From: a virus
Lineage: Duplodnaviria; Caudoviricetes
DNA length: 64,000 nucleotides
Direction: 5' to 3' (one strand)
Virus record (IMG/VR): IMGVR_UViG_3300046678_000067
Coordinates: 1 to 64,000 of that record
In this document: positions 1 to 64,000 of the stretch, piece after piece
Position numbering within the stretch: the first letter of the stretch is position 1
Layout: the number at the start of each line of letters is the position of its first letter
Position numbers and translations under genes: made by a program
Notes under the pieces: generated by a model
Told to the model about the DNA's origin: nothing
Seen by the model: the letters and a program-made list of their open reading frames with translations, nothing else
Databases searched by the model: none

Positions 1-1473
1 CAAGCCCGTAAGGATAAACTTAAGCAAGCCAAGGATGACCATTCAACTAAGGTTGCTAAGGATAAGCTGGATCTACAAGCTGCCAAGGCCAAACAGAAGC
101 AAAACTACGATAACTTGAGATTGCAGTTGAAGCAACAAGCAGATGCTCGTAAGGCGAAGCTTGACGCTGATAAGTTGGCTCAGAAGCAGAAGAATGATGC
201 CGACCGACTTGATATTCAACAAAAGCGTAGCGATGCGGCAGCGAAGATCAAGAAGTTGAAGAACGATCTACGCGATGATCACCGTAATAAGACCAACGCT
301 TCTAAGGCAGCGTTTGCTCAACAGAAGGCTGATCAATCTGCACGTAACAAGGCTCGTATTCAGAAGATTCGTGGTATGCAACAAGACCATAAATTGCGTA
401 TGAAGAAGATTGAAGAGACTTACAAGGCTGAGAGTATCGTCCGCGCTGCTGCTCTGAAGAGAGAGATCAAGGAGAAGGAAAAGAAACTCAACAAGTCTAT
501 TCAACACGGAGAAGATTTCAAGAAGGCTATTGGATCAGGTTTAGCTGAAGCCAATCCTGTGGCCGCTGCGGGTATTGAGATTTATAAGGGTATCAAGGGG
601 CTTTACGATAAGAAGAACAAGGAGAAGAAACTTAACAAGGTTCAACCTCCAGCGCACACTTCTAACGCGGCCCACGTAACTGCAGGAGCAGCCGCTCCTG
701 CCCCTGCTAACGGACCGTCTAACGGGCCTAGCGGCGGATCGACGCAGGGGCCAGGCGGTGGTCTCCTGTCGATGCTACCGTCTGTTTCGGGTATTATTTC
801 CGGTATCGGCTCGCTATTCTCAGGAATCGTCAGCGCGTTCTCAGGAATTGGATCGATGATCATGGGCGCAGCCGAATTCCTACCTGTAATTGCCGGTGTT
901 GCAGCAATTATCGGAGGCGTTTGGAAGTTCATCGAAGGATTCAATGATGCTTCTTCTTTGTTCGGGGAGAAGGTTTCTGATACTGATTATGTCAAGCGAA
1001 TCTATTCAGGCTTCGTGAACGTGGTTAGTTCTATCCTTGGCATCTTTGATACCGTTGCGGGCTGGCTAGGATTCGACTCTGATCTTGAAGGCAGTTTCAA
1101 GAAAAACGCGGTCAAGTTGTTCGACGCTATTCTTGATGGCTTCAGGGGAATTGTAGGTGGGATTGGAGACCTTCTAAGCTATATCCCAGGAATGGGTGAT
1201 ACGGCCAAGTCTCTACAAGCGTTTGGGAAGGGTGGTGGAAGCGGTTCTGTGGTTCCGAATGACGCGCCAAGCCAATCTTCTGTCTTGTCTAATAAGACTG
1301 ACACGGTGAACGACCTGAAGGACGATCTTGATGCCAAGAAGGGAGTTAAAGCGAACGTAGCGATGGTGACCGACAATAGCGTGAAGTCTAGCAACACGAC
1401 TATTGTTAATCAGAAGCTGAAGACGAGAAATGACGACACAATCGTAGGGCAGTACGCCTACGGAGTGCTTTAA
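1..1473 (+). CDS. Tape-measure/baseplate-hub-like (gp29-like) protein, 5' end outside window
   Basis: Frame open from base 1; Lys/Ala-rich coiled coil, then Gly-rich amphipathic repeats (SGIISGIGSLFSGIV) and C-terminal VTDNSVKSSNTTIVN typical of T4-like tail-length proteins. Confidence 0.5.
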   Translation, partial: QARKDKLKQAKDDHSTKVAKDKLDLQAAKAKQKQNYDNLRLQLKQQADARKAKLDADKLAQKQKNDADRLDIQQKRSDAAAKIKKLKNDLRDDHRNKTNASKAAFAQQKADQSARNKARIQKIRGMQQDHKLRMKKIEETYKAESIVRAAALKREIKEKEKKLNKSIQHGEDFKKAIGSGLAEANPVAAAGIEIYKGIKGLYDKKNKEKKLNKVQPPAHTSNAAHVTAGAAAPAPANGPSNGPSGGSTQGPGGGLLSMLPSVSGIISGIGSLFSGIVSAFSGIGSMIMGAAEFLPVIAGVAAIIGGVWKFIEGFNDASSLFGEKVSDTDYVKRIYSGFVNVVSSILGIFDTVAGWLGFDSDLEGSFKKNAVKLFDAILDGFRGIVGGIGDLLSYIPGMGDTAKSLQAFGKGGGSGSVVPNDAPSQSSVLSNKTDTVNDLKDDLDAKKGVKANVAMVTDNSVKSSNTTIVNQKLKTRNDDTIVGQYAYGVL

Positions 1474-1477
1474 ACAA

Positions 1478-1522
1478 CAAAAGCCCCTTTGACTCTCTAA
1501 CGAGTTTCAGGGGCTTTGTTTT
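1478..1522. terminator. Bidirectional intrinsic terminator
   Basis: aaagcccc...ggggctttgtttt between convergent genes. Confidence 0.7.
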
Positions 1523-1536
1523 ATCTGGAGAATTCT

Positions 1537-1911
1537 TTACTGAACATCAATCTCACGGATCGTGAGTAGCTGGGCATTGAAGAGTTGATCTTTGCCGTTT
1601 ACGTCCTTAGCCTGGAAGGGCCAAATGCCATCGAAATCCACCTGGACCAGCTTGTCTTGAGGACAATTGGCGTAGACCATGTGGAGGAAATACCCCAGCT
1701 CAACGTGACTGAGGGTGAAGCTAGTTGTTCCATTCTCCTTGACGATATCGTCGGCAGAAACTTTGGTCAGAACATCCAGGATAGATTTGTTACCGGCAAT
1801 CGAATTGGCGTCGCTGAACGAGACACCCATTCCTTCCGAGAAAAACACGATGGGTGCTTTGTTTTGGTCCGCGCCCACAACTTCATTTTGTTTGCTTTCG
1901 ACGGCGTTCAT
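1537..1911 (-). CDS. Hypothetical protein
   Basis: ORF; ATG at 1911 with AAGGT upstream. Confidence 0.6.
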   Translation of the reverse strand: MNAVESKQNEVVGADQNKAPIVFFSEGMGVSFSDANSIAGNKSILDVLTKVSADDIVKENGTTSFTLSHVELGYFLHMVYANCPQDKLVQVDFDGIWPFQAKDVNGKDQLFNAQLLTIREIDVQ

Positions 1912-1947
1912 TCTTGTTGCTACCTTAAAATAGAAAGGCATTAAGTT

Positions 1948-2052
1948 AAAACTGTCGGTATTTATTACCTTCAGCGTATTACCAATTCCCTGGCACGGGA
2001 TCGGCTAGAGCCTGGCTCGTTTCCCCCGAATTACTCCCTAACCGATAGTTCT
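1948..2052 (-). ncRNA. Structured 5' leader / small RNA candidate
   Basis: Downstream of TATAAT (2055-2060, minus strand); two alternative ~11-bp helices found by manual pairing. Confidence 0.4.
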
Positions 2053-2113
2053 TATTATACGCTTAATTAGCGTAACGAGAAGTAAAAAGTAAAGTTTTTT
2101 AATGTAGTCGTAA

Positions 2114-2145
2114 AAAAGCGACGGTAATAAATACGCGTCGCTTTT
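2114..2145 (-). terminator. Intrinsic terminator after rIIB
   Basis: aaaagcgacg/cgtcgctttt stem. Confidence 0.65.
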
Positions 2146-2163
2146 ACCGATAACTTTGGAAGT

Positions 2164-3342
2164 TTAGGCTTCGATACCTTCGTCTAGTTCGTTATTAACG
2201 AACAACTCAGTGACGTCCTTGAGAACCAGATATTCACAAACGCGCGCCTTCATGCTATTATAATCGGTCGGAATCGAAACGAAGTCCTTGGGATTCACAC
2301 GGCACAGAAGCACACGATCACCGCCGGTCCCCAAGCTGGGCGAACCGTATTGGGGAATATAAGCCTTCGCTGCTACGTGCAGACCAAACGAGCAAGTTTC
2401 GTGATCAAGCGGGTTCACCTTGTTACGCTTCATCTGGACCAGCTTACCCGGACTGTTGTCCATCTTACCGGTGTACTTGTCGAAGTAGTTGTTCTTCACA
2501 ACCTTATACGCCAACACGTAACCTTCCTTATCAAGACGCAAGTCGTTGTGCGCGATGAAGTCGTAGATGCGAGAAACAACGCGATGGTCCGGGTTTTCGT
2601 CGCACTTATTAAGGAAGTTAGAAAGCCCTTCTAGAGCCTCTAGATTTTCCTCTAGGAGAAGATTAACTAAGCGCTGAACGACCTTACCTGCGACCGTTTC
2701 GCCATCCAGCGTCACCTTTCCGTTCTCGACCGTTACGCGTCCGTTAGAATAGCGCGAAAGCGTATTCTTCATGTCGATAAAGTCCAAGACTGCTTGCCAA
2801 TCCTTGCTCTCCAGCGAAGCCTGAATCTTTTCGAAGTTCTTGTGCGTCTTATCGATAGTCAACGGCTTACCGTCACGAACCACAACCAATACTGCCGGCG
2901 TGATCAGGTACTGTAGAGGTTCAATATGCTTAGGCTGCTCTTGAATCGTATCCGCGATTTCAAAGTGGACATCTTCTGACGCTTCGTTGCTATCAGTATA
3001 ACCAAACTTCACAACATCATCTTCTAGCCAAACTGCTTCCAGATACGGATTCATGAATACAACTTGACGACCTCTTTCATCAATCTTCATATCGCCAGGC
3101 AGATTGCGAATACCAACCAGTTCTTGCTTCTCCCCTTCAGGAGAATGGAACTCCAGGAAGGCTCGGCTCCAGCCGCCAACAACGTCCGAATCGACAATGT
3201 TGAACTTTTCCTTGAAACGACTCACGCGGCTGCGAATCGCATCCTTAGACATTTGGAACGCATCACCAAGTTCAGCCCACGACAACTGGCGCGACAGGGA
3301 GTTACGAGCTACGATTGCTGCTACGATTTCATACGACTTCAT
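2164..3342 (-). CDS. rIIB: RIIB-like protein
   Basis: C-terminal TCSFGLHV...VNPKDFVSIPTDY...KARVCEY motif; follows rIIA. Confidence 0.9.
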   Translation of the reverse strand: MKSYEIVAAIVARNSLSRQLSWAELGDAFQMSKDAIRSRVSRFKEKFNIVDSDVVGGWSRAFLEFHSPEGEKQELVGIRNLPGDMKIDERGRQVVFMNPYLEAVWLEDDVVKFGYTDSNEASEDVHFEIADTIQEQPKHIEPLQYLITPAVLVVVRDGKPLTIDKTHKNFEKIQASLESKDWQAVLDFIDMKNTLSRYSNGRVTVENGKVTLDGETVAGKVVQRLVNLLLEENLEALEGLSNFLNKCDENPDHRVVSRIYDFIAHNDLRLDKEGYVLAYKVVKNNYFDKYTGKMDNSPGKLVQMKRNKVNPLDHETCSFGLHVAAKAYIPQYGSPSLGTGGDRVLLCRVNPKDFVSIPTDYNSMKARVCEYLVLKDVTELFVNNELDEGIEA

Positions 3343-5770
3343 CAGTTAATTCCTCAAACTCTTCAGGTTGAACATCATTACCCCGCAGGGCGTTATAGTC
3401 TACTACATATTGATACAATTTTGGCGATACTGAATCGTCATTATGGACAGGAGTATGGCGGGCCAATAGTTCAAAGGATGGATAGTAAGCATCAAAGTCT
3501 TTCTCCATCTGATCGAATTCTTCTGAGACGTCAATCTCAAGAATCTTAGACCATTCATACCCATCGAAATACTTGATCATCCCGTAAGAACGCAGACGGT
3601 CAATCATTCTCGTTTCCGATGTACTACTAGCTTGTAGATTTTCGGTACTAGCCAATCTCTCCACAAGTTGACGCTCAATCAAGAACGGATGAACATATTC
3701 TTGATTCTTTACTAGCTCTCGCATTAGCGCTTCGGCGTGAGTCTTGAAAGAATAACGAAACCATAGCGGATTCGCAGATTCAACTTTCTTAGCTGAATTA
3801 TACTTCTTGTAATCATCGCTCGGCTCATGTCCATCTAGACGCTCAGCAATAACTTCCTTGAATTCCCGAATCCCATACTCTTTCAGAGCGTTTAGATTGC
3901 CCATACCCGACTTACGGACAATGAACATCTTATAACCGAAAGACTCAGCAAACGCTCGCATATCTTCCATCTTGATGGTTGGATAGTCGATCAGATCGCT
4001 ACGCAACGCCGTTACATAGAAGGTTGAATCAACAAATTCCTTCTTCGCCTTCTCAGCTTGTTCCTCGTAATCATCTTCGGACTCATCGCAATCCGGCAGA
4101 ACCATAGCATCTAGCTCTGACCAACGGAACTTAACTTCCCAATTCTTTCGACTGGAAACATAAGTTACGCCATCAAGAATCTTATCATCCTCTTTAGCGC
4201 GACGTTGAATGTCAGGACGCGGAACGCTACTGAAGAACGTGAAATTGTTCTTAGTGATGCCTGGATGCAACGCCTCGAATCCTTTGATGAAGTCGCTAAA
4301 GTCGGTATGACTTCCCTTAAAGCGAGAGTCAACCCGAACAACAAAGGTGCGATTGGCCCAGCCGCGAGGCATCAAATTCAGCGCTGCTTTCATACGACCA
4401 ATACGATGCTTAGGTTCAAGCTCATCAATCAGTATGAAACGGTATGTTCCTGAATCTATGTTGTTTATGAACTCCCAATTGACCTTCATCTCACGAGCAT
4501 CGCGTTTGATATTCAACCGCAAATCTGACTTCTCAAATTCCTCCATATAGAACTGAGAAACCTTAGCAACCGCGTCAACGAATTTCGGCTCTTGTTTAAT
4601 GAGGTTGTTATCGTCATCATAAATCACCGGTGCGACTACTGGCTTCTTATATTCGTGATCGAAATACGGGAAGGCATTATCAATAATGCGATCATTAATC
4701 AAGAAACCAAGATTGTATACCGCATCGCTAACCGATAGATCAACGTTGGTCGTATTCTTCAGTTCCTTCATCTTCCGCCAAGCGTCTAGCGGAGTTGCCG
4801 CATCCTCAACTTGCTTTCGGAGAATCTTGCGATATTCCGATGCGAACAGATTATACTTCTCAAGGCTTCGTCTAGCAGTATTGTCATCATACGTCAGACC
4901 TTCACGTGACGGCAGCGGCTCTAGATCACCAATATTAAACTCTAGGACCAAAGCTGCATTATGACTCAACTTCTCATAAATGCGATTACCGTAGGGAATA
5001 TTGACCTGAGCGACATCAAGCGGATAAATCACCATACCCATACGAGCATAGACGGCACGAGCAGCCAAACCAAACTCTTGGGCATTAGCAAGAACAAAAC
5101 CATGAGGCGTTTCGATCAGCTTAATAGCTTCAACAAAATCGAATTCCTCAATGTTGTTGATAATCGGCTTCGGCTCCATCACGATCAACTGACGAGTCAG
5201 AGCACGCTTGTATTCAGCATACTTGTTACTCGCAGCCGGAATCATAACCTTGACGCCGTTTGGACGACCATCAGCCGTTTCGCCAGTCTTCAACAAACTT
5301 GGCAATCCGCTTTCAGACTTAAAGCAAAGATAGTGATGAGTGACCCCGTCATAGGTATTCTCTACCGTGAAGGTATCAGTAACCGCGAATGGGGATTTGG
5401 AACCAAGACCAAATGCACCGATTTGATCGTTGGTGTTTTCCTTTGTGGAAAGACCAAGTGTGGAATATAAGTCCTGAGCAACTTCGTCAGGCATACCTGG
5501 ACCGGAATCCTCGACAATGAAGTGAGGTTCAAGATCGGTTGGGAGAGTGACCTTGAAAGGTTCCTGAGGGAGACCCGATGCGAGTGATCGCATCTTCATA
5601 GCGTCCCAGGCATTAGAGCAAACTTCACGCACAACTGACCCAACTCGGTCAGTGTACAATCGGTCGCTCATAATACTGTAAATCTTCGGGGAGAGGGCAA
5701 TACCAAACTGCCGCTCTCCCATCAACCCGCCACGCTGAATATCGCGTGCGCTACTTTGTGTAATCGCCAA
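3329..5770 (-). CDS. rIIA: RIIA-like protein (GHKL ATPase N-terminus)
   Basis: LYTDRVGSVVREVCSNAWDA, DSGPGM, STKENTNDQIGAFGLGSKSPFA. Confidence 0.92.
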   Translation of the reverse strand: MAITQSSARDIQRGGLMGERQFGIALSPKIYSIMSDRLYTDRVGSVVREVCSNAWDAMKMRSLASGLPQEPFKVTLPTDLEPHFIVEDSGPGMPDEVAQDLYSTLGLSTKENTNDQIGAFGLGSKSPFAVTDTFTVENTYDGVTHHYLCFKSESGLPSLLKTGETADGRPNGVKVMIPAASNKYAEYKRALTRQLIVMEPKPIINNIEEFDFVEAIKLIETPHGFVLANAQEFGLAARAVYARMGMVIYPLDVAQVNIPYGNRIYEKLSHNAALVLEFNIGDLEPLPSREGLTYDDNTARRSLEKYNLFASEYRKILRKQVEDAATPLDAWRKMKELKNTTNVDLSVSDAVYNLGFLINDRIIDNAFPYFDHEYKKPVVAPVIYDDDNNLIKQEPKFVDAVAKVSQFYMEEFEKSDLRLNIKRDAREMKVNWEFINNIDSGTYRFILIDELEPKHRIGRMKAALNLMPRGWANRTFVVRVDSRFKGSHTDFSDFIKGFEALHPGITKNNFTFFSSVPRPDIQRRAKEDDKILDGVTYVSSRKNWEVKFRWSELDAMVLPDCDESEDDYEEQAEKAKKEFVDSTFYVTALRSDLIDYPTIKMEDMRAFAESFGYKMFIVRKSGMGNLNALKEYGIREFKEVIAERLDGHEPSDDYKKYNSAKKVESANPLWFRYSFKTHAEALMRELVKNQEYVHPFLIERQLVERLASTENLQASSTSETRMIDRLRSYGMIKYFDGYEWSKILEIDVSEEFDQMEKDFDAYYPSFELLARHTPVHNDDSVSPKLYQYVVDYNALRGNDVQPEEFEELTDEVV

Positions 5771-5779
5771 CCAAAATCC

Positions 5780-6013
5780 TTAATTCATTGTTTGACTCGC
5801 TCGCAATACCGTATGGTTGCGGGAGAACTTACCGCCTTCCAACATCGTCTTGCGACCCCATTGCTTCATCTTCTCTTTTGCTTCGGCGCGCGCAATTGCC
5901 ACGCTCGGATGCTCCTGCTTGAAATCGTTACCGCTGATAAACCCGGTTTCGACTTGCTTTGCCGGGATATACGCGCCTACGATTGCTGCGATTGCGTTGA
6001 GAAGGCTTTTCAT
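5780..6013 (-). CDS. Hypothetical protein
   Basis: ORF with AAGGAG SD downstream of an early-type promoter. Confidence 0.7.
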   Translation of the reverse strand: MKSLLNAIAAIVGAYIPAKQVETGFISGNDFKQEHPSVAIARAEAKEKMKQWGRKTMLEGGKFSRNHTVLRASQTMN

Positions 6014-6072
6014 GATATAGCTCCTTGAGAGGGGTTTCGTTAGGTTAGCGTTCTCGCTTAACCGTTAGAAGA

Positions 6073-6101
6073 ATTATAGTATATATGGAATAAAAAGTAA
6101 A
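6073..6101 (-). promoter_or_regulatory. Sigma70-like phage promoter TTTACT-17-TATAAT
   Basis: Exact motif and 17-nt spacing, recurring across the window. Confidence 0.75.
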
Positions 6102-6114
6102 GCGTCTAATATGA

Positions 6115-6146
6115 AAAAGCCTCTGGATTTCTCCAGAGGCTTTTTG
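6115..6146. terminator. Intrinsic terminator
   Basis: aaaaagcctctgga-tttc-tccagaggcttttt. Confidence 0.8.
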
Positions 6147-6395
6147 TTAATCTTGGGATTCGGGTTGTTCGTCGTCTACCGGATCAGGCGGTAGACCAAG
6201 CTTTGATCTAACAACTTTAGCAATCGACTTTTGCTTATCGGTGACACCATACTTGTGCTTGCCTACCATTTCCTTATCGGTGGCACTCCAAATACTATTG
6301 ACGTGTTCAGCAGGCTTTCCGCTTTTCTTTGATAGACCTTGAACAATACGGTTCACTTCAAGCAAATCAAGATACTCTTGAACTAGATTAGACAT
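6147..6395 (-). CDS. Hypothetical protein (probably late)
   Basis: ORF with GGAG SD and upstream CTAAATA motif. Confidence 0.65.
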   Translation of the reverse strand: MSNLVQEYLDLLEVNRIVQGLSKKSGKPAEHVNSIWSATDKEMVGKHKYGVTDKQKSIAKVVRSKLGLPPDPVDDEQPESQD

Positions 6396-6422
6396 AGGAT
6401 TTCCTCCAATTATATCTTGTAT

Positions 6423-6800
6423 TTAGCTATGAATCACATTTTCGATCCCATACTGAGAAATAACAGCTTGGCAGATAGGACAAGGCTTGCTAGGCATAAG
6501 ACGATACTTGTGATCTAGCCGCATGACCACAATAGTATGTTGTTTGGATAGCTGTTTATAGCTGAGGCGAGAAAGGGCGTGGACTTCGGCGTGAAGGCAA
6601 AACTTCATAGGCTCGTTCTGAGCCAAAGCTGCCTCTTTCTGCATAGGATGAGTCTTGGTATACGAGTTCCAGCCTTCAGTAAGAATGCGACCGCGAGAGT
6701 CAAGAACAAAGGCAACAACCTTCTGCCTATTGTCTTTGACTTCTTCGCGGTCTACTATTCCTATTGCCTTCTTGTGGAACCGAAGGATATTAAGATTCAC
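6423..6800 (-). CDS. Zinc-dependent cytidine/adenosine deaminase-fold protein
   Basis: HAEVHAL...PCPIC motifs; probable GTG start at 6800. Confidence 0.8.
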   Translation of the reverse strand: MNLNILRFHKKAIGIVDREEVKDNRQKVVAFVLDSRGRILTEGWNSYTKTHPMQKEAALAQNEPMKFCLHAEVHALSRLSYKQLSKQHTIVVMRLDHKYRLMPSKPCPICQAVISQYGIENVIHS

Positions 6801-7047
6801 CCCAAGGATCGACGGCAGGTTGCTCTTCAACAACCGGAGCTTCCAACTCGATCACCGAACGCAGATTGTTGATTGCGTAATCCAGATGATTGAGGCGCTC
6901 ACGCTTCTGTTCCACTTCCTTGCTGATAGCCTTAGCTTCAGCAGCAATAACGCTGAGCTTTCCTTCCACGACATTAATCTCAGCGGAAAGTGCCGCCCGA
7001 CGAATGCCCAACGACTTAATTTGTTCTTGCAGTTCCATATTAACCAT
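6790..7047 (-). CDS. Hypothetical coiled-coil protein
   Basis: ORF overlapping neighbours in operon. Confidence 0.6.
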   Translation of the reverse strand: MVNMELQEQIKSLGIRRAALSAEINVVEGKLSVIAAEAKAISKEVEQKRERLNHLDYAINNLRSVIELEAPVVEEQPAVDPWGES

Positions 7048-7669
7048 TCAGTTGTTGTACAGGCTTGTAAACCGTGTTATATGTCTCAAAGATGCCCGTA
7101 TTTGGCTCGATGCGAACGACGCCGCTCGTAGATACCTCATGACAATGACCCAAGCGTGGGTGATCCACGACTTCATCGAGATAGCAACGACCTCCCAATT
7201 GCAGACCATACGGCTTACCAATGTAATGCACTACAGGCTTTTCAGATTCCATTTTGTTTCCTTCAAGATATTTCTCAATTACTACCCAATCAGTTTCGGG
7301 ATCGAAACCGGCTTTATCGTCCAGCAAAACGCTGAAATAGAACTTCTCATCGAAGCTAGAAACGCGGGTATTGCTTTCCCCGTCATTAGCGTTGAAATCA
7401 TAAACTTCGATTCCATTATCATTGAAGAACCCAATGATATCAGACTTCTCATCACTATAGACCGACGACCAAAGAATGATCTTCGTCTCAGGTAGACTAC
7501 TGATCTTCCTCAGAACCCGCAAGGCGGATTGGTTGATCCAACGATAACCACCTTGTTCGTAATTCGACTCCAGACACACGCCGTGCAGGTCTACCGCCCA
7601 ATAGATGGTATCCCAGTTACGTTCTTTCATTGTCTTATATGCACGGGCTACAGCTTTAATGATCGACAA
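7040..7669 (-). CDS. HAD-like hypothetical protein
   Basis: AVDLHGV motif-I-like, IILWSS, LLDDKA motif-IV-like. Confidence 0.55.
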   Translation of the reverse strand: MSIIKAVARAYKTMKERNWDTIYWAVDLHGVCLESNYEQGGYRWINQSALRVLRKISSLPETKIILWSSVYSDEKSDIIGFFNDNGIEVYDFNANDGESNTRVSSFDEKFYFSVLLDDKAGFDPETDWVVIEKYLEGNKMESEKPVVHYIGKPYGLQLGGRCYLDEVVDHPRLGHCHEVSTSGVVRIEPNTGIFETYNTVYKPVQQLNG

Positions 7670-7671
7670 AA

Positions 7672-8919
7672 TCAGCTCCAGTTATCAAACAAAGTTTTAA
7701 CATACGAGGTATTAGCAATAGACCTGGCGCCGTTCATATTCTGAATCGCTTGGCGCATCTTCGCTTCTTTCTCCGCTATCCATCTATCGTAACTGAAGTA
7801 TGTACTAAAGTCTAGCGCATACTTCTGACGAGTATGAAGGCTATCATCCACTGACTTGAGAGCTTCAACCGCCTGATCTAGAAAATCCTTATTGCGATAA
7901 TCGATCATGACCGGCTCTTGAACTCTAGCTAGAAACTCTCTCGTACAATTAGGTTCACCCTTATGAAAGATGATAGACGGAACGCCCTTCTGAGCTGCTT
8001 CAAACGCAGTCAACCCAAATGTTTCATCCGGCCAAGTGATCAAACAGGCCTTAGCTTGAGAGAACGAGTCCATGATCCGACCATACGGCTGGTTCCAACG
8101 AAAGTCGATATTAGCGTTATGCTCAAATAGACCGCGTTGCTTCTCTAACCAAGCCGGATATGTTTTCTGAGTTGAAGGGAAACTCTTCCAAAAGATTCTC
8201 GTTGGATAATAGATATCCTTGATCTTGTGAGTCAGCTTCAGCGGATCGGCTCTAGACGCTGTAACCGCGAATCCTCGTGAATCCACAATCTCGTAATCTT
8301 CCTCAACGAACATGAAATTCTCAAAATGATCGTTGTAGAATGGCAACTTCTGATCTATGATATCTACGAACAAACGATAGTCGTCATCATTCTTCACATA
8401 CTTATCTCTAACCAACTTACCTTGAGAGTAAATCCGGTTGGCGGTCGATTCGGTATTAGCGACAAGATAGGCTCCCATCTTCACCAACTCGTGATAGGCA
8501 GTAATCCGCCCGGTGTCGATGAATAGATTGCCCGTCAAGAATCCGTGAAGCGTCATCAGAGTCGGTATCCCGGTTGTCTGAATAATCTTCTTGGCTGGTG
8601 AGGTAGTGTGGCTATGATACAACATAATATCCGGCTTCTCAGCCTTGATAATGTCAATCACGTTCTTCACACAAACGTTCTGCCAGGAGATTGTACTCAG
8701 ACCTTGCTCAATCGCAGCTTCCTTCGAAACCGGATTGACACATCGGGTCGTGAAGGGAAACTGGAATGGAGTTGCCTCTCCCGCATACAAGAAGATGACT
8801 TCGTGCCCGGCCCGCGTTAGATTGAAGGCGTCATCCTTAGCCACCTTCTCCAGACCGCCAGCTGCGCCTCTCCCCTCCATCGGGGAGCAAACGAAGTTAT
8901 CATATATGATAATTTTCAA
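7672..8919 (-). CDS. GT-B glycosyltransferase (GT4-like)
   Basis: N-terminal GGLEK...GHEV, LMTLHG, C-terminal PDETFGLTAFEAAQKGVP (E-x7-E). Confidence 0.85.
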   Translation of the reverse strand: MKIIIYDNFVCSPMEGRGAAGGLEKVAKDDAFNLTRAGHEVIFLYAGEATPFQFPFTTRCVNPVSKEAAIEQGLSTISWQNVCVKNVIDIIKAEKPDIMLYHSHTTSPAKKIIQTTGIPTLMTLHGFLTGNLFIDTGRITAYHELVKMGAYLVANTESTANRIYSQGKLVRDKYVKNDDDYRLFVDIIDQKLPFYNDHFENFMFVEEDYEIVDSRGFAVTASRADPLKLTHKIKDIYYPTRIFWKSFPSTQKTYPAWLEKQRGLFEHNANIDFRWNQPYGRIMDSFSQAKACLITWPDETFGLTAFEAAQKGVPSIIFHKGEPNCTREFLARVQEPVMIDYRNKDFLDQAVEALKSVDDSLHTRQKYALDFSTYFSYDRWIAEKEAKMRQAIQNMNGARSIANTSYVKTLFDNWS

Positions 8920-9480
8920 TTACTTCTCCAGCAAAATCTCGGGAATTTGTACCCAGCTTTCAGGAGGATTGTAGAAAAAATACTTGGCCTGACCTTTGAA
9001 ACACTTCCAGTATTTGTCCTTACCCTTCATATGGGTCGGTTTCTTCACGCTGACGATCTTGAAGCCTTTCAGCTTCTCAGCAACTTCATCCTCGTTCTTC
9101 GCCTTCGTGTAATACGGAATATCAACGTAATACAGATCAGGTTGATAGACCTTCTCGACCCACTCACGCAACTTCACATGCTGGTGATTCTGAATAGCGA
9201 TAGGGCAAACGATCTTTAATGCCTCTCTGCCAAGCAGGAATGTGCTAGGAAGGGCGAATGTGCCCAGGTCTGGGTCTAGTTCGGGGTCATGGAAGTAGCA
9301 GAATACGGACGCTCCTATCAGCTCAGCATAGTTGCGAATTTCCTGATCGCGTTTGCGGCCGCCCGTATAGACGGAACCGATGATCACGGTATGCCCTTCC
9401 TTAATCCAATCCACCATATGTCGGTGCATCGACAAGAAGGAATCGTCAATGTGAGCTTCTAATACAAAATAAGTTGTCAT
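8920..9480 (-). CDS. PIG-L/LmbE-family N-deacetylase
   Basis: EAHIDDSFLS metal motif, RDQE, P..I.NHQH, YVDIPY. Confidence 0.75.
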   Translation of the reverse strand: MTTYFVLEAHIDDSFLSMHRHMVDWIKEGHTVIIGSVYTGGRKRDQEIRNYAELIGASVFCYFHDPELDPDLGTFALPSTFLLGREALKIVCPIAIQNHQHVKLREWVEKVYQPDLYYVDIPYYTKAKNEDEVAEKLKGFKIVSVKKPTHMKGKDKYWKCFKGQAKYFFYNPPESWVQIPEILLEK

Positions 9481-9483
9481 GAT

Positions 9484-10704
9484 TTACCCGAACATATTGA
9501 ACATATCAAACGCAATATCTACTTCAGTTCGTTTCGGTTCTTCAACAACCTCAACTACCTTACTCGGATCAAACGGCTCAGGATCAGGTCCGTTGAGCGC
9601 TTCGATCACTTCCCGGTACATATTCTTGGCCGAATGCCGTTCGCGGACCCAATCGCGTGCTGCGTAGATACGATCACGATCCAAAGCGAAACTTTGCTTT
9701 TCTCGAATCAAATCCGGCACTTCCTTGGCATCTTCAACCGTTAGGAAGAATTCGCTAGGAATGATCGACTTCTTGGCTTGAGCTGCCAGAATCGGACAAG
9801 AACCATACAGCAGCGCTTCGATGGTCGTGATATTGTAAGCTCCACTCGTATAGGCTTTGAACTTGGGATTACCGATACCCTGAAGATCGATCATGAACCA
9901 AGAACGTCGCAGAATCTCAGGAATCTCATCCAACGACACATAGCCGTAGAATTCAGCATCACCCTTACCGTTGAACCCCTTGAAGTGGTCAGTACCAATC
10001 GCAGCCTTCCACTCGTCGGTCTCTCGCATCTGATAATACAAGATACCGTTGGAATACATCTCCATACGAGCATGTTTTGTGATCTCAGGAATCACGGGCA
10101 TCAGCTTGGTAATACCCTTGATGTTCTTCCATTGGGAAGTCCAGACGACCAGAGGCATTTCACGACGAACAGACTTTGTTTCCTGTTCAAAGATCGGCGC
10201 GTCAATCGCCTTAACCGGCAGACCATACTTGAGGAGTGGTTCAGCGTAAGCCGGTTGCGTCACGAGAGTTTTCTTCACGTGAGGCAGACAGAGCATCGCC
10301 CAATCCTTATAGGTGTCCCAATACGCATCCGTAATGAAAGTCACCTTCGGCAGCTTACAATCGGTATACAGCGGCAAGAATACCGGATCATCACCGTAAG
10401 CCTTATTGGCGTGAGGACAGATATACGCGAAGTACAACGCGTCATAGTTGTCTTCCAGGAACTTGATCGTTCCCTTGATTTGATCTGGGTGGTGGGAACA
10501 ATCTCCGTGAGTCGTAATGAAGGTATCCCCTCCACGAATCACTTGAGGTTCCTTAAACCGCTCCGGTTTGATCGTCTTCATATTACCACAACGGAGCACA
10601 TCGAACGTATCTCCATTGGCTTCTGCTTCCCGCTGCAGTGCAACAAGAACCGAGTTGATTCCTCCGACTGACGACGTAGGGAAGTAGATTGCAGCAATCT
10701 TCAT
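9484..10704 (-). CDS. GT-B-like glycosyltransferase
   Basis: N-terminal SVGGI, WKNIKG, YNITTIEALLYGSCPI, C-terminal RERHSA pattern of GT-B enzymes. Confidence 0.7.
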   Translation of the reverse strand: MKIAAIYFPTSSVGGINSVLVALQREAEANGDTFDVLRCGNMKTIKPERFKEPQVIRGGDTFITTHGDCSHHPDQIKGTIKFLEDNYDALYFAYICPHANKAYGDDPVFLPLYTDCKLPKVTFITDAYWDTYKDWAMLCLPHVKKTLVTQPAYAEPLLKYGLPVKAIDAPIFEQETKSVRREMPLVVWTSQWKNIKGITKLMPVIPEITKHARMEMYSNGILYYQMRETDEWKAAIGTDHFKGFNGKGDAEFYGYVSLDEIPEILRRSWFMIDLQGIGNPKFKAYTSGAYNITTIEALLYGSCPILAAQAKKSIIPSEFFLTVEDAKEVPDLIREKQSFALDRDRIYAARDWVRERHSAKNMYREVIEALNGPDPEPFDPSKVVEVVEEPKRTEVDIAFDMFNMFG

Positions 10705-10729
10705 ATTTTCTCCTGTTAATTACGACTTT

Positions 10730-10778
10730 ATTATATCCTATCTGGTATGTAAAGTCTAGTCCGCTTTCTGACTAAATA
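10730..10778. promoter_or_regulatory. Divergent promoter pair: TAGACT-17-TATAAT (minus, GT operon) and CTAAATA late-type motif (plus)
   Basis: Motifs at 10730-10758 and 10772-10778. Confidence 0.65.
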
Positions 10779-10841
10779 TTAGTAAATCGTCTATGCTTTA
10801 TGCCTGGAACAGTGAAGGGCAACCCAATAAAGGAATTTTAA

Positions 10842-11612
10842 ATGTCTACGACACAAGTTTACCGTTCAGTATTTACGGGCGCTGAGATTGACCAGGCAAT
10901 CTCTGAAATGCGAGGTGCCCTAAGCGCTCAATTAATCTCTAATGATTTCACTGGCGGAACCGGGAAAATCGCTTCGGCTGAGCTCGCCAAGATTCTCAAT
11001 AACAATATCATCGCCAATAATCAACCGGCGAATATCAGAAGCCAACTAACCTCGATTCCAGATTCACACGTTCTAACCGACGCAGAATATTCCAAATTCA
11101 ACTATCTCGGCGGCACATCTTCATTTAGAGGCGTGTTCACTAACGCCGCAAATAGAGATACCACGATTGGTCCTGAGTACGCTCACTATTTGGGTAATGA
11201 GGTTTCCTTCCTGGCGGATGATGGTTCTGGCGATAACCTCTCGGAATTCTCCCGTTGGGACGTACCAACGAGCACCTGGAAGAAGGTTCAACTTTACAAT
11301 GCAGGCGGAACCCCTCCTCAAGTAATTGCTACTGCAAGCGCCACCAACCTATTCTATTTCCGCAAGGCTCGCTATACAGCAATGAAGTGCTTAGTTGCAG
11401 TCTGCGACGCGGCTGGAGCGAATCGCCAGATTCAGGAAGTCTTGATTACCTTCGTTGTAAACGATACCTACATTTCAGTATATAACGAAATTGGTAACTC
11501 ACAAACCCTATTCAACCTAACGACGGCGATTGACGCCAATAACGTCTATGTAGTTGTGAATACGACTGCAGCAAATCTAACGGTGACTGGCAAGATTCTC
11601 GCCATGATCTAA
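10842..11612 (+). CDS. Probable virion structural protein
   Basis: Late-type motif upstream; beta-rich C-terminus; own terminator. Confidence 0.55.
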   Translation: MSTTQVYRSVFTGAEIDQAISEMRGALSAQLISNDFTGGTGKIASAELAKILNNNIIANNQPANIRSQLTSIPDSHVLTDAEYSKFNYLGGTSSFRGVFTNAANRDTTIGPEYAHYLGNEVSFLADDGSGDNLSEFSRWDVPTSTWKKVQLYNAGGTPPQVIATASATNLFYFRKARYTAMKCLVAVCDAAGANRQIQEVLITFVVNDTYISVYNEIGNSQTLFNLTTAIDANNVYVVVNTTAANLTVTGKILAMI

Positions 11613-11615
11613 TGC

Positions 11616-11647
11616 AAAAAGCCCTGAGTTTCCTCAGGGCTTTTCTT
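11616..11647. terminator. Bidirectional terminator
   Basis: aaaagccctgag-tttc-ctcagggctttt. Confidence 0.8.
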
Positions 11648-12046
11648 TTACTCATAAGCAATAGTTTCGGTTTTGTGGATAGCATCAATCAAGGATGCTA
11701 GTTCATATTTCTTACCATTGATCTCAACTAACTCAACCACCTTGGCGATTTCAAACATCGTCACCGGCTTGAAGTCGATTAGGACATAATTGTTCTTTTC
11801 TTTCTCATTAAAATGCTTAATGGAAGAGTAGCAAATAAACCAACCCCTGACATCAGACCGTTCAACATACAGAACATCCTTTTCGGCGTGCTGAACCTTC
11901 TGACCGGAATCGCCGGCCCACTTGGCGTTCAGAGTCTTGAAAAGCCAATTCTGAATCTGCTCTCCATGGTGTGAGTTGGTTTGAAATACTGCAAACTTCT
12001 TCGGCAGATCGTTGATATCAACCGGGATATATTTTGTTTCAGACAC
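11648..12046 (-). CDS. Hypothetical protein
   Basis: ORF with AAGGA SD and GTG start. Confidence 0.65.
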   Translation of the reverse strand: MSETKYIPVDINDLPKKFAVFQTNSHHGEQIQNWLFKTLNAKWAGDSGQKVQHAEKDVLYVERSDVRGWFICYSSIKHFNEKEKNNYVLIDFKPVTMFEIAKVVELVEINGKKYELASLIDAIHKTETIAYE

Positions 12047-12066
12047 AGACTTTTCCTTTTGTTAAA

Positions 12067-12774
12067 TTACATACCTGATGCCGCCGACAAACGCTTTTGC
12101 TCAGCGTAATCGATTGCAGTCAGAATCGCTTGCGGGATCGGTTGGGCAATCATAGCCACCGTAACACCGCGCATTGCTTCCAGGTTCTTCAGATATCGCT
12201 GGAGACGGAAAGTGATTGCCTTCGGACTCACACCAGCCTTGATCTGCTGATTCTCGAATTCCTGAAGACGAAGTTTCCAATGAACCCCTTCCGGCAAGAC
12301 GTCAACGCGAATTTCTTCTGTGATCTCGCCAGTCTCAAGATCAATATCGAACACTTCCTCAATCTTCTCCAACTCGCTGAAATACGCGGGCACCGGCAGA
12401 GGCTCGTGCCGGGCGTTACGAGTGAACCGAATCGGAACGTCCGAACCCTTCTTGAAATACTCAACTTGCTTCTTGGTGAAGTTGTACGTTGCACGAACCG
12501 TACCTTCAGGCAACTTGATATCCTCAGCCTTGGAAGGATACGTCACATAGAATCCCGTTTCACCCTCTTGACTAACGTAGGGCACCTTGCCGCCATGACC
12601 TTCATAGTCGGCCCACTTTACTTCATGTCCCGAAATATATTGCTTGGGACGAATTTGGATAACTTCCGCTTTCGGCTTCGACGTTTGTCGCGTCGGCACC
12701 GGCCTTTTCGGAGCAGAAGGCATTACTTGAATATTACTCTTTACGGACTTCAGGGCTTCACGGAGCGACGACAT
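12067..12774 (-). CDS. Hypothetical protein
   Basis: ORF downstream of promoter at 12834-12862. Confidence 0.7.
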   Translation of the reverse strand: MSSLREALKSVKSNIQVMPSAPKRPVPTRQTSKPKAEVIQIRPKQYISGHEVKWADYEGHGGKVPYVSQEGETGFYVTYPSKAEDIKLPEGTVRATYNFTKKQVEYFKKGSDVPIRFTRNARHEPLPVPAYFSELEKIEEVFDIDLETGEITEEIRVDVLPEGVHWKLRLQEFENQQIKAGVSPKAITFRLQRYLKNLEAMRGVTVAMIAQPIPQAILTAIDYAEQKRLSAASGM

Positions 12775-12833
12775 CAATTTCTCACTTCAAGGGTTAGTAC
12801 AGAAACGCATTTAACTCGTTTACATCTAAATAT

Positions 12834-12862
12834 ATTATACCGCTGACTATGCTAAAAGTAAA
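12834..12862 (-). promoter_or_regulatory. Promoter TTTACT-17-TATAAT
   Basis: Motif match; lies next to opposite-strand CTAAATA at 12826. Confidence 0.7.
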
Positions 12863-12871
12863 GGACATACT

Positions 12872-13372
12872 ATGAACGTTTCTACACCGACTCTGAATAA
12901 TCTCGGGTCTGCTAACTGGATGGCGTTCATCCAGGGTCAAGAAGAACTCACAATGAAACTTGTGAAGTTTGAGCTTCCTGCCGTCAATTCTAACCCAACT
13001 GCTATCGGAAACCGTACTGAGTTTGTTATGCAGGTTACGGGCGATCACGTTCAATACGACAATCTAGAATTGGAATTTATTGTCGATGAGAACTTGCTTA
13101 ACTATTTGAAACTCTATAGCTGGATGCGAGATAACGCCAAACGAGGCGTTGAAGAATATCAATCAATCTTCGTCCACCTAGTCGGAAACGATAAGAAGTT
13201 TCAAGGTGTTGAAGTTGAGTTCTATGAAGCGTTTCCTATCGCCCTATCAAGTCTAGACTTGGATACTGATGGACGTGATACGGACGTACACTGTACGGCA
13301 ACGTTTGCTTATACAGGGTTCGACTTCGTGGGACTGACTGATCGGGATGCAGACCTAGTTGACGTTGACTAA
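12872..13372 (+). CDS. 3: Tail completion / sheath stabiliser gp3-like
   Basis: FELPAV...GDHVQYDNLELEFIVDENLLNYLKLYSWM...AFPIALS. Confidence 0.8.
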   Translation: MNVSTPTLNNLGSANWMAFIQGQEELTMKLVKFELPAVNSNPTAIGNRTEFVMQVTGDHVQYDNLELEFIVDENLLNYLKLYSWMRDNAKRGVEEYQSIFVHLVGNDKKFQGVEVEFYEAFPIALSSLDLDTDGRDTDVHCTATFAYTGFDFVGLTDRDADLVDVD

Positions 13373-13374
13373 CA

Positions 13375-13405
13375 AAAAAGCCCTTCCTCACGGAAGGGCT
13401 TTTTG
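13375..13405. terminator. Bidirectional terminator
   Basis: aaaaagcccttcc-tcac-ggaagggcttttt. Confidence 0.8.
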
Positions 13406-13416
13406 CTTTGCGGAGC

Positions 13417-14010
13417 TCAGATTATGCAAAAGTAACTGTAGAATTTTTGTATTTTTATTACGCGCTCAAGTCTCATCTTGTGGATGATATTACTCTCGGC
13501 GTTTACCCTAACATCAGTAACTATCTCAGGATTACTCTGAAGGATCCAGGCTAGAGGCTCTATAAAACGATCGTCACCAGACCCTAGCAGGCCCGCTACG
13601 GTTTCTATTAGCGTAGAGTCGGAATCCCCTACGGCCTGGAGGGAGAACCGCCTAAGCTCCCCTGCGGCGTTCATCAAGAAGTTGTCCTGGTCGCCGTACT
13701 GTTCCTTCCAATCCTTGTAAATATCCAGCGCTTCTACATCCAACAACTTGTGTATATCAAGGTTCTCGTATCTCGCTTGAGCGAAGAAAAACTCTTCATG
13801 CGAAATGCCTCTGAGACGATTTGCAAGCTGAATGAACTTGACTTTCTCAGGTTTTGTCTTAGCGAGAAACGCCCTCAACGTGATTTTATTTGCTCCACTA
13901 TAGGTCGTGTAGTCGTAGCTAGACCCCGGACCAAAATGCAGTCTAACTGAGACGTAACGCTTATAGACAGCAAATGCTTCTTGCTGTTGATTTTCAATCC
14001 AACTGCTCAT
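13417..14010 (-). CDS. 59: Helicase loader gp59-like
   Basis: AFAVYKRYVSVRLHF...YDYTTY N-terminus and ~200-aa size. Confidence 0.65.
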   Translation of the reverse strand: MSSWIENQQQEAFAVYKRYVSVRLHFGPGSSYDYTTYSGANKITLRAFLAKTKPEKVKFIQLANRLRGISHEEFFFAQARYENLDIHKLLDVEALDIYKDWKEQYGDQDNFLMNAAGELRRFSLQAVGDSDSTLIETVAGLLGSGDDRFIEPLAWILQSNPEIVTDVRVNAESNIIHKMRLERVIKIQKFYSYFCII

Positions 14011-14380
14011 TTTCTACTCCCCATACTCGAAGAATTTTATACACCTTGTGGATGATTTCTTCGGAACTTACAGAAAAGCCAAACTCAGCAATTTCTTGCT
14101 GATTGGCCCCGTTGGTGATACTCAAGTATTCTCTTGCTCTCCCATCCTTGTGAATAGAAAAGTTCAACAGAGTGCCGCCTGACCTCAAATACAAGACATT
14201 CTTATCAAGCTCGAATTTGGCTATTTGCACCAACTTCGGATCGTTTAATAGCGCCTCCGCATGATCAATAAATCGGTGGGACGCCCAACCTCCAGTCTTG
14301 ACGTATTCTTCAATCGACTTCAACGGCGGTCTAGTCACGTATCCTCCAAAAAATGAAAAGGGATGACTAATGAAAGTCAT
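13994..14380 (-). CDS. Hypothetical protein
   Basis: ORF in operon. Confidence 0.55.
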   Translation of the reverse strand: MTFISHPFSFFGGYVTRPPLKSIEEYVKTGGWASHRFIDHAEALLNDPKLVQIAKFELDKNVLYLRSGGTLLNFSIHKDGRAREYLSITNGANQQEIAEFGFSVSSEEIIHKVYKILRVWGVENEQLD

Positions 14381-14402
14381 CCCTTGGTTCTACCAGAACC
14401 GA

Positions 14403-15011
14403 TTAGCTCTGGTAAGTCAGCGTCTTGTGCCCTTCCGGGAGCAAGAGAAAGTATTTCTGCGAGGCTTCGTCAAACGTCAAGCCGTAGCCGCGTTGCTTGA
14501 TTTGCCAAGACAACACGTCGTTGACCCCGCCTGCCGTGTCGTTGCCAGCCGCAGCCAGCAACTCCTTCATGGTCGCCCCTTGTAAGAGCATTTCCATGAG
14601 TTTCGCGTAAACCGTATTACGCTTCAGGGGCTTGATCACCCCGGTAGGCTGATATTCCCGTCCGCGCCCCCGCGCTCTTGCGGGAGCAGGCGATTGCAGA
14701 TTGGTCTGCTGGACGCCGGGAGTAACCAACCGGCCAGGCAACCCGCTCGGCATTTGCGGCCGACGAACAGCGGCAGCTTGCTGAGTCGGTTGTACCGGGC
14801 CTTGATGGCCGAGCACCTGAACCACTTCGAAATCCTTGAACTCTCGCTCGCGGCCTTCCATCAAGGCGCGCACGTGTTCCAGGCTAACTCTTGCACCCTT
14901 TTCCTTCAGGTAGTTGTGCACGGCCACCGGTTGTTCGTGAGCCCCGATCAAGGGGATGAAAATGCCGCGGTTGAACGAGGCGATCATCTTGATGGTGTTT
15001 TGAGCTTGCAT
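14403..15011 (-). CDS. Hypothetical protein with C-terminal winged-HTH-like domain
   Basis: LMEMLLQGATMKELL...RGYGLTF; promoter TTTACT-17-TATACT at 15119-15147. Confidence 0.55.
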   Translation of the reverse strand: MQAQNTIKMIASFNRGIFIPLIGAHEQPVAVHNYLKEKGARVSLEHVRALMEGREREFKDFEVVQVLGHQGPVQPTQQAAAVRRPQMPSGLPGRLVTPGVQQTNLQSPAPARARGRGREYQPTGVIKPLKRNTVYAKLMEMLLQGATMKELLAAAGNDTAGGVNDVLSWQIKQRGYGLTFDEASQKYFLLLPEGHKTLTYQS

Positions 15012-15173
15012 GATAGTTCCCTTCCATAGTATATTGTATTTCTCACAGGGCCGTAGCCCTACCAATTACACTCCCCAATTCACTAGGCGGCTTTTCTTTC
15101 CCGACCACCTATGACTTAAGTATAGTAACAGCTTTTAGAGAAGTAAAGAACTATTTTCTGGAAACCTATGAAT

Positions 15174-15626
15174 TCAGATGTTATTAAGATTACGATAACG
15201 CACGTTGGGGTAATGACTAATTAGGTCCAAGAGGTTCTTAATATCTTGGCCCAATTCGATTACCGTAATGTACTTGCTTGCTCCAGGTAGATTGAGGTGG
15301 GCGATAAGCCGGTGATTGCCGTCTACCACAAAACCGTCCTTGCTGATAAAGATCGGATCACCCTCAGTATTACCTGAGTCAATAATCGATCCTACCTTAT
15401 CCCTATTATATTCTCCCTGTGCTAGCTGAAGAGACCGCGCCGGTACTCTTATAGTACGAACCTTAACGCCTTGAGACTTTATCCACTCTACAAAATTCTC
15501 CCGATACGTCCTGTCAATTTGCGGCATTGAATTCCGGGAAATACCCAGGTTCCCTGCCGGAGCAAGAATCAGGTTGTTCTTGTGATATTTTTGAATATCT
15601 AAAAAGTGTTGTATCGGGAGTTTCAT
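15174..15626 (-). CDS. ParB/sulfiredoxin-like domain protein
   Basis: PIFISKDGFVVDGNHRL. Confidence 0.7.
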   Translation of the reverse strand: MKLPIQHFLDIQKYHKNNLILAPAGNLGISRNSMPQIDRTYRENFVEWIKSQGVKVRTIRVPARSLQLAQGEYNRDKVGSIIDSGNTEGDPIFISKDGFVVDGNHRLIAHLNLPGASKYITVIELGQDIKNLLDLISHYPNVRYRNLNNI

Positions 15627-15656
15627 GGAGCTTCCTTGTAAGTTATCTGATATTAT

Positions 15657-16181
15657 TTAGATAACCAGACCCAAAGATTTAGCCCCTGCTTCGTGGTGAC
15701 CAAGAGTTGCTTCCAAAGCTTCAGCGTTGCTCAACTGACGGAACATGCGTTCGTGGCCAATCTCATCCTTCAAGATTTTCATGAACGTCAGGCGGATATC
15801 CGCAGGGGCTTGTTCGTCCTCACTAATAGCGCGAATCCGATCAAGTCGCATCGCCTCCGCGTGAGCAGCAACTGCCGCTCCGGTAGCAAAGTCCTTGATG
15901 CCGGGCATCGTTTCCTTCCAATAACGCTTGTTAGGATTACCAACCTTCGGTTCGATACCACGAGTAATCAAAAGGGTCTTGATCCAATCGGCATGAGTAC
16001 GTTCTTGATCTGCGATGAAGTTGAGAATCTTCTTCTCCTTGTCGGTCGCTGCGTACTTTTCACCAAAGTCTACAATCCGACCCGCTGCCGTGATTTCTCC
16101 GGTGTACTGAGCCTGTAGCCAAGTATTGACCTTAACCGCATCAACCTTCGTTTCATCCCACCATTCTTTAGACGTTTTCAT
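15657..16181 (-). CDS. Ferritin-like di-iron protein
   Basis: E...QERTH...AEAMR...DEIGH twin ExxH ligand pattern. Confidence 0.75.
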   Translation of the reverse strand: MKTSKEWWDETKVDAVKVNTWLQAQYTGEITAAGRIVDFGEKYAATDKEKKILNFIADQERTHADWIKTLLITRGIEPKVGNPNKRYWKETMPGIKDFATGAAVAAHAEAMRLDRIRAISEDEQAPADIRLTFMKILKDEIGHERMFRQLSNAEALEATLGHHEAGAKSLGLVI

Positions 16182-16462
16182 GTTGTTCCATATCCCCAAT
16201 TTTCTTCAGGAGTTGTATCGTAATAAGGTAAGCCGCTGCTGGGTTGTCGCATTTCATAAACAACCGGCTTAGGCTTTACCACTTTGACTAATAGGCCATC
16301 TACAACGCTATCGCCGTGGGCAGGCCAATCACCCGGCTTAGACCAAAAGGTAATAGTTTCATACCCGTATGGTCTGCGCATTGTATACTTCCACATACGA
16401 TGACCGGGCATCTGCTCACCAATCTGCTCAAGCCAATCATTTTTGACGTCAATTACCGCCAT
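16178..16462 (-). CDS. Hypothetical protein
   Basis: ORF, coupled overlaps. Confidence 0.55.
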   Translation of the reverse strand: MAVIDVKNDWLEQIGEQMPGHRMWKYTMRRPYGYETITFWSKPGDWPAHGDSVVDGLLVKVVKPKPVVYEMRQPSSGLPYYDTTPEENWGYGTT

Positions 16463-16620
16463 AGTTTAACACAAGAAGTTTGGATGCTAGTGTAAGTCTT
16501 TTCGTTGTTGACTTGATAGATTGCATCCAACGCTAGTCTCTCAGATTCAAAATCCACTACCGTGGTGGCAATGCTAGTACCCTGGTATGTGGTTCTAAAC
16601 AATACCTTATATTGACTCAT
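16453..16620 (-). CDS. Small hypothetical protein (55 aa, below ORF-track cut-off)
   Basis: MSQYKVLFRTTY...; ATGA overlap with upstream stop fills the gap. Confidence 0.5.
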   Translation of the reverse strand: MSQYKVLFRTTYQGTSIATTVVDFESERLALDAIYQVNNEKTYTSIQTSCVKLWR

Positions 16621-17087
16621 AGCGCTCGCAGAGTAGGTTCAATAAAAGATACCGACTTCAGCATCTTACCGTTGGGATAGTTATTACCTTTTACATCGAC
16701 TTGAGCCTTGGCCGACTTAACCCGCTTCATTGGATATGAGCCGTCAACAACTACTTCAACACCAAGTTGATTATACTTGTCGATGGTAGCTAGAAGCTGA
16801 CCAGGATTAGCACAGAACTTGGAACGATTAGAACGGTCCACTTCGGCCATATCTTCTACAACCGGAACGCCCGCCATATGAGCAAGACCAAGGGTAAACA
16901 CTAGGATGTCGCAAATAGCATCGCGGACTTCCGTCATATTCTTTGCTTCAATGCCGTCTTGCATCAGCTCATTATATTCATCAAGAATATTCTCAGCTTG
17001 GCTCTTCAGACGGTCCCAATTAGGGTTCAGGGGATCACCAGCGTTGTTACCAAATGCTACATTCAAACTTGCTACTGCATCAAACAT
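16617..17087 (-). CDS. MazG-like NTP pyrophosphohydrolase
   Basis: LDEYNEL...EVRDAICDIL...EVDRSNRSK. Confidence 0.8.
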   Translation of the reverse strand: MFDAVASLNVAFGNNAGDPLNPNWDRLKSQAENILDEYNELMQDGIEAKNMTEVRDAICDILVFTLGLAHMAGVPVVEDMAEVDRSNRSKFCANPGQLLATIDKYNQLGVEVVVDGSYPMKRVKSAKAQVDVKGNNYPNGKMLKSVSFIEPTLRAL

Positions 17088-17101
17088 ACTTTCTACTTTC
17101 C

Positions 17102-17401
17102 TTAAAACGTGTGTTGTTCTTTGAGAGACTGAGGGAGAACGCTATACTTCCATTGATGACGTTCGTGAATCGCTTTAGCATCAATATCGCCGTTGAGGAT
17201 CATCAGATGCATAATCGCATCGTAGTCGCCCATTTCCTCAATAAGCAGTTGCAGATTGTTTCCCTTTTCCGGCTCATAGGGATTCACCGAAGCATAACCG
17301 TGCAGTTGAATCTTACAAGCCACCTTGATGACTTCTGAACATTCCTCGATCAACTTGACTAGACGTTCATATTGTGCTGCAGTCAAACCATTATTCATCA
17401 T
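17102..17401 (-). CDS. MazG-like NTP pyrophosphohydrolase
   Basis: LIEECSEVIK...LIEEMGD. Confidence 0.7.
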   Translation of the reverse strand: MMNNGLTAAQYERLVKLIEECSEVIKVACKIQLHGYASVNPYEPEKGNNLQLLIEEMGDYDAIMHLMILNGDIDAKAIHERHQWKYSVLPQSLKEQHTF

Positions 17402-17874
17402 ACCGCTTCTTTCCTCATATTAGAACCTACGTCATAACGACTAACAAACTTCCACTGGTCACGCTCAGAATACTTTACAACCTTAAGTGTCTTCAGCGAG
17501 CAAACCGGATCAGCAATCATCTCAGGAGATACTACCTTAATCAAGTTCCACTCCTGGAGAAGATTAATGATGGCATTCTGGCGGGCAATATCGGCTTCTA
17601 CAAGCGTATTCTCTTTACCGTCTAGGACAAACATCGTCTTAAAGTGACAGATGAAATATCGACCACGCTTGTAAAGAATATGACAGGTCTGGTGTAGAGT
17701 CGGAAAGCCTTGATCAAAATCTGGCTTCCCCGGAATTCCGATGCGAGTAAGCGATTCCTTAACTCGCAAGAAACTATCGTTCACCAACTCTACTTCGACT
17801 AGGAAAGGAATGATGTCATCACCTTTCCAATCCGTCTCCACAATATCTACGGCAGTGATTCCGCTAGTATTCAT
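17398..17874 (-). CDS. regA: Translational repressor RegA
   Basis: FLRVKESLTRIGI...LHQTCHILYKRGRYFICHFK. Confidence 0.92.
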   Translation of the reverse strand: MNTSGITAVDIVETDWKGDDIIPFLVEVELVNDSFLRVKESLTRIGIPGKPDFDQGFPTLHQTCHILYKRGRYFICHFKTMFVLDGKENTLVEADIARQNAIINLLQEWNLIKVVSPEMIADPVCSLKTLKVVKYSERDQWKFVSRYDVGSNMRKEAV

Positions 17875-18284
17875 TTCTTGCGACCTCTGCCGATAGTATC
17901 CGAACCGCCCTTGCTGACCATCTTCTTCATGTAATCCAATTCTACCGGATTGATAAGCTTCAGATATTCTTTCGCGCGGTTCCGGTTGACTTGATAGAAT
18001 TCAGACACAACTTCAACGTCAGCCTTATTCGCTTCTTCCTCAACCTTGGCCCACTTACCAAAGCGCTTCTTCTTGATGATTGATTTGTCTAAAAATTTGA
18101 ATTGCATTTCCTTGGATAACCCCGGACGTTTATTCATTTCATTAGCCAGCAGAATCGTGTCAAGGTTCTGGCTTAACCCTTGGAGAATTTGGAAGGTAGG
18201 ATAATCCTTAAACGGGTTATCCTCATCCAATACCAAATCCTTCCCCGTATTGACTTTATCTAACCACTCAAACAGACTTGGCAT
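17871..18284 (-). CDS. 62: Clamp loader small subunit gp62
   Basis: DTILLANEMN...MQFKFL...KKKRFGKWAK; synteny 45-44-62-regA. Confidence 0.85.
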   Translation of the reverse strand: MPSLFEWLDKVNTGKDLVLDEDNPFKDYPTFQILQGLSQNLDTILLANEMNKRPGLSKEMQFKFLDKSIIKKKRFGKWAKVEEEANKADVEVVSEFYQVNRNRAKEYLKLINPVELDYMKKMVSKGGSDTIGRGRKK

Positions 18285-18582
18285 CTTTATTTGCCTCTTT
18301 GAACAAGCCTTCCGCCTTATCCTTTCCCCATAGAAAGATATACAGAGAAAATGAAGCAAGATTCAAAAACGGAATAGCCGCAAAAGCTAACATAATCCAA
18401 GACATTCCGCTCTTGTAATTATACCCAAACTTCGATGCCTGACGACGCCACGGTTCACGATACATACGAAAATCTTCATATGCGAACACTCCGATAAAGA
18501 ATAGAGCGATCCCCACGCAAACTACCAAATACAGCACCAAGGCGTGTGCCCAAGTAATTTGATTCAGGATTGTTTCCATCAT
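18268..18582 (-). CDS. Membrane protein inserted between genes 44 and 62
   Basis: Two hydrophobic segments. Confidence 0.6.
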   Translation of the reverse strand: MMETILNQITWAHALVLYLVVCVGIALFFIGVFAYEDFRMYREPWRRQASKFGYNYKSGMSWIMLAFAAIPFLNLASFSLYIFLWGKDKAEGLFKEANKDAKSV

Positions 18583-19535
18583 TTGAATTGCACCTGCATC
18601 ATGAGTTCGGTACACAGCGCCAAGAAGTGGAGATACTTACTCGGAACCACTTGGTCATACTTTTGATAATCGCCCAGAACCAGAACTGCTTGCGGGATCG
18701 ACTGATCGCTCAAAGCTGGTTCCAGAATCTTAAACAGACGCTCATAAAAGTCGTCTTGCATCCGATCCACGTTGTTGATGACGTAGTTCTGAACTTCCTT
18801 GTACTTCTTGGCCTTCATCGCATCAACTAGCGCTTCGGGACTAGCCGCAGAAGCCTTAGCAAGCGAACCCGGACCAATCTCACCGCCTTGCGATTCCATT
18901 TGAAGGAAAGTAAGCAATCCGCGATTATCCGGGAAGTACGCTTTGACGATGCCGGCAACCGATGCCTTGTCATACGGCGTATTTGTTTCTTCCAGAATAC
19001 CGAATACGCGCTTCAGCATCTGCATCATCATCTTGTTCGAATCCACTTGAGTGAATCGGAATTCGATGTTCGTCAAACGCGACTGCAGCGGATCAATGAT
19101 CTTGCTCTTCGTGTTCGCAGTCAGGATGAAACGACAATGCTTATGGGTTTCTTCGATAATCCCTTTCAGCGCGTCCATTGCTGCAGCCGAGAGACGATCA
19201 GCCTCATCGAAAATAACAACCTTATGGTTTGCTTTCTCGTCACCAAACATCGAGATTGCGGTTGTCGTTGCATACTGCATGACCAATACGCGAATATCGT
19301 CAATGCTGTTGTTCAGGGAAGCGTTCAGAAAAAGCGGTTTGATACCAAGCTCGTTACACAGCGCTTTCGCCGTTGTAGTCTTACCCGTACCAGGAGACGT
19401 AGAAGTCAGAAGCAGATTCGGCAGTTGGCCTTCGCTAATGAACTTACGGAATTGAATCTTGACCGACTCGGGGATGATAACGTCGTCAAGGGTTGCTGGG
19501 CGGAATTTTTCGGCCCAAAGATAAACTTCACTCAT
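18579..19535 (-). CDS. 44: Clamp loader large subunit gp44
   Basis: LWAEKFRP, SPGTGKTT, DEAD, LQSR. Confidence 0.95.
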   Translation of the reverse strand: MSEVYLWAEKFRPATLDDVIIPESVKIQFRKFISEGQLPNLLLTSTSPGTGKTTTAKALCNELGIKPLFLNASLNNSIDDIRVLVMQYATTTAISMFGDEKANHKVVIFDEADRLSAAAMDALKGIIEETHKHCRFILTANTKSKIIDPLQSRLTNIEFRFTQVDSNKMMMQMLKRVFGILEETNTPYDKASVAGIVKAYFPDNRGLLTFLQMESQGGEIGPGSLAKASAASPEALVDAMKAKKYKEVQNYVINNVDRMQDDFYERLFKILEPALSDQSIPQAVLVLGDYQKYDQVVPSKYLHFLALCTELMMQVQFK

Positions 19536-19587
19536 TCTATATTTTCGTTCAGATGTTATGGGGCGGGGATTTCTCCCCGCGTTTCAA

Positions 19588-20271
19588 TTACAGCTCAAGA
19601 CCAATAAAGGTATTGATCTTGCGGGTCAGATGCGACCACTTGGAGATACCGCGACCGCCCATCTTCAGCAGTTGGACGTTGAAGTCGCCGGACACCAACT
19701 TCAGATTTTCGAGCTTCACGCTTGCTTCGAAGTCATCCGAGTCTTGCTCACCCAGATCCACAACGTAGTCGTTCGACGTATCCAGTTCCGGCGTCGTTGC
19801 GATCAGGAACAATTCCTTGTTCTTCACAACGAACTTCATGAACTTGTGACCCAGAGCCGCAGCCGCCTTTTCGAAGGCTTCCAGCGTATCCTTCTGGAGA
19901 TTGACATCAACGTCAACCTTCGGCAGAACGATCGACTTGCCCGGATGCTTCGCAAAGTCTTCAGGGGTGTAGTAATACTTGATCTTGCTCGAACCAGCCT
20001 TGATGATCATGTGCGTATCGACGTCATCTTCAAAGACCAGTTCTGCATCCTTGAACGATGGCAGCGCCAGAACGCCAAGCAGCTTCGGCAATTCATATAC
20101 CGCAAAGTCAGTCGGGAAAGATTCGGTGATCGTCGCTTCCATCACAATCGAACCAGTAGCCGAAACCGTCTTGATTTCGTTACCCGTTTTGAACGCGAGG
20201 GATTTGTTAATCGAGGATGCAATCTTCAGCACTTGCAGAGTTTCAGCAGACAGCTTAACAACTTTAGACAT
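19588..20271 (-). CDS. 45: Sliding clamp gp45
   Basis: KLSAETLQVLK...SINKSL...FAVYEL; synteny. Confidence 0.9.
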   Translation of the reverse strand: MSKVVKLSAETLQVLKIASSINKSLAFKTGNEIKTVSATGSIVMEATITESFPTDFAVYELPKLLGVLALPSFKDAELVFEDDVDTHMIIKAGSSKIKYYYTPEDFAKHPGKSIVLPKVDVDVNLQKDTLEAFEKAAAALGHKFMKFVVKNKELFLIATTPELDTSNDYVVDLGEQDSDDFEASVKLENLKLVSGDFNVQLLKMGGRGISKWSHLTRKINTFIGLEL

Positions 20272-20285
20272 TTAAACAATTTCCT

Positions 20286-20504
20286 TTAAAGGTTACGGAA
20301 TTCTTCCACCAACTTACTAACTTCAGCCGGTTGAGTACCCGGCTCCATATGGAGCACGGCCTCACCAACATTCTCTTTTTCCTTATACCGACGCAGCTGA
20401 AGAAACAAACCTTCATCATCTTTCATCGGCGTAATGGAGACAAACTTTCGAACAACCGCTTTCTGCGGGACTTGACGCTTCGGACGCATCGTGTAATCAG
20501 GCAT
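20286..20504 (-). CDS. Hypothetical protein
   Basis: ORF after promoter TAGACG-17-TATAAT (20541-20569). Confidence 0.6.
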   Translation of the reverse strand: MPDYTMRPKRQVPQKAVVRKFVSITPMKDDEGLFLQLRRYKEKENVGEAVLHMEPGTQPAEVSKLVEEFRNL

Positions 20505-20574
20505 TTCAGTTTCCGGTTAGGTACTACACATAGTAAGAATATTATACGCTTACTATGTGCTTTCGTCTATGCTT

Positions 20575-21924
20575 TTAATCCAGTTTCAGAGCCTTAACCT
20601 CTGACGACATCATCTTCTTGTTAGTTGTGCCTTCCAGAGTCTTGACCTTGGCTTCTGCCTTCTCCAGTTCCTTCATAAGCGTTTCCACTTCTTCAAGACC
20701 CAGATTGCTAATTCTAATACTAAGAAGTCGATCAATATAATCTTCATTCTTCGTTACCGACAACCGGATACAATCCTTCATGGCCTCTTTCTTCAGAGTG
20801 ACCATCGAGGACGATTCTTTGTTCCACCAGCGGATGAAGTTAGCCTTGGTCACCAACCAATCCAAATCCGCCTTCAGACGCACAATCTGATTGCGCCGTC
20901 GCATTTCGTAATACTCCAAGCGGAGTTGGACCCATTCTTGGATCAACATCTCAACGCTAGAGAAACGCTTCAGCTTTCCGTTCGGCAACCAAACCGTGAG
21001 ATTCTCCGTCTGGCGCTCGATCAGTTTGAGCTTCAACAACAATTCATCGTCGGTCAACTGCATCGTACTACGCGGGACGTCCAGAACAAACTTCCATTCG
21101 TCCTCAGTCGATTCGTTATCATAGTCCTTGATCATCGGAGGCAAGTCCTTATTCGGACCTGTCTTGTCGACAACCAGAGCATTCAGAATCGCCTTATAAT
21201 CAGCAAGCTGACGATTCGGGGTCAACTCGTGAATGATGATCTTATTTGCGCCGACTCGTTCAATCTGACCCTCAAACGTTACTTGGCCGCTGGCATGATC
21301 CTTGGAGATTGCACCATAGTAGCCGTTAAGATACGGTGTAAGCGGAGTCTGCACTACACCGGTCTTTAGAACCTCTTCTACAGCCGTTTTAACGTCCTTA
21401 GCATCGTACTGCAGGACCGTAGAGGCGTAGCCATTACCCGTACCATCCGAGCCGTTTATAAGCAGCATAGGCAGCTTTGGGAGATAGAATAAGGGTTCGA
21501 TCTTATCTCCTTGATCAAACTGATTTTCCAGAATGAAGTTGTCTTCGGGATCGAACATCGTCTTGAAGGTATCGCCCAGCTTTGTCGAAATATAACGCTC
21601 CGACGAAGCCTTGTGATTCAGGCGGGTGCCGAACTGACCTTCCTTATCGAACAACGGCATATTGTTAGAACCCGGAAAATCCTGATTCATATTAATCAAT
21701 ACGCCAATCATCGAAGTTGCACCGTGCTTATACTTCGTTACTTCAGCCGCTCGCATCCCGGCCTTATCACAAACGATAGTACCGTGACCGATATGCTCGA
21801 CAAACGCGTGGAGCGCCTTACGCTGCGTCGTCTTCAAGCCGTCCATGATATGAGGCAAGCTACGATCATTATCATAGTTTGCATACTCACGGAACTGGCT
21901 ATCAATAAAATCTGCAATCTTCAT
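20575..21924 (-). CDS. 52: DNA topoisomerase II medium subunit gp52
   Basis: RSLPHIMDGLKTTQRK, YKHG, GQFG, ERY catalytic Tyr. Confidence 0.95.
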   Translation of the reverse strand: MKIADFIDSQFREYANYDNDRSLPHIMDGLKTTQRKALHAFVEHIGHGTIVCDKAGMRAAEVTKYKHGATSMIGVLINMNQDFPGSNNMPLFDKEGQFGTRLNHKASSERYISTKLGDTFKTMFDPEDNFILENQFDQGDKIEPLFYLPKLPMLLINGSDGTGNGYASTVLQYDAKDVKTAVEEVLKTGVVQTPLTPYLNGYYGAISKDHASGQVTFEGQIERVGANKIIIHELTPNRQLADYKAILNALVVDKTGPNKDLPPMIKDYDNESTEDEWKFVLDVPRSTMQLTDDELLLKLKLIERQTENLTVWLPNGKLKRFSSVEMLIQEWVQLRLEYYEMRRRNQIVRLKADLDWLVTKANFIRWWNKESSSMVTLKKEAMKDCIRLSVTKNEDYIDRLLSIRISNLGLEEVETLMKELEKAEAKVKTLEGTTNKKMMSSEVKALKLD

Positions 21925-22133
21925 TTTTGATCTTCCGTCCACCTCTTGCCACAATCGAAGCAAGAACATTCATACCAATAACTATCCTGACCTCTATCCC
22001 AATTGCCAGTATCTGCTTTCGGCAACTTCATCACATCGGGATGAGGACAGGATTCTTGCAGAGAAGACAGTTGATTCTTAACCAACTTGAGCTGCTCTTC
22101 TATAGCAATCCTTCTCGTAGCAATGATATTCAT
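21921..22133 (-). CDS. Small Zn-finger-like protein
   Basis: CPH...CFDCGKRW. Confidence 0.55.
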   Translation of the reverse strand: MNIIATRRIAIEEQLKLVKNQLSSLQESCPHPDVMKLPKADTGNWDRGQDSYWYECSCFDCGKRWTEDQK

Positions 22134-22135
22134 TA

Positions 22136-23986
22136 TTATTCCAGGTTCAGCCAAACTTTCTTGTCATCGGGATCACCGAACGCCATCGTCAGCAAACGGA
22201 TATCTTCTTCATCCTCCAACGTAATCGGAACAAGGTACTGTTCGTCAAACATATACTTCTTGAAGTCTTCAGTCGAGTTACCACCCAGACCCTTAAGGAA
22301 TTTGACTTCCATCTTGCCGGTCTGCTTCTCGCTCCAAGTCTGATATTCTTCTTCACTGAAGAACTCATATTTGGTCTTACCCATCTTCACACGCACGATA
22401 GGCGTCCTCAGATAGTATATCCTATTTTCGCGCAGAAGTTCGGGCCATTTATGATAAAAGTTATTCACCGCCAGAGCGCGAATGTGCATACCATCCATAT
22501 CCGCATCGGTGGCAAGAACAATCTTACCATACCGCAAACCTTCGGCTTTCTCGTTGAACTCTAGACCCACTGCGGCCATCAGGTTCTTGATCTCTACGTT
22601 TGCCTTGATAGCGTCGATCTTAGCGTTGCCCATATTCAGCGGCTTACCGCGTAGGGCGAACACGCCGTGCTTCTTCGGGTCACGAGCGGAGATCAGCGGA
22701 TTCGCTGCCGAGTCTCCCTCGCAAACGAACAAGATACATTCCTCACGATTCGTCTTTTGCGACGCGGGTTCGTACTTGTCGATTGTCTTAGGCGAAGTCT
22801 TAGCTGCATCCTTGCTCAGCTTCTTCAGGTCAGCCATATCCTGGAGCTTCTTGCGATTAATCGCCCACTCCACAATCTCCTGAACAATCGGAGACTTAAT
22901 CAGCTTCTTGAAGAACGCCTCATCGAAACGGAAAGTTGTGCCATAATCCTTTATCTGCAGGTTCATGTGCTCTTTCGTCTGCGACGAAAACTTCGGATTG
23001 TAGACGGTACAATCTACCATCAGCAAGAAGTGATTCTTGATATCCGCAGGCTTTACGTCCTGTTTCGTTTTCTTCTTGATATGCTCCCGAACGCCTTCTA
23101 CCAGCTGATCCGCGAGGTAATCGACGTGAGTACCGCCCAACCAAGTATGAGTCGCGTTACAGAAACTGATATGCTTGAACCCGTCATTACCCGAACCCAG
23201 GATACCAATTCGCCAATGCGAATTCTCGGTATACAGACCGTCGCCAAACTTACCGACAAACTTCTGGAATCCCTTTACGTCAACCTTCTTACCGTTCAGG
23301 GTAACATCGACGTTAGGAAGACAAGCCGCAATCTCATAGACGCGCGTTACAATCATTCCGTAGTTGTCGACGTCCATCGTGCATTGCAGTCGGGCGTAAT
23401 CCGGGATGAAAGAGATTTTCGTGCCCTTGATCTTACCAGGCTTGATCTCGGGGTCCGTCTCCTCACGGCGGTTGTTCTCATACGTCTTATCGTACTTGTT
23501 CTTACCGTCACAAGTCTCAACTTGAAAGTAGCTTGAGAAGATGTTCGTCAGTTTCGAACCCAGACCGTTACGGCCACCGCCTTCACGCTTGTCGGCGTCG
23601 TTGTAGTTCGTACTCGAACGCAACATACCGAAGATGATACAAGGAATGTACTTGTCGTACACCGGATGCTTCTCAACCGGAATCCCTGCATTATCCCCTA
23701 CCGTGATCAAACCTGTAATCGGATTAACCGTTACGTCAATCTTCGTCAGGTTCTTACCTTCGGGACGCTTGTGATGATCGTAGCAGTTCTGGAGAACCTC
23801 ATCGAAAATCTTCAGAAGCGCCGGACTATAATTGATCTCACGGAATTCCGGTTCAGCCCCGTTATCATTGAAGATGTAAGATTTTACAACCTTACTATCA
23901 ATTGCGCCTACGAATGTATCCGGTCGCAATAAAATCATATCCAGTTCATCCAGAACCACATATTGACTTAAATCTGTATTACTCAT
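22136..23986 (-). CDS. 39: DNA topoisomerase II large subunit (gp39+gp60 in one ORF)
   Basis: ILLRPDTF, GGRNGLG, EGDSA, LRGK, DADMDG, KGLG. Confidence 0.95.
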   Translation of the reverse strand: MSNTDLSQYVVLDELDMILLRPDTFVGAIDSKVVKSYIFNDNGAEPEFREINYSPALLKIFDEVLQNCYDHHKRPEGKNLTKIDVTVNPITGLITVGDNAGIPVEKHPVYDKYIPCIIFGMLRSSTNYNDADKREGGGRNGLGSKLTNIFSSYFQVETCDGKNKYDKTYENNRREETDPEIKPGKIKGTKISFIPDYARLQCTMDVDNYGMIVTRVYEIAACLPNVDVTLNGKKVDVKGFQKFVGKFGDGLYTENSHWRIGILGSGNDGFKHISFCNATHTWLGGTHVDYLADQLVEGVREHIKKKTKQDVKPADIKNHFLLMVDCTVYNPKFSSQTKEHMNLQIKDYGTTFRFDEAFFKKLIKSPIVQEIVEWAINRKKLQDMADLKKLSKDAAKTSPKTIDKYEPASQKTNREECILFVCEGDSAANPLISARDPKKHGVFALRGKPLNMGNAKIDAIKANVEIKNLMAAVGLEFNEKAEGLRYGKIVLATDADMDGMHIRALAVNNFYHKWPELLRENRIYYLRTPIVRVKMGKTKYEFFSEEEYQTWSEKQTGKMEVKFLKGLGGNSTEDFKKYMFDEQYLVPITLEDEEDIRLLTMAFGDPDDKKVWLNLE

Positions 23987-24549
23987 CTATATTTTCCAGT
24001 CCATTTCTTATAATGCTTCAACTTACCTGAGCAAACACAATACATCTGCTCTGGATCTAGATTGTGTTGGATTGAGAATTCCTTAAGATTTCTTCCCTCA
24101 TATATTATACCCGATGGCGATATTACCGTAAAGTCTTTACTCATACGGTCAGCACTTTTCGCTCTATGGATAGAATTAGATTTGGTCATCAAGCGCTGTT
24201 TCTCTGCACCTGAAGCGGTTCCGCCATTCAAACCTTTCTCAGAGAGATTTTGTCTTTGCGTTATGAATCTACAATTACCTAATTCATACGGTCCTATATC
24301 TCCAACTCTACCAAGACAAAACGAATCAATAGATTGTCCTATCTGGCTAGGAGATTTAAGACCCGCTTGAATTGCCAATCCAACATAATCCTCAAAAGTT
24401 AAATGGAAGGGAATTCCATATCCCTTCGCATCGCCCTTGCGGTTGTTATATTTCTGCAACCATTTATCAAAATCGGCTTCAGGTAGACCATTATCAACCA
24501 AAAACTGAATTCTAACTATGGATGACTTTCTTCTACCTGCGCCTTGCAA
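23983..24549 (-). mobile_element. Freestanding HNH-type homing endonuclease with NUMOD-like C-terminus
   Basis: CLGRVGDIGPYELGNCRFIT..N; C-terminal VISPSG..Y...NLKEF; more AT-rich than flanks. Confidence 0.7.
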
Positions 24550-24560
24550 AATACAACTCC

Positions 24561-24860
24561 TTATGTGTTACTATACAGCCGTTCCCATTTCTCTAGCTTA
24601 CGACAGATTATACCGTCTAAAGCCTCTTCAGTAATACTATCGTTATACATATATATGATATCAACCATACACAAGATAACGTCGATTGCTTCGCCGGTCA
24701 CGCCATCTAGTCCTTCGGGCAAGTAGTTCAGATAACTATCAACTTCTTCTCTGAGCTCATGCATTTCACCGGAGGCGTGTCCAAAGATAGAATTTAGGTC
24801 ACGGCTATTTTTAATGCGACGGCAGACTTCAAGAATCTTACCGATGGACGACTTATTCAT
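24561..24860 (-). CDS. MazG-like NTP pyrophosphohydrolase
   Basis: GEMHELREEV...EAIDVILCMVD...KLEKW. Confidence 0.65.
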   Translation of the reverse strand: MNKSSIGKILEVCRRIKNSRDLNSIFGHASGEMHELREEVDSYLNYLPEGLDGVTGEAIDVILCMVDIIYMYNDSITEEALDGIICRKLEKWERLYSNT

Positions 24861-25075
24861 CATAGCGTAACGGTGATGTGTTTAACCGCTTTGACTGTGA
24901 TATGCGGACCAAAATACATCCGTTTGGCTTTATTGAGACTAACCGCATTCTTCTCACCGCCGTTGTCATACTTGACATAAATATCGCCTTCGTGCTCGAA
25001 GGCTTCGCCAAATTCTAGCTGACAGAAACCGACATCATCGGCTTCCTTAATTTCAACTTTCATTCTAGACATCAA
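24860..25075 (-). CDS. Hypothetical protein
   Basis: ORF with GGAG SD. Confidence 0.55.
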   Translation of the reverse strand: MMSRMKVEIKEADDVGFCQLEFGEAFEHEGDIYVKYDNGGEKNAVSLNKAKRMYFGPHITVKAVKHITVTL

Positions 25076-25084
25076 TTTCTCCAG

Positions 25085-25621
25085 TTACACCGACTTCCAA
25101 TCATATACATGCTGACGCATATCACGGATTTGCGTATATTCTTCAGCGTTCATTTCGTAGCTCTCGTGACGATAGACATCACGGCTGCAAGATGATTGAT
25201 ACATACCCAGACATTCAAACAGATAACGGTCTTGGCCTTCCCAGCCGGCAGTATACAGACGTTGCAGCCAACCGCGATGCTCATCTTCGGTACGGACAAT
25301 CTCACGACCCAGAGCAAGATGATGCAGCGTGTAGAGGCCAGACATGAAGTCGGAATGGTCCGCCGAATTCAAGGTGTTGAACACGATCCCCGCAGGCTTG
25401 TAGTACACGAAGTTGTCGATGTCACCCTCGTCCATCTTAGCCTTGAGCTGATTGAACGGGATGATTTCATTGAACGAAGCATAACCAGAGTACCACTTGT
25501 CGAACATGCTGATATCGCGGCCGTCATTCAGACCGTGCACGAGTTGTTCCAGTTCCGCCGACATCGGGAACATATTCTTGAGAGTTTCGCGGGTGTTCGT
25601 AACCAGATCCAACGTTTCCAT
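25085..25621 (-). CDS. Hypothetical protein
   Basis: ORF after promoter-like motif at 25664-25692. Confidence 0.65.
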   Translation of the reverse strand: METLDLVTNTRETLKNMFPMSAELEQLVHGLNDGRDISMFDKWYSGYASFNEIIPFNQLKAKMDEGDIDNFVYYKPAGIVFNTLNSADHSDFMSGLYTLHHLALGREIVRTEDEHRGWLQRLYTAGWEGQDRYLFECLGMYQSSCSRDVYRHESYEMNAEEYTQIRDMRQHVYDWKSV

Positions 25622-25720
25622 TCTCTATTTCCTTCTTTTACATTAGGGAGTTAAGGTAGAAGAATTATAGTATGTAATGCGTAAATGCGAAAGCCCCGTT
25701 CTATGACGGGGCTATGATTA

Positions 25721-28462
25721 TCAGCTAAACCAGTCCATTACGCTTGCTTGACGGGTTGAGCTCCAGTTAATAGATTTCAACAAGTTATCCAACAGCGACG
25801 TGAAAGACCGTTCGAAGTTAGACTCATAGTTGATATACTTCTCAAGTTTGAATTCAGGAGGCAGCTTACCTTGGAATGCAATACACTCGCACCCATAAGG
25901 ATTAGGTTGTCTCAATTCAACAAACTTAATCTTATCCCCAGACTGAATCTTGGCAATACCAGGAATCTTGTTCTTCTGGATGATATAGTTATGATACAAA
26001 GCCGCCTTAACGTGTTTCGGTGCTCCTTTCGTATAGATGTTATTCGGATCAAAATACTTCTCCAATCCATTCACACCTGACGGAGTCGCAACCCGTTCTA
26101 CCGGCAATGCCATAAACTCTTTCTTCTTCTCCAGACAGAAGTCTTGAAGTTCTGATTCAGTTCCTTGAAGAGCAATCTTATACGCTTCCAACATCCAGTT
26201 TCGGCAATGCTTCGGAGACGACGCCTTAACTGCATCTAGACCAACTGTCTTATGATACAGATCAGGAAAGTAACGAACGCCTTCAGAGTCCGCCACCAGC
26301 ATTGTATAACGCTTCTTAGCCGACCAGATTGCCGACGTCGCAATAACTTCTCGCTTCATAAACATACGTTGGTCGTCTGCATTCACATACTCAGCAAGTT
26401 CCTGATAGCAACTGTCGATGTAAGGTTCGATCTTTTCCGCAAACAGCTTATCCAGGAAGTTGACAATCTTCTCAACTTCAGTCTTTTGCTGTTCCTCAGT
26501 AAAGAGTTTATCAACCAGCTTAGACATATCCAGATAGCAAGAGTCGGTATCCTGATAGATCGCAAAGTTGGTCCCACTTACGACTTCCAGCGTTGTGGCT
26601 GCCGGACGGTTAGTGTGGTGAATCTTATGCTCAACTTCACCCAACTTCAGAACCTTATTCATATACTCATCTAGCTTGCGCGCGATCCAGAGAATCGACA
26701 GCTTACCAGACAACGTAATACCTTCAGCAACCCGAATATCGAAGAACTCACGGAACCACTTATTGCCAATCGCACCGAACAGCGAGTTCATCAGAATCTT
26801 CAACGAGTGCTGATGAACGTCATACGTTGAGATTTTGATCGCCAGTTCTTCCAGAACCATCATTTCTTCAGGAGTCGGATCACGATCACCAATCTTAGCG
26901 TTCAGATTCACTTCCTCTTGTTCGAAGGCAAGCATCTGCTTCTTGACCTTCTTACGAGTATCATAAATCTCTCGCGTCTTTTCGTTGAAGATCGATCTCT
27001 TGCCTCTACGGAAGAATGCACGATTCGCCGTCATACACAAGTTATACTTCTTCAACGCCGACAGATCGACTCGCTTATTGACCAGATCATCCAGAGTGAA
27101 GTTAGGAATGTTCCGAATCTCAAGCGGTAAGTCTTCAGGCTCAACGATAGTTTCAGCCCCAAGGTTATACTGTTGAATCAAGTGAGGATACAGACTGTTC
27201 AAGTCGCAAGATACGACCCACTTAAATCGACCACCCTTGATTTCTCGAACAAACCCACCACCAAACGATACGTCCCCTTCATAGACTGATTTGATCTTAG
27301 GGCGCTGACCTCGATTCACCAACATCGAATACGTCAACGACGACCAAGGACGCACTGTACCAAGCGTATCCTGATAGTTCGCCTTACACAGATACGCAAG
27401 AATGTACGTCAGCTCAAAGAATCGTTTCTTCGCGTTCATCTGTACGATCAAGTCAACGTCGATAACGTTGTACTCTACGGCCTTCTGATAGTTCCGAATA
27501 TACAAAGTATTCAGATTACCTTCATCCGCGTAATCAACCTTACCTTCACCCAGAATCAAACGAGCAACCGTATCAAGCTTGGTGTCATCAGGATTCATAT
27601 AAGCGTGCTTTTCGAACAACTGCTTATAGTCCAGCATTTGAGTGCCGAAATATTCATAAACCGTTTGTTCTTCGCCCCAACCAGTCTTGATCGAGTTACG
27701 GTTCACCATATTCCACGGACTGAGTTTCTTCTTTTGTCCTTCTCCGCAAACTTTCTCAATACGGTTCGTCAGATACGGATTATCGAAGCCCTCAATATAC
27801 CAACCACTCCAGAAGTTGAAAGCCTTCTGTTGCCAGAGACCTACGAAGTCGTTCAACATATCAAACTCTTCACGGAATCCGCGATACTCTACATCTAACT
27901 TTGCTACACGAGGATGATCAGGATTGCGTTCGTAAGTCCCGATGAACTGACCCTTGAAATACTCTAAACCCCAAACATAATACTTCTTCTCAACAGTATG
28001 ATACAAAGTGATCAGGTTGATCGGGTGGGCTGCTTCTTCTGGCTTAGGAAACGGACCATCGATGGGCGCAACCGTACCGTCAGGAAGAACCTCAATATCT
28101 CCAGAGAACGTTTCAATGTCAACGATGGCCCCCTTAATCTTTGCACCGTCATACTTGATCTCTCCCGGATAGAGTTTAGATACAAACTGGTTCATGATAC
28201 TTTCTGTACCATAAACGGCAAAGCCATCGACATCTTTGTAAGATTCGATGAAGCTTCTCATTTCCTTACTATCGGAGAATTGAACCGCCTCTAGTGGCTC
28301 ATCATGCATCGACATTGCGTCGGCTTTGGCGGCATCATTTGTTCGGATATACAACTCAGGCGCGAATTCGATAATCTCACTCTTGTGCTTATCGTCTTCA
28401 TAATATCGCAGGAAAATCTTACTACCACGTACATCAATATTCGTGTAAAAATTATCGCTCAT
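25721..28462 (-). CDS. 43: Family B DNA polymerase gp43
   Basis: DIET exonuclease, DLNSLYP, KILMNSLFG, YQDTDS, KKRY. Confidence 0.97.
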   Translation of the reverse strand: MSDNFYTNIDVRGSKIFLRYYEDDKHKSEIIEFAPELYIRTNDAAKADAMSMHDEPLEAVQFSDSKEMRSFIESYKDVDGFAVYGTESIMNQFVSKLYPGEIKYDGAKIKGAIVDIETFSGDIEVLPDGTVAPIDGPFPKPEEAAHPINLITLYHTVEKKYYVWGLEYFKGQFIGTYERNPDHPRVAKLDVEYRGFREEFDMLNDFVGLWQQKAFNFWSGWYIEGFDNPYLTNRIEKVCGEGQKKKLSPWNMVNRNSIKTGWGEEQTVYEYFGTQMLDYKQLFEKHAYMNPDDTKLDTVARLILGEGKVDYADEGNLNTLYIRNYQKAVEYNVIDVDLIVQMNAKKRFFELTYILAYLCKANYQDTLGTVRPWSSLTYSMLVNRGQRPKIKSVYEGDVSFGGGFVREIKGGRFKWVVSCDLNSLYPHLIQQYNLGAETIVEPEDLPLEIRNIPNFTLDDLVNKRVDLSALKKYNLCMTANRAFFRRGKRSIFNEKTREIYDTRKKVKKQMLAFEQEEVNLNAKIGDRDPTPEEMMVLEELAIKISTYDVHQHSLKILMNSLFGAIGNKWFREFFDIRVAEGITLSGKLSILWIARKLDEYMNKVLKLGEVEHKIHHTNRPAATTLEVVSGTNFAIYQDTDSCYLDMSKLVDKLFTEEQQKTEVEKIVNFLDKLFAEKIEPYIDSCYQELAEYVNADDQRMFMKREVIATSAIWSAKKRYTMLVADSEGVRYFPDLYHKTVGLDAVKASSPKHCRNWMLEAYKIALQGTESELQDFCLEKKKEFMALPVERVATPSGVNGLEKYFDPNNIYTKGAPKHVKAALYHNYIIQKNKIPGIAKIQSGDKIKFVELRQPNPYGCECIAFQGKLPPEFKLEKYINYESNFERSFTSLLDNLLKSINWSSTRQASVMDWFS

Positions 28463-28506
28463 ACTTCTCCATTTTGACTACATTAACTCCTACAGGGTTC
28501 CCCTAT

Positions 28507-28535
28507 ATTATAGCGCGCATAGTATGGAAAGTAAA
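28507..28535 (-). promoter_or_regulatory. Promoter of gene 43, TTTACT-17-TATAAT
   Basis: Motif match with CATACTATG in spacer. Confidence 0.75.
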
Positions 28536-28568
28536 GAAAATGCCCCCGGATTTCTCTGGGGGCATATG

Positions 28569-28907
28569 TTAGATCATTTGATCATTCTGGTATTGTTGGA
28601 GGCGTAGAAAACGACTCACTGTACATTCAAATTCGTCAGCAACAACGATTTCTTCGCCGGTCTTGGGATCCACTTTGCCCTTAGCTCCATCCGCATAGAC
28701 GGTTCCAAGAGGAATCTCACCGACAGTATCTGCTAGTGCATTATCGGTTTCAGTAGAGTTGGAAACATCTTCAGCAACAGGCTTCTTGCGCTTCTGAACC
28801 GCTCCCATCGGAGGCGTTACTAAAGCAACGTTGCCTGAGCTTACGTTGTTAGTAGAAACAGCTTCGCCATCCTCAACTAGCTTAAGGTAGTCAGAAATGG
28901 TTTTCAT
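28569..28907 (-). CDS. Hypothetical protein
   Basis: ORF coupled to upstream gene; terminator at 28541-28565. Confidence 0.65.
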   Translation of the reverse strand: MKTISDYLKLVEDGEAVSTNNVSSGNVALVTPPMGAVQKRKKPVAEDVSNSTETDNALADTVGEIPLGTVYADGAKGKVDPKTGEEIVVADEFECTVSRFLRLQQYQNDQMI

Positions 28908-29254
28908 TATTGAGCATCCTGTTCGGTAGCATCTGGGGTATCGGTTGCGGCGGCATCAGCAGCGACCTTCTTTGGGCGACCAGCCTTCTTGACAGGCGCT
29001 GCAGCTTCTTCCGCAGGAGCGTCTTCAGCAACTACTTCAACCGGTGCAGCAGCCGCATCTTGATCGGCAGAAACATCGCCAAGCAATTCATCTAGAGCGA
29101 TGAAAGATACTAGCAACTCTAGAGTGCCGTTAGGACGTGATTGTGCCCACCCTAGTGAGGTGGCAACTACATTATTACCCCTAGGCTTAAGCGATAGTGC
29201 GCGGGCCTGTAGGGCAGCTTTATCCGCTGCGTCTAGTGGAGTGAAACGTGACAT
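28907..29254 (-). CDS. Hypothetical protein (Ala/acidic tail)
   Basis: ORF with AAGGA SD. Confidence 0.65.
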   Translation of the reverse strand: MSRFTPLDAADKAALQARALSLKPRGNNVVATSLGWAQSRPNGTLELLVSFIALDELLGDVSADQDAAAAPVEVVAEDAPAEEAAAPVKKAGRPKKVAADAAATDTPDATEQDAQ

Positions 29255-29255
29255 A

Positions 29256-29723
29256 TTAGGTTCCTTTATTAAAGGTGGATAGTTTATCAATGATAGGTTT
29301 TAGAGCGTTTGGATCATATCGCCAACCTTCTGCGATACCTAGAGAGTTAGCAACCGTCTCTGAACAAAAGTATTTATTCTTGTCATAATTGCCCCGCTTG
29401 AATACGAATCCCAGCAATCCAAGAAGGTCATATTTTGCGCCATTGTGAGTAGCGAACCATGCTTCTACACCAGCCGGATCAACATCGGTAAGCTCAACGA
29501 CATCCCAATCATAAGCTACACTGATATCTCGCCAAATGCTACGAACTCCATTAGGAGTTCCAGTAATAACAGAAGAGTGACAAAGAGCGGTTCCGTCAGC
29601 CTTAAATTGAGTGGCAATCTCAGCGTGGGAATACGGACCTCCAGTCCACCAACGAATTAGGATATCACCGACGTTAGCCCAAAACGTTGCCGGCTTTCCC
29701 TTATAAAATGCAACCTTAACCAT
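29256..29723 (-). CDS. Permuted papain-like (YiiX/NlpC-P60) hydrolase
   Basis: PYSHAEI...GAKYD...KYFCSE (His before Cys). Confidence 0.7.
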   Translation of the reverse strand: MVKVAFYKGKPATFWANVGDILIRWWTGGPYSHAEIATQFKADGTALCHSSVITGTPNGVRSIWRDISVAYDWDVVELTDVDPAGVEAWFATHNGAKYDLLGLLGFVFKRGNYDKNKYFCSETVANSLGIAEGWRYDPNALKPIIDKLSTFNKGT

Positions 29724-29776
29724 CTACCACCTCTCACTAACTAAATATTTTCAACGGTTTAACAAAAGGATATTCT

Positions 29777-30565
29777 ATGTCTGCAGGACTTCAAGTAATT
29801 GGTGATCATGGTAGTGTCCAGATCGATCAAAACTATTACAATATGGTTTTGATTACCAATGGTTATGTAGGATCGGGTCTATATAACATCACCCCGCCCG
29901 ATGCATATGGCGACCCACAAACTACCGCATATATGGCCGTCATTAACTATAACGGCACTAACCCAATTCTATGTCTAGATACAAAGGGATATTGTTGTGC
30001 CCATTATCAAACAGTCTATAACGGGGCTAACTCATATACGTTCTATGTCCTTACTTTCGACGGTAATGGCAATCCTACTCCAGCCACTATTGCATATTAC
30101 ATCTACGACACCGTACCTAATATCCAGGCAACAAGTCGTGGATTGACAGTTTGGAATGCATCCGGTCAGGTAACATTCAACTCTGACTACGAACCTATGC
30201 GACTCATTAACTTCGCACAGTGTCCAGCAGGATTCACCATAACAACGGACAGCTTCGTACACCACTTTCCTCCCGCATCAACCACCCTATGGTCAGGTAG
30301 TGCCGCCCAAAAGATTGCAGTTTGTATGACACCACCGAAGGGTTATTATATGACCATCCATATGGGGTCTAATGACCAGTGGGTGCAAACCTTCTTAACC
30401 AACAACGGAGCAAATCCGCCCTATGTCACTACCGAAGGTGGCGGGGAAAACGGAGCGGGATCGGCAACGCCATACGGATATATGGGTGATCTATCATATT
30501 ATGTATCGGCAGGAAACTATGCTGGAATGATATATATGGTTGATGTAACAAACCACTATATCTGA
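29777..30565 (+). CDS. Tail-tip associated protein
   Basis: MSAGLQV...QIDQNY and GLTVWNASGQVTFNS repeats typical of genes following J-like tips; CTAAATA at 29741. Confidence 0.55.
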   Translation: MSAGLQVIGDHGSVQIDQNYYNMVLITNGYVGSGLYNITPPDAYGDPQTTAYMAVINYNGTNPILCLDTKGYCCAHYQTVYNGANSYTFYVLTFDGNGNPTPATIAYYIYDTVPNIQATSRGLTVWNASGQVTFNSDYEPMRLINFAQCPAGFTITTDSFVHHFPPASTTLWSGSAAQKIAVCMTPPKGYYMTIHMGSNDQWVQTFLTNNGANPPYVTTEGGGENGAGSATPYGYMGDLSYYVSAGNYAGMIYMVDVTNHYI

Positions 30566-30880
30566 TCACCTCAATCCGTATAGTACCATACAATTGGTCC
30601 CATATCCAGGAGACACCGAAGGGTCAAAAGCCCAAGATAGCGTGGATCCTGAAAAGGTGAATGATGGATTATTCCAACCGCTAGGGAACCCGTTGCTATA
30701 TCCAGAAACAAGCGGATAAAAAATAACAAACGGGGTTCCGGTTCCATCTACCAAATTTCCATTTGAGATGGAACCGTTATACCCACCGGTTTGAAATGAA
30801 CCCAAATAACGGGGGAGGTAATCCCCCGAGTTGAATTTAAGAACGCCGTTGGCGTCATAAATCAGTAGTCCCTGCGCCAT
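30566..30880 (-). CDS. Small tail-tip associated protein
   Basis: MAQGLLIYDANG...FNS; C-terminal VLYG. Confidence 0.55.
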   Translation of the reverse strand: MAQGLLIYDANGVLKFNSGDYLPRYLGSFQTGGYNGSISNGNLVDGTGTPFVIFYPLVSGYSNGFPSGWNNPSFTFSGSTLSWAFDPSVSPGYGTNCMVLYGLR

Positions 30881-33800
30881 TACCAAACTCCCAATCTAAC
30901 TCGCAAAGTCCCGTTAGAGTCATATACCCGCATACCATTCTGATCAATCTCGGTTCTCTGACCACTCGCTGCATTTCTCAACAGACCAATACTACCACTT
31001 GGGCCAGATAAAGTCCCGCTCACTGTTCCTGTCACATTACCGCTGACTGTTCCAGTCACGTTACCCGTAACCGTTCCCCCAAATGTACCCGTTCCACTGA
31101 AGTACGCATTACCGTTAGAATCAACCGTAAAAGGCGTTGCAATCTTCGAGCCATCTGGACTCACCAACTTAAACACGTTAGCTTGAACCGCAAAGCTAGA
31201 TGTCGGATTACCGTTAATCAGGTCGTTAACCAAAGCGATGCCGGAAACATATCCGTTCACGTTAGTCTTAATTGCCCACTGAGCCTTGATGTTATTCACA
31301 TCAGTTGCGCTCGTAGACGCTTGTGTCTGAACTGTGGCAAAACTCCCGCCATCAATACCTACTGACCTAGAACCAATAGAGATCCAATCAACCTGGAAGG
31401 CGTCATTGCTACTCGCGTTACCGCCCAAATCAATACGAATACTAGTGATAGTGCTGGACAACCAATCCGAACCCCCTGCGGTTAGGTTAGCCATATCCCA
31501 CTCAACAATATACCAATCAGCAAATCCAGGGTCTGGACTAACGTTGGTATAGTATGACCCAGTATAACCGTGCCCACTCGTAGAATAGAACAAACTACCG
31601 TCCCAGCCGCTTCCAGCCGTTCTCTTAACCCGCGCCCTAACCTTATTATACAACGCTCCATTAATACTCAGCGTTGGGGAGACTAGGTTAGGATCGGTTG
31701 CGGTAGAAGTCAATAGTCCATAACCACCGCTAATTGCAAACGTAGCGTGTACAGCAGTCCACCCTCCCGTTACAGCATAGAAAGACCAGGTCTGATACGG
31801 GGCAAACGTTGATGCATTACCATTAGTGATTCTAGACGTAACTGTCTGAATCGCAGAGGCGTTGGCTGAGTCAGCATTTGCTCTGGTCGTAGCTTCTGTT
31901 GTGATAGCCGATGCGTTGCTACTTACCTGAGCTGCTAGAGTTGTTCTGGCATTAGCTTCAGCGGTGATAGCGTCAGTACGAGCTTGCACCTCTGTTTGAA
32001 TAGCTGCCGCATTGGTATTAGTAGAAGCCGTCAGCGTAGTGATCAAGTCCGATAGCGAACTATCTGCCGCTTGTCGGGCCGTGGCTTCAGCCGTCACTGC
32101 AGCACCACGATTATTCGCTTCAGTTAGAACCGCCGCCGCGACTGCATCATTTAGACTACTTGCAGAAGCCAGAATCGCGTTATTGTAGTCAATCGTAACC
32201 TGTGCAACTTGAGAGTCGGTATATGCTCTAGAGGATGACGGATCGTTTACTTGCGCCCAGCTAGTTCCATCGCTAATATGCAATTGACCTACGCCAGATA
32301 CAGGATCGACAATAATATGCAAGTTGTTCTGATAAAGAGTTGGATCAGGCTCCGAACCCGGAACTGATTGGCTCAATAGAACAGGCTTATCGAACGTCAC
32401 ATGCTTTAGGAATACCGGCGTTTGATTCGATGCGGCATAAGTCTGTGAATTGATATTACCAACCGCCGTAGCCATCGCATTAGCGACTGCTGGATCAGGA
32501 TCGTTAGTCTTAATCAAAGAACTAACTGCTGCTGCCACTCCCAATGCACCAATACCAACCGCTGCTAGGTCAGATACTCTGAACCCCTTACCGGCCTCAG
32601 GCGGGATATCAGGATCAGAGCTAGAGAACCCTGAACTTGTACCATCACCAGACACCGTAGCTGAAGTTGTTGTACCCGCCGCTGATGCGCCGCCACTTAG
32701 GTTATTCAATCCACCTGTAGTAGAATCATTACCTGGAGTTGGAGTGCCCGCATTAGCCGGAACCCCGTTGGTCACCCAATTCCTACCGCTCGGAGATTTC
32801 TTAGATAGGTTATTGGTTAGCTGAGAGTCCGCAGAACCAGCCGCAGTCGGGTCAGTATTCGAACCCGATGTAAAGCCTAGGGCACCCCCAAGCATCGGTG
32901 CTCCGCCATCCCTAAGATCGTAGGCAACCAGGGATTCTCGTGATAGCATATCTCCATAAGAGAATCCGCCGCTCATCCCACCGAACATAGACGCGTTGAC
33001 AGATGGAGAATTGATTTCTCCTGATACTGCCAACATACCAGTGTTCATCTGAACCTTACCAGCCGTCACGAAGAAGTTGCCGCCAGTCTTGAAGATCATA
33101 TCCCCGCTAGACTGACGATATGCCTGTCCGGATACTTGCTGGGTATAATTACCACCGACATAATCATAAGAATCATTCTTGGTGATCTTATAGGAATCCA
33201 TCACCGACTTATGGGTGAAGGTGCCTAGAGGGTTGATCTCCCAATATGATCCGGTGCGGTGCGTCATATTCAAACGTTCGGCGCCGGGCGTGTCATCAAC
33301 TTCCGAATAGTGTCCAGAACGCGACTCAGTAACGAAGTTCCAGGGATACTTTGCGGCATTCCCGGACACCCCCCGTGGTTCTACGATAGACGAATTTTGA
33401 GCAGCAGGAGTTTTTTGCTCCGACACCGGCGCTGTCGTATCCGGTGTCGGCTCAACTTTTTTTACTGCGTCGTCCGTTGGCTCTTGATCTGAAAGTACCA
33501 CTAGGGCAATCTTATAAAGCGCCATACGGTCGTCTTGACCGTTTAGACCGCCGTTAATACGCTTGGTGATACTCACCATATCGCTACGGTCTGCGTATGC
33601 GTTTAGCCCCTTAGAGTTCCAGAACCAACCTGCGCTCATCGCTGCTAGTTGAGGCTGAGCTACTGCATCTGGGTTGCTAACGCAGTCAGTTCCACACGAT
33701 TGTGATAGAGCCGAATAGTTAGACTTACCTGTGCATTGAATCAAGCCGCGACCGCGATAGTTCCAACCGTCTCCAGAATCAGCCGAACCGTTACCCATAC

Positions 33801-34098
33801 GATTTGCATATACAACGTTAGCAATCTTCTGGGGATTACGGGCGCACTGAGCCGCTAGAGTCGCATCGAAACGATTAGGCCAAGTACCTTGTAGGCCAGC
33901 AGCAGAGTAGTTAAGGTTTTCACTAACCGCCGATAGTCGGCCAGATTCGTGTCCAACTTGCGCGATAAACGCAGCTAGTCGGAGTTTTGTGTTAATTTGG
34001 TATTGTGCGCAAGCAGCGTTGATTGCGTCGAAATACTTTGCTTCTGTAGCTGCAGAGCAGCCCAGAATCTTGGCAATTTGCCCTTGTTTGAATTGCAT
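30880..34098 (-). CDS. Fusion: GH19 lysozyme + gp5 spike segment + J-like tail-tip C-terminus
   Basis: AQVGHES/YRGRGLIQ/ITKRINGG (GH19); YPWN..ESRSGH..EVDDTPGAERL (gp5); TEATTRANAD coils; NGYVSGI..SSFAVQA...RVRLGVW. Confidence 0.8.
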   Translation of the reverse strand: MQFKQGQIAKILGCSAATEAKYFDAINAACAQYQINTKLRLAAFIAQVGHESGRLSAVSENLNYSAAGLQGTWPNRFDATLAAQCARNPQKIANVVYANRMGNGSADSGDGWNYRGRGLIQCTGKSNYSALSQSCGTDCVSNPDAVAQPQLAAMSAGWFWNSKGLNAYADRSDMVSITKRINGGLNGQDDRMALYKIALVVLSDQEPTDDAVKKVEPTPDTTAPVSEQKTPAAQNSSIVEPRGVSGNAAKYPWNFVTESRSGHYSEVDDTPGAERLNMTHRTGSYWEINPLGTFTHKSVMDSYKITKNDSYDYVGGNYTQQVSGQAYRQSSGDMIFKTGGNFFVTAGKVQMNTGMLAVSGEINSPSVNASMFGGMSGGFSYGDMLSRESLVAYDLRDGGAPMLGGALGFTSGSNTDPTAAGSADSQLTNNLSKKSPSGRNWVTNGVPANAGTPTPGNDSTTGGLNNLSGGASAAGTTTSATVSGDGTSSGFSSSDPDIPPEAGKGFRVSDLAAVGIGALGVAAAVSSLIKTNDPDPAVANAMATAVGNINSQTYAASNQTPVFLKHVTFDKPVLLSQSVPGSEPDPTLYQNNLHIIVDPVSGVGQLHISDGTSWAQVNDPSSSRAYTDSQVAQVTIDYNNAILASASSLNDAVAAAVLTEANNRGAAVTAEATARQAADSSLSDLITTLTASTNTNAAAIQTEVQARTDAITAEANARTTLAAQVSSNASAITTEATTRANADSANASAIQTVTSRITNGNASTFAPYQTWSFYAVTGGWTAVHATFAISGGYGLLTSTATDPNLVSPTLSINGALYNKVRARVKRTAGSGWDGSLFYSTSGHGYTGSYYTNVSPDPGFADWYIVEWDMANLTAGGSDWLSSTITSIRIDLGGNASSNDAFQVDWISIGSRSVGIDGGSFATVQTQASTSATDVNNIKAQWAIKTNVNGYVSGIALVNDLINGNPTSSFAVQANVFKLVSPDGSKIATPFTVDSNGNAYFSGTGTFGGTVTGNVTGTVSGNVTGTVSGTLSGPSGSIGLLRNAASGQRTEIDQNGMRVYDSNGTLRVRLGVW

Positions 34099-34490
34099 TA
34101 TCTAATCCTCTTGATTGGAATAGTTTCATTAATTACCTGAGGGTAATTTAAAGCGTAGAACGTGAGATTGATATAGATACCGTATCCATTCTCGAATCGC
34201 TGGATATCTATAGATACAATCTCGACTCTAGGCTCAAATCTGTCAATCGTAGTTTTGATCCTATCATAAAGCTGCATCCGCATCATATTATCGTTAGGCT
34301 CAAATAGCAATTCCCCCACACCGCCGCCCATATATGGCGACCAAAGGAACTCACCAGCTGAGGTCATAACTAGATTACGGATAGATTGAATGATTGAAGC
34401 AATATCTGTCTTCATCACTAGATCGCCCGTCACCGGATGAGTAGCAAAATCTAGTGAGAAGTCTCTATATGTATAGCTTGGAGTCGCCAT
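34098..34490 (-). CDS. 25: Baseplate wedge gp25
   Basis: HPVTGD...IIQSIRNLVMT..GE...ELLFEP...FEPRV. Confidence 0.9.
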   Translation of the reverse strand: MATPSYTYRDFSLDFATHPVTGDLVMKTDIASIIQSIRNLVMTSAGEFLWSPYMGGGVGELLFEPNDNMMRMQLYDRIKTTIDRFEPRVEIVSIDIQRFENGYGIYINLTFYALNYPQVINETIPIKRIR

Positions 34491-34491
34491 A

Positions 34492-35451
34492 TCACTTTCC
34501 TTGTAGGTTTGTCGGGAATACACAGTCCAGGAGAACTAGACTGGAACCGTTCTTGGGGATATTCGATTTAGATACCATCCCGCCAGAACGGTGAGACTTA
34601 TCCGATTGGTTTCCGCCAATACAGGTTAGCGTGCTTCCGTTATCTTGAGACACAAAAGCTACGTGACCTGAGCCTGAGTTCGGCACTCCGAAAACTGCAA
34701 TTGCCCCGAAAGGTACATTTGTTGTCCCTACAGACTTACCGTAATTCAGATATGACCTTGATGAAGCGCTTCTAGTCCCGGTGATACTAACTTGAGATAA
34801 GCACCAACCAACGAACGCCGCACACCAGGCAACGGTCGGTTCTCTCATTAGACCGCCGCCAACTTGGTGATACGTTCTAATCGTATCGGCATTATCCAGT
34901 TCATTAATACCCAATTGAGACTGAGCGACCGGCATCCAAGGAGTATCCTTATATGCGTTCGGATCAAGAGTCTTTGGAGGAACTTCTGGATCAGTCGAAC
35001 CTGGAATGGTTGATTGAACTACACTATTACTTACGTTGAAGCTTGAACCCGTATCGCCGTTGCCGCCAGCCTTAACGTTGATGTCGCCCGCTACTCCAGC
35101 GCGCGGATAATTCCCGTTTGGATCATTGAACCCTGAACTAGAATTACCGAACATTGCTCTATTTCCACCCATTGTACCTAGGATGATAAACTCTTGCATA
35201 CCATCGTCAGCAGGGAGTCCTAGAACCATTGTGCCTGGAACCATACCTACGGGCGCCAATCCGACCCCAGAAATAAATGCTGAGTTGATAGTCCCCAGAG
35301 GCTGGCACCAAGGTAGTAGATTTGTGGGTAGAACAGTTTTATCATCAGAGTGAATACCGATCCAACGAACTCTCACCCGACCTAGCTGTACTGGATCCAT
35401 GACGTCTTCAACAATCCCATATAGGAATGTATTGTTTGCCATTGGAATCAT
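34492..35451 (-). CDS. 5: gp5 N-terminal OB-fold fused to a TIGR02594/CHAP-like peptidoglycan peptidase
   Basis: GIVEDVMDPVQLGRVRVR..GIH...LPW; WCAAFVGW, GHVAFV, GGNQSD. Confidence 0.8.
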   Translation of the reverse strand: MIPMANNTFLYGIVEDVMDPVQLGRVRVRWIGIHSDDKTVLPTNLLPWCQPLGTINSAFISGVGLAPVGMVPGTMVLGLPADDGMQEFIILGTMGGNRAMFGNSSSGFNDPNGNYPRAGVAGDINVKAGGNGDTGSSFNVSNSVVQSTIPGSTDPEVPPKTLDPNAYKDTPWMPVAQSQLGINELDNADTIRTYHQVGGGLMREPTVAWCAAFVGWCLSQVSITGTRSASSRSYLNYGKSVGTTNVPFGAIAVFGVPNSGSGHVAFVSQDNGSTLTCIGGNQSDKSHRSGGMVSKSNIPKNGSSLVLLDCVFPTNLQGK

Positions 35452-35792
35452 TTTAGCCAGACCTCACCGTAATTGATAACTAGAGTATTACCAGATGAGT
35501 CTGTCGCTAACACTCTCCAGTAAACTTTTGATTCCCGAACGCTTGAGGTAATATCCTCTTTAGGGAATTTGATGGTCATATACCATTGGCCGTCTACCTG
35601 AGCACTTGTAACAGTGAAGGTGAAATCAGGAGTTTCGTTTGTATATGCTAGACGCCCTTCACAGGTAATCGTATATTGGCCAGGAATGAACACTGAGCCG
35701 CTATCTAGCGTATATTGAAATTGATGAGTAGCATCCGTGCCACGAAACATCACGAAGATGTCTTTATTTTGATCTGAGTAATCTTTTAGCAT
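35448..35792 (-). CDS. Probable baseplate/structural protein
   Basis: First gene of gp5/gp25 operon; beta-rich. Confidence 0.5.
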   Translation of the reverse strand: MLKDYSDQNKDIFVMFRGTDATHQFQYTLDSGSVFIPGQYTITCEGRLAYTNETPDFTFTVTSAQVDGQWYMTIKFPKEDITSSVRESKVYWRVLATDSSGNTLVINYGEVWLK

Positions 35793-35842
35793 CGCACATA
35801 CCTTTAGGTAAAAGTTGTCTACTTTTATTTAAAGGCAAAATA

Positions 35843-35870
35843 AAAAAGCCTTCCCGAAGGAAGGCTTTTG
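35843..35870. terminator. Intrinsic terminator
   Basis: aaaagccttcc-cgaa-ggaaggctttt. Confidence 0.8.
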
Positions 35871-35888
35871 CGAAAGAAATTTGTATTT

Positions 35889-36659
35889 TTACTTTTGCTT
35901 CAATTCGCTATAGAGTGCTGTGAGGAACTCTTTGACAAGCGAGCTACGAACAATATGTTCTAGCCCAAACTTAATTACCGGATAATTAAGCTCATGGCGA
36001 TTCGAGAATTTCTCCAACCAATCAAGTCCATTCAAGCCCTTAATATCAGTCTGGAAATTATCGCCAAGGAATAGAATGCGACCCGATTCATAACGCGTCA
36101 CAAGGGCTTGCACTTCTTCAACGGTAAGGTTTTGTGCCTCATCGATGATCAAGAATGTATCACGGAAAGAATTACCGCGAATATATTCAATCGGTTGCAT
36201 TACAATTTTCTGCTTAGCTAGATTGTAGCCATACAGACCATCGCCCATACGTTCTCTTAGGACTGCCAGGATTGGAGCTAGCAACGGTTCCATCTTATCC
36301 GTTACTGAGCCAGGCAACATACCTAGAGATTTACCAACGTGTACGTTTGCTCGCGTTAGGATGATCTTATCGACCGAACCTTCAGCAAGGAATTTAGCAG
36401 CCATACTACCTGAGATGAATGTTTTACCACAACCTGCCGGCGCTTCCGCAATAACGATTGAGCTGGTATTAATAGCCTTGATCATTTCTTCTTGCTTTTC
36501 ATTCTTCGGCTGAAGATGAAAACTGGGGCGAGCCTTTGGAGTTGGAGCATACTGATTCGTGATTTCTCTCGGGTCCAATAGGGCGCCACGGCTATCCCTA
36601 GGTAGACCACGCGGATCACGTTCTTCTCTTGTAGAGGCTCTGCGCATCTTCTTTCCCAT
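35889..36659 (-). CDS. phoH: PhoH-family ATPase
   Basis: PAGCGKT, LGMLPG, YIRGNSF, IIDEAQN, HIVRS. Confidence 0.93.
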   Translation of the reverse strand: MGKKMRRASTREERDPRGLPRDSRGALLDPREITNQYAPTPKARPSFHLQPKNEKQEEMIKAINTSSIVIAEAPAGCGKTFISGSMAAKFLAEGSVDKIILTRANVHVGKSLGMLPGSVTDKMEPLLAPILAVLRERMGDGLYGYNLAKQKIVMQPIEYIRGNSFRDTFLIIDEAQNLTVEEVQALVTRYESGRILFLGDNFQTDIKGLNGLDWLEKFSNRHELNYPVIKFGLEHIVRSSLVKEFLTALYSELKQK

Positions 36660-36689
36660 ATCAATCCTTTAATGGGTTATTACAACTGC

Positions 36690-37223
36690 TTAAAAACAGA
36701 TACTATCGTCAGTCACTAGAGAGACCATCAATCCCATACGGAATGATTGGCCGTTATCTACTGGCTGTATACCGCGTTGATATTCAAAAATCCTACGCGA
36801 CTCAGTATCTACGCGAAACACCTTAATACCTTTGTTCAAAAGGAAATTGATTCCTGTAACAACCCGATATTCGCGATCAAAAACAACAGCGGCAATCCCA
36901 GCTTCCGCAATATCAACTGCGCAGTTTGGACATGGAGAATCGGTAATGAACATTACCGATCCAACTGCTGACTCGTTTGACCTAATGAGCTTCCTGAGTG
37001 CATTAGGTTCCGCGTGTCTAACCCTTGGGTCTGTAGAACCATCTTCTAGTTCACAAACATTTGGCTCTCCAGAAGGCATCCCATTATATCCAAATGAGAT
37101 GATACGCTCGTCTTTTACAATAAGCGCACCAACCTTCAGTCTTACACAATATGATAGTTCGTCAGCATAGCTGCGCGCTGCTTTCATATGCGCGAACACG
37201 AACTTGTTCTTAAGTTTATTCAA
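36690..37223 (-). CDS. cd: dCMP deaminase
   Basis: SYCVRLKVGA...GYNG...HAEPNA...SPCPNC. Confidence 0.92.
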   Translation of the reverse strand: MNKLKNKFVFAHMKAARSYADELSYCVRLKVGALIVKDERIISFGYNGMPSGEPNVCELEDGSTDPRVRHAEPNALRKLIRSNESAVGSVMFITDSPCPNCAVDIAEAGIAAVVFDREYRVVTGINFLLNKGIKVFRVDTESRRIFEYQRGIQPVDNGQSFRMGLMVSLVTDDSICF

Positions 37224-37836
37224 TTTCTTCCGTTTCGTCTACTTCATCGCTTCCAGCGCTTAGACGTTCTACAATATCAGAACCCAACAAATAAACATCG
37301 ACACCCTTACGAATATCAGCACGTTCATCGTCGGTCAAGATACCGATAGTCAGATCATCTAGTAGAGACTCAACGATGCGTTCAGTTGCCGTTGTACTAT
37401 TCTTGATGTCTGCCGTCTTGGCGTGGCCGAAGCCGGTGCTTGCGCCGTGAAGCATAACGCAAACGTGAGTAGAAGCAATTACTTTGTTATGACCTGCCAA
37501 CCAAATCATAGCAGCTGCACTCGCAGCTTCTCCATCTACACAAGTAGTGATATTCGCTTCAGAGGCGTCGATCGCATTAATGATAGATAGACAAGAGTTG
37601 AGATTGCCGCCGGGAGAGTTAATGTGAATCGTAATATCTTGACCTTCAGGCGCGTAACGCAATGCGTGGACAAAATCTACGTAATCAACTTCAGGACCGA
37701 TTTCATCATAGATATAGATAACAAGAGGCGGAACTGCCGGTGCCTCATATCCAATAGGAGAATATGACTTGATATCCTCGATGCTCACAGGAAGGTGTGC
37801 AACGGGCTTGGCTGTTGAGTGACTTCTTAACTTCAT
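37216..37836 (-). CDS. ClpP-like serine protease
   Basis: IHINSPGG, AASAAAMI, MLH. Confidence 0.8.
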   Translation of the reverse strand: MKLRSHSTAKPVAHLPVSIEDIKSYSPIGYEAPAVPPLVIYIYDEIGPEVDYVDFVHALRYAPEGQDITIHINSPGGNLNSCLSIINAIDASEANITTCVDGEAASAAAMIWLAGHNKVIASTHVCVMLHGASTGFGHAKTADIKNSTTATERIVESLLDDLTIGILTDDERADIRKGVDVYLLGSDIVERLSAGSDEVDETEEIE

Positions 37837-37905
37837 ACAATTCTCCGGTTTAAATTGTGCAAGGGTGAATCTTTACCCCTCATACTAATTTAGACCGAAG
37901 AACGA

Positions 37906-38511
37906 TTAGTCAGCAATATCCGAATGTAGGCACTTGAAGATGCGCATATGATCTACAGCCGCGTCGTGCAAAGCATTATGATAAGTTGCCCCCTTGAAGT
38001 CGCTAACCCGAACGCCTGCATATCGGTCGTATCCCATAAAGCGGAAAGCCGTTGCGACATCGAACGTATTATGGTAGTTCCAAATCACGTCCTGATCCAA
38101 ATCTTCCTCAAACAGATACTGAAGCTTTGAAAGATCGAAACAGTTGCGGTCGTACCAATCAACCTTCTTGATGTCGATGCCTTTATCCTTAAAGAAACCC
38201 TGTAGATGAGCTTCTAAGCCGTACAGTGACACGTCTAGGGTAGGATTAGGGATCAGTACCTTGCGAGCCTCAGGCGACTGGTCGTACCACCATTTAACCA
38301 CCCTCTGAGAAGCCTTCCTACCTCGATCCAGCTGTTCCTTCAGATCGAACTTCAAATACAAGCCGTTCTGGACCAGAGAATCGAAAGTCTGATCGCGATC
38401 ATCGTATCTTGATATCGTAACACCTAACGATAAAATCGGGGCATCACTACCTACCGCTAGAGTCTCAAGATCAATTACGGCCAGATGATCTTGGAAAACA
38501 TTCTTACTCAT
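37906..38511 (-). CDS. DEDDh 3'-5' exonuclease (DexA-like)
   Basis: IDLETL...HNALHDA. Confidence 0.85.
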   Translation of the reverse strand: MSKNVFQDHLAVIDLETLAVGSDAPILSLGVTISRYDDRDQTFDSLVQNGLYLKFDLKEQLDRGRKASQRVVKWWYDQSPEARKVLIPNPTLDVSLYGLEAHLQGFFKDKGIDIKKVDWYDRNCFDLSKLQYLFEEDLDQDVIWNYHNTFDVATAFRFMGYDRYAGVRVSDFKGATYHNALHDAAVDHMRIFKCLHSDIAD

Positions 38512-39585
38512 TTAAAACCCTTCGAACAGATTCACTGATTTATCAACAGCCGGTGCCTTGGCCTTCTTTGCGGCTTTAACTCCAAGGCCGTCATAACTAC
38601 TCTTTCCGCGCGGTTTCTTACCTTCTTGAACCGCAGCCTTACACTTTTGGAACTTCTGAAGTTCGCACATCAGATTCTCGAACGACATGATATTGATATA
38701 TCGATCATAGTCAGGCAAATCGCTGAACAGCTTCTCAGGATCATAACCAAACTTATCGAACATCAATCTCTGGTTGTTCCGCATCCAGAACAAGCATTCC
38801 TCATGCGTCATTCCGTCGCGATCAGCGAATAGGAGATCAACGCCCTTGGTACAACCTGGTCCAGATACCGTGAATTCGTTCTCGCTAAACCAATAATCCT
38901 CGCAGTACGTGAAGTCCACGAACCATTGATAGACTAGGAACTTACCCATCCAAGGGATCGCCGTGAGAATCTCAAACAACTCTTTCGGGCTTTGCGCCGC
39001 TTCCATCTTTTCCCAAAGCTCATCCGTCAGGGCGTACTTTGCGAAGTAGATCGGGGATTGGTCGAAATTCAAATCCTTCGCCGGAATCTTTTGTTGGAAG
39101 TGAATACGCTCTAGCCAGCTACGAACCGGGCAGGTATAGTACGCGCCGCTCCACCAAGTATGATCCCCGTTTGCCGCAATACGATCATTACAAGCTTTGA
39201 AATCTTCGTCGCTCAACGGAAACTTCAACATCTTACCGCCTGTCGCGATTTTATAGGACTCAAACTTATTCCAGAATCGCATCAGGATGATATTGAAGAA
39301 CCGATCTTTCAGGCTCTCCTTTGTCGAGCAAATATTCTCGATCACGTTGCGAGATTCACGGTCGTGCTCTCTACGGACGTTGGTAAACTTGACCTGTAGG
39401 AAAATCGGATTATCCGTCCAAGGTGCAGGCAGTTTCTCAACGTCTTTCTTCTTATGAATCTCGTAACGGTCGTGTACGAACTCGTAAAGGTTGGCCAGCA
39501 CATCCTCGTTTAAAACCGGATTAGCTGCCTTGATCACGTCTTCACGAACTCCGCAATACAGAACGTCTTTTGATCGATTCTTCAT
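38512..39585 (-). CDS. aGPT-Pplase1-family DNA base-hypermodification protein
   Basis: PWTDNPI...KFTNVRREHDR, GKFLVYQ...D, GPGC..G, ENLMCE..K. Confidence 0.75.
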   Translation of the reverse strand: MKNRSKDVLYCGVREDVIKAANPVLNEDVLANLYEFVHDRYEIHKKKDVEKLPAPWTDNPIFLQVKFTNVRREHDRESRNVIENICSTKESLKDRFFNIILMRFWNKFESYKIATGGKMLKFPLSDEDFKACNDRIAANGDHTWWSGAYYTCPVRSWLERIHFQQKIPAKDLNFDQSPIYFAKYALTDELWEKMEAAQSPKELFEILTAIPWMGKFLVYQWFVDFTYCEDYWFSENEFTVSGPGCTKGVDLLFADRDGMTHEECLFWMRNNQRLMFDKFGYDPEKLFSDLPDYDRYINIMSFENLMCELQKFQKCKAAVQEGKKPRGKSSYDGLGVKAAKKAKAPAVDKSVNLFEGF

Positions 39586-39616
39586 ATCTAATTTCTTGTT
39601 AAGTTAAAAACGAAAT

Positions 39617-40171
39617 TTAGCGGTAGTAATCGTCCCAATTACTCATCTGCTGATACTGCTCACGATCCCGTTCGAAACCATCGGCGCGAATTCCGGTAAA
39701 CAAGATATGGTTGGCCATATAGCGATGCTCGAAACCTAGTTCCATATGTTCCAACTTATCGTCAATCAAGGTGCCATATGCAACGTAGTGCTTTTCGTGC
39801 GTTGCGATGAAACCATCTGCGAAAGGGAAGCATCGTTTCAAAAAGTTGATCTTAGATTGCGTATGTTCCGGGAAACAGGAACTTACGAATACAATTGTTT
39901 CTCCGCCGTCCTTCGCCCGTTGAAGAGCTTCAACCGATCCTTCAACCGGCTGCAACTTATCATACAAATCCGCGTGACGCCAAAACGATAGAGGATCCAC
40001 ATAATTCTTGATCCCACCAGCTTTAGCCAGAATCTCTTTCATCTCAGGAACCAGATTATAGGTCCGAGTTTTATTGAGAACTGGGATATCTGTGAATTGT
40101 TTAAACCATTCCATCCACGGCGTCAGGGAATCGACTACCGTCAAATCCACGTCTACAGCAATAATACTCAT
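39617..40171 (-). CDS. 5'(3')-deoxyribonucleotidase (HAD, NT5C-like)
   Basis: AVDVDLTVVD, K..FL...FPF, LIDD. Confidence 0.8.
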   Translation of the reverse strand: MSIIAVDVDLTVVDSLTPWMEWFKQFTDIPVLNKTRTYNLVPEMKEILAKAGGIKNYVDPLSFWRHADLYDKLQPVEGSVEALQRAKDGGETIVFVSSCFPEHTQSKINFLKRCFPFADGFIATHEKHYVAYGTLIDDKLEHMELGFEHRYMANHILFTGIRADGFERDREQYQQMSNWDDYYR

Positions 40172-40227
40172 CAACACTCCTAATTAACATACTATGGGCT
40201 ATGCTTTATTATACCCTAGAAATGCGA

Positions 40228-40258
40228 AAGGGAGAACCAGTTTCCCGGTTCTCCCTCT
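40228..40258 (-). terminator. Terminator after gene 32
   Basis: agggagaacc/ggttctccct stem. Confidence 0.65.
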
Positions 40259-40268
40259 GATCTACATA

Positions 40269-41303
40269 TTACACGCCAGACAACAGACGTTCAAACTCAG
40301 CCATCTCATCCGAATCACCAGCAAGCGGAGCAGCTTCAGACGACTTACCAACCGAAGGGGCCGGAGCAGACTTGGCTTGTTCTGCCGGGGCTTCTTTCGA
40401 ACCACCAGTCATTTCATCAAGCATCTGTTCAGCAGTCTTGGGCTTACCAGCAGCCGGAGCAGCAGAACCGCCTTCAGCGCCAATACCCATAACCTTCTCA
40501 TACTTTGCCTTCAGTTCGTCGTAGGTCTTGAAGTTCTTACGATCATAGAACTCAGCGATGGAATGCGAAGCCTTCCAAATGCGTTCCATCTCAGCTTCAT
40601 CGCCACCAGACAACGGACCTTGAGTAGCCCACTTAACGCTATCGAAGTTAGGCGCATCGATTTCCTTCTCGCCAATCTTCTTCTTAGTGTAAGTCAAGTT
40701 CAGGATCAGGTCTGCACCTTCAAACATATCGAACGGATCGAAAATCGGATCAGTGTCGAATTCAGGCTTATTGCACTTTTCGAGAATCTTACGAATCGTT
40801 TCACCAAATTCGTAGATCATAACCTTGCCGTTGTTCTCAGGATTCGTACCATCCTTGATGATCAGAACGTTGGCGTAATAGGTCGTGCTCGGCAAGCGCT
40901 TCTTCAGAGCATTCTTAAGAATCTCATCGTTGTTCTTCTTGGCAGTACCCCAAAGCGGACCATCATAGGCTCGAACCGGGCAATCTTCACCGAACGTCTG
41001 AAGCGACTTTTCGATGTACCAACCCTTCGGACCTTGAAAACCGTGGCTCAGAATCTTTGCCATCGGGGTCAAGTCTTCAGCCTTGTACTTACCTTCTTCG
41101 ACGCCAACTTCATCCACAAAAGGAATCGGCAGGAATCGGATAATATTCACGGACTTGTTGTCCTTTGCATTACGAGTCGGTTTCCAAATGCGTTCGTCTT
41201 TCTTGAACCCACCGCCATTTTGACCCGTCTTTTCCAGCTTCGTTTGCAGAGCTTGGAAGTTAGTACCTTTACGTGCACGCAATGCGTTAAAATCAATAGC
41301 CAT
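40269..41303 (-). CDS. 32: Single-stranded DNA-binding protein gp32
   Basis: DERIWK, IIRFLP, HGFQG..GWYIE, CPV, YYANVL, PFD..EGA, acidic tail. Confidence 0.95.
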   Translation of the reverse strand: MAIDFNALRARKGTNFQALQTKLEKTGQNGGGFKKDERIWKPTRNAKDNKSVNIIRFLPIPFVDEVGVEEGKYKAEDLTPMAKILSHGFQGPKGWYIEKSLQTFGEDCPVRAYDGPLWGTAKKNNDEILKNALKKRLPSTTYYANVLIIKDGTNPENNGKVMIYEFGETIRKILEKCNKPEFDTDPIFDPFDMFEGADLILNLTYTKKKIGEKEIDAPNFDSVKWATQGPLSGGDEAEMERIWKASHSIAEFYDRKNFKTYDELKAKYEKVMGIGAEGGSAAPAAGKPKTAEQMLDEMTGGSKEAPAEQAKSAPAPSVGKSSEAAPLAGDSDEMAEFERLLSGV

Positions 41304-41439
41304 CTTTATTTCTCACTTACAGTTTTCGTTTAGTTTCATATGATGTCATTCTTTCTTAGGATAAAAACGAGCAATGAGCTTCTGACCTTCTCTTGCCGCT
41401 ATACGTTTATTTAGTCTGGAAATTTACTCCAGACGCATA

Positions 41440-41658
41440 TTATATCGAATTACGCTTAACTTCACGAATTCCTGCTATGAACTTCATATCGCCATAGATA
41501 TAATCGTCAAATGTTTCACCAGGTTCAACTACCACTTCCTTGGTATTATACTGGGCTGGTCCAAATGTTTCACGACCCGAATACATCTTTTCTTTGACTG
41601 AAACTATAACGACATAATCTGCTTCAGCAGGAACTTCTACGATAACTTGAGTCGTCAT
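41440..41658 (-). CDS. Hypothetical protein
   Basis: ORF coupled to gene 33. Confidence 0.55.
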   Translation of the reverse strand: MTTQVIVEVPAEADYVVIVSVKEKMYSGRETFGPAQYNTKEVVVEPGETFDDYIYGDMKFIAGIREVKRNSI

Positions 41659-41927
41659 TAGAATCCAATAACTGAGCTAGTAGTGTTTCGTTCTTTCAGG
41701 AGTCGCATCTGCATAGCTTCGTTCTTGATCTTATCAAGCAACGAAGGGCTGATCAGCTTACGACCTTCCTCAGCTTCAAGTCCCAGTTCCTCGATGTACT
41801 GAGTTGTATGATAGATATAAGAATCTTCATCCTTATCATCCCAAGTGCGCTTTTCTACTTCAAGCGAGAACTCTTCAGCAGACGGCAAAGCTACCACAAC
41901 TGCGGGTTCCAAAATTACGTTTTCCAT
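41658..41927 (-). CDS. 33: Late transcription coactivator gp33
   Basis: FSLEVEK...LISPSLLDKIKNEA..RLL; AAGGA SD; near gene 32. Confidence 0.8.
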   Translation of the reverse strand: MENVILEPAVVVALPSAEEFSLEVEKRTWDDKDEDSYIYHTTQYIEELGLEAEEGRKLISPSLLDKIKNEAMQMRLLKERNTTSSVIGF

Positions 41928-41928
41928 T

Positions 41929-42210
41929 TTACTTCCTTGCATCGTGTAGGATAAACCAGGGCATATCATCAATCCATACATTGACATTGATGTTTTGCTC
42001 GAACATGAAGTCGTGTTTATTACGACGTTCGGTGAAGAAGATACCGTCAACTTTATCTTTCAAAAGTTTGATGACGTCGGCTCCTTCCTTTTTATATCGC
42101 ATCGTGATGCAATAAACTGTATGACCGCGTTTACGTGCAGCCGCAACAAAAGCATCCCATAGGTCAGGATCACGAGTGTATGTATCATCAAAATCTAAGG
42201 AAAGTACCAT
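41929..42210 (-). CDS. Minimal HAD-like protein
   Basis: SLDFDDTY...ITMR...WIDD. Confidence 0.65.
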   Translation of the reverse strand: MVLSLDFDDTYTRDPDLWDAFVAAARKRGHTVYCITMRYKKEGADVIKLLKDKVDGIFFTERRNKHDFMFEQNINVNVWIDDMPWFILHDARK

Positions 42211-42248
42211 TTTCTTCACTCCATAACTATATTCATTACAATCGTTCA

Positions 42249-42458
42249 TTATGGACGTTCCTGCCATTGCTTGAAGAAAATAGCCATCTCAACCTTAGCT
42301 TTCTCAGTAGCTTCGACATTCTCTTTGGACATCGGTAGTCCCGCCTTGGCCATACTACAAGGACAAAGCGGTTCTCCGCATTGAGGTCCCATGCAAGCAC
42401 AACACATCATTCTAGTGCCAGGCTTTGCATAAAACTGATCTGATTTGTTATACGTCAA
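42249..42458 (-). CDS. Small Cys-rich hypothetical protein
   Basis: CACMGP..GEPLCPC. Confidence 0.5.
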   Translation of the reverse strand: MTYNKSDQFYAKPGTRMMCCACMGPQCGEPLCPCSMAKAGLPMSKENVEATEKAKVEMAIFFKQWQERP

Positions 42459-42702
42459 TCGTACTTGTCCTTCCAGCGGTTTTCTTGATCTCTCTCAGAC
42501 GGTCCTTAAACACATCTGGAACGCCCTTACGGAAATCGCCAACTCCGGCAACAATGCGGCAGGTTGATACTAGACGTTCGATGCCCATAGCCGATTTACA
42601 CGAAGGACACGGAGCGTTCACCGGAGCATCGCGATCATTGATCTTAAGCACGTCACTAAACTCGTGCTCGCAATGCTTACATTTATATTCATACAACGGC
42701 AT
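42448..42702 (-). CDS. FmdB-family zinc-ribbon protein
   Basis: MPLYEYKCKHC...CPSC. Confidence 0.8.
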   Translation of the reverse strand: MPLYEYKCKHCEHEFSDVLKINDRDAPVNAPCPSCKSAMGIERLVSTCRIVAGVGDFRKGVPDVFKDRLREIKKTAGRTSTIDV

Positions 42703-42704
42703 AC

Positions 42705-42929
42705 TTAATCCAAATAGTGAGTTTGATGTTGAAACAATTCTCCTACGCACTGGAGATTGTGCTTACCTGCCAACTCCACAGCATAAGCAATGGCTTCGTC
42801 CTTATCTTCATAAGGCCATTGCTTACGGGAAGCAATACAATAATCGCTGAACTCATAATCCCAAGCCAGAGCCATATCCAGCTTGGTCTTATCAGATCGC
42901 GGAAATACTACGATCCATACTTGACTCAT
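42705..42929 (-). CDS. Hypothetical protein
   Basis: ORF, ATGA overlap. Confidence 0.55.
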   Translation of the reverse strand: MSQVWIVVFPRSDKTKLDMALAWDYEFSDYCIASRKQWPYEDKDEAIAYAVELAGKHNLQCVGELFQHQTHYLD

Positions 42930-43858
42930 TGATTGAATACCTTATCAACCAGTTGAACGATATACAGCGAGTCAATTTTGATTTCAGGGTTTTCTTCCCG
43001 AGCATTGGCCATAGTGATCAACAAATGATTCATATAGGCCTGATCACATCCGGTCAACTGGTCTTTAACAACCGCAGGATCATTGAGGTCCAGATCGTTG
43101 ACTTGCCATGCCATCTTCAGAATCTCCCCTGCCGAAATGCGCCAGCCGCGCTCAATAAACTTGCGCATACGGAATAGGCTACAAATCGGATACAGCGAAC
43201 CCGTATAATTCAGGGTCTTGCTGAGGATGGATTCAAGCGCGGCTGCATTCAGTTGCAGAGTATCGGTTGCATACTCGTAAACATTCTTGCAATGCTCGAA
43301 GTCGTAATTCTTGTGGATCTCATCAGAGTTACCATAGAAGCGAATTACCAGTTGAATCTTATCCGTCAAGGTAATTGCATTAGCGCTGAGGAATACCGGG
43401 CGATAACGTTCTTTCTTTGCTTCTTCGCTTTGTTGGGGTTTAAGAATGTGATCAGCGATTTGATCTGCGCCGCCTTCTCCCAAACCTTCTTCATATGCGA
43501 ATTCAGGAGTATCTTCGGCGTCGTCGGCTTGAGCTACTCCGTGACTTTGGACGTGAATCTGTACTCGACCATCTTCATCAACCTTTACAACTGGCTGCAT
43601 TCCGTAATCGGCGTTCAGACGCGTAAATGTCTTACAGTAATAATTGGCAATCGCTTCGGTAGTTTCCTTAGTCTTAAAGTAGATGTCGAAATCCTTGATC
43701 TCATCACCCATCAACATTGAGACAATAGAACCGCCCGTTACAATAACATCGCGGCGCAGAAGTCGTTGAACATCTGTATCGTCAACCGATTTAATCCAAT
43801 CACCAATCTTATTCTTCAGAATCTTGCGAATCGACTTACTCTTAAAACCGTGTTCCAT
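42926..43858 (-). CDS. Pol-beta-superfamily nucleotidyltransferase-like protein
   Basis: VTGGSI...KDFDIYF; YDFEHC; RMRKFIERGW. Confidence 0.7.
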   Translation of the reverse strand: MEHGFKSKSIRKILKNKIGDWIKSVDDTDVQRLLRRDVIVTGGSIVSMLMGDEIKDFDIYFKTKETTEAIANYYCKTFTRLNADYGMQPVVKVDEDGRVQIHVQSHGVAQADDAEDTPEFAYEEGLGEGGADQIADHILKPQQSEEAKKERYRPVFLSANAITLTDKIQLVIRFYGNSDEIHKNYDFEHCKNVYEYATDTLQLNAAALESILSKTLNYTGSLYPICSLFRMRKFIERGWRISAGEILKMAWQVNDLDLNDPAVVKDQLTGCDQAYMNHLLITMANAREENPEIKIDSLYIVQLVDKVFNQ

Positions 43859-43894
43859 TAACACTCCATAGTTAGATGTCTTACAACAGAATCT

Positions 43895-43923
43895 ATTATA
43901 CTATGGAATGTATGGAAAGTAAA
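43895..43923 (-). promoter_or_regulatory. Promoter TTTACT-17-TATAAT
   Basis: Motif match. Confidence 0.7.
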
Positions 43924-43937
43924 GATATAAAACTGTA

Positions 43938-44426
43938 TTACATATCAGTACGCTTCGGCTTATAGAAATTATGATCACCGATTCTTGTCACTAACCGGAA
44001 ACCTCTGAGCCATTCTCTATTTGTATAAGTCTTTGGATTAACGAAGTATAGAGCACCGTGAGTTGGATCAGCCTTGGAACCTTCCCAAGCCGCCATTGAA
44101 GCCCTAATTGAATCCTCCATTTGTTTCTTTACGCCTGGAACATTTTCTTTAATCCAGACTGGTTTGAAAGTGAATTGACCTTTTTGTTTTACTACCGCAC
44201 ATACATCGTCGGGAAAATTGCTGCTCTTTGTACGGTTGATAATCACATACGCTACAGCGATCTTTCCTTCCATCGGTTGGTTGGATGCTTCAGCGTGAAC
44301 GGCTTGTGAAAGACAAGCCACTTCTTTGAGATTATCTATATTGTCTATGTTAATGGCCGGTTGAGACGCACCAAAATTAAACGCCATGAACATAGATACT
44401 ATCATCGCCTTGAATTGGGCAAGCAT
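43938..44426 (-). CDS. SleB-like cell-wall hydrolase (Hydrolase_2)
   Basis: CLSQAVHAEA...AVAYVIINR...FP..VC.VV.Q..QF...DPTHGALYF...IGDHNFY. Confidence 0.9.
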   Translation of the reverse strand: MLAQFKAMIVSMFMAFNFGASQPAINIDNIDNLKEVACLSQAVHAEASNQPMEGKIAVAYVIINRTKSSNFPDDVCAVVKQKGQFTFKPVWIKENVPGVKKQMEDSIRASMAAWEGSKADPTHGALYFVNPKTYTNREWLRGFRLVTRIGDHNFYKPKRTDM

Positions 44427-44505
44427 ATACTACTCCTTTATTAATATGATAGATTTGAATTATTTCGCTAGGTTGCCTTAGAAGTATGGATTAGGTTAAA
44501 GTTAG

Positions 44506-44534
44506 ATTATACCCTATTAACGATGTAACGTAAA
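44506..44534 (-). promoter_or_regulatory. Promoter TTTACG-17-TATAAT
   Basis: Motif match. Confidence 0.65.
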
Positions 44535-44552
44535 GGGCGCACAGAAAATGGA

Positions 44553-44584
44553 AAACAGAGGAAACTTTACAGTTTCCTCTGTTT
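44553..44584 (-). terminator. Terminator hairpin
   Basis: Perfect 13-bp aaacagaggaaac/gtttcctctgttt stem. Confidence 0.65.
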
Positions 44585-44680
44585 GGCGTTTTATATTTTT
44601 GTTATGATTCTAGCCAGCTTTGAAAAACTTCAATTTGACCCGGCGCCAGAATTCAAAATGCCGAGTCTTCAAAGCTGGCT

Positions 44681-45190
44681 TTAGGCTTTTGGGTCTTGGG
44701 GAGTATCCTCTGGAAAGGCGGCTCTGACGACTAACTCGTTGAGTTCCTTCCTATAGTATTTACCCTGAATAATTTCAGCTACTAATTTAGCGTCATCTTT
44801 GTGAAGAGCCGGCAATAGCTGATGTGCAATTCCCCGTTTAGTCCTTGGTCCAGTCGGAAACGTATCATACATACGAGTGACTTGCCTCCACATACTCTGT
44901 AGAGTCTCTGAGCTACCACCTTTAGGTACGTTAGATGGGGCCCAATCTAGGGGTCCAATAGACAACAGTTCCTTAAAAGCGTCCCGACAGAAATAGGCCA
45001 CAATCAGGAAATACTTCAATTCAGGATAGATCGCACTGTAGCGCTGAACTGCCGCTACACGATCTTCAAACTTCTCAGGCTGAACACATAGTTCAATTAG
45101 TTCGCTCAGATCCAGGTCGCGCTTTTTCAAGTTAGCGGCCTGACGATCAGTCAAATAACCTTGTGTGAAAGCTGCAGATGCGCCGCTCAT
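44681..45190 (-). CDS. Conserved T4-like hypothetical protein
   Basis: ORF; LLPALHKDDAKLV pattern. Confidence 0.6.
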   Translation of the reverse strand: MSGASAAFTQGYLTDRQAANLKKRDLDLSELIELCVQPEKFEDRVAAVQRYSAIYPELKYFLIVAYFCRDAFKELLSIGPLDWAPSNVPKGGSSETLQSMWRQVTRMYDTFPTGPRTKRGIAHQLLPALHKDDAKLVAEIIQGKYYRKELNELVVRAAFPEDTPQDPKA

Positions 45191-45744
45191 TATTTTACCT
45201 CTTTGAAAAAGCTGTGACAGCGAAGAACAGCGAGTGAGTCAGCAATATCGTCAATCGGCTTCGCCATTTCTTTAATTCCTAGAATCTCGTGTAGCTTGAC
45301 ACCCATTAGATGGTGAAAGGTATCTACCATCACATCTTTCTTAGCGTTTCCCTTACCAGTGAAATTCTTCTTAACTTGTGAAGGTGGAGGGGTAGTGAAA
45401 GCGATACCATGTAAGTCCATATATTGCTTCAATAGACTTGCATTCTCCGCGATCTGGAATACCAATCCAGAACTCGACCCCAAAGCATATCCTTCAATGC
45501 ATGCTTCTTGAACATGAAATACTTCCAAGATACCACTTGCCCAATCGCAGATATTACGGAACCTTTCTTCAGTAGTTTCATATTCTTTGAATAGATCAAT
45601 GGTGATATTTTGGTAATGCCCAGCTCGACTTTTAGTGCCATTCATATTATAGAACAGCAAGTTATCAAACTTAAATTCTCTTTCTGTATTATACACGCAA
45701 ATAGCGGGACTGGTGTATGAATAGTCGATTCCTGCGATGATCAT
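45190..45744 (-). CDS. RuvC-like Holliday junction resolvase
   Basis: IAGIDYS, CIEGY, KK.FTGKGNAKK, DDIADS. Confidence 0.85.
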   Translation of the reverse strand: MIIAGIDYSYTSPAICVYNTEREFKFDNLLFYNMNGTKSRAGHYQNITIDLFKEYETTEERFRNICDWASGILEVFHVQEACIEGYALGSSSGLVFQIAENASLLKQYMDLHGIAFTTPPPSQVKKNFTGKGNAKKDVMVDTFHHLMGVKLHEILGIKEMAKPIDDIADSLAVLRCHSFFKEVK

Positions 45745-45768
45745 AAATTCTCCTTGTATAAGAAGAAC

Positions 45769-45912
45769 TTAGTCTTGCGAATCCTCAGACGATTCAGAGC
45801 CGCAGAAAGGACAAATATTTGGAACTTTTACTTCTTCTGGGTCAACCAGGATAATTGCAACCTTACCACAATCTTCATTATGGCAGGTCATTTCAAATTT
45901 CAGTAGACTCAC
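45769..45912 (-). CDS. Small zinc-ribbon protein (47 aa)
   Basis: CHNEDC...CPFCG; GTG overlapping the glutaredoxin stop. Confidence 0.55.
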   Translation of the reverse strand: MSLLKFEMTCHNEDCGKVAIILVDPEEVKVPNICPFCGSESSEDSQD

Positions 45913-46154
45913 AGCTTTCCCGTTAGCACAGCAACCCGTGCTTCATTAAAGCCGCCAACGAACGTGGAGCCGTTGAATAGCATAGGGAATGAACGGGGTT
46001 GTGGTAGGCCTGCCTGCTCAAATACCGCAGCCAAATCCTCACGAGTATAATCCGTGTCCAACTTCTTTACTTCAAAGGTCTTACCCTTGATCTTCAGCAG
46101 GTTCTCTAGCTGAAGGCATTGCGCGCAAGCGTCTTTCGAATAAACGGTCAGCAT
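45909..46154 (-). CDS. Glutaredoxin
   Basis: CAQC, RSFP, VGGF; near nrdAB. Confidence 0.85.
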   Translation of the reverse strand: MLTVYSKDACAQCLQLENLLKIKGKTFEVKKLDTDYTREDLAAVFEQAGLPQPRSFPMLFNGSTFVGGFNEARVAVLTGKL

Positions 46155-46165
46155 ATCTCTAATCC

Positions 46166-46600
46166 TTATTGGGCAATGATGATCTTCTTTTCTTCTGGAG
46201 AAATGAAATCTCCCATAACATCAACAAAGCTAGTCTTACGTTCAGACTGACGACGTTGTAGGATATCCTGGGCAAACATAAGAATGTTATCTTCTTTCTT
46301 ATTGTATGCATCGGCACCTAGGATAAGAGCGCCAGTATCACCATCCACCGCGAACGGACCATCAAATACAATATCCAATTCGCTGCTGAAAGCATTGAAC
46401 ATATAGATAAGATTCGGCGCGTCAGCATTCACGTGCACAAGAGCGCGAATCGGAGCATCACCATCGACTAGGAAAATGAACGAGGGGAAAGGCCCATAAA
46501 CAATACGACCACTACCAGTAGGACTATCGCCAACTTGCAGTTCGGTATTCGGGTCAATCTTTGCGAAAATTTCTTTCAGAGCCTTTACTTTATTTGTCAT
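46166..46600 (-). CDS. Hypothetical protein
   Basis: ORF. Confidence 0.6.
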   Translation of the reverse strand: MTNKVKALKEIFAKIDPNTELQVGDSPTGSGRIVYGPFPSFIFLVDGDAPIRALVHVNADAPNLIYMFNAFSSELDIVFDGPFAVDGDTGALILGADAYNKKEDNILMFAQDILQRRQSERKTSFVDVMGDFISPEEKKIIIAQ

Positions 46601-46663
46601 CGTATTTACAGTTAGTTTCAAAATAGGGAGAGAATAAATCTCTCCCATCGTACTATGATTTAG

Positions 46664-48349
46664 TTACATGCAGGCGATACATTCGCCGCGCGATGCAACG
46701 ATACCAGCTTTGCTATAGTTATAGTATAGGCTAGTAATGAACGGGTCTTTGAATGCAATCTCGTGAATCTCTGAGATATACGCTTCATCTTCATCAGCAT
46801 CGAAGAATAGGTTCACAGACTGGCCTTGATCGACGTACATCTGACGAGCCGAAGCCATCGAGATAATCGCACGCTGATTAATTTCAAACGCCGTCTTAAA
46901 CACTTCCTTCTCGTGATCCGTCAGCCATTCAACCGCCTGTACCGATCCTTGAGCCTTAGCTAGTTCCAACATATGCTCATCATCATACACACCGCGATCT
47001 TTCATCAAGGCTAGTAGGATAGGATTAGCACGATCAACTTCACCAGCAGCTGTCAACTGAGTAAACGTCATCGCCGGATCAGGATTGATACCTTCAGAGA
47101 TACCACCCATAATCAGCGCTGTCGATTTAGTCGGAGCAATAGCCATCAAGTGAGTATTGCGAACACCCAGACCCTTACACCATTCCGGTTCTCCGAATTC
47201 CTTAGCCAAATCGCGCGAAGCCTTATCAGCTTGACCACGAATGTGACCGAACAACTCATCATTGAATTGAATCGCTTCGAAGCTATCGAACGGAATACTA
47301 TGCGACTGTAGGTAAGTGTGGAATCCCGCAACTCCCAAACCTAGAGCACGACCCTTCTCGGTAAATCGTACCGCATTTTCCAGACCGCGAACACCGCGAG
47401 CTTTCTGAAGGAATTCTTCACAGACGCAATCTAGGAATACTGTTGCCGTATGAGCAGCATCTGTATCTTTCCATTCGTCATACTTAGCCGCGTTCATCGA
47501 ACTCAAAACGCAGGTGAAGGTATGATCAGCGTCGCTGAATAGCGCAATCTCAGAACATAGGTTACTAGCCTTAACAAACAGACCATGCGTTACATATGCA
47601 ATCGGACGTAGACGGTTGACTTTGTCCGGGAAGAAGAAATAACCCTTGCCGGTAATCATCTTCAGGACCATCATCGTCTGATAACGGTCTAGGAAGTCTA
47701 GATCACCGTTGTCAAGCGCTTCGATAAAAGCATCGGTAATACACCAGCCAATATTAGCGTCATCAGGATTATTTTTAATGAATGCTGCCAATTCATAAAA
47801 ATCGCCGTGTTCCGGTTCAATATATCCAGCCCAAGCGCCGCGACGGGCAGTACCCTGAGCCACGTCTCGCATCGCTTGTACAAAGTCTTTATAGACTGGA
47901 AGAACGCCACTAGCCTTACCGCCACGAGAGATTTTAGAACCACGGGGACGAATATCTCCAAGATAACCAGAAGTGCCGAAACCCTCTTGAGTCAGTACGC
48001 ATGTTTCCAATTCCGAGGCTTTAAACCCGTAGATCGAATCATCAACGTATTGTCCTGAGCAAGAAACTGGCATACCACGGTTAGTGCCCATATTCGCTAG
48101 AACTGGAGTTGACGGACTGAGCCATCCCTTCCATAGAAGGTTGAAGAACTTACGTTCCCAACGAATCGGGTTGTTTGTATGTTTAGCTGCCGTGCGAGCG
48201 ATACGCTCATATTGATGTCTAGGAGTCGGAGCGTCATATTGATAACGATCCTTAAACATCTGATATCCACCGGTAGTGTACCAATCCGGTAGAAGTCCTT
48301 CAACTTGTAACTTTTTGCGCTCTGCGCTCAATTCTTCATAAATGCTCAT
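46664..48349 (-). CDS. nrdA: Ribonucleotide reductase class Ia alpha subunit (short, no ATP cone)
   Basis: SPSTP..N, VSC, SNLCSE, AIAPT, DQGQSVN, SLYY, ECIAC. Confidence 0.95.
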   Translation of the reverse strand: MSIYEELSAERKKLQVEGLLPDWYTTGGYQMFKDRYQYDAPTPRHQYERIARTAAKHTNNPIRWERKFFNLLWKGWLSPSTPVLANMGTNRGMPVSCSGQYVDDSIYGFKASELETCVLTQEGFGTSGYLGDIRPRGSKISRGGKASGVLPVYKDFVQAMRDVAQGTARRGAWAGYIEPEHGDFYELAAFIKNNPDDANIGWCITDAFIEALDNGDLDFLDRYQTMMVLKMITGKGYFFFPDKVNRLRPIAYVTHGLFVKASNLCSEIALFSDADHTFTCVLSSMNAAKYDEWKDTDAAHTATVFLDCVCEEFLQKARGVRGLENAVRFTEKGRALGLGVAGFHTYLQSHSIPFDSFEAIQFNDELFGHIRGQADKASRDLAKEFGEPEWCKGLGVRNTHLMAIAPTKSTALIMGGISEGINPDPAMTFTQLTAAGEVDRANPILLALMKDRGVYDDEHMLELAKAQGSVQAVEWLTDHEKEVFKTAFEINQRAIISMASARQMYVDQGQSVNLFFDADEDEAYISEIHEIAFKDPFITSLYYNYSKAGIVASRGECIACM

Positions 48350-49347
48350 AGCGCTTTACCTTTCCAAATAAATCCAGCCTTTTCCCAATCTCTATTATAC
48401 TGATTACCCACTCCGCTGAAGAAGTCGTTAAATTGGAAATCGTTAATACCCTTGTAGAACCATTCTTCGATGGTGTTCTCAGTTTCTTCTGCTGTAAAGA
48501 TCGGTTCAATATCTAGATTCGAGAGACAGAAATTAATACGATGCTTTACGAAAGCCTTCAAGTCATCAGCCGTAATACCGGCAATCTCACCCTTTTCGAA
48601 AATCATATCAACGATACGACTCTCATGCTCAAATACGGTTTTGGCGACTTCCTTAATACGCTTGATCAGTTTCTTTAACTGAGCGGCAGTAAGTTTGAAT
48701 TCATCGCGTACCTTCTTGAACAACCACGCGCCTGCTTCGGAGTGTAGATTCTCGTCACGTACTGAGAAGTTGATTCCTCGAACAAGGTTCATCAACTTAT
48801 TCTTACCGTTACTTTGGAAGTGCTTCAGGAATGCAAACGAGGAATAAAGAACTGCGCCTTCAATCATTGTAAAGGCAGCTAGGGAGACTAGCTCATCTTC
48901 ATCTTCGAGCATAGCCCCAATGAACTTCATACGATCATTGAGAACAGGATCATTGACATACGAGGTATAGAATTCGTCAGTTGCGATACCTAGCTCTTCA
49001 TTCAGCTTGGCATAGAACGGCGCGTGTACGTTTAGTTCGAAGAAAGCGAAGGCACTAGCCATACGTACAATCTCAGGACGCGGATAACGCTTCTTGACGA
49101 CCTCACCCCAATACTCTTCACCTACGAACAACTCATATCGAGTGAACAGCTTAGAAACAGAAATGACCCCATGAGATTCCGATGGGGCCATATTTACTAG
49201 CAGGTCTTGCTTATCTTTCTCTACCTTTACTTCATCGTGGAGCCAAAATACGCTGTTTTGTTTTGCGGCAAACTCGATTGCTTCCGGGTAATCTTTATTC
49301 GTGTAGCTTTCGGTCTGCGTTTTAATTTTAGGAATTGCTTTATTCAT
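48346..49347 (-). CDS. nrdB: Ribonucleotide reductase class Ia beta subunit
   Basis: FELNVHAPFY, EGAVLYSSFA, RDENLH, DFF....QY. Confidence 0.93.
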   Translation of the reverse strand: MNKAIPKIKTQTESYTNKDYPEAIEFAAKQNSVFWLHDEVKVEKDKQDLLVNMAPSESHGVISVSKLFTRYELFVGEEYWGEVVKKRYPRPEIVRMASAFAFFELNVHAPFYAKLNEELGIATDEFYTSYVNDPVLNDRMKFIGAMLEDEDELVSLAAFTMIEGAVLYSSFAFLKHFQSNGKNKLMNLVRGINFSVRDENLHSEAGAWLFKKVRDEFKLTAAQLKKLIKRIKEVAKTVFEHESRIVDMIFEKGEIAGITADDLKAFVKHRINFCLSNLDIEPIFTAEETENTIEEWFYKGINDFQFNDFFSGVGNQYNRDWEKAGFIWKGKAL

Positions 49348-49429
49348 TTCATCACTTTACCTTTGAAATTGGGAATTGCGGTTAGCCGAATATTTAGGTA
49401 AATGGATTCGTACGCATACTTAAAACTCT

Positions 49430-49458
49430 ATTATATATCTTAGTATGCAGCCAGTAAA
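49430..49458 (-). promoter_or_regulatory. Promoter of nrdBA operon
   Basis: TTTACT-17-TATAAT. Confidence 0.65.
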
Positions 49459-49488
49459 TACCGCCCTAAATTATTTCATACTCTATTA

Positions 49489-50226
49489 ATGAAGGACATT
49501 ATGAACGCTCTACCGATTATCCCTAAGAAAACTTTTGAAGTGAAATCAAAGTTTCTGCCGAAGGGTAAAATCACCCTCACCCCTTTCACGGTAGGGTTAG
49601 AAGATATCCTAATCCAAGTTAAGGATGCAGAGGATGACCGCGAAAAGATGCAAGCAATTAAGCAGGTAGTCCAAGCCTGTTGCCAAACCCCAAATGTCGA
49701 TGTAGATGCTTTACCTCTATTCGTTATTGAGGAAATCTTCCTACGCCTACGTCAACACTCTGTTGGTGAAATTATCGAACAACAGTATCGTTGTGCCAAT
49801 GAGTTTGAAGATAAGGAATGTGGTAATCTATTGCCTTTGAATATCGATATCCGGGAATTCAAGATTGTTGAACCTGAAGGTCATACCAATACTATTGTCA
49901 TCTCAGACCCAATTGGTATTAAATTCCGCTATCCTAGTATCGCAGTTTTGGAAAGCGCAGATTCGGATATGTCTGATGAAATCGAAACGATTCTGAGTTG
50001 TATTGCAGCAATCTTCGATGCTGAGAATGTATACAATGCCGACGAATATACGCGTGACCAACTAAGAGAGTTTTGGAATCAACTAACTTTGATGCAGAAG
50101 AAAGACGTTTATGACCAATTCTTTTCTACGATGCCACACCTACACTACGAGCACAACTTGACCTGTAGTAAGTGCGGGCACGTTCATGAGATTGAGTTTG
50201 ATTCAGTTAAGGAAGTTTTTCAATAA
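49489..50226 (+). CDS. 26: Baseplate hub protein gp26-like
   Basis: LP.I, PFTV..E, FLRLR..SVGE, RYP, FF.TMP, CSKCG. Confidence 0.85.
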   Translation: MKDIMNALPIIPKKTFEVKSKFLPKGKITLTPFTVGLEDILIQVKDAEDDREKMQAIKQVVQACCQTPNVDVDALPLFVIEEIFLRLRQHSVGEIIEQQYRCANEFEDKECGNLLPLNIDIREFKIVEPEGHTNTIVISDPIGIKFRYPSIAVLESADSDMSDEIETILSCIAAIFDAENVYNADEYTRDQLREFWNQLTLMQKKDVYDQFFSTMPHLHYEHNLTCSKCGHVHEIEFDSVKEVFQ

Positions 50227-50240
50227 TTATTGGCGGGACG

Positions 50241-50420
50241 TTGATTGACCGACTTGAGGTACAACACGTTCTAGTTCGCGACCATAATATGAATCTTGCT
50301 GAAATCATGAACATGACTCCTTGGCAGCTAGATGTGAAGTTACTATTCATTCAACGCGATCTAGACGATCAAGCCGAGAGACTCAAGAAACAGAAAGGGC
50401 AGTTAGATTTGGGTCTGTGA
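50241..50420 (+). CDS. gp51-like baseplate hub assembly peptide (59 aa; not in ORF track)
   Basis: HNMNLAEIMNMTPWQLDV motif directly after gene 26. Confidence 0.65.
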   Translation: MIDRLEVQHVLVRDHNMNLAEIMNMTPWQLDVKLLFIQRDLDDQAERLKKQKGQLDLGL

Positions 50421-50436
50421 TTCTATACTATCAAAG

Positions 50437-50470
50437 AAAAAGGGAGAACCATAAAATGGTTCTCCCTTTC
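50437..50470. terminator. Bidirectional terminator
   Basis: aaagggagaacc/ggttctcccttt. Confidence 0.75.
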
Positions 50471-51982
50471 TTATTTTATTGCCTCTGTATGTAACTTCAT
50501 TGCGATCTTTTTAAACTCTACAGGGAATTCATCATTCTTGTAGATATCGTGTCTTTCGAAAGCATGCTTCAAGGTGAAGTTAGGTTTTCCATCATACAAG
50601 AAGTTATCAATTAGATCATACACATGAGCACTGGCCTTATCGTTGTGTAGACGTAGAATACGACCAACTGCCTGTAGGGTTCTAATGATAGCCTTCGTAG
50701 GATGAGCGAAGATGAGATTTCTTAGCTTCTTAATAGATAGACCAGTCGAAACGCATCCTGCCGTTCCTAGCACGATTACACCATCTTCCCGCTCAGCGAT
50801 AGCCTTAATAGCCGCTCGCTCATCGCGATCAACAGCGCCGGTAATAACATACACCGACTTCCCGTGATTCATCTTATCAAGAATAGCCTTAACATTCTCA
50901 ATATGCTCAAGTCGGTCGAACATCATCAAGGTATTACCCTTAACCGAAGAAGCCAGAGAAGCAAGAATCTGATTCCGATAGGCGTGGCCTATTAGGAACT
51001 CAATCTCCTTCTGATAATTACAACCAGCTACATACTCACATTCTTCTTGCTTGTAATCTAGCTGGAACATCTTAATATCAACTTCAGTCGCTCGACCGGC
51101 ATCAATCAGTTGCTTAGTTGTAACTACTCGCTTCACTGGTCCGAACAAGCTCATGACCAAGATGGGATGAATCTTCTCAGCCTTAAGCGTACCTGTCATA
51201 CCAATCCGTTGGTAGGCGTTGGTAGCGTTGTTCATAATGTTGGTGATCGACTTTCCGCTGGCTAGGTGGGTCTCATCGTTGATGATACGACCGAACTGCT
51301 TGAAGTATTCCTCATCTTCTTCATAGATAGATTGCCAAGTTGAGATATACACCATCTTATTGGAGTTCTTAGGACGACCCTCCATAATACAATGACACAT
51401 CTCATTAACCTTCCAACCATTGTGACTAGAATAGTCTTGGAAGTCGGAATACATCTGATCTACTAGCATTTGAGACGGCACTAGAATCAAAATCTTCTTT
51501 CCGTCATCATTACTGAGCATTTCATAGTACCGGGTCAACATGTAAGCAATTAGGGACTTACCTGCTGACGTTGCTGCTAGAATAACCATCCGATTAAACT
51601 TGACGCCTAGATACAACGACTCCATCTGATAATCGTATGGGTCGATCGGCATACCGCCAGTATGTAGGTCCAGACTTTTGACCCACTCGGTCAACTCTGG
51701 TCTAGTGACCTTAGAAATATCATTCTTGAAAGCTGTGTCTAGCTCGAATTTCCAACCGTTGGTTTTAGCCAGTTCGATGAGCATCTGAAGGCAACCATAT
51801 GGCAGTAGGTTTCCGCGCCGCTTAAACAGCCGCACTTGACCATTCCACTTGGTCCACTTATTCTTCACGAAGCCCGGTTCATGATATGAGAAGTGGTCTT
51901 CAATGTCCTTGCGGATACCATCATCCTCTGTGTAAATTCTAATGAACGAAGCATTTGCACGTTCGATGACTATATCCGCCAT
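50471..51982 (-). CDS. uvsW: SF2 helicase UvsW
   Basis: PYDYQ, TSAGKS, STWQS, DETH, GMTGTL, LQAVGR.LR. Confidence 0.95.
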   Translation of the reverse strand: MADIVIERANASFIRIYTEDDGIRKDIEDHFSYHEPGFVKNKWTKWNGQVRLFKRRGNLLPYGCLQMLIELAKTNGWKFELDTAFKNDISKVTRPELTEWVKSLDLHTGGMPIDPYDYQMESLYLGVKFNRMVILAATSAGKSLIAYMLTRYYEMLSNDDGKKILILVPSQMLVDQMYSDFQDYSSHNGWKVNEMCHCIMEGRPKNSNKMVYISTWQSIYEEDEEYFKQFGRIINDETHLASGKSITNIMNNATNAYQRIGMTGTLKAEKIHPILVMSLFGPVKRVVTTKQLIDAGRATEVDIKMFQLDYKQEECEYVAGCNYQKEIEFLIGHAYRNQILASLASSVKGNTLMMFDRLEHIENVKAILDKMNHGKSVYVITGAVDRDERAAIKAIAEREDGVIVLGTAGCVSTGLSIKKLRNLIFAHPTKAIIRTLQAVGRILRLHNDKASAHVYDLIDNFLYDGKPNFTLKHAFERHDIYKNDEFPVEFKKIAMKLHTEAIK

Positions 51983-52019
51983 TATTATTCCTTATTAGTG
52001 CTTAGCAGTGATTAGAGGC

Positions 52020-52271
52020 TCATAGAGCCTTCGCAGCCTCCGCCTCTAGGCGTAGACGTTCGTATTCCAGCGCATCCCGTAGGGCAGCTGCGTAGATGGT
52101 TAGACGGCTCTTTGTCGGCATACCTTCTAGCATCGCCTCTTTGATCATGGGGATAGCTAGTTCAGGATGGTTATGAACTTTCCTAGACGTTTTCTGATCG
52201 AAGTAGACGAAGAAGAATTCAACCACGCTCTGTCTGAGGTAGTTCATTGCATTACGGGTTTCGCGTTTCAT
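52020..52271 (-). CDS. Hypothetical protein
   Basis: ORF. Confidence 0.55.
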   Translation of the reverse strand: MKRETRNAMNYLRQSVVEFFFVYFDQKTSRKVHNHPELAIPMIKEAMLEGMPTKSRLTIYAAALRDALEYERLRLEAEAAKAL

Positions 52272-52311
52272 GATTTTTCCGAAGTTTCATATGTAAAATA
52301 ATTTAGCGGAC

Positions 52312-52340
52312 TAGACTTATATGCGTTTACCCCGTATAAT
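52312..52340 (+). promoter_or_regulatory. Promoter TAGACT-17-TATAAT driving a non-coding region
   Basis: Motif match; shares AGCGGACTAGACTT with the GT-operon promoter. Confidence 0.7.
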
Positions 52341-52344
52341 CGAC

Positions 52345-52735
52345 CGTCTAAATTAGTAGACTTGCGTGGTCGGTATGCAGACGGCAGCGCGCAGGTTCGT
52401 TTTACGGCTTACTGTGTTTCGAGCGAAGCCATACCCGCAATCTAGGACTCTTTTTGTCCGGTGTGACCCTGGGTGCTCGACTGTTATGATATTATGACAG
52501 CGCAAGAGGGTGTGACTACTAAGGGAAAATATCTTAACCCTTGGCTGTGGTTGGCTCCGTATATGAGTTAGCTATAGATAGTGGTTCTGTGCCTTACGGG
52601 GCATGGGCCATCTTATCTGTAATTTCACCGGGCTGAGGGTATAGAGGAATTTAATAGAATACTCATACATATTAGCTTGAATCCCTATTTGTAGTTGTAT
52701 CATAGAACCCCGAACTAACCATTCGGGGTTTCATA
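52345..52735 (+). ncRNA. Large structured ncRNA candidate
   Basis: No ORF of 60 aa or more; many nested helices with G-U pairs; promoter upstream and terminator-like hairpin at 52705-52732. Confidence 0.6.
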
Positions 52736-52744
52736 TTTTATAGC

Positions 52745-52773
52745 TTTACTTTTTACATAGTATGCGATATAAT
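52745..52773 (+). promoter_or_regulatory. Promoter TTTACT-17-TATAAT
   Basis: Motif match with CATAGTATG in spacer. Confidence 0.75.
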
Positions 52774-52804
52774 ACGGTTTTCCCTAATAAACGAAGGATT
52801 TGAA

Positions 52805-53728
52805 ATGGATTTTGTACGTCGCTATAACGGTTTCGATATTCGCATCAAGCTTCAAGACAACGTTGCTTACTTCAATATTCTGGATGTAGCCTACGCAGCT
52901 GAATTCTCACGAGCAAGTTCGCTTCGCTATCATACAAAAGGCAAGCGCCGTGAAACGGTAATCGACGGTGCAATCTACCTGACCGTCAAGTCGATGAATA
53001 AGGTTGCCAAGGACGCGATCAAGACTCCTGGTATGAAGCTGTTTGCCGATTGGGCCAAAACGACGCAAGTTGATTTGATCTTCGAAGCGAACAAGCCTAA
53101 GTCAGTTGCTGCTCCAGGATTCCAACTTTGCGTACAAGACTATACTTCTCAAAAGGGATTCCAGAGCAAGACTTCTAAGAAGAAAGTCAAGCTTGGTGTT
53201 GTGACTACGCCTGATATTGTTAAGGCAGCCATCGTTACTGAGAAGTTGTATGGTATCAAGGAAGCGGCAATTCAACTGGGTATGACTGCTCAGCAACTAT
53301 CGAATTGGCTTGTCTCTGAAGGCTATGCCAGCCGTTACAAGGGTAACAACGCGCTGTACTGGAACGCTTGGTTTAAGACCCAAGGTTACGGCAAGCGCCC
53401 GGTCATTACTGATCATAAGGGTCAACGCGAATCTAACGTGGCCAAGTTCACTGCTAAGGGCCTGGAGTTCGTTAAGGCTCGACTGGATTCTCAACGTGAA
53501 TCGAATGTGCTTTCGTTCGCGTCTAAAGAATCTAACGAACGCGTTAAGTTGGAGTCTGAGATCGACGCTCTGATCAAGAATACTTTCAAGGGCGTCAAGA
53601 CTCAAAAGGAATACAGTGCATTGCTAGGTATCTTCGATGCGGAATACTTCATGAAAGAAGCAGTTCTGATCAAGGGTGTCAAGGCAATCCTGGCCGAAGT
53701 TAAACTGAAGGAAAAGGCGAATGTCTGA
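52805..53728 (+). CDS. Bro-N/antirepressor (KilAC-like) DNA-binding protein
   Basis: IRI.....AYF...DV N-terminus; IKEAAIQLGM...LSNWL...KFTAKGLEFV. Confidence 0.65.
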   Translation: MDFVRRYNGFDIRIKLQDNVAYFNILDVAYAAEFSRASSLRYHTKGKRRETVIDGAIYLTVKSMNKVAKDAIKTPGMKLFADWAKTTQVDLIFEANKPKSVAAPGFQLCVQDYTSQKGFQSKTSKKKVKLGVVTTPDIVKAAIVTEKLYGIKEAAIQLGMTAQQLSNWLVSEGYASRYKGNNALYWNAWFKTQGYGKRPVITDHKGQRESNVAKFTAKGLEFVKARLDSQRESNVLSFASKESNERVKLESEIDALIKNTFKGVKTQKEYSALLGIFDAEYFMKEAVLIKGVKAILAEVKLKEKANV

Positions 53729-54164
53729 TTTCAAGGAAATGTCGTATGAAGAAATTGAAGGTGAGGTTGATAAGCTACTTACTATCAATCCTGATGACCT
53801 CGATGGAGAAGCCCTGCGAGGACCCAAAATTTTTACCTCGCTCAACCGTATCTATATCCAGAAGTCCCGACGACTCTCTGAATTGCTCACCGGTCTCCAC
53901 AAGCTTGAGCATAAAAAGAACAGATACTACGGCGGTAAAGACACAGCTGAGTCCTACCGCAAAGAGCCTCTGACCGAAGCGATTCTCAAGACTGATATTC
54001 CTAGCTATATGAATATCGACCCGCTGGTTGTTGAAATGCGGGAGCTTGTGAAGGAAGCCGAACGGATCGTCAAGTTTCTTGAAGACGCTAAGGGTCAGTT
54101 GCGCCAGCGCGGGTTCGACATCAAGAACGCGCTGGAATTCCGTAAAATGATGTTGGGTCTATGA
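53721..54164 (+). CDS. uvsY: Recombination mediator UvsY
   Basis: YYGGK...LKTDIPSY...D...RGFDIKNALEF. Confidence 0.9.
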   Translation: MSDFKEMSYEEIEGEVDKLLTINPDDLDGEALRGPKIFTSLNRIYIQKSRRLSELLTGLHKLEHKKNRYYGGKDTAESYRKEPLTEAILKTDIPSYMNIDPLVVEMRELVKEAERIVKFLEDAKGQLRQRGFDIKNALEFRKMMLGL

Positions 54165-54355
54165 CACCAGTCACAGCGGCTATGGTTGCCAAGTTGAGAC
54201 AAGAGACTAGCGAAACAATGATGGATTGTAAGAAGTATCTTGTCCAATTCGAAGGCGACTTTGATGCCGCCTTGAAGTATATTCAAACAACGCCTTATCA
54301 TATGCGTCGTAGTGCAAGACTAGACGGTAAGCGTTGCCCTTGTTGCGGGAAATAG
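54161..54355 (+). CDS. Stand-alone EF-Ts N-terminal (UBA-like) domain protein
   Basis: VTAAMVAKLRQET...MMDCKK.L....GDFDAA matches the EF-Ts N-terminus. Confidence 0.75.
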   Translation: MTPVTAAMVAKLRQETSETMMDCKKYLVQFEGDFDAALKYIQTTPYHMRRSARLDGKRCPCCGK

Positions 54356-54362
54356 GAGATTA

Positions 54363-54905
54363 ATGAAGTATAGCGTCATTCCGGGTTCCGGTGATGCAGA
54401 GTTGATCGTAGTGCGTGGACTTCCCGGTTCTGGAAAGTCCTCATTCGCCAAGACTCTGACGGATACCCTTGTTATTGAATCAGACATGTGGTGGTATCGT
54501 AATCCTCAACTAGAATATCAATTCGATTTCGACCTTCTGAGCCGCGCTCATCGCTGGGCTTTGCAGTCGGCAGAAGCGTTCTTGGCTGACGGTCGATGCG
54601 TTGCAGTAGCAAATACAAACCTGACTTTCCGTGAAGCTAAAGGCTATGTTGCTTTTGCCAAGGCTATCGGTTGCCCTATTTCCGTCTATACGATGGATAA
54701 GGGAGTCAACTATGGAAGCATCCACGGCGTACCGAAAGAAGTGATGGTACGGATGCACAATAAGATGGAATCACACGAAGTATTCATGGAGAAAGCAATT
54801 GCTTATCAACCCGACGGAACTGAAGGAATTTGTCGAGACAAACCCCAAGCTGGTCTCTCGGAAGGAGTCCAAGCGGCATCCGGGTCTGTTCGTACTGAAG
54901 TATAA
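54363..54905 (+). CDS. P-loop (AAA_33) polynucleotide-kinase-like protein
   Basis: VRGLPGSGKSS, VANTN, SIHGVP. Confidence 0.8.
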   Translation: MKYSVIPGSGDAELIVVRGLPGSGKSSFAKTLTDTLVIESDMWWYRNPQLEYQFDFDLLSRAHRWALQSAEAFLADGRCVAVANTNLTFREAKGYVAFAKAIGCPISVYTMDKGVNYGSIHGVPKEVMVRMHNKMESHEVFMEKAIAYQPDGTEGICRDKPQAGLSEGVQAASGSVRTEV

Positions 54906-55722
54906 GAACAACGTATTCTATGATAACCTTTGGCACCTCAGCCCGTTTCTGAATAAGTGCCGAGGATTGGTTGTAGATAAAGACTACAACGTTATCATCA
55001 AACCGTTTACAAAGGTATTCAATCATCATGAGAATGGGACGGACATTGATCGGGACGAGCTTTGCACTGTTGTCCGCAAGGTCAATGGCTTCATGGGCGT
55101 CGCAACTTATGCTCCGAGTTTTTCTGATGACATCATTTACTCTACTACTGGCAGTCTTGACAGTGACTATGTCGATTTGGTTAAGAAGCATGTAGCTCAG
55201 TATGAGGATCGGATTAAGTCTTGCGGTCCATGCACCTTCATCTTTGAGATTTGCGACGAAACCGATCCGCATATCATCAAGGAAGAATTCGGAGCTTGGT
55301 TGATCGGCGGTTCAGTATATCACAACGATCAATCTTATCCGGTGTTGGAGAGCGTACTAGATCATTTGGCATATCACTGGGAATGTAAGCGCCCTGAGCA
55401 TCACCCTTGTCTGAGATTCTCAGAAGTGGTAAAGATGGCCAAGGAATGTAAACACGAAGGTTATATGGTCTATGGTAGGTTTTCAGGCACGTCTCTGAAG
55501 ATCAAATCGCCATATTACCTGGTAACTAAATTCCTTGCTCGTGCAGGAGAAAAGAAATTGCTTGAAGGTGTCCTCTCGGAGAACCGTTATCAGGCAATGC
55601 AGAAATTTGATGAAGAGTTCTATCCGTTGCTAGGGTTTCTGTTTGCCCACAAGGAAGAATTCTTGACCCTAGATGAACAAGCCCGAATCAATATCATTCG
55701 AGGCTATTTGGAGGATAAATGA
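54799..55722 (+). CDS. RNA ligase (Rnl1-like)
   Basis: CRGLV, RKVNG (KxNG), FEI, EGYMV, LKIKS.YY. Confidence 0.85.
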   Translation: MLINPTELKEFVETNPKLVSRKESKRHPGLFVLKYKNNVFYDNLWHLSPFLNKCRGLVVDKDYNVIIKPFTKVFNHHENGTDIDRDELCTVVRKVNGFMGVATYAPSFSDDIIYSTTGSLDSDYVDLVKKHVAQYEDRIKSCGPCTFIFEICDETDPHIIKEEFGAWLIGGSVYHNDQSYPVLESVLDHLAYHWECKRPEHHPCLRFSEVVKMAKECKHEGYMVYGRFSGTSLKIKSPYYLVTKFLARAGEKKLLEGVLSENRYQAMQKFDEEFYPLLGFLFAHKEEFLTLDEQARINIIRGYLEDK

Positions 55723-56264
55723 ATTTGTATGACACTTTCTTTACCAGCGATACGCATTATTACCATAAGCGTATTCAAGAGTTTTGCCCTGATACGCGGG
55801 CTGGTAAGGATGCAGAAGAAATGACTGAGATCATGATCGACAACTGGAATAAGGTTGTTAAGCCTCATGATCGGGTTTACCACTTGGGTGACTTTAGCTT
55901 TGGTAGTTATGCAAAGACGGCAGAGGTTCTTGGACGACTGAACGGCAACATCGAGTTGATTATGGGTAACCATGATGGTAAGACTATCCGTAGTTTGTCT
56001 GGATACTTTGCTTCTATGAAGGACTACGACCATATCAAAATTGGGGATCAATACCTAGTATTGTGTCACTTCCCTATTGAGAATTGGCGTGAGATGAAAC
56101 ACGGTACAATCCATCTTCACGGACACTTGCACGGCGATAGTCACCATGGTGATCGAAAGATTCAAGGTCGCATCGACGTTGGTGTTGATACCCGTAAGGA
56201 TCGACTCATGACACCATACCACTATGACGAAGTTTTGGAGATTGTGAAGAATGGCGGCCATTAA
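55719..56264 (+). CDS. Calcineurin-like metallophosphoesterase
   Basis: SDTH, LGDF, GNHD, HGHLH, DVGVD. Confidence 0.9.
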   Translation: MNLYDTFFTSDTHYYHKRIQEFCPDTRAGKDAEEMTEIMIDNWNKVVKPHDRVYHLGDFSFGSYAKTAEVLGRLNGNIELIMGNHDGKTIRSLSGYFASMKDYDHIKIGDQYLVLCHFPIENWREMKHGTIHLHGHLHGDSHHGDRKIQGRIDVGVDTRKDRLMTPYHYDEVLEIVKNGGH

Positions 56265-56565
56265 GAAAGTCAAAGTTCCGTTTGATAAAGACGGCAATAT
56301 GTTACATAAAGATCGCGGTAATGCAGCACAATATTCAGAAGTGGATGCCCCATTCAGAGAACATATGACTTTCAAGTCTATCCAGCGTTGGTCGTCTAAC
56401 GTTGTGATATTTGAGAATGGAGTAGGTAATACTTTCTATATGAGCCAAGGTGAATTCGAGAACAATATCAAGTATATGGTTCGCGGGGTTCTGGAAGGTA
56501 GGTTTTACTTCCATAAGCAAGGCCAGTATTTTAGTTTGAAGTATATCCCAGATGCCGTCATTTGA
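56251..56565 (+). CDS. Hypothetical protein
   Basis: ORF in operon. Confidence 0.55.
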   Translation: MAAIKKVKVPFDKDGNMLHKDRGNAAQYSEVDAPFREHMTFKSIQRWSSNVVIFENGVGNTFYMSQGEFENNIKYMVRGVLEGRFYFHKQGQYFSLKYIPDAVI

Positions 56566-57310
56566 TCTGGTAAAGGCTAGAAAGAATAGCGCTGATAAGC
56601 AGTTTCGGCAGCGCTTTCTAGAGGAATACGATTGCTACAATATTGACTCTCCTACAGGACGCTTATATGTTACGCCAGACGGTAGCCGTTTTCCATCGGT
56701 TACTACCTTTCTCGGTTCTCTTGAGAAGGATGATGGCTGGTTTGAAAGGTGGGCTGAGAAGCTAGGAGGTATTGATAAGGCTAATGCTGAATCTGAGCGA
56801 TGCGCTACGCGCGGAACCGGGGTTCACTTGGCCTTAGAATATCTTCTCAAGAACAACCCAAAGCCTGAAGAGGCAGGTGATTATCAATTCATGTATCGTC
56901 AGATTGAACGTGTAATGCGTATTCACGTCGATGATATCTATGGGTTGGAACTGCCGATGTGGTCTAAGAAGATGGGTCTTGCAGGTCGGGTAGACTGCAT
57001 TGCCAAATACAAAGGCGAGTTGGCCATCATCGACTTTAAGACTGCGACGAAAGAGAAGCTGGCTAAGTTTATTACCAACTACTTCCTTCAAGCTACATGC
57101 TATTCGATTATGCTTGAGGAGCTATACGGTTTGAAAGCCGAGAAGCTAGTCATCATTATCTCTGTTGAGCAAGCGGCTGAAGCTCAAGTCTTTGTTAGGG
57201 ATCGCCGCGACTATATGGTTTTGCTTGCTGAGAAGATCAAGGAATTCCGTGTGATCCAGTCAGAGAAAGAAGCTAAGAAATCAGATGATCTTTTCGCTAT
57301 GTTCGCATAG
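56552..57310 (+). CDS. PD-(D/E)XK exonuclease
   Basis: FPSVTT, RGT.VH, AGRVDC, IDFKT, Q...Y. Confidence 0.85.
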   Translation: MPSFDLVKARKNSADKQFRQRFLEEYDCYNIDSPTGRLYVTPDGSRFPSVTTFLGSLEKDDGWFERWAEKLGGIDKANAESERCATRGTGVHLALEYLLKNNPKPEEAGDYQFMYRQIERVMRIHVDDIYGLELPMWSKKMGLAGRVDCIAKYKGELAIIDFKTATKEKLAKFITNYFLQATCYSIMLEELYGLKAEKLVIIISVEQAAEAQVFVRDRRDYMVLLAEKIKEFRVIQSEKEAKKSDDLFAMFA

Positions 57311-57353
57311 TTAGGGTATAATCTCTTTATCGAAACTTACATAGTTAAATGAT

Positions 57354-57836
57354 ATGCCGATAGTTAAAACTGTAAAGGGCGATTTGCTGAAGATGTTCAA
57401 GGATGGAGAATTCGATGCCATCGCCCACGGCTGTAACTGTTTCCATACGATGGGATCGGGAATTGCTGGACAGATCTCAAAGCAATTCCCTATCGCTCTG
57501 GAAGCGGATAAGAAACAGACGTTGATGGGTAACGTCAAGAAGTTGGGTGACTACACCCGCGCATATACGAATCACGGATGGATCATCAATGCGTATACGC
57601 AATATCATCCGGGTTATTCGACAGAAGATGTTCTATATCCGGCCATTGAAAGTGTTTTCACCCGGATAAACAAGTATGTCGCACCTATGCTCGAATTTGT
57701 ATCAGACACTGATCTTAATTTGGGAATTCCTAAAATTGGCGCGGGAATTGCTGGTGGAGATTGGAACCGTATTGAAGGAATTATTAACCGTGTTAGCCCA
57801 AGGCTATCCATAACCCTGGTGGAATGGGACCGGTAA
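57354..57836 (+). CDS. Macro-domain (ADP-ribose processing) protein
   Basis: KGDLL, HGCNCFHTMGSGIA, NAYTQ, PKIGAGIAGGDW. Confidence 0.9.
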   Translation: MPIVKTVKGDLLKMFKDGEFDAIAHGCNCFHTMGSGIAGQISKQFPIALEADKKQTLMGNVKKLGDYTRAYTNHGWIINAYTQYHPGYSTEDVLYPAIESVFTRINKYVAPMLEFVSDTDLNLGIPKIGAGIAGGDWNRIEGIINRVSPRLSITLVEWDR

Positions 57837-57853
57837 GATTCAGATGTAAATGC

Positions 57854-57882
57854 TTTACTTTCGCATACTATGCGGATATAAT
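57854..57882 (+). promoter_or_regulatory. Promoter at start of tRNA region
   Basis: TTTACT-17-TATAAT with CATACTATG. Confidence 0.75.
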
Positions 57883-57900
57883 AGATGTAAGTTAAACGAT

Positions 57901-57977
57901 GCGCCGGTAGCTCAACCGGATAGAGCAGGGGATTTCTACTCCCCAGGTTGAGGGTTCGAATCCTTTCCGGCGCGCCA
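57901..57977 (+). tRNA. tRNA-Arg(UCU)
   Basis: Cloverleaf; gggga-TTTCTAC-tcccc; CCA. Confidence 0.9.
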
Positions 57978-58031
57978 TAAAGTTGCGCAAAAGCTGAGTT
58001 AGTATGGTATAGATACATATTGACTTGGTAC

Positions 58032-64000: not shown

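Follow-up and report, generated by a model that had tools for sequence, protein, structure and literature searches.

The stretch of DNA analysed here (64,000 nucleotides, hereafter the window) comes from a record that is a 74%-complete fragment of the genome of a T4-like phage, uncultured and from soil. Four near-contiguous ORFs occupy positions 7040-10704 of its minus strand, with spacings of 3, 0 and 2 nt. They encode, in order of transcription, a divergent GT-B glycosyltransferase that we call GTa (9484-10704, 406 aa), a minimal PIG-L/LmbE-family de-N-acetylase (8920-9480, 186 aa), a GT4-family GT-B glycosyltransferase (7672-8919, 415 aa) and a HAD-like protein (7040-7669, 209 aa). The sequence-only reading of the window had described just such packed GT-B, PIG-L, GT-B and HAD-like genes, and all four ORFs were recovered where it had placed them. 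The cassette adjoins rIIA/rIIB.

The same reading had a single promoter driving the operon. A sigma-70-like match, TAGACT-N17-TATAAT, indeed lies upstream of GTa (10758-10730, minus strand); it agrees with the consensus at 10 of 12 positions and is joint best in the interval 5700-11700, but it is a consensus match only, so that the site is best called promoter-like. The next strong terminator is a hairpin with a 14-bp stem and T/A runs on both sides (6114-6145), which, judging from the sequence, is likely to end the transcription unit. The unit may therefore also take in an 85-aa ORF, a dCMP deaminase (6423-6833, minus strand; PF00383 1.1e-11, phrog_174) and an 82-aa ORF. No terminator-like site between this deaminase and the glycosyltransferase genes outscores the hairpin, and the deaminase is probably co-transcribed with the cassette.

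Protein families of the cassette

GTa alone has zero matches in Pfam, PHROG and NCBIfam. Its AlphaFold2 model, built from 44 homologues (pLDDT 92.4), is a GT-B fold with two Rossmann domains, and its top PDB matches are GT4/GT-B enzymes throughout, with T4 DNA alpha-glucosyltransferase (AGT) first and BshA and MshA near the top. The model thus points to a retaining-type GT-B enzyme shaped like T4 AGT. A resemblance to BshA and MshA is shared by validated DNA GT-B enzymes. Homologues of GTa and of the PIG-L protein were not detectable among 50,697 cultured-phage records.

The second glycosyltransferase matches PF13439 at 7.6e-9, above the family cut-off, and its TTG start is backed by homologues that open with MKIIIYDNF; it is probably the transferase for a second sugar. 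The HAD assignment of the last ORF is weak: NF046079 is matched at 1.7e-7 with 31.6 bits, far short of its cut-off (165 bits), phrog_1238 is matched at 7.7e-7, and motif I reads D-x-H instead of D-x-D. Its closest ESM Atlas clusters are small viral HAD-like proteins. A core of about residues 18-138 is followed by a 70-aa C-terminal extension, and the relative G001 encodes the C-terminal part as an ORF of its own.

The PIG-L protein alone has no Pfam match, but 64 of its 72 homologues match PF02585, and the profile of the family matches Dbv21, Orf2*, BshB, LmbE and MshB. Its model (pLDDT 92.5) gives Orf2*, Dbv21, BC1534 and BshB as best Foldseek matches, with MshB also matched. H10, D12, D13 and H101, the metal and base residues, are invariant across the family, and the protein is a core of 186 aa, about 30% shorter than the small-molecule enzymes (230-300 aa). 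One oddity, which counts against our preferred explanation below, is that Asn98 stands where most members have the first HxxH histidine. Together with the existence of non-deacetylases in the superfamily, such as the hydratase GalB, and of 5-AcNmdU in PaMx11-type phages (PMC8989533), this could mean that the protein is no sugar de-N-acetylase, and either cleaves another base amide (an acetylaminomethyl, for example) or is a non-catalytic partner. We consider this very improbable. The metal and base residues are all kept, and Asn98 recurs in 5 of the 72 sequences and is therefore a tolerated variant; moreover, a glycosyltransferase gene adjoins the PIG-L gene in most contigs, and the GTa clusters scanned contained neither an acetyltransferase nor an FAD lyase nor a clade-2 transferase.

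C-terminal tails and the sliding clamp

In GTa, a disordered linker leads to a C-terminal tail, ..AFDMFNMFG, that resembles clamp-docking tails. Similar tails close the GT4 protein (..TLFDNWS) and a protein encoded elsewhere in the window, the PF18723 protein discussed below (..VNLFEGF). The in-genome comparator is the family-B DNA polymerase (25721-28462, minus strand), which ends ..SVMDWFS, and in T4 the proteins gp43, gp55 and gp33 end SLDFLFG, SLDFLY.. and TLDFLL. The pattern occurs in the last 12 residues of 4 of the 159 ORFs of the genome, three being GTa, GT4 and the PF18723 protein (hypergeometric P 6e-5, for a pattern picked after the tails were seen). The three tails are kept across the T4-like lineage and absent in homologues from phages with a PolA replisome: each of the 11 GTa homologues from the T4-like lineage in A1 has one, the small-phage homologues of about 370 aa do not, and an SLFD[LF]-like tail closes 7 of 7 GT4 homologues. 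The proposed docking platform is the gp45 sliding clamp (19588-20271, minus strand; phmmer with T4 gp45, 2.6e-14), whose gene is adjoined by those of the clamp loaders gp44 (18579-19535; phmmer with T4 gp44, 8.6e-39) and gp62 (17871-18359; phmmer with T4 gp62, 4.3e-11). We infer from these sequences that the tails may dock on gp45.

Gene neighbourhood and the predicted modified base

Three further genes of the window belong to nucleotide or thymidine pathways: a second dCMP/cytidine deaminase (36690-37223, minus strand; PF00383 7.4e-18), an NT5C-like pyrimidine 5'-deoxynucleotidase (39617-40177, minus strand; PF06941 1.6e-8) and the PF18723 'HMUDK_hel' protein (38512-39585, minus strand; PF18723 2e-61, phrog_2396). 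The last is a stand-alone member of aGPT-Pplase clade 1, like ViI gp160, with an invariant Cys307-Glu308; a homologue in Salmonella phage vB_SentM_sal1 bears the annotation aGPT-Pplase clade 1, and the copy in Shigella phage Ag3 is labelled orf00160. The thymidine-pathway literature examined gives no function for this clade.

The PF18723 protein accompanies GTa homologues in 16 of the 16 viral contigs checked; in most of them a member of the PIG-L clade, a dUMP-type ThyA homologue and nucleotidases of the HD or NT5C type are encoded as well. GTa and PIG-L occur together in 10/10 IMG/VR loci and are adjacent in six; a ThyA-family gene lies 1-6 kb away in nine of the ten records, and the tenth (G001) has one at 141758-142846 (purpose-built HMM, E 2e-36; phrog_3676, 1e-85). 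PF18723 is present in 11/11 records, the window included. The order GTa, PIG-L, PF18723, ThyA and YfbR-like HD is repeated on three further contigs, and in some GTa clusters the second glycosyltransferase is a T6-type TAGT-like (GT-A) DNA glycosyltransferase. In two other T4-like relatives, both short contigs, the PF18723 gene abuts GTa and there is no PIG-L; deacetylation is therefore not obligatory to the core.

These associations bear on the target of the enzymes. Lipids, cell-wall polymers and metabolites are the usual substrates of GT4 and PIG-L enzymes, capsid-glycosylating phage glycosyltransferases exist, and one source describes a homologue of P0003 by the words 'glycosyltransferase involved in cell wall biosynthesis'. 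The cassette could thus act on proteins of the virion, on the LPS or cell wall of the host (seroconversion), or on some metabolite with no link to DNA. This is quite improbable in our view: GTa keeps its association with ThyA, PF18723 and nucleotidase genes across phages of very different backbone, co-transcription with a dCMP deaminase is probable, AGT is the top structural match, the tails resemble clamp-docking tails, and neither membrane nor lipid-carrier features were noted. The earlier proposal that the enzymes decorate phage DNA rather than protein or LPS is thus supported by three independent lines, namely the neighbourhood, the AGT match and the C-terminal tails.

As to the base, a hydroxymethyl-pyrimidine acceptor had been suggested; this is supported and can be narrowed to hydroxymethyluracil (5-hydroxymethyl-dU), hmC being disfavoured. 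The T4-like backbone, and the position beside rIIA/rIIB where Straboviridae cytosine-arabinosylation clusters also sit (PMC13326640), would fit a modified cytosine (5-hmC or 5-hydroxyC) of the kind known from T-even phages, RB69 or DLP3. The ThyA homologues, however, keep the catalytic Cys and have Asp at the position of E. coli D169 and Asn, not Asp, at that of N177, which by the residue logic of PMC13326640 indicates a uracil substrate and no 5hoC-synthase signature; in the PDB they come closest to MilA, a CMP hydroxymethylase. Since PF18723 is in addition a thymidine-pathway family, and a dUMP route suits the two dCMP deaminases and the dNMP nucleotidases, we regard a cytosine base as extremely unlikely. 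The hydroxymethylase that the sequence-only reading wished to see searched for was not found on the 74%-complete fragment; a complete relative of 170.7 kb does carry a ThyA homologue, within the part of the genome that lies outside the fragment. Its presence in the phage of the window is extrapolated from this relative, at about 70% DNA identity, which is a point against the pathway proposed below.

No 5-hmdU kinase, clade-2 transferase or TET/JBP enzyme was found (for TET/JBP, in 11 records), and the usual kinase thus seems to be missing from the route. One could imagine instead a small-molecule route like that to bacillithiol or mycothiol, in which GTa would make GlcNAc-X, PIG-L would convert it to GlcN-X, and the PF18723 protein would use its Cys and Glu to join the amine to the 5-hmdU C5 methylene, so that thymine would bear an N-linked amino sugar; GT4 and HAD could build X, like sucrose-phosphate synthase and its phosphatase. 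We find this rather unlikely, because clamp-docking-like tails on both glycosyltransferases make little sense for soluble metabolites, no kinase to activate 5-hmdU was found, the PIG-L protein is a stripped core, and TAGT-like DNA glycosyltransferases serve as second glycosyltransferase in some clusters.

Proposed pathway and comparison with known systems

We therefore think it fairly probable that the cassette supplies the sugar-tailoring steps of a pathway for thymidine hypermodification, one that places an amino sugar on 5-hmdU. Judging from gene content, the dCMP deaminases and nucleotidases would push the nucleotide pool towards dUMP, the ThyA-family hydroxymethylase (known from the complete relative) would convert dUMP to 5-hm-dUMP, and the phage polymerase would insert 5-hmdU into DNA instead of T. 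After replication GTa, kept on DNA by its tail docked to gp45, would move an N-acetylhexosamine onto the hydroxymethyl, most simply GlcNAc from UDP-GlcNAc, as its fold, neighbourhood and tail suggest; transfer of GlcNAc/HexNAc to 5hmC in DNA by phage glycosyltransferases has been described (PMC8256090; bioRxiv 10.1101/2023.12.21.572611). By the chemistry of its family, PIG-L would then strip the N-acetyl, leaving a positively charged amine, and the clamp-tailed GT4 would add a second sugar. The PF18723 protein may be either a subunit that recognizes or flips 5-hmdU or a Cys/Glu catalyst at the C5 methylene; simple O-glycosylation leaves its conserved Cys-Glu unaccounted for, which counts against this explanation. 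The probable benefit would be resistance to host nucleases, in line with the earlier suggestion of a cationic, two-sugar adduct with an anti-restriction purpose. This amino-sugar hmU chemistry, which would replace thymine in the phage's own DNA, is a prediction from genes; the searchable literature holds no description of the GTa/PIG-L/PF18723 module.

Compared with T4, GTa lacks sequence-level membership of the AGT family (PF11440, CAZy GT72), and the tails of the glycosyltransferases are absent from T4 AGT; whereas T-even phages carry glucosyl-hmC, the predicted base here is hmU, and the module also includes PIG-L and the PF18723 protein. The thymidine pathways of ViI, M6, PaMx11, PhiW-14 and SH-Ab 15599, which combine 5-HMUDK, aGPT-Pplase2/ADDT and tailoring enzymes (PMC5889632, PMC8989533, PMC13458397), share with the present one a dUMP-type ThyA homologue, dCMP deaminase, deoxynucleotidases, an aGPT-Pplase superfamily member (here clade 1, as ViI gp160) and the tailoring of 5-hmdU after replication. 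They differ in having a P-loop 5-hmdU kinase and a clade-2 transferase, neither of which was found here, and sugar enzymes here take the place of the PLP, radical SAM, FAD and acetyltransferase tailoring genes, none of which was present in the GTa clusters scanned.

A GT4-like GT-B enzyme followed by a PIG-L de-N-acetylase recalls BshA/BshB, MshA/MshB and PIG-A/PIG-L, and in structure GTa is near BshA and MshA while the deacetylase matches BshB and MshB; unlike bacillithiol and mycothiol synthesis, the module has no ligase step, its context is viral and DNA-linked, and its likely acceptor is a DNA base. SP-15, YerA41 and Carin-5 also have thymidine sugars, including HexNAc (PMC12686479, PMC13697223), and in Carin-5 a single gene block holds both glycosyltransferases and a predicted GlcNAc N-deacetylase; that enzyme, however, has the annotation of a polysaccharide deacetylase rather than of PIG-L, the sugars sit on a phosphorylated hydroxypentyl-type linker, and these are jumbo phages with other polymerases. 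Finally, TET/JBP-linked glycosylation (5mYOX with TAGT; base J) likewise attaches GlcNAc or Glc to a hydroxymethylated pyrimidine of DNA. Several GTa clusters contain TAGT-like GT-A genes, and one PIG-L clade member lies beside Tet_JBP and a radical SAM gene; in contrast to those systems, the 11 records searched hold no TET/JBP gene, and the hydroxymethyl would come from the ThyA homologue, before replication.

Genome and layout of the cassette

The window's phage is a distant T4-like phage. Its parent IMG/VR record (116.8 kb, 74% complete by CheckV), whose first 64 kb make up the window, carries rIIA, rIIB, gp32, a gp33-like coactivator, PhoH, gp45, gp44 and gp62, and the best identity of its family-B polymerase, 40%, is to that of Ralstonia phage RSP15. 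Only one sequencing run, a rhizosphere metagenome, was found to bear the cassette, and this run is probably the source sample of the window; no RNA sequencing run with the cassette was listed by this search. Among 50,697 cultured-phage records there was no match to the cassette by blastn, or to its first glycosyltransferase and deacetylase by tblastn, so that no studied phage can be used as a stand-in.

The sequence-only reading had described tightly packed glycosyltransferase, PIG-L, glycosyltransferase and HAD-like genes, and four abutting minus-strand ORFs were indeed found. These code for a first glycosyltransferase, GTa (9484-10704, 406 aa), the PIG-L protein (8920-9480, 186 aa), a second glycosyltransferase, GT4 (7672-8919, 415 aa, whose TTG start is backed by homologues opening with the same peptide), and the HAD-like protein (7040-7669, 209 aa). 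A promoter-like match (TAGACT-17-TATAAT) lies on the same strand at 10758-10730. Since the next strong hairpin after the cassette is found only at 6114-6145, the transcription unit may be longer than four genes and extend via an 85-aa ORF, a dCMP deaminase (6423-6833, minus strand) and an 82-aa ORF; this deaminase probably shares a transcript with the sugar cassette. Divergent from the cassette, on the plus strand at 10842-11612, is a gene for a 256-aa protein with 62% identity in G001, a complete relative of 170,684 bp. It belongs to a family of unknown function (phrog_25346) and weakly matches a baseplate wedge/tail-fibre connector.

Glycosyltransferases, deacetylase and HAD-like protein

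The assignment of GTa to the GT-B enzymes is borne out by a confident AlphaFold2 model built with 44 homologues (pLDDT 92.4), which has two Rossmann-like domains with a cleft between them and disorder confined to residues 389-406. GTa itself has no match in Pfam (E <= 0.01), including the GT4 profiles PF13439 and PF00534, or in PHROG and NCBIfam, and PF13439 matches weakly in a few of its homologues only; these number 135 in a large protein collection, all of metagenome or viral-contig origin. Its alignment profile likewise found no useful match among PDB sequences. Foldseek on the model returned GT4-type enzymes and the T4 alpha-glucosyltransferase (AGT), the closest three-dimensional similarity being to the AGT family (PF11440/GT72) by a margin of less than 2 Z units. 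No match to PF11440 was obtained in GTa by hmmscan, or in the genome search at E <= 10. Because the margin is so narrow and membership of the Pfam AGT family is not seen at the sequence level, we prefer to say that GTa, judged from its model, is AGT-like in shape and stands outside the AGT family. Homology beyond the common fold was considered and dropped, hhalign being too weak both against T4 AGT (probability 5.5%, with an alignment restricted to the C-terminal nucleotide-sugar region) and against the neighbouring GT4 (0.2%).

One lineage has GTa and a class-I methyltransferase domain in a single 589-aa protein (L030:3247-5016, PF13489), and separate methyltransferase genes follow GTa in locus L004 (L004:11613-12218) and in the contig of protein P0116 (PF05050). 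Some phages may methylate the sugar or its amine.

The second glycosyltransferase was also correctly recognised as a GT-B enzyme: GT4 scores 36.3 bits with PF13439, above the cut-off of 28.5 (E 7.6e-9), and 20.8 bits with PF00534, below the cut-off. Its homologues match both profiles, and a search with GT4 alone returned only the close relative.

The 186-aa protein clearly belongs to the PIG-L/LmbE family, as had been proposed. Alone it has no Pfam match, and 64 of its 72 homologues match PF02585. The family profile finds Dbv21 at 1.4e-10, as well as Orf2*, BshB and LmbE, and the model (pLDDT 92.5) has a Foldseek probability of 1.00 to Orf2*, Dbv21, BC1534, BshB and MshB. In PIG-L enzymes the N-terminal (P/A)-H-x-D-D motif provides metal ligands and the general base, while H-x-x-H provides the second metal-ligand His with a catalytic His before it. 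The first motif is present in the window protein as A9-H10-I11-D12-D13. H10, D12, D13 and H101 are invariant in the 72 sequences, and position 98, the first His of H-x-x-H, is His in 67 of them and Asn in the window protein and four others. Compared with the solved small-molecule deacetylases, the window protein is some 30% shorter and amounts to a minimal core.

The 209-aa protein is weakly HAD-like. It has no Pfam match and scores 31.6 bits with NF046079 (cut-off 165), and in motif I the DxD of HAD phosphatases is replaced by D-L-H. Its neighbours in the ESM Atlas (scores 0.84-0.90) are HAD-like. The Atlas copy of the protein begins at residue 14. As in G001 (L001:13028-13432 and 13697-13909) the last ~70 residues have an ORF to themselves, two genes may have been joined into one in the window.

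Neighbouring genes and a predicted thymidine pathway

IMG/VR was scanned with the GTa alignment, which gave ten loci whose neighbouring ORFs were clustered and then scanned. The PIG-L clade accompanies GTa in all ten, adjacent in six and within about 3 kb in four. A block recurs, composed of GTa, PIG-L, a protein of family PF18723, a ThyA-family protein of 330-430 aa and an HD/YfbR-like or NT5C-like deoxynucleotidase; frequent extras are a GT-A-type DNA glycosyltransferase (TAGT-like, phrog_842, the second glucosyltransferase of T6 type) and a methyltransferase or DUF3310. PF18723 is present in 11 of 11 records, the window's included, and PF00303 lies 1-6 kb from GTa in nine of the ten others. 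The same block order recurs on three more contigs, taken from NCBI, ENA and Logan, and on one of these it adjoins a UDG-PolA fusion polymerase. The deacetylase clade is present in base-modification clusters of TET type as well: P0198, a distant PIG-L-clade protein, is flanked by a Tet_JBP dioxygenase on one side and a radical SAM/SPASM enzyme on the other (L033:6162-8550). The block and the Tet_JBP neighbourhood together tie the GTa and PIG-L families to DNA-base-modification genes across unrelated phage backbones.

In the window, the PF18723 gene (38512-39585) and an NT5C-like nucleotidase gene (39617-40177) are both on the minus strand, about 28 kb from the cassette, with a dCMP/cytidine deaminase gene nearby (36690-37223, minus strand). 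The fragment thus has two separate deaminases of this type, the other being that at 6423-6833. GTa and the PF18723 protein of the window are linked, despite their distance, by two other T4-like relatives that have rIIB, gp25 and the same split gp5: there the two genes are direct neighbours, apart from a TAGT gene between them in one of the two.

The search for a hydroxymethylase, suggested by the sequence-only reading, came out differently in the fragment and in its closest complete relative. The 116.8-kb fragment has no ThyA homologue, and ThyX (PF02511) was not found in it, whereas G001 (100% complete, GTa 80% identical, whole cassette syntenic) has a ThyA-family ORF of 363 aa on the minus strand (G001:141758-142846, or L027:1758-2846), found at E 2e-36 by a cluster-built HMM and matching phrog_3676, 'thymidylate synthase', at 1e-85. 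The fragment aligns to positions of about 1.5-116 kb of G001 only, and the ThyA gene therefore falls in the part that the fragment lacks. The first look, a profile search with PF00303, missed this ORF (0 candidates), a false negative showing that the search may miss divergent members; absences from the same search (PF18748, PF18747, PF18724, PF12851 and PF11440) are for this reason weak evidence.

The catalytic Cys is retained in the ThyA homologues, as is the Asp that corresponds to E. coli D169. The residue corresponding to E. coli N177 is Asn in G001 and 12 other GTa contigs, as against Asp in the cytosine-specific MilA. The closest relative of these proteins in the PDB is the CMP hydroxymethylase MilA, ahead of thymidylate synthases. 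Read by the residue rules for substrate in the ThyA family (PMC13326640), these positions speak for dUMP as the substrate and against a 5-hydroxy-dCMP synthase. From the accompanying genes we infer that the product would be hydroxymethyl rather than methyl. A cytosine target (hmC or 5hoC) was rejected on the ThyA specificity residues. TET/JBP was rejected as the source of hydroxymethyluracil (hmU), since none was found (by a search that can miss genes) and a ThyA homologue is present.

The window's PF18723 protein matches its family at 2e-61, which places it in the aGPT-Pplase superfamily; its homologues are annotated as clade 1. Cultured-phage records with a homologue of about 38% identity number 374, and most are from Ackermannviridae. 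In one record the copy is annotated 'alpha-glutamyl/putrescinyl thymine pyrophosphorylase clade 1', and in Shigella phage Ag3 it is labelled orf00160 (compare gp160 of ViI). The Pfam name 'HMUDK_hel' is explained by the fusion of some homologues with a P-loop kinase (PF18748) at their C-terminus. The literature examined assigns activity to clade 2 only and no function to clade 1. Neither the family profile nor the protein alone had a useful match to PDB sequences, and no homology to PaMx11 gp46 (8Z2M) was found by sequence. A Cys-Glu pair is invariant throughout the family (C307-E308 in the window's copy) and resembles the essential Cys and neighbouring Glu of the clade-2 amino-acid:DNA transferases (PMC8989533). 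This pair would be accounted for by the main rival to the DNA pathway that we favour, namely a bacillithiol-like small-molecule route in which the amine freed by deacetylation would be the nucleophile for a coupling catalysed by the PF18723 protein.

The 5-hmdU DNA kinase (PF18748) was found in one of the 11 records only (G002), its absence elsewhere being weak evidence as the search can miss genes; an HMM of the kinase half, made locally, found nothing in the fragment or in G001 (best E 0.65). The clade-2 transferase (ADDT, PF18724) was not found in the 11 records, with the same reservation about the search. Separately, the only ORF near the RNA-repair genes that resembles a Walker-A kinase codes for a 180-aa P-loop protein (54363-54905, plus strand, GLPGSGKS). 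The 5-hmdU kinase HMM does not recognise this protein (E 1.5), which is probably a kinase of polynucleotides or dNMPs.

Clamp-like tails, the proposed pathway and known systems

It is established from work on T4 and RB69 that the C-terminal tails of T4 gp43, gp55 and gp33 bind the gp45 sliding clamp. In the T4 record these proteins end in SLDFLFG, SLDFLY.. and TLDFLL. Ends of the same hydrophobic and acidic LDFLF type, after a flexible linker, occur in the window's phage: GTa ends ..AFDMFNMFG, GT4 ..TLFDNWS, the PF18723 protein ..VNLFEGF and the phage's own polymerase ..SVMDWFS. The tail of GTa is disordered in the model. The tail pattern occurs within the last 12 residues of four of the 159 ORFs of the genome, three of which are GTa, GT4 and the PF18723 protein (hypergeometric P 6e-5, a value to be read with the qualification that the pattern was composed after the tails had been seen). 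We find the conservation of the tails across homologues more telling than this statistic. In the alignment, each of the 11 GTa homologues from the T4-like lineage has an x-D-[LM]-F-x-x-[FW]-like end after a variable linker rich in Lys, Glu and Pro, all seven GT4 homologues have a SLFD[LF]-like end, and the T4-like PF18723 proteins have a [ND]LF[DE]x-like end. GTa homologues from small PolA phages (roughly 370 aa) end before the tail, and no clamp-like tail was found on the PIG-L and HAD-like proteins. For three copies of gp45 with the tail of GTa (365-406), complex prediction scored 0.16, below the mark of 0.34, which tells neither for nor against binding. The clade-1 proteins of ViI-like Ackermannviridae (P0306-P0339) end in ..SKNLLNLFKK, which is also clamp-tail-like, and this family has T4-type clamps.

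The putative tethering of the enzymes to the sliding clamp by such tails argues that both glycosyltransferases act on DNA and not on soluble metabolites; the small-molecule route fits poorly with such tails. The neighbourhood and the tails give indirect support to a hydroxymethyl pyrimidine in duplex DNA as the acceptor of GTa.

On the demonstrated genes, folds, neighbourhoods and tails we base the following proposal. From what is known of these families, dCMP deaminases and nucleotidases would feed dUMP to the ThyA-type hydroxymethylase, and 5-hmdU would replace T in the DNA. GTa would then add an N-acetylhexosamine to the hydroxymethyl group, the PIG-L protein would strip off the acetyl and so expose an amine, and GT4 (in the small phages, the TAGT-like GT-A in its role) would add a second sugar, with the PF18723 protein acting somewhere in the pathway. 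Phage glycosyltransferases are known to place GlcNAc or HexNAc on 5hmC in DNA (PMC8256090; bioRxiv 10.1101/2023.12.21.572611). The full proposal, that is, a kinase-free thymidine hypermodification in which a clade-1 PF18723 protein, an AGT-shaped glycosyltransferase and a mini PIG-L make a positively charged glucosaminyl, then disaccharide, thymine analogue from 5-hmdU in DNA, with the transferases of T4-like phages riding the sliding clamp on polymerase-like C-terminal tails and modification thereby coupled to the replication fork, is one to which we would give slightly less than an even chance.

If it is true, amino-sugar, positively charged thymine derivatives would be a new chemical class of natural DNA, PIG-L deacetylases would be a new class of enzymes acting on DNA-borne groups, and the clade-1 aGPT-Pplases, widespread also in Ackermannviridae, would gain their first functional context. 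It also suggests that recruitment of DNA-modifying enzymes by the sliding clamp is possible. Such bases would explain why some phage genomes sequence poorly, and are of practical interest for restriction- and CRISPR-resistant DNA and for enzymatic DNA-labelling tools. Since the GTa family (at least 135 members) and the PIG-L clade (126 cluster representatives) are large and come entirely from uncultured material, this chemistry is likely to be common among the viromes of soil and water.

The literature search found no description of a GT-B and PIG-L module together with 5-HMUDK or thymidine hypermodification, and neither the predicted base nor clamp-tethered DNA-modifying enzymes were found in the searchable literature. 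The nearest published hint is Carin-5, which has a thymidine oligosaccharide including HexNAc and a gene block with a predicted polysaccharide deacetylase (PMC12686479), an enzyme of another family than the PIG-L protein of the window, acting on another scaffold. With the thymidine pathways of ViI and M6 the proposed system would share the front end, without their kinase, clade-2 transferase and amino-acid tailoring genes. In its working mode it would resemble the glucosylation of the T-even phages, here applied to hmU.
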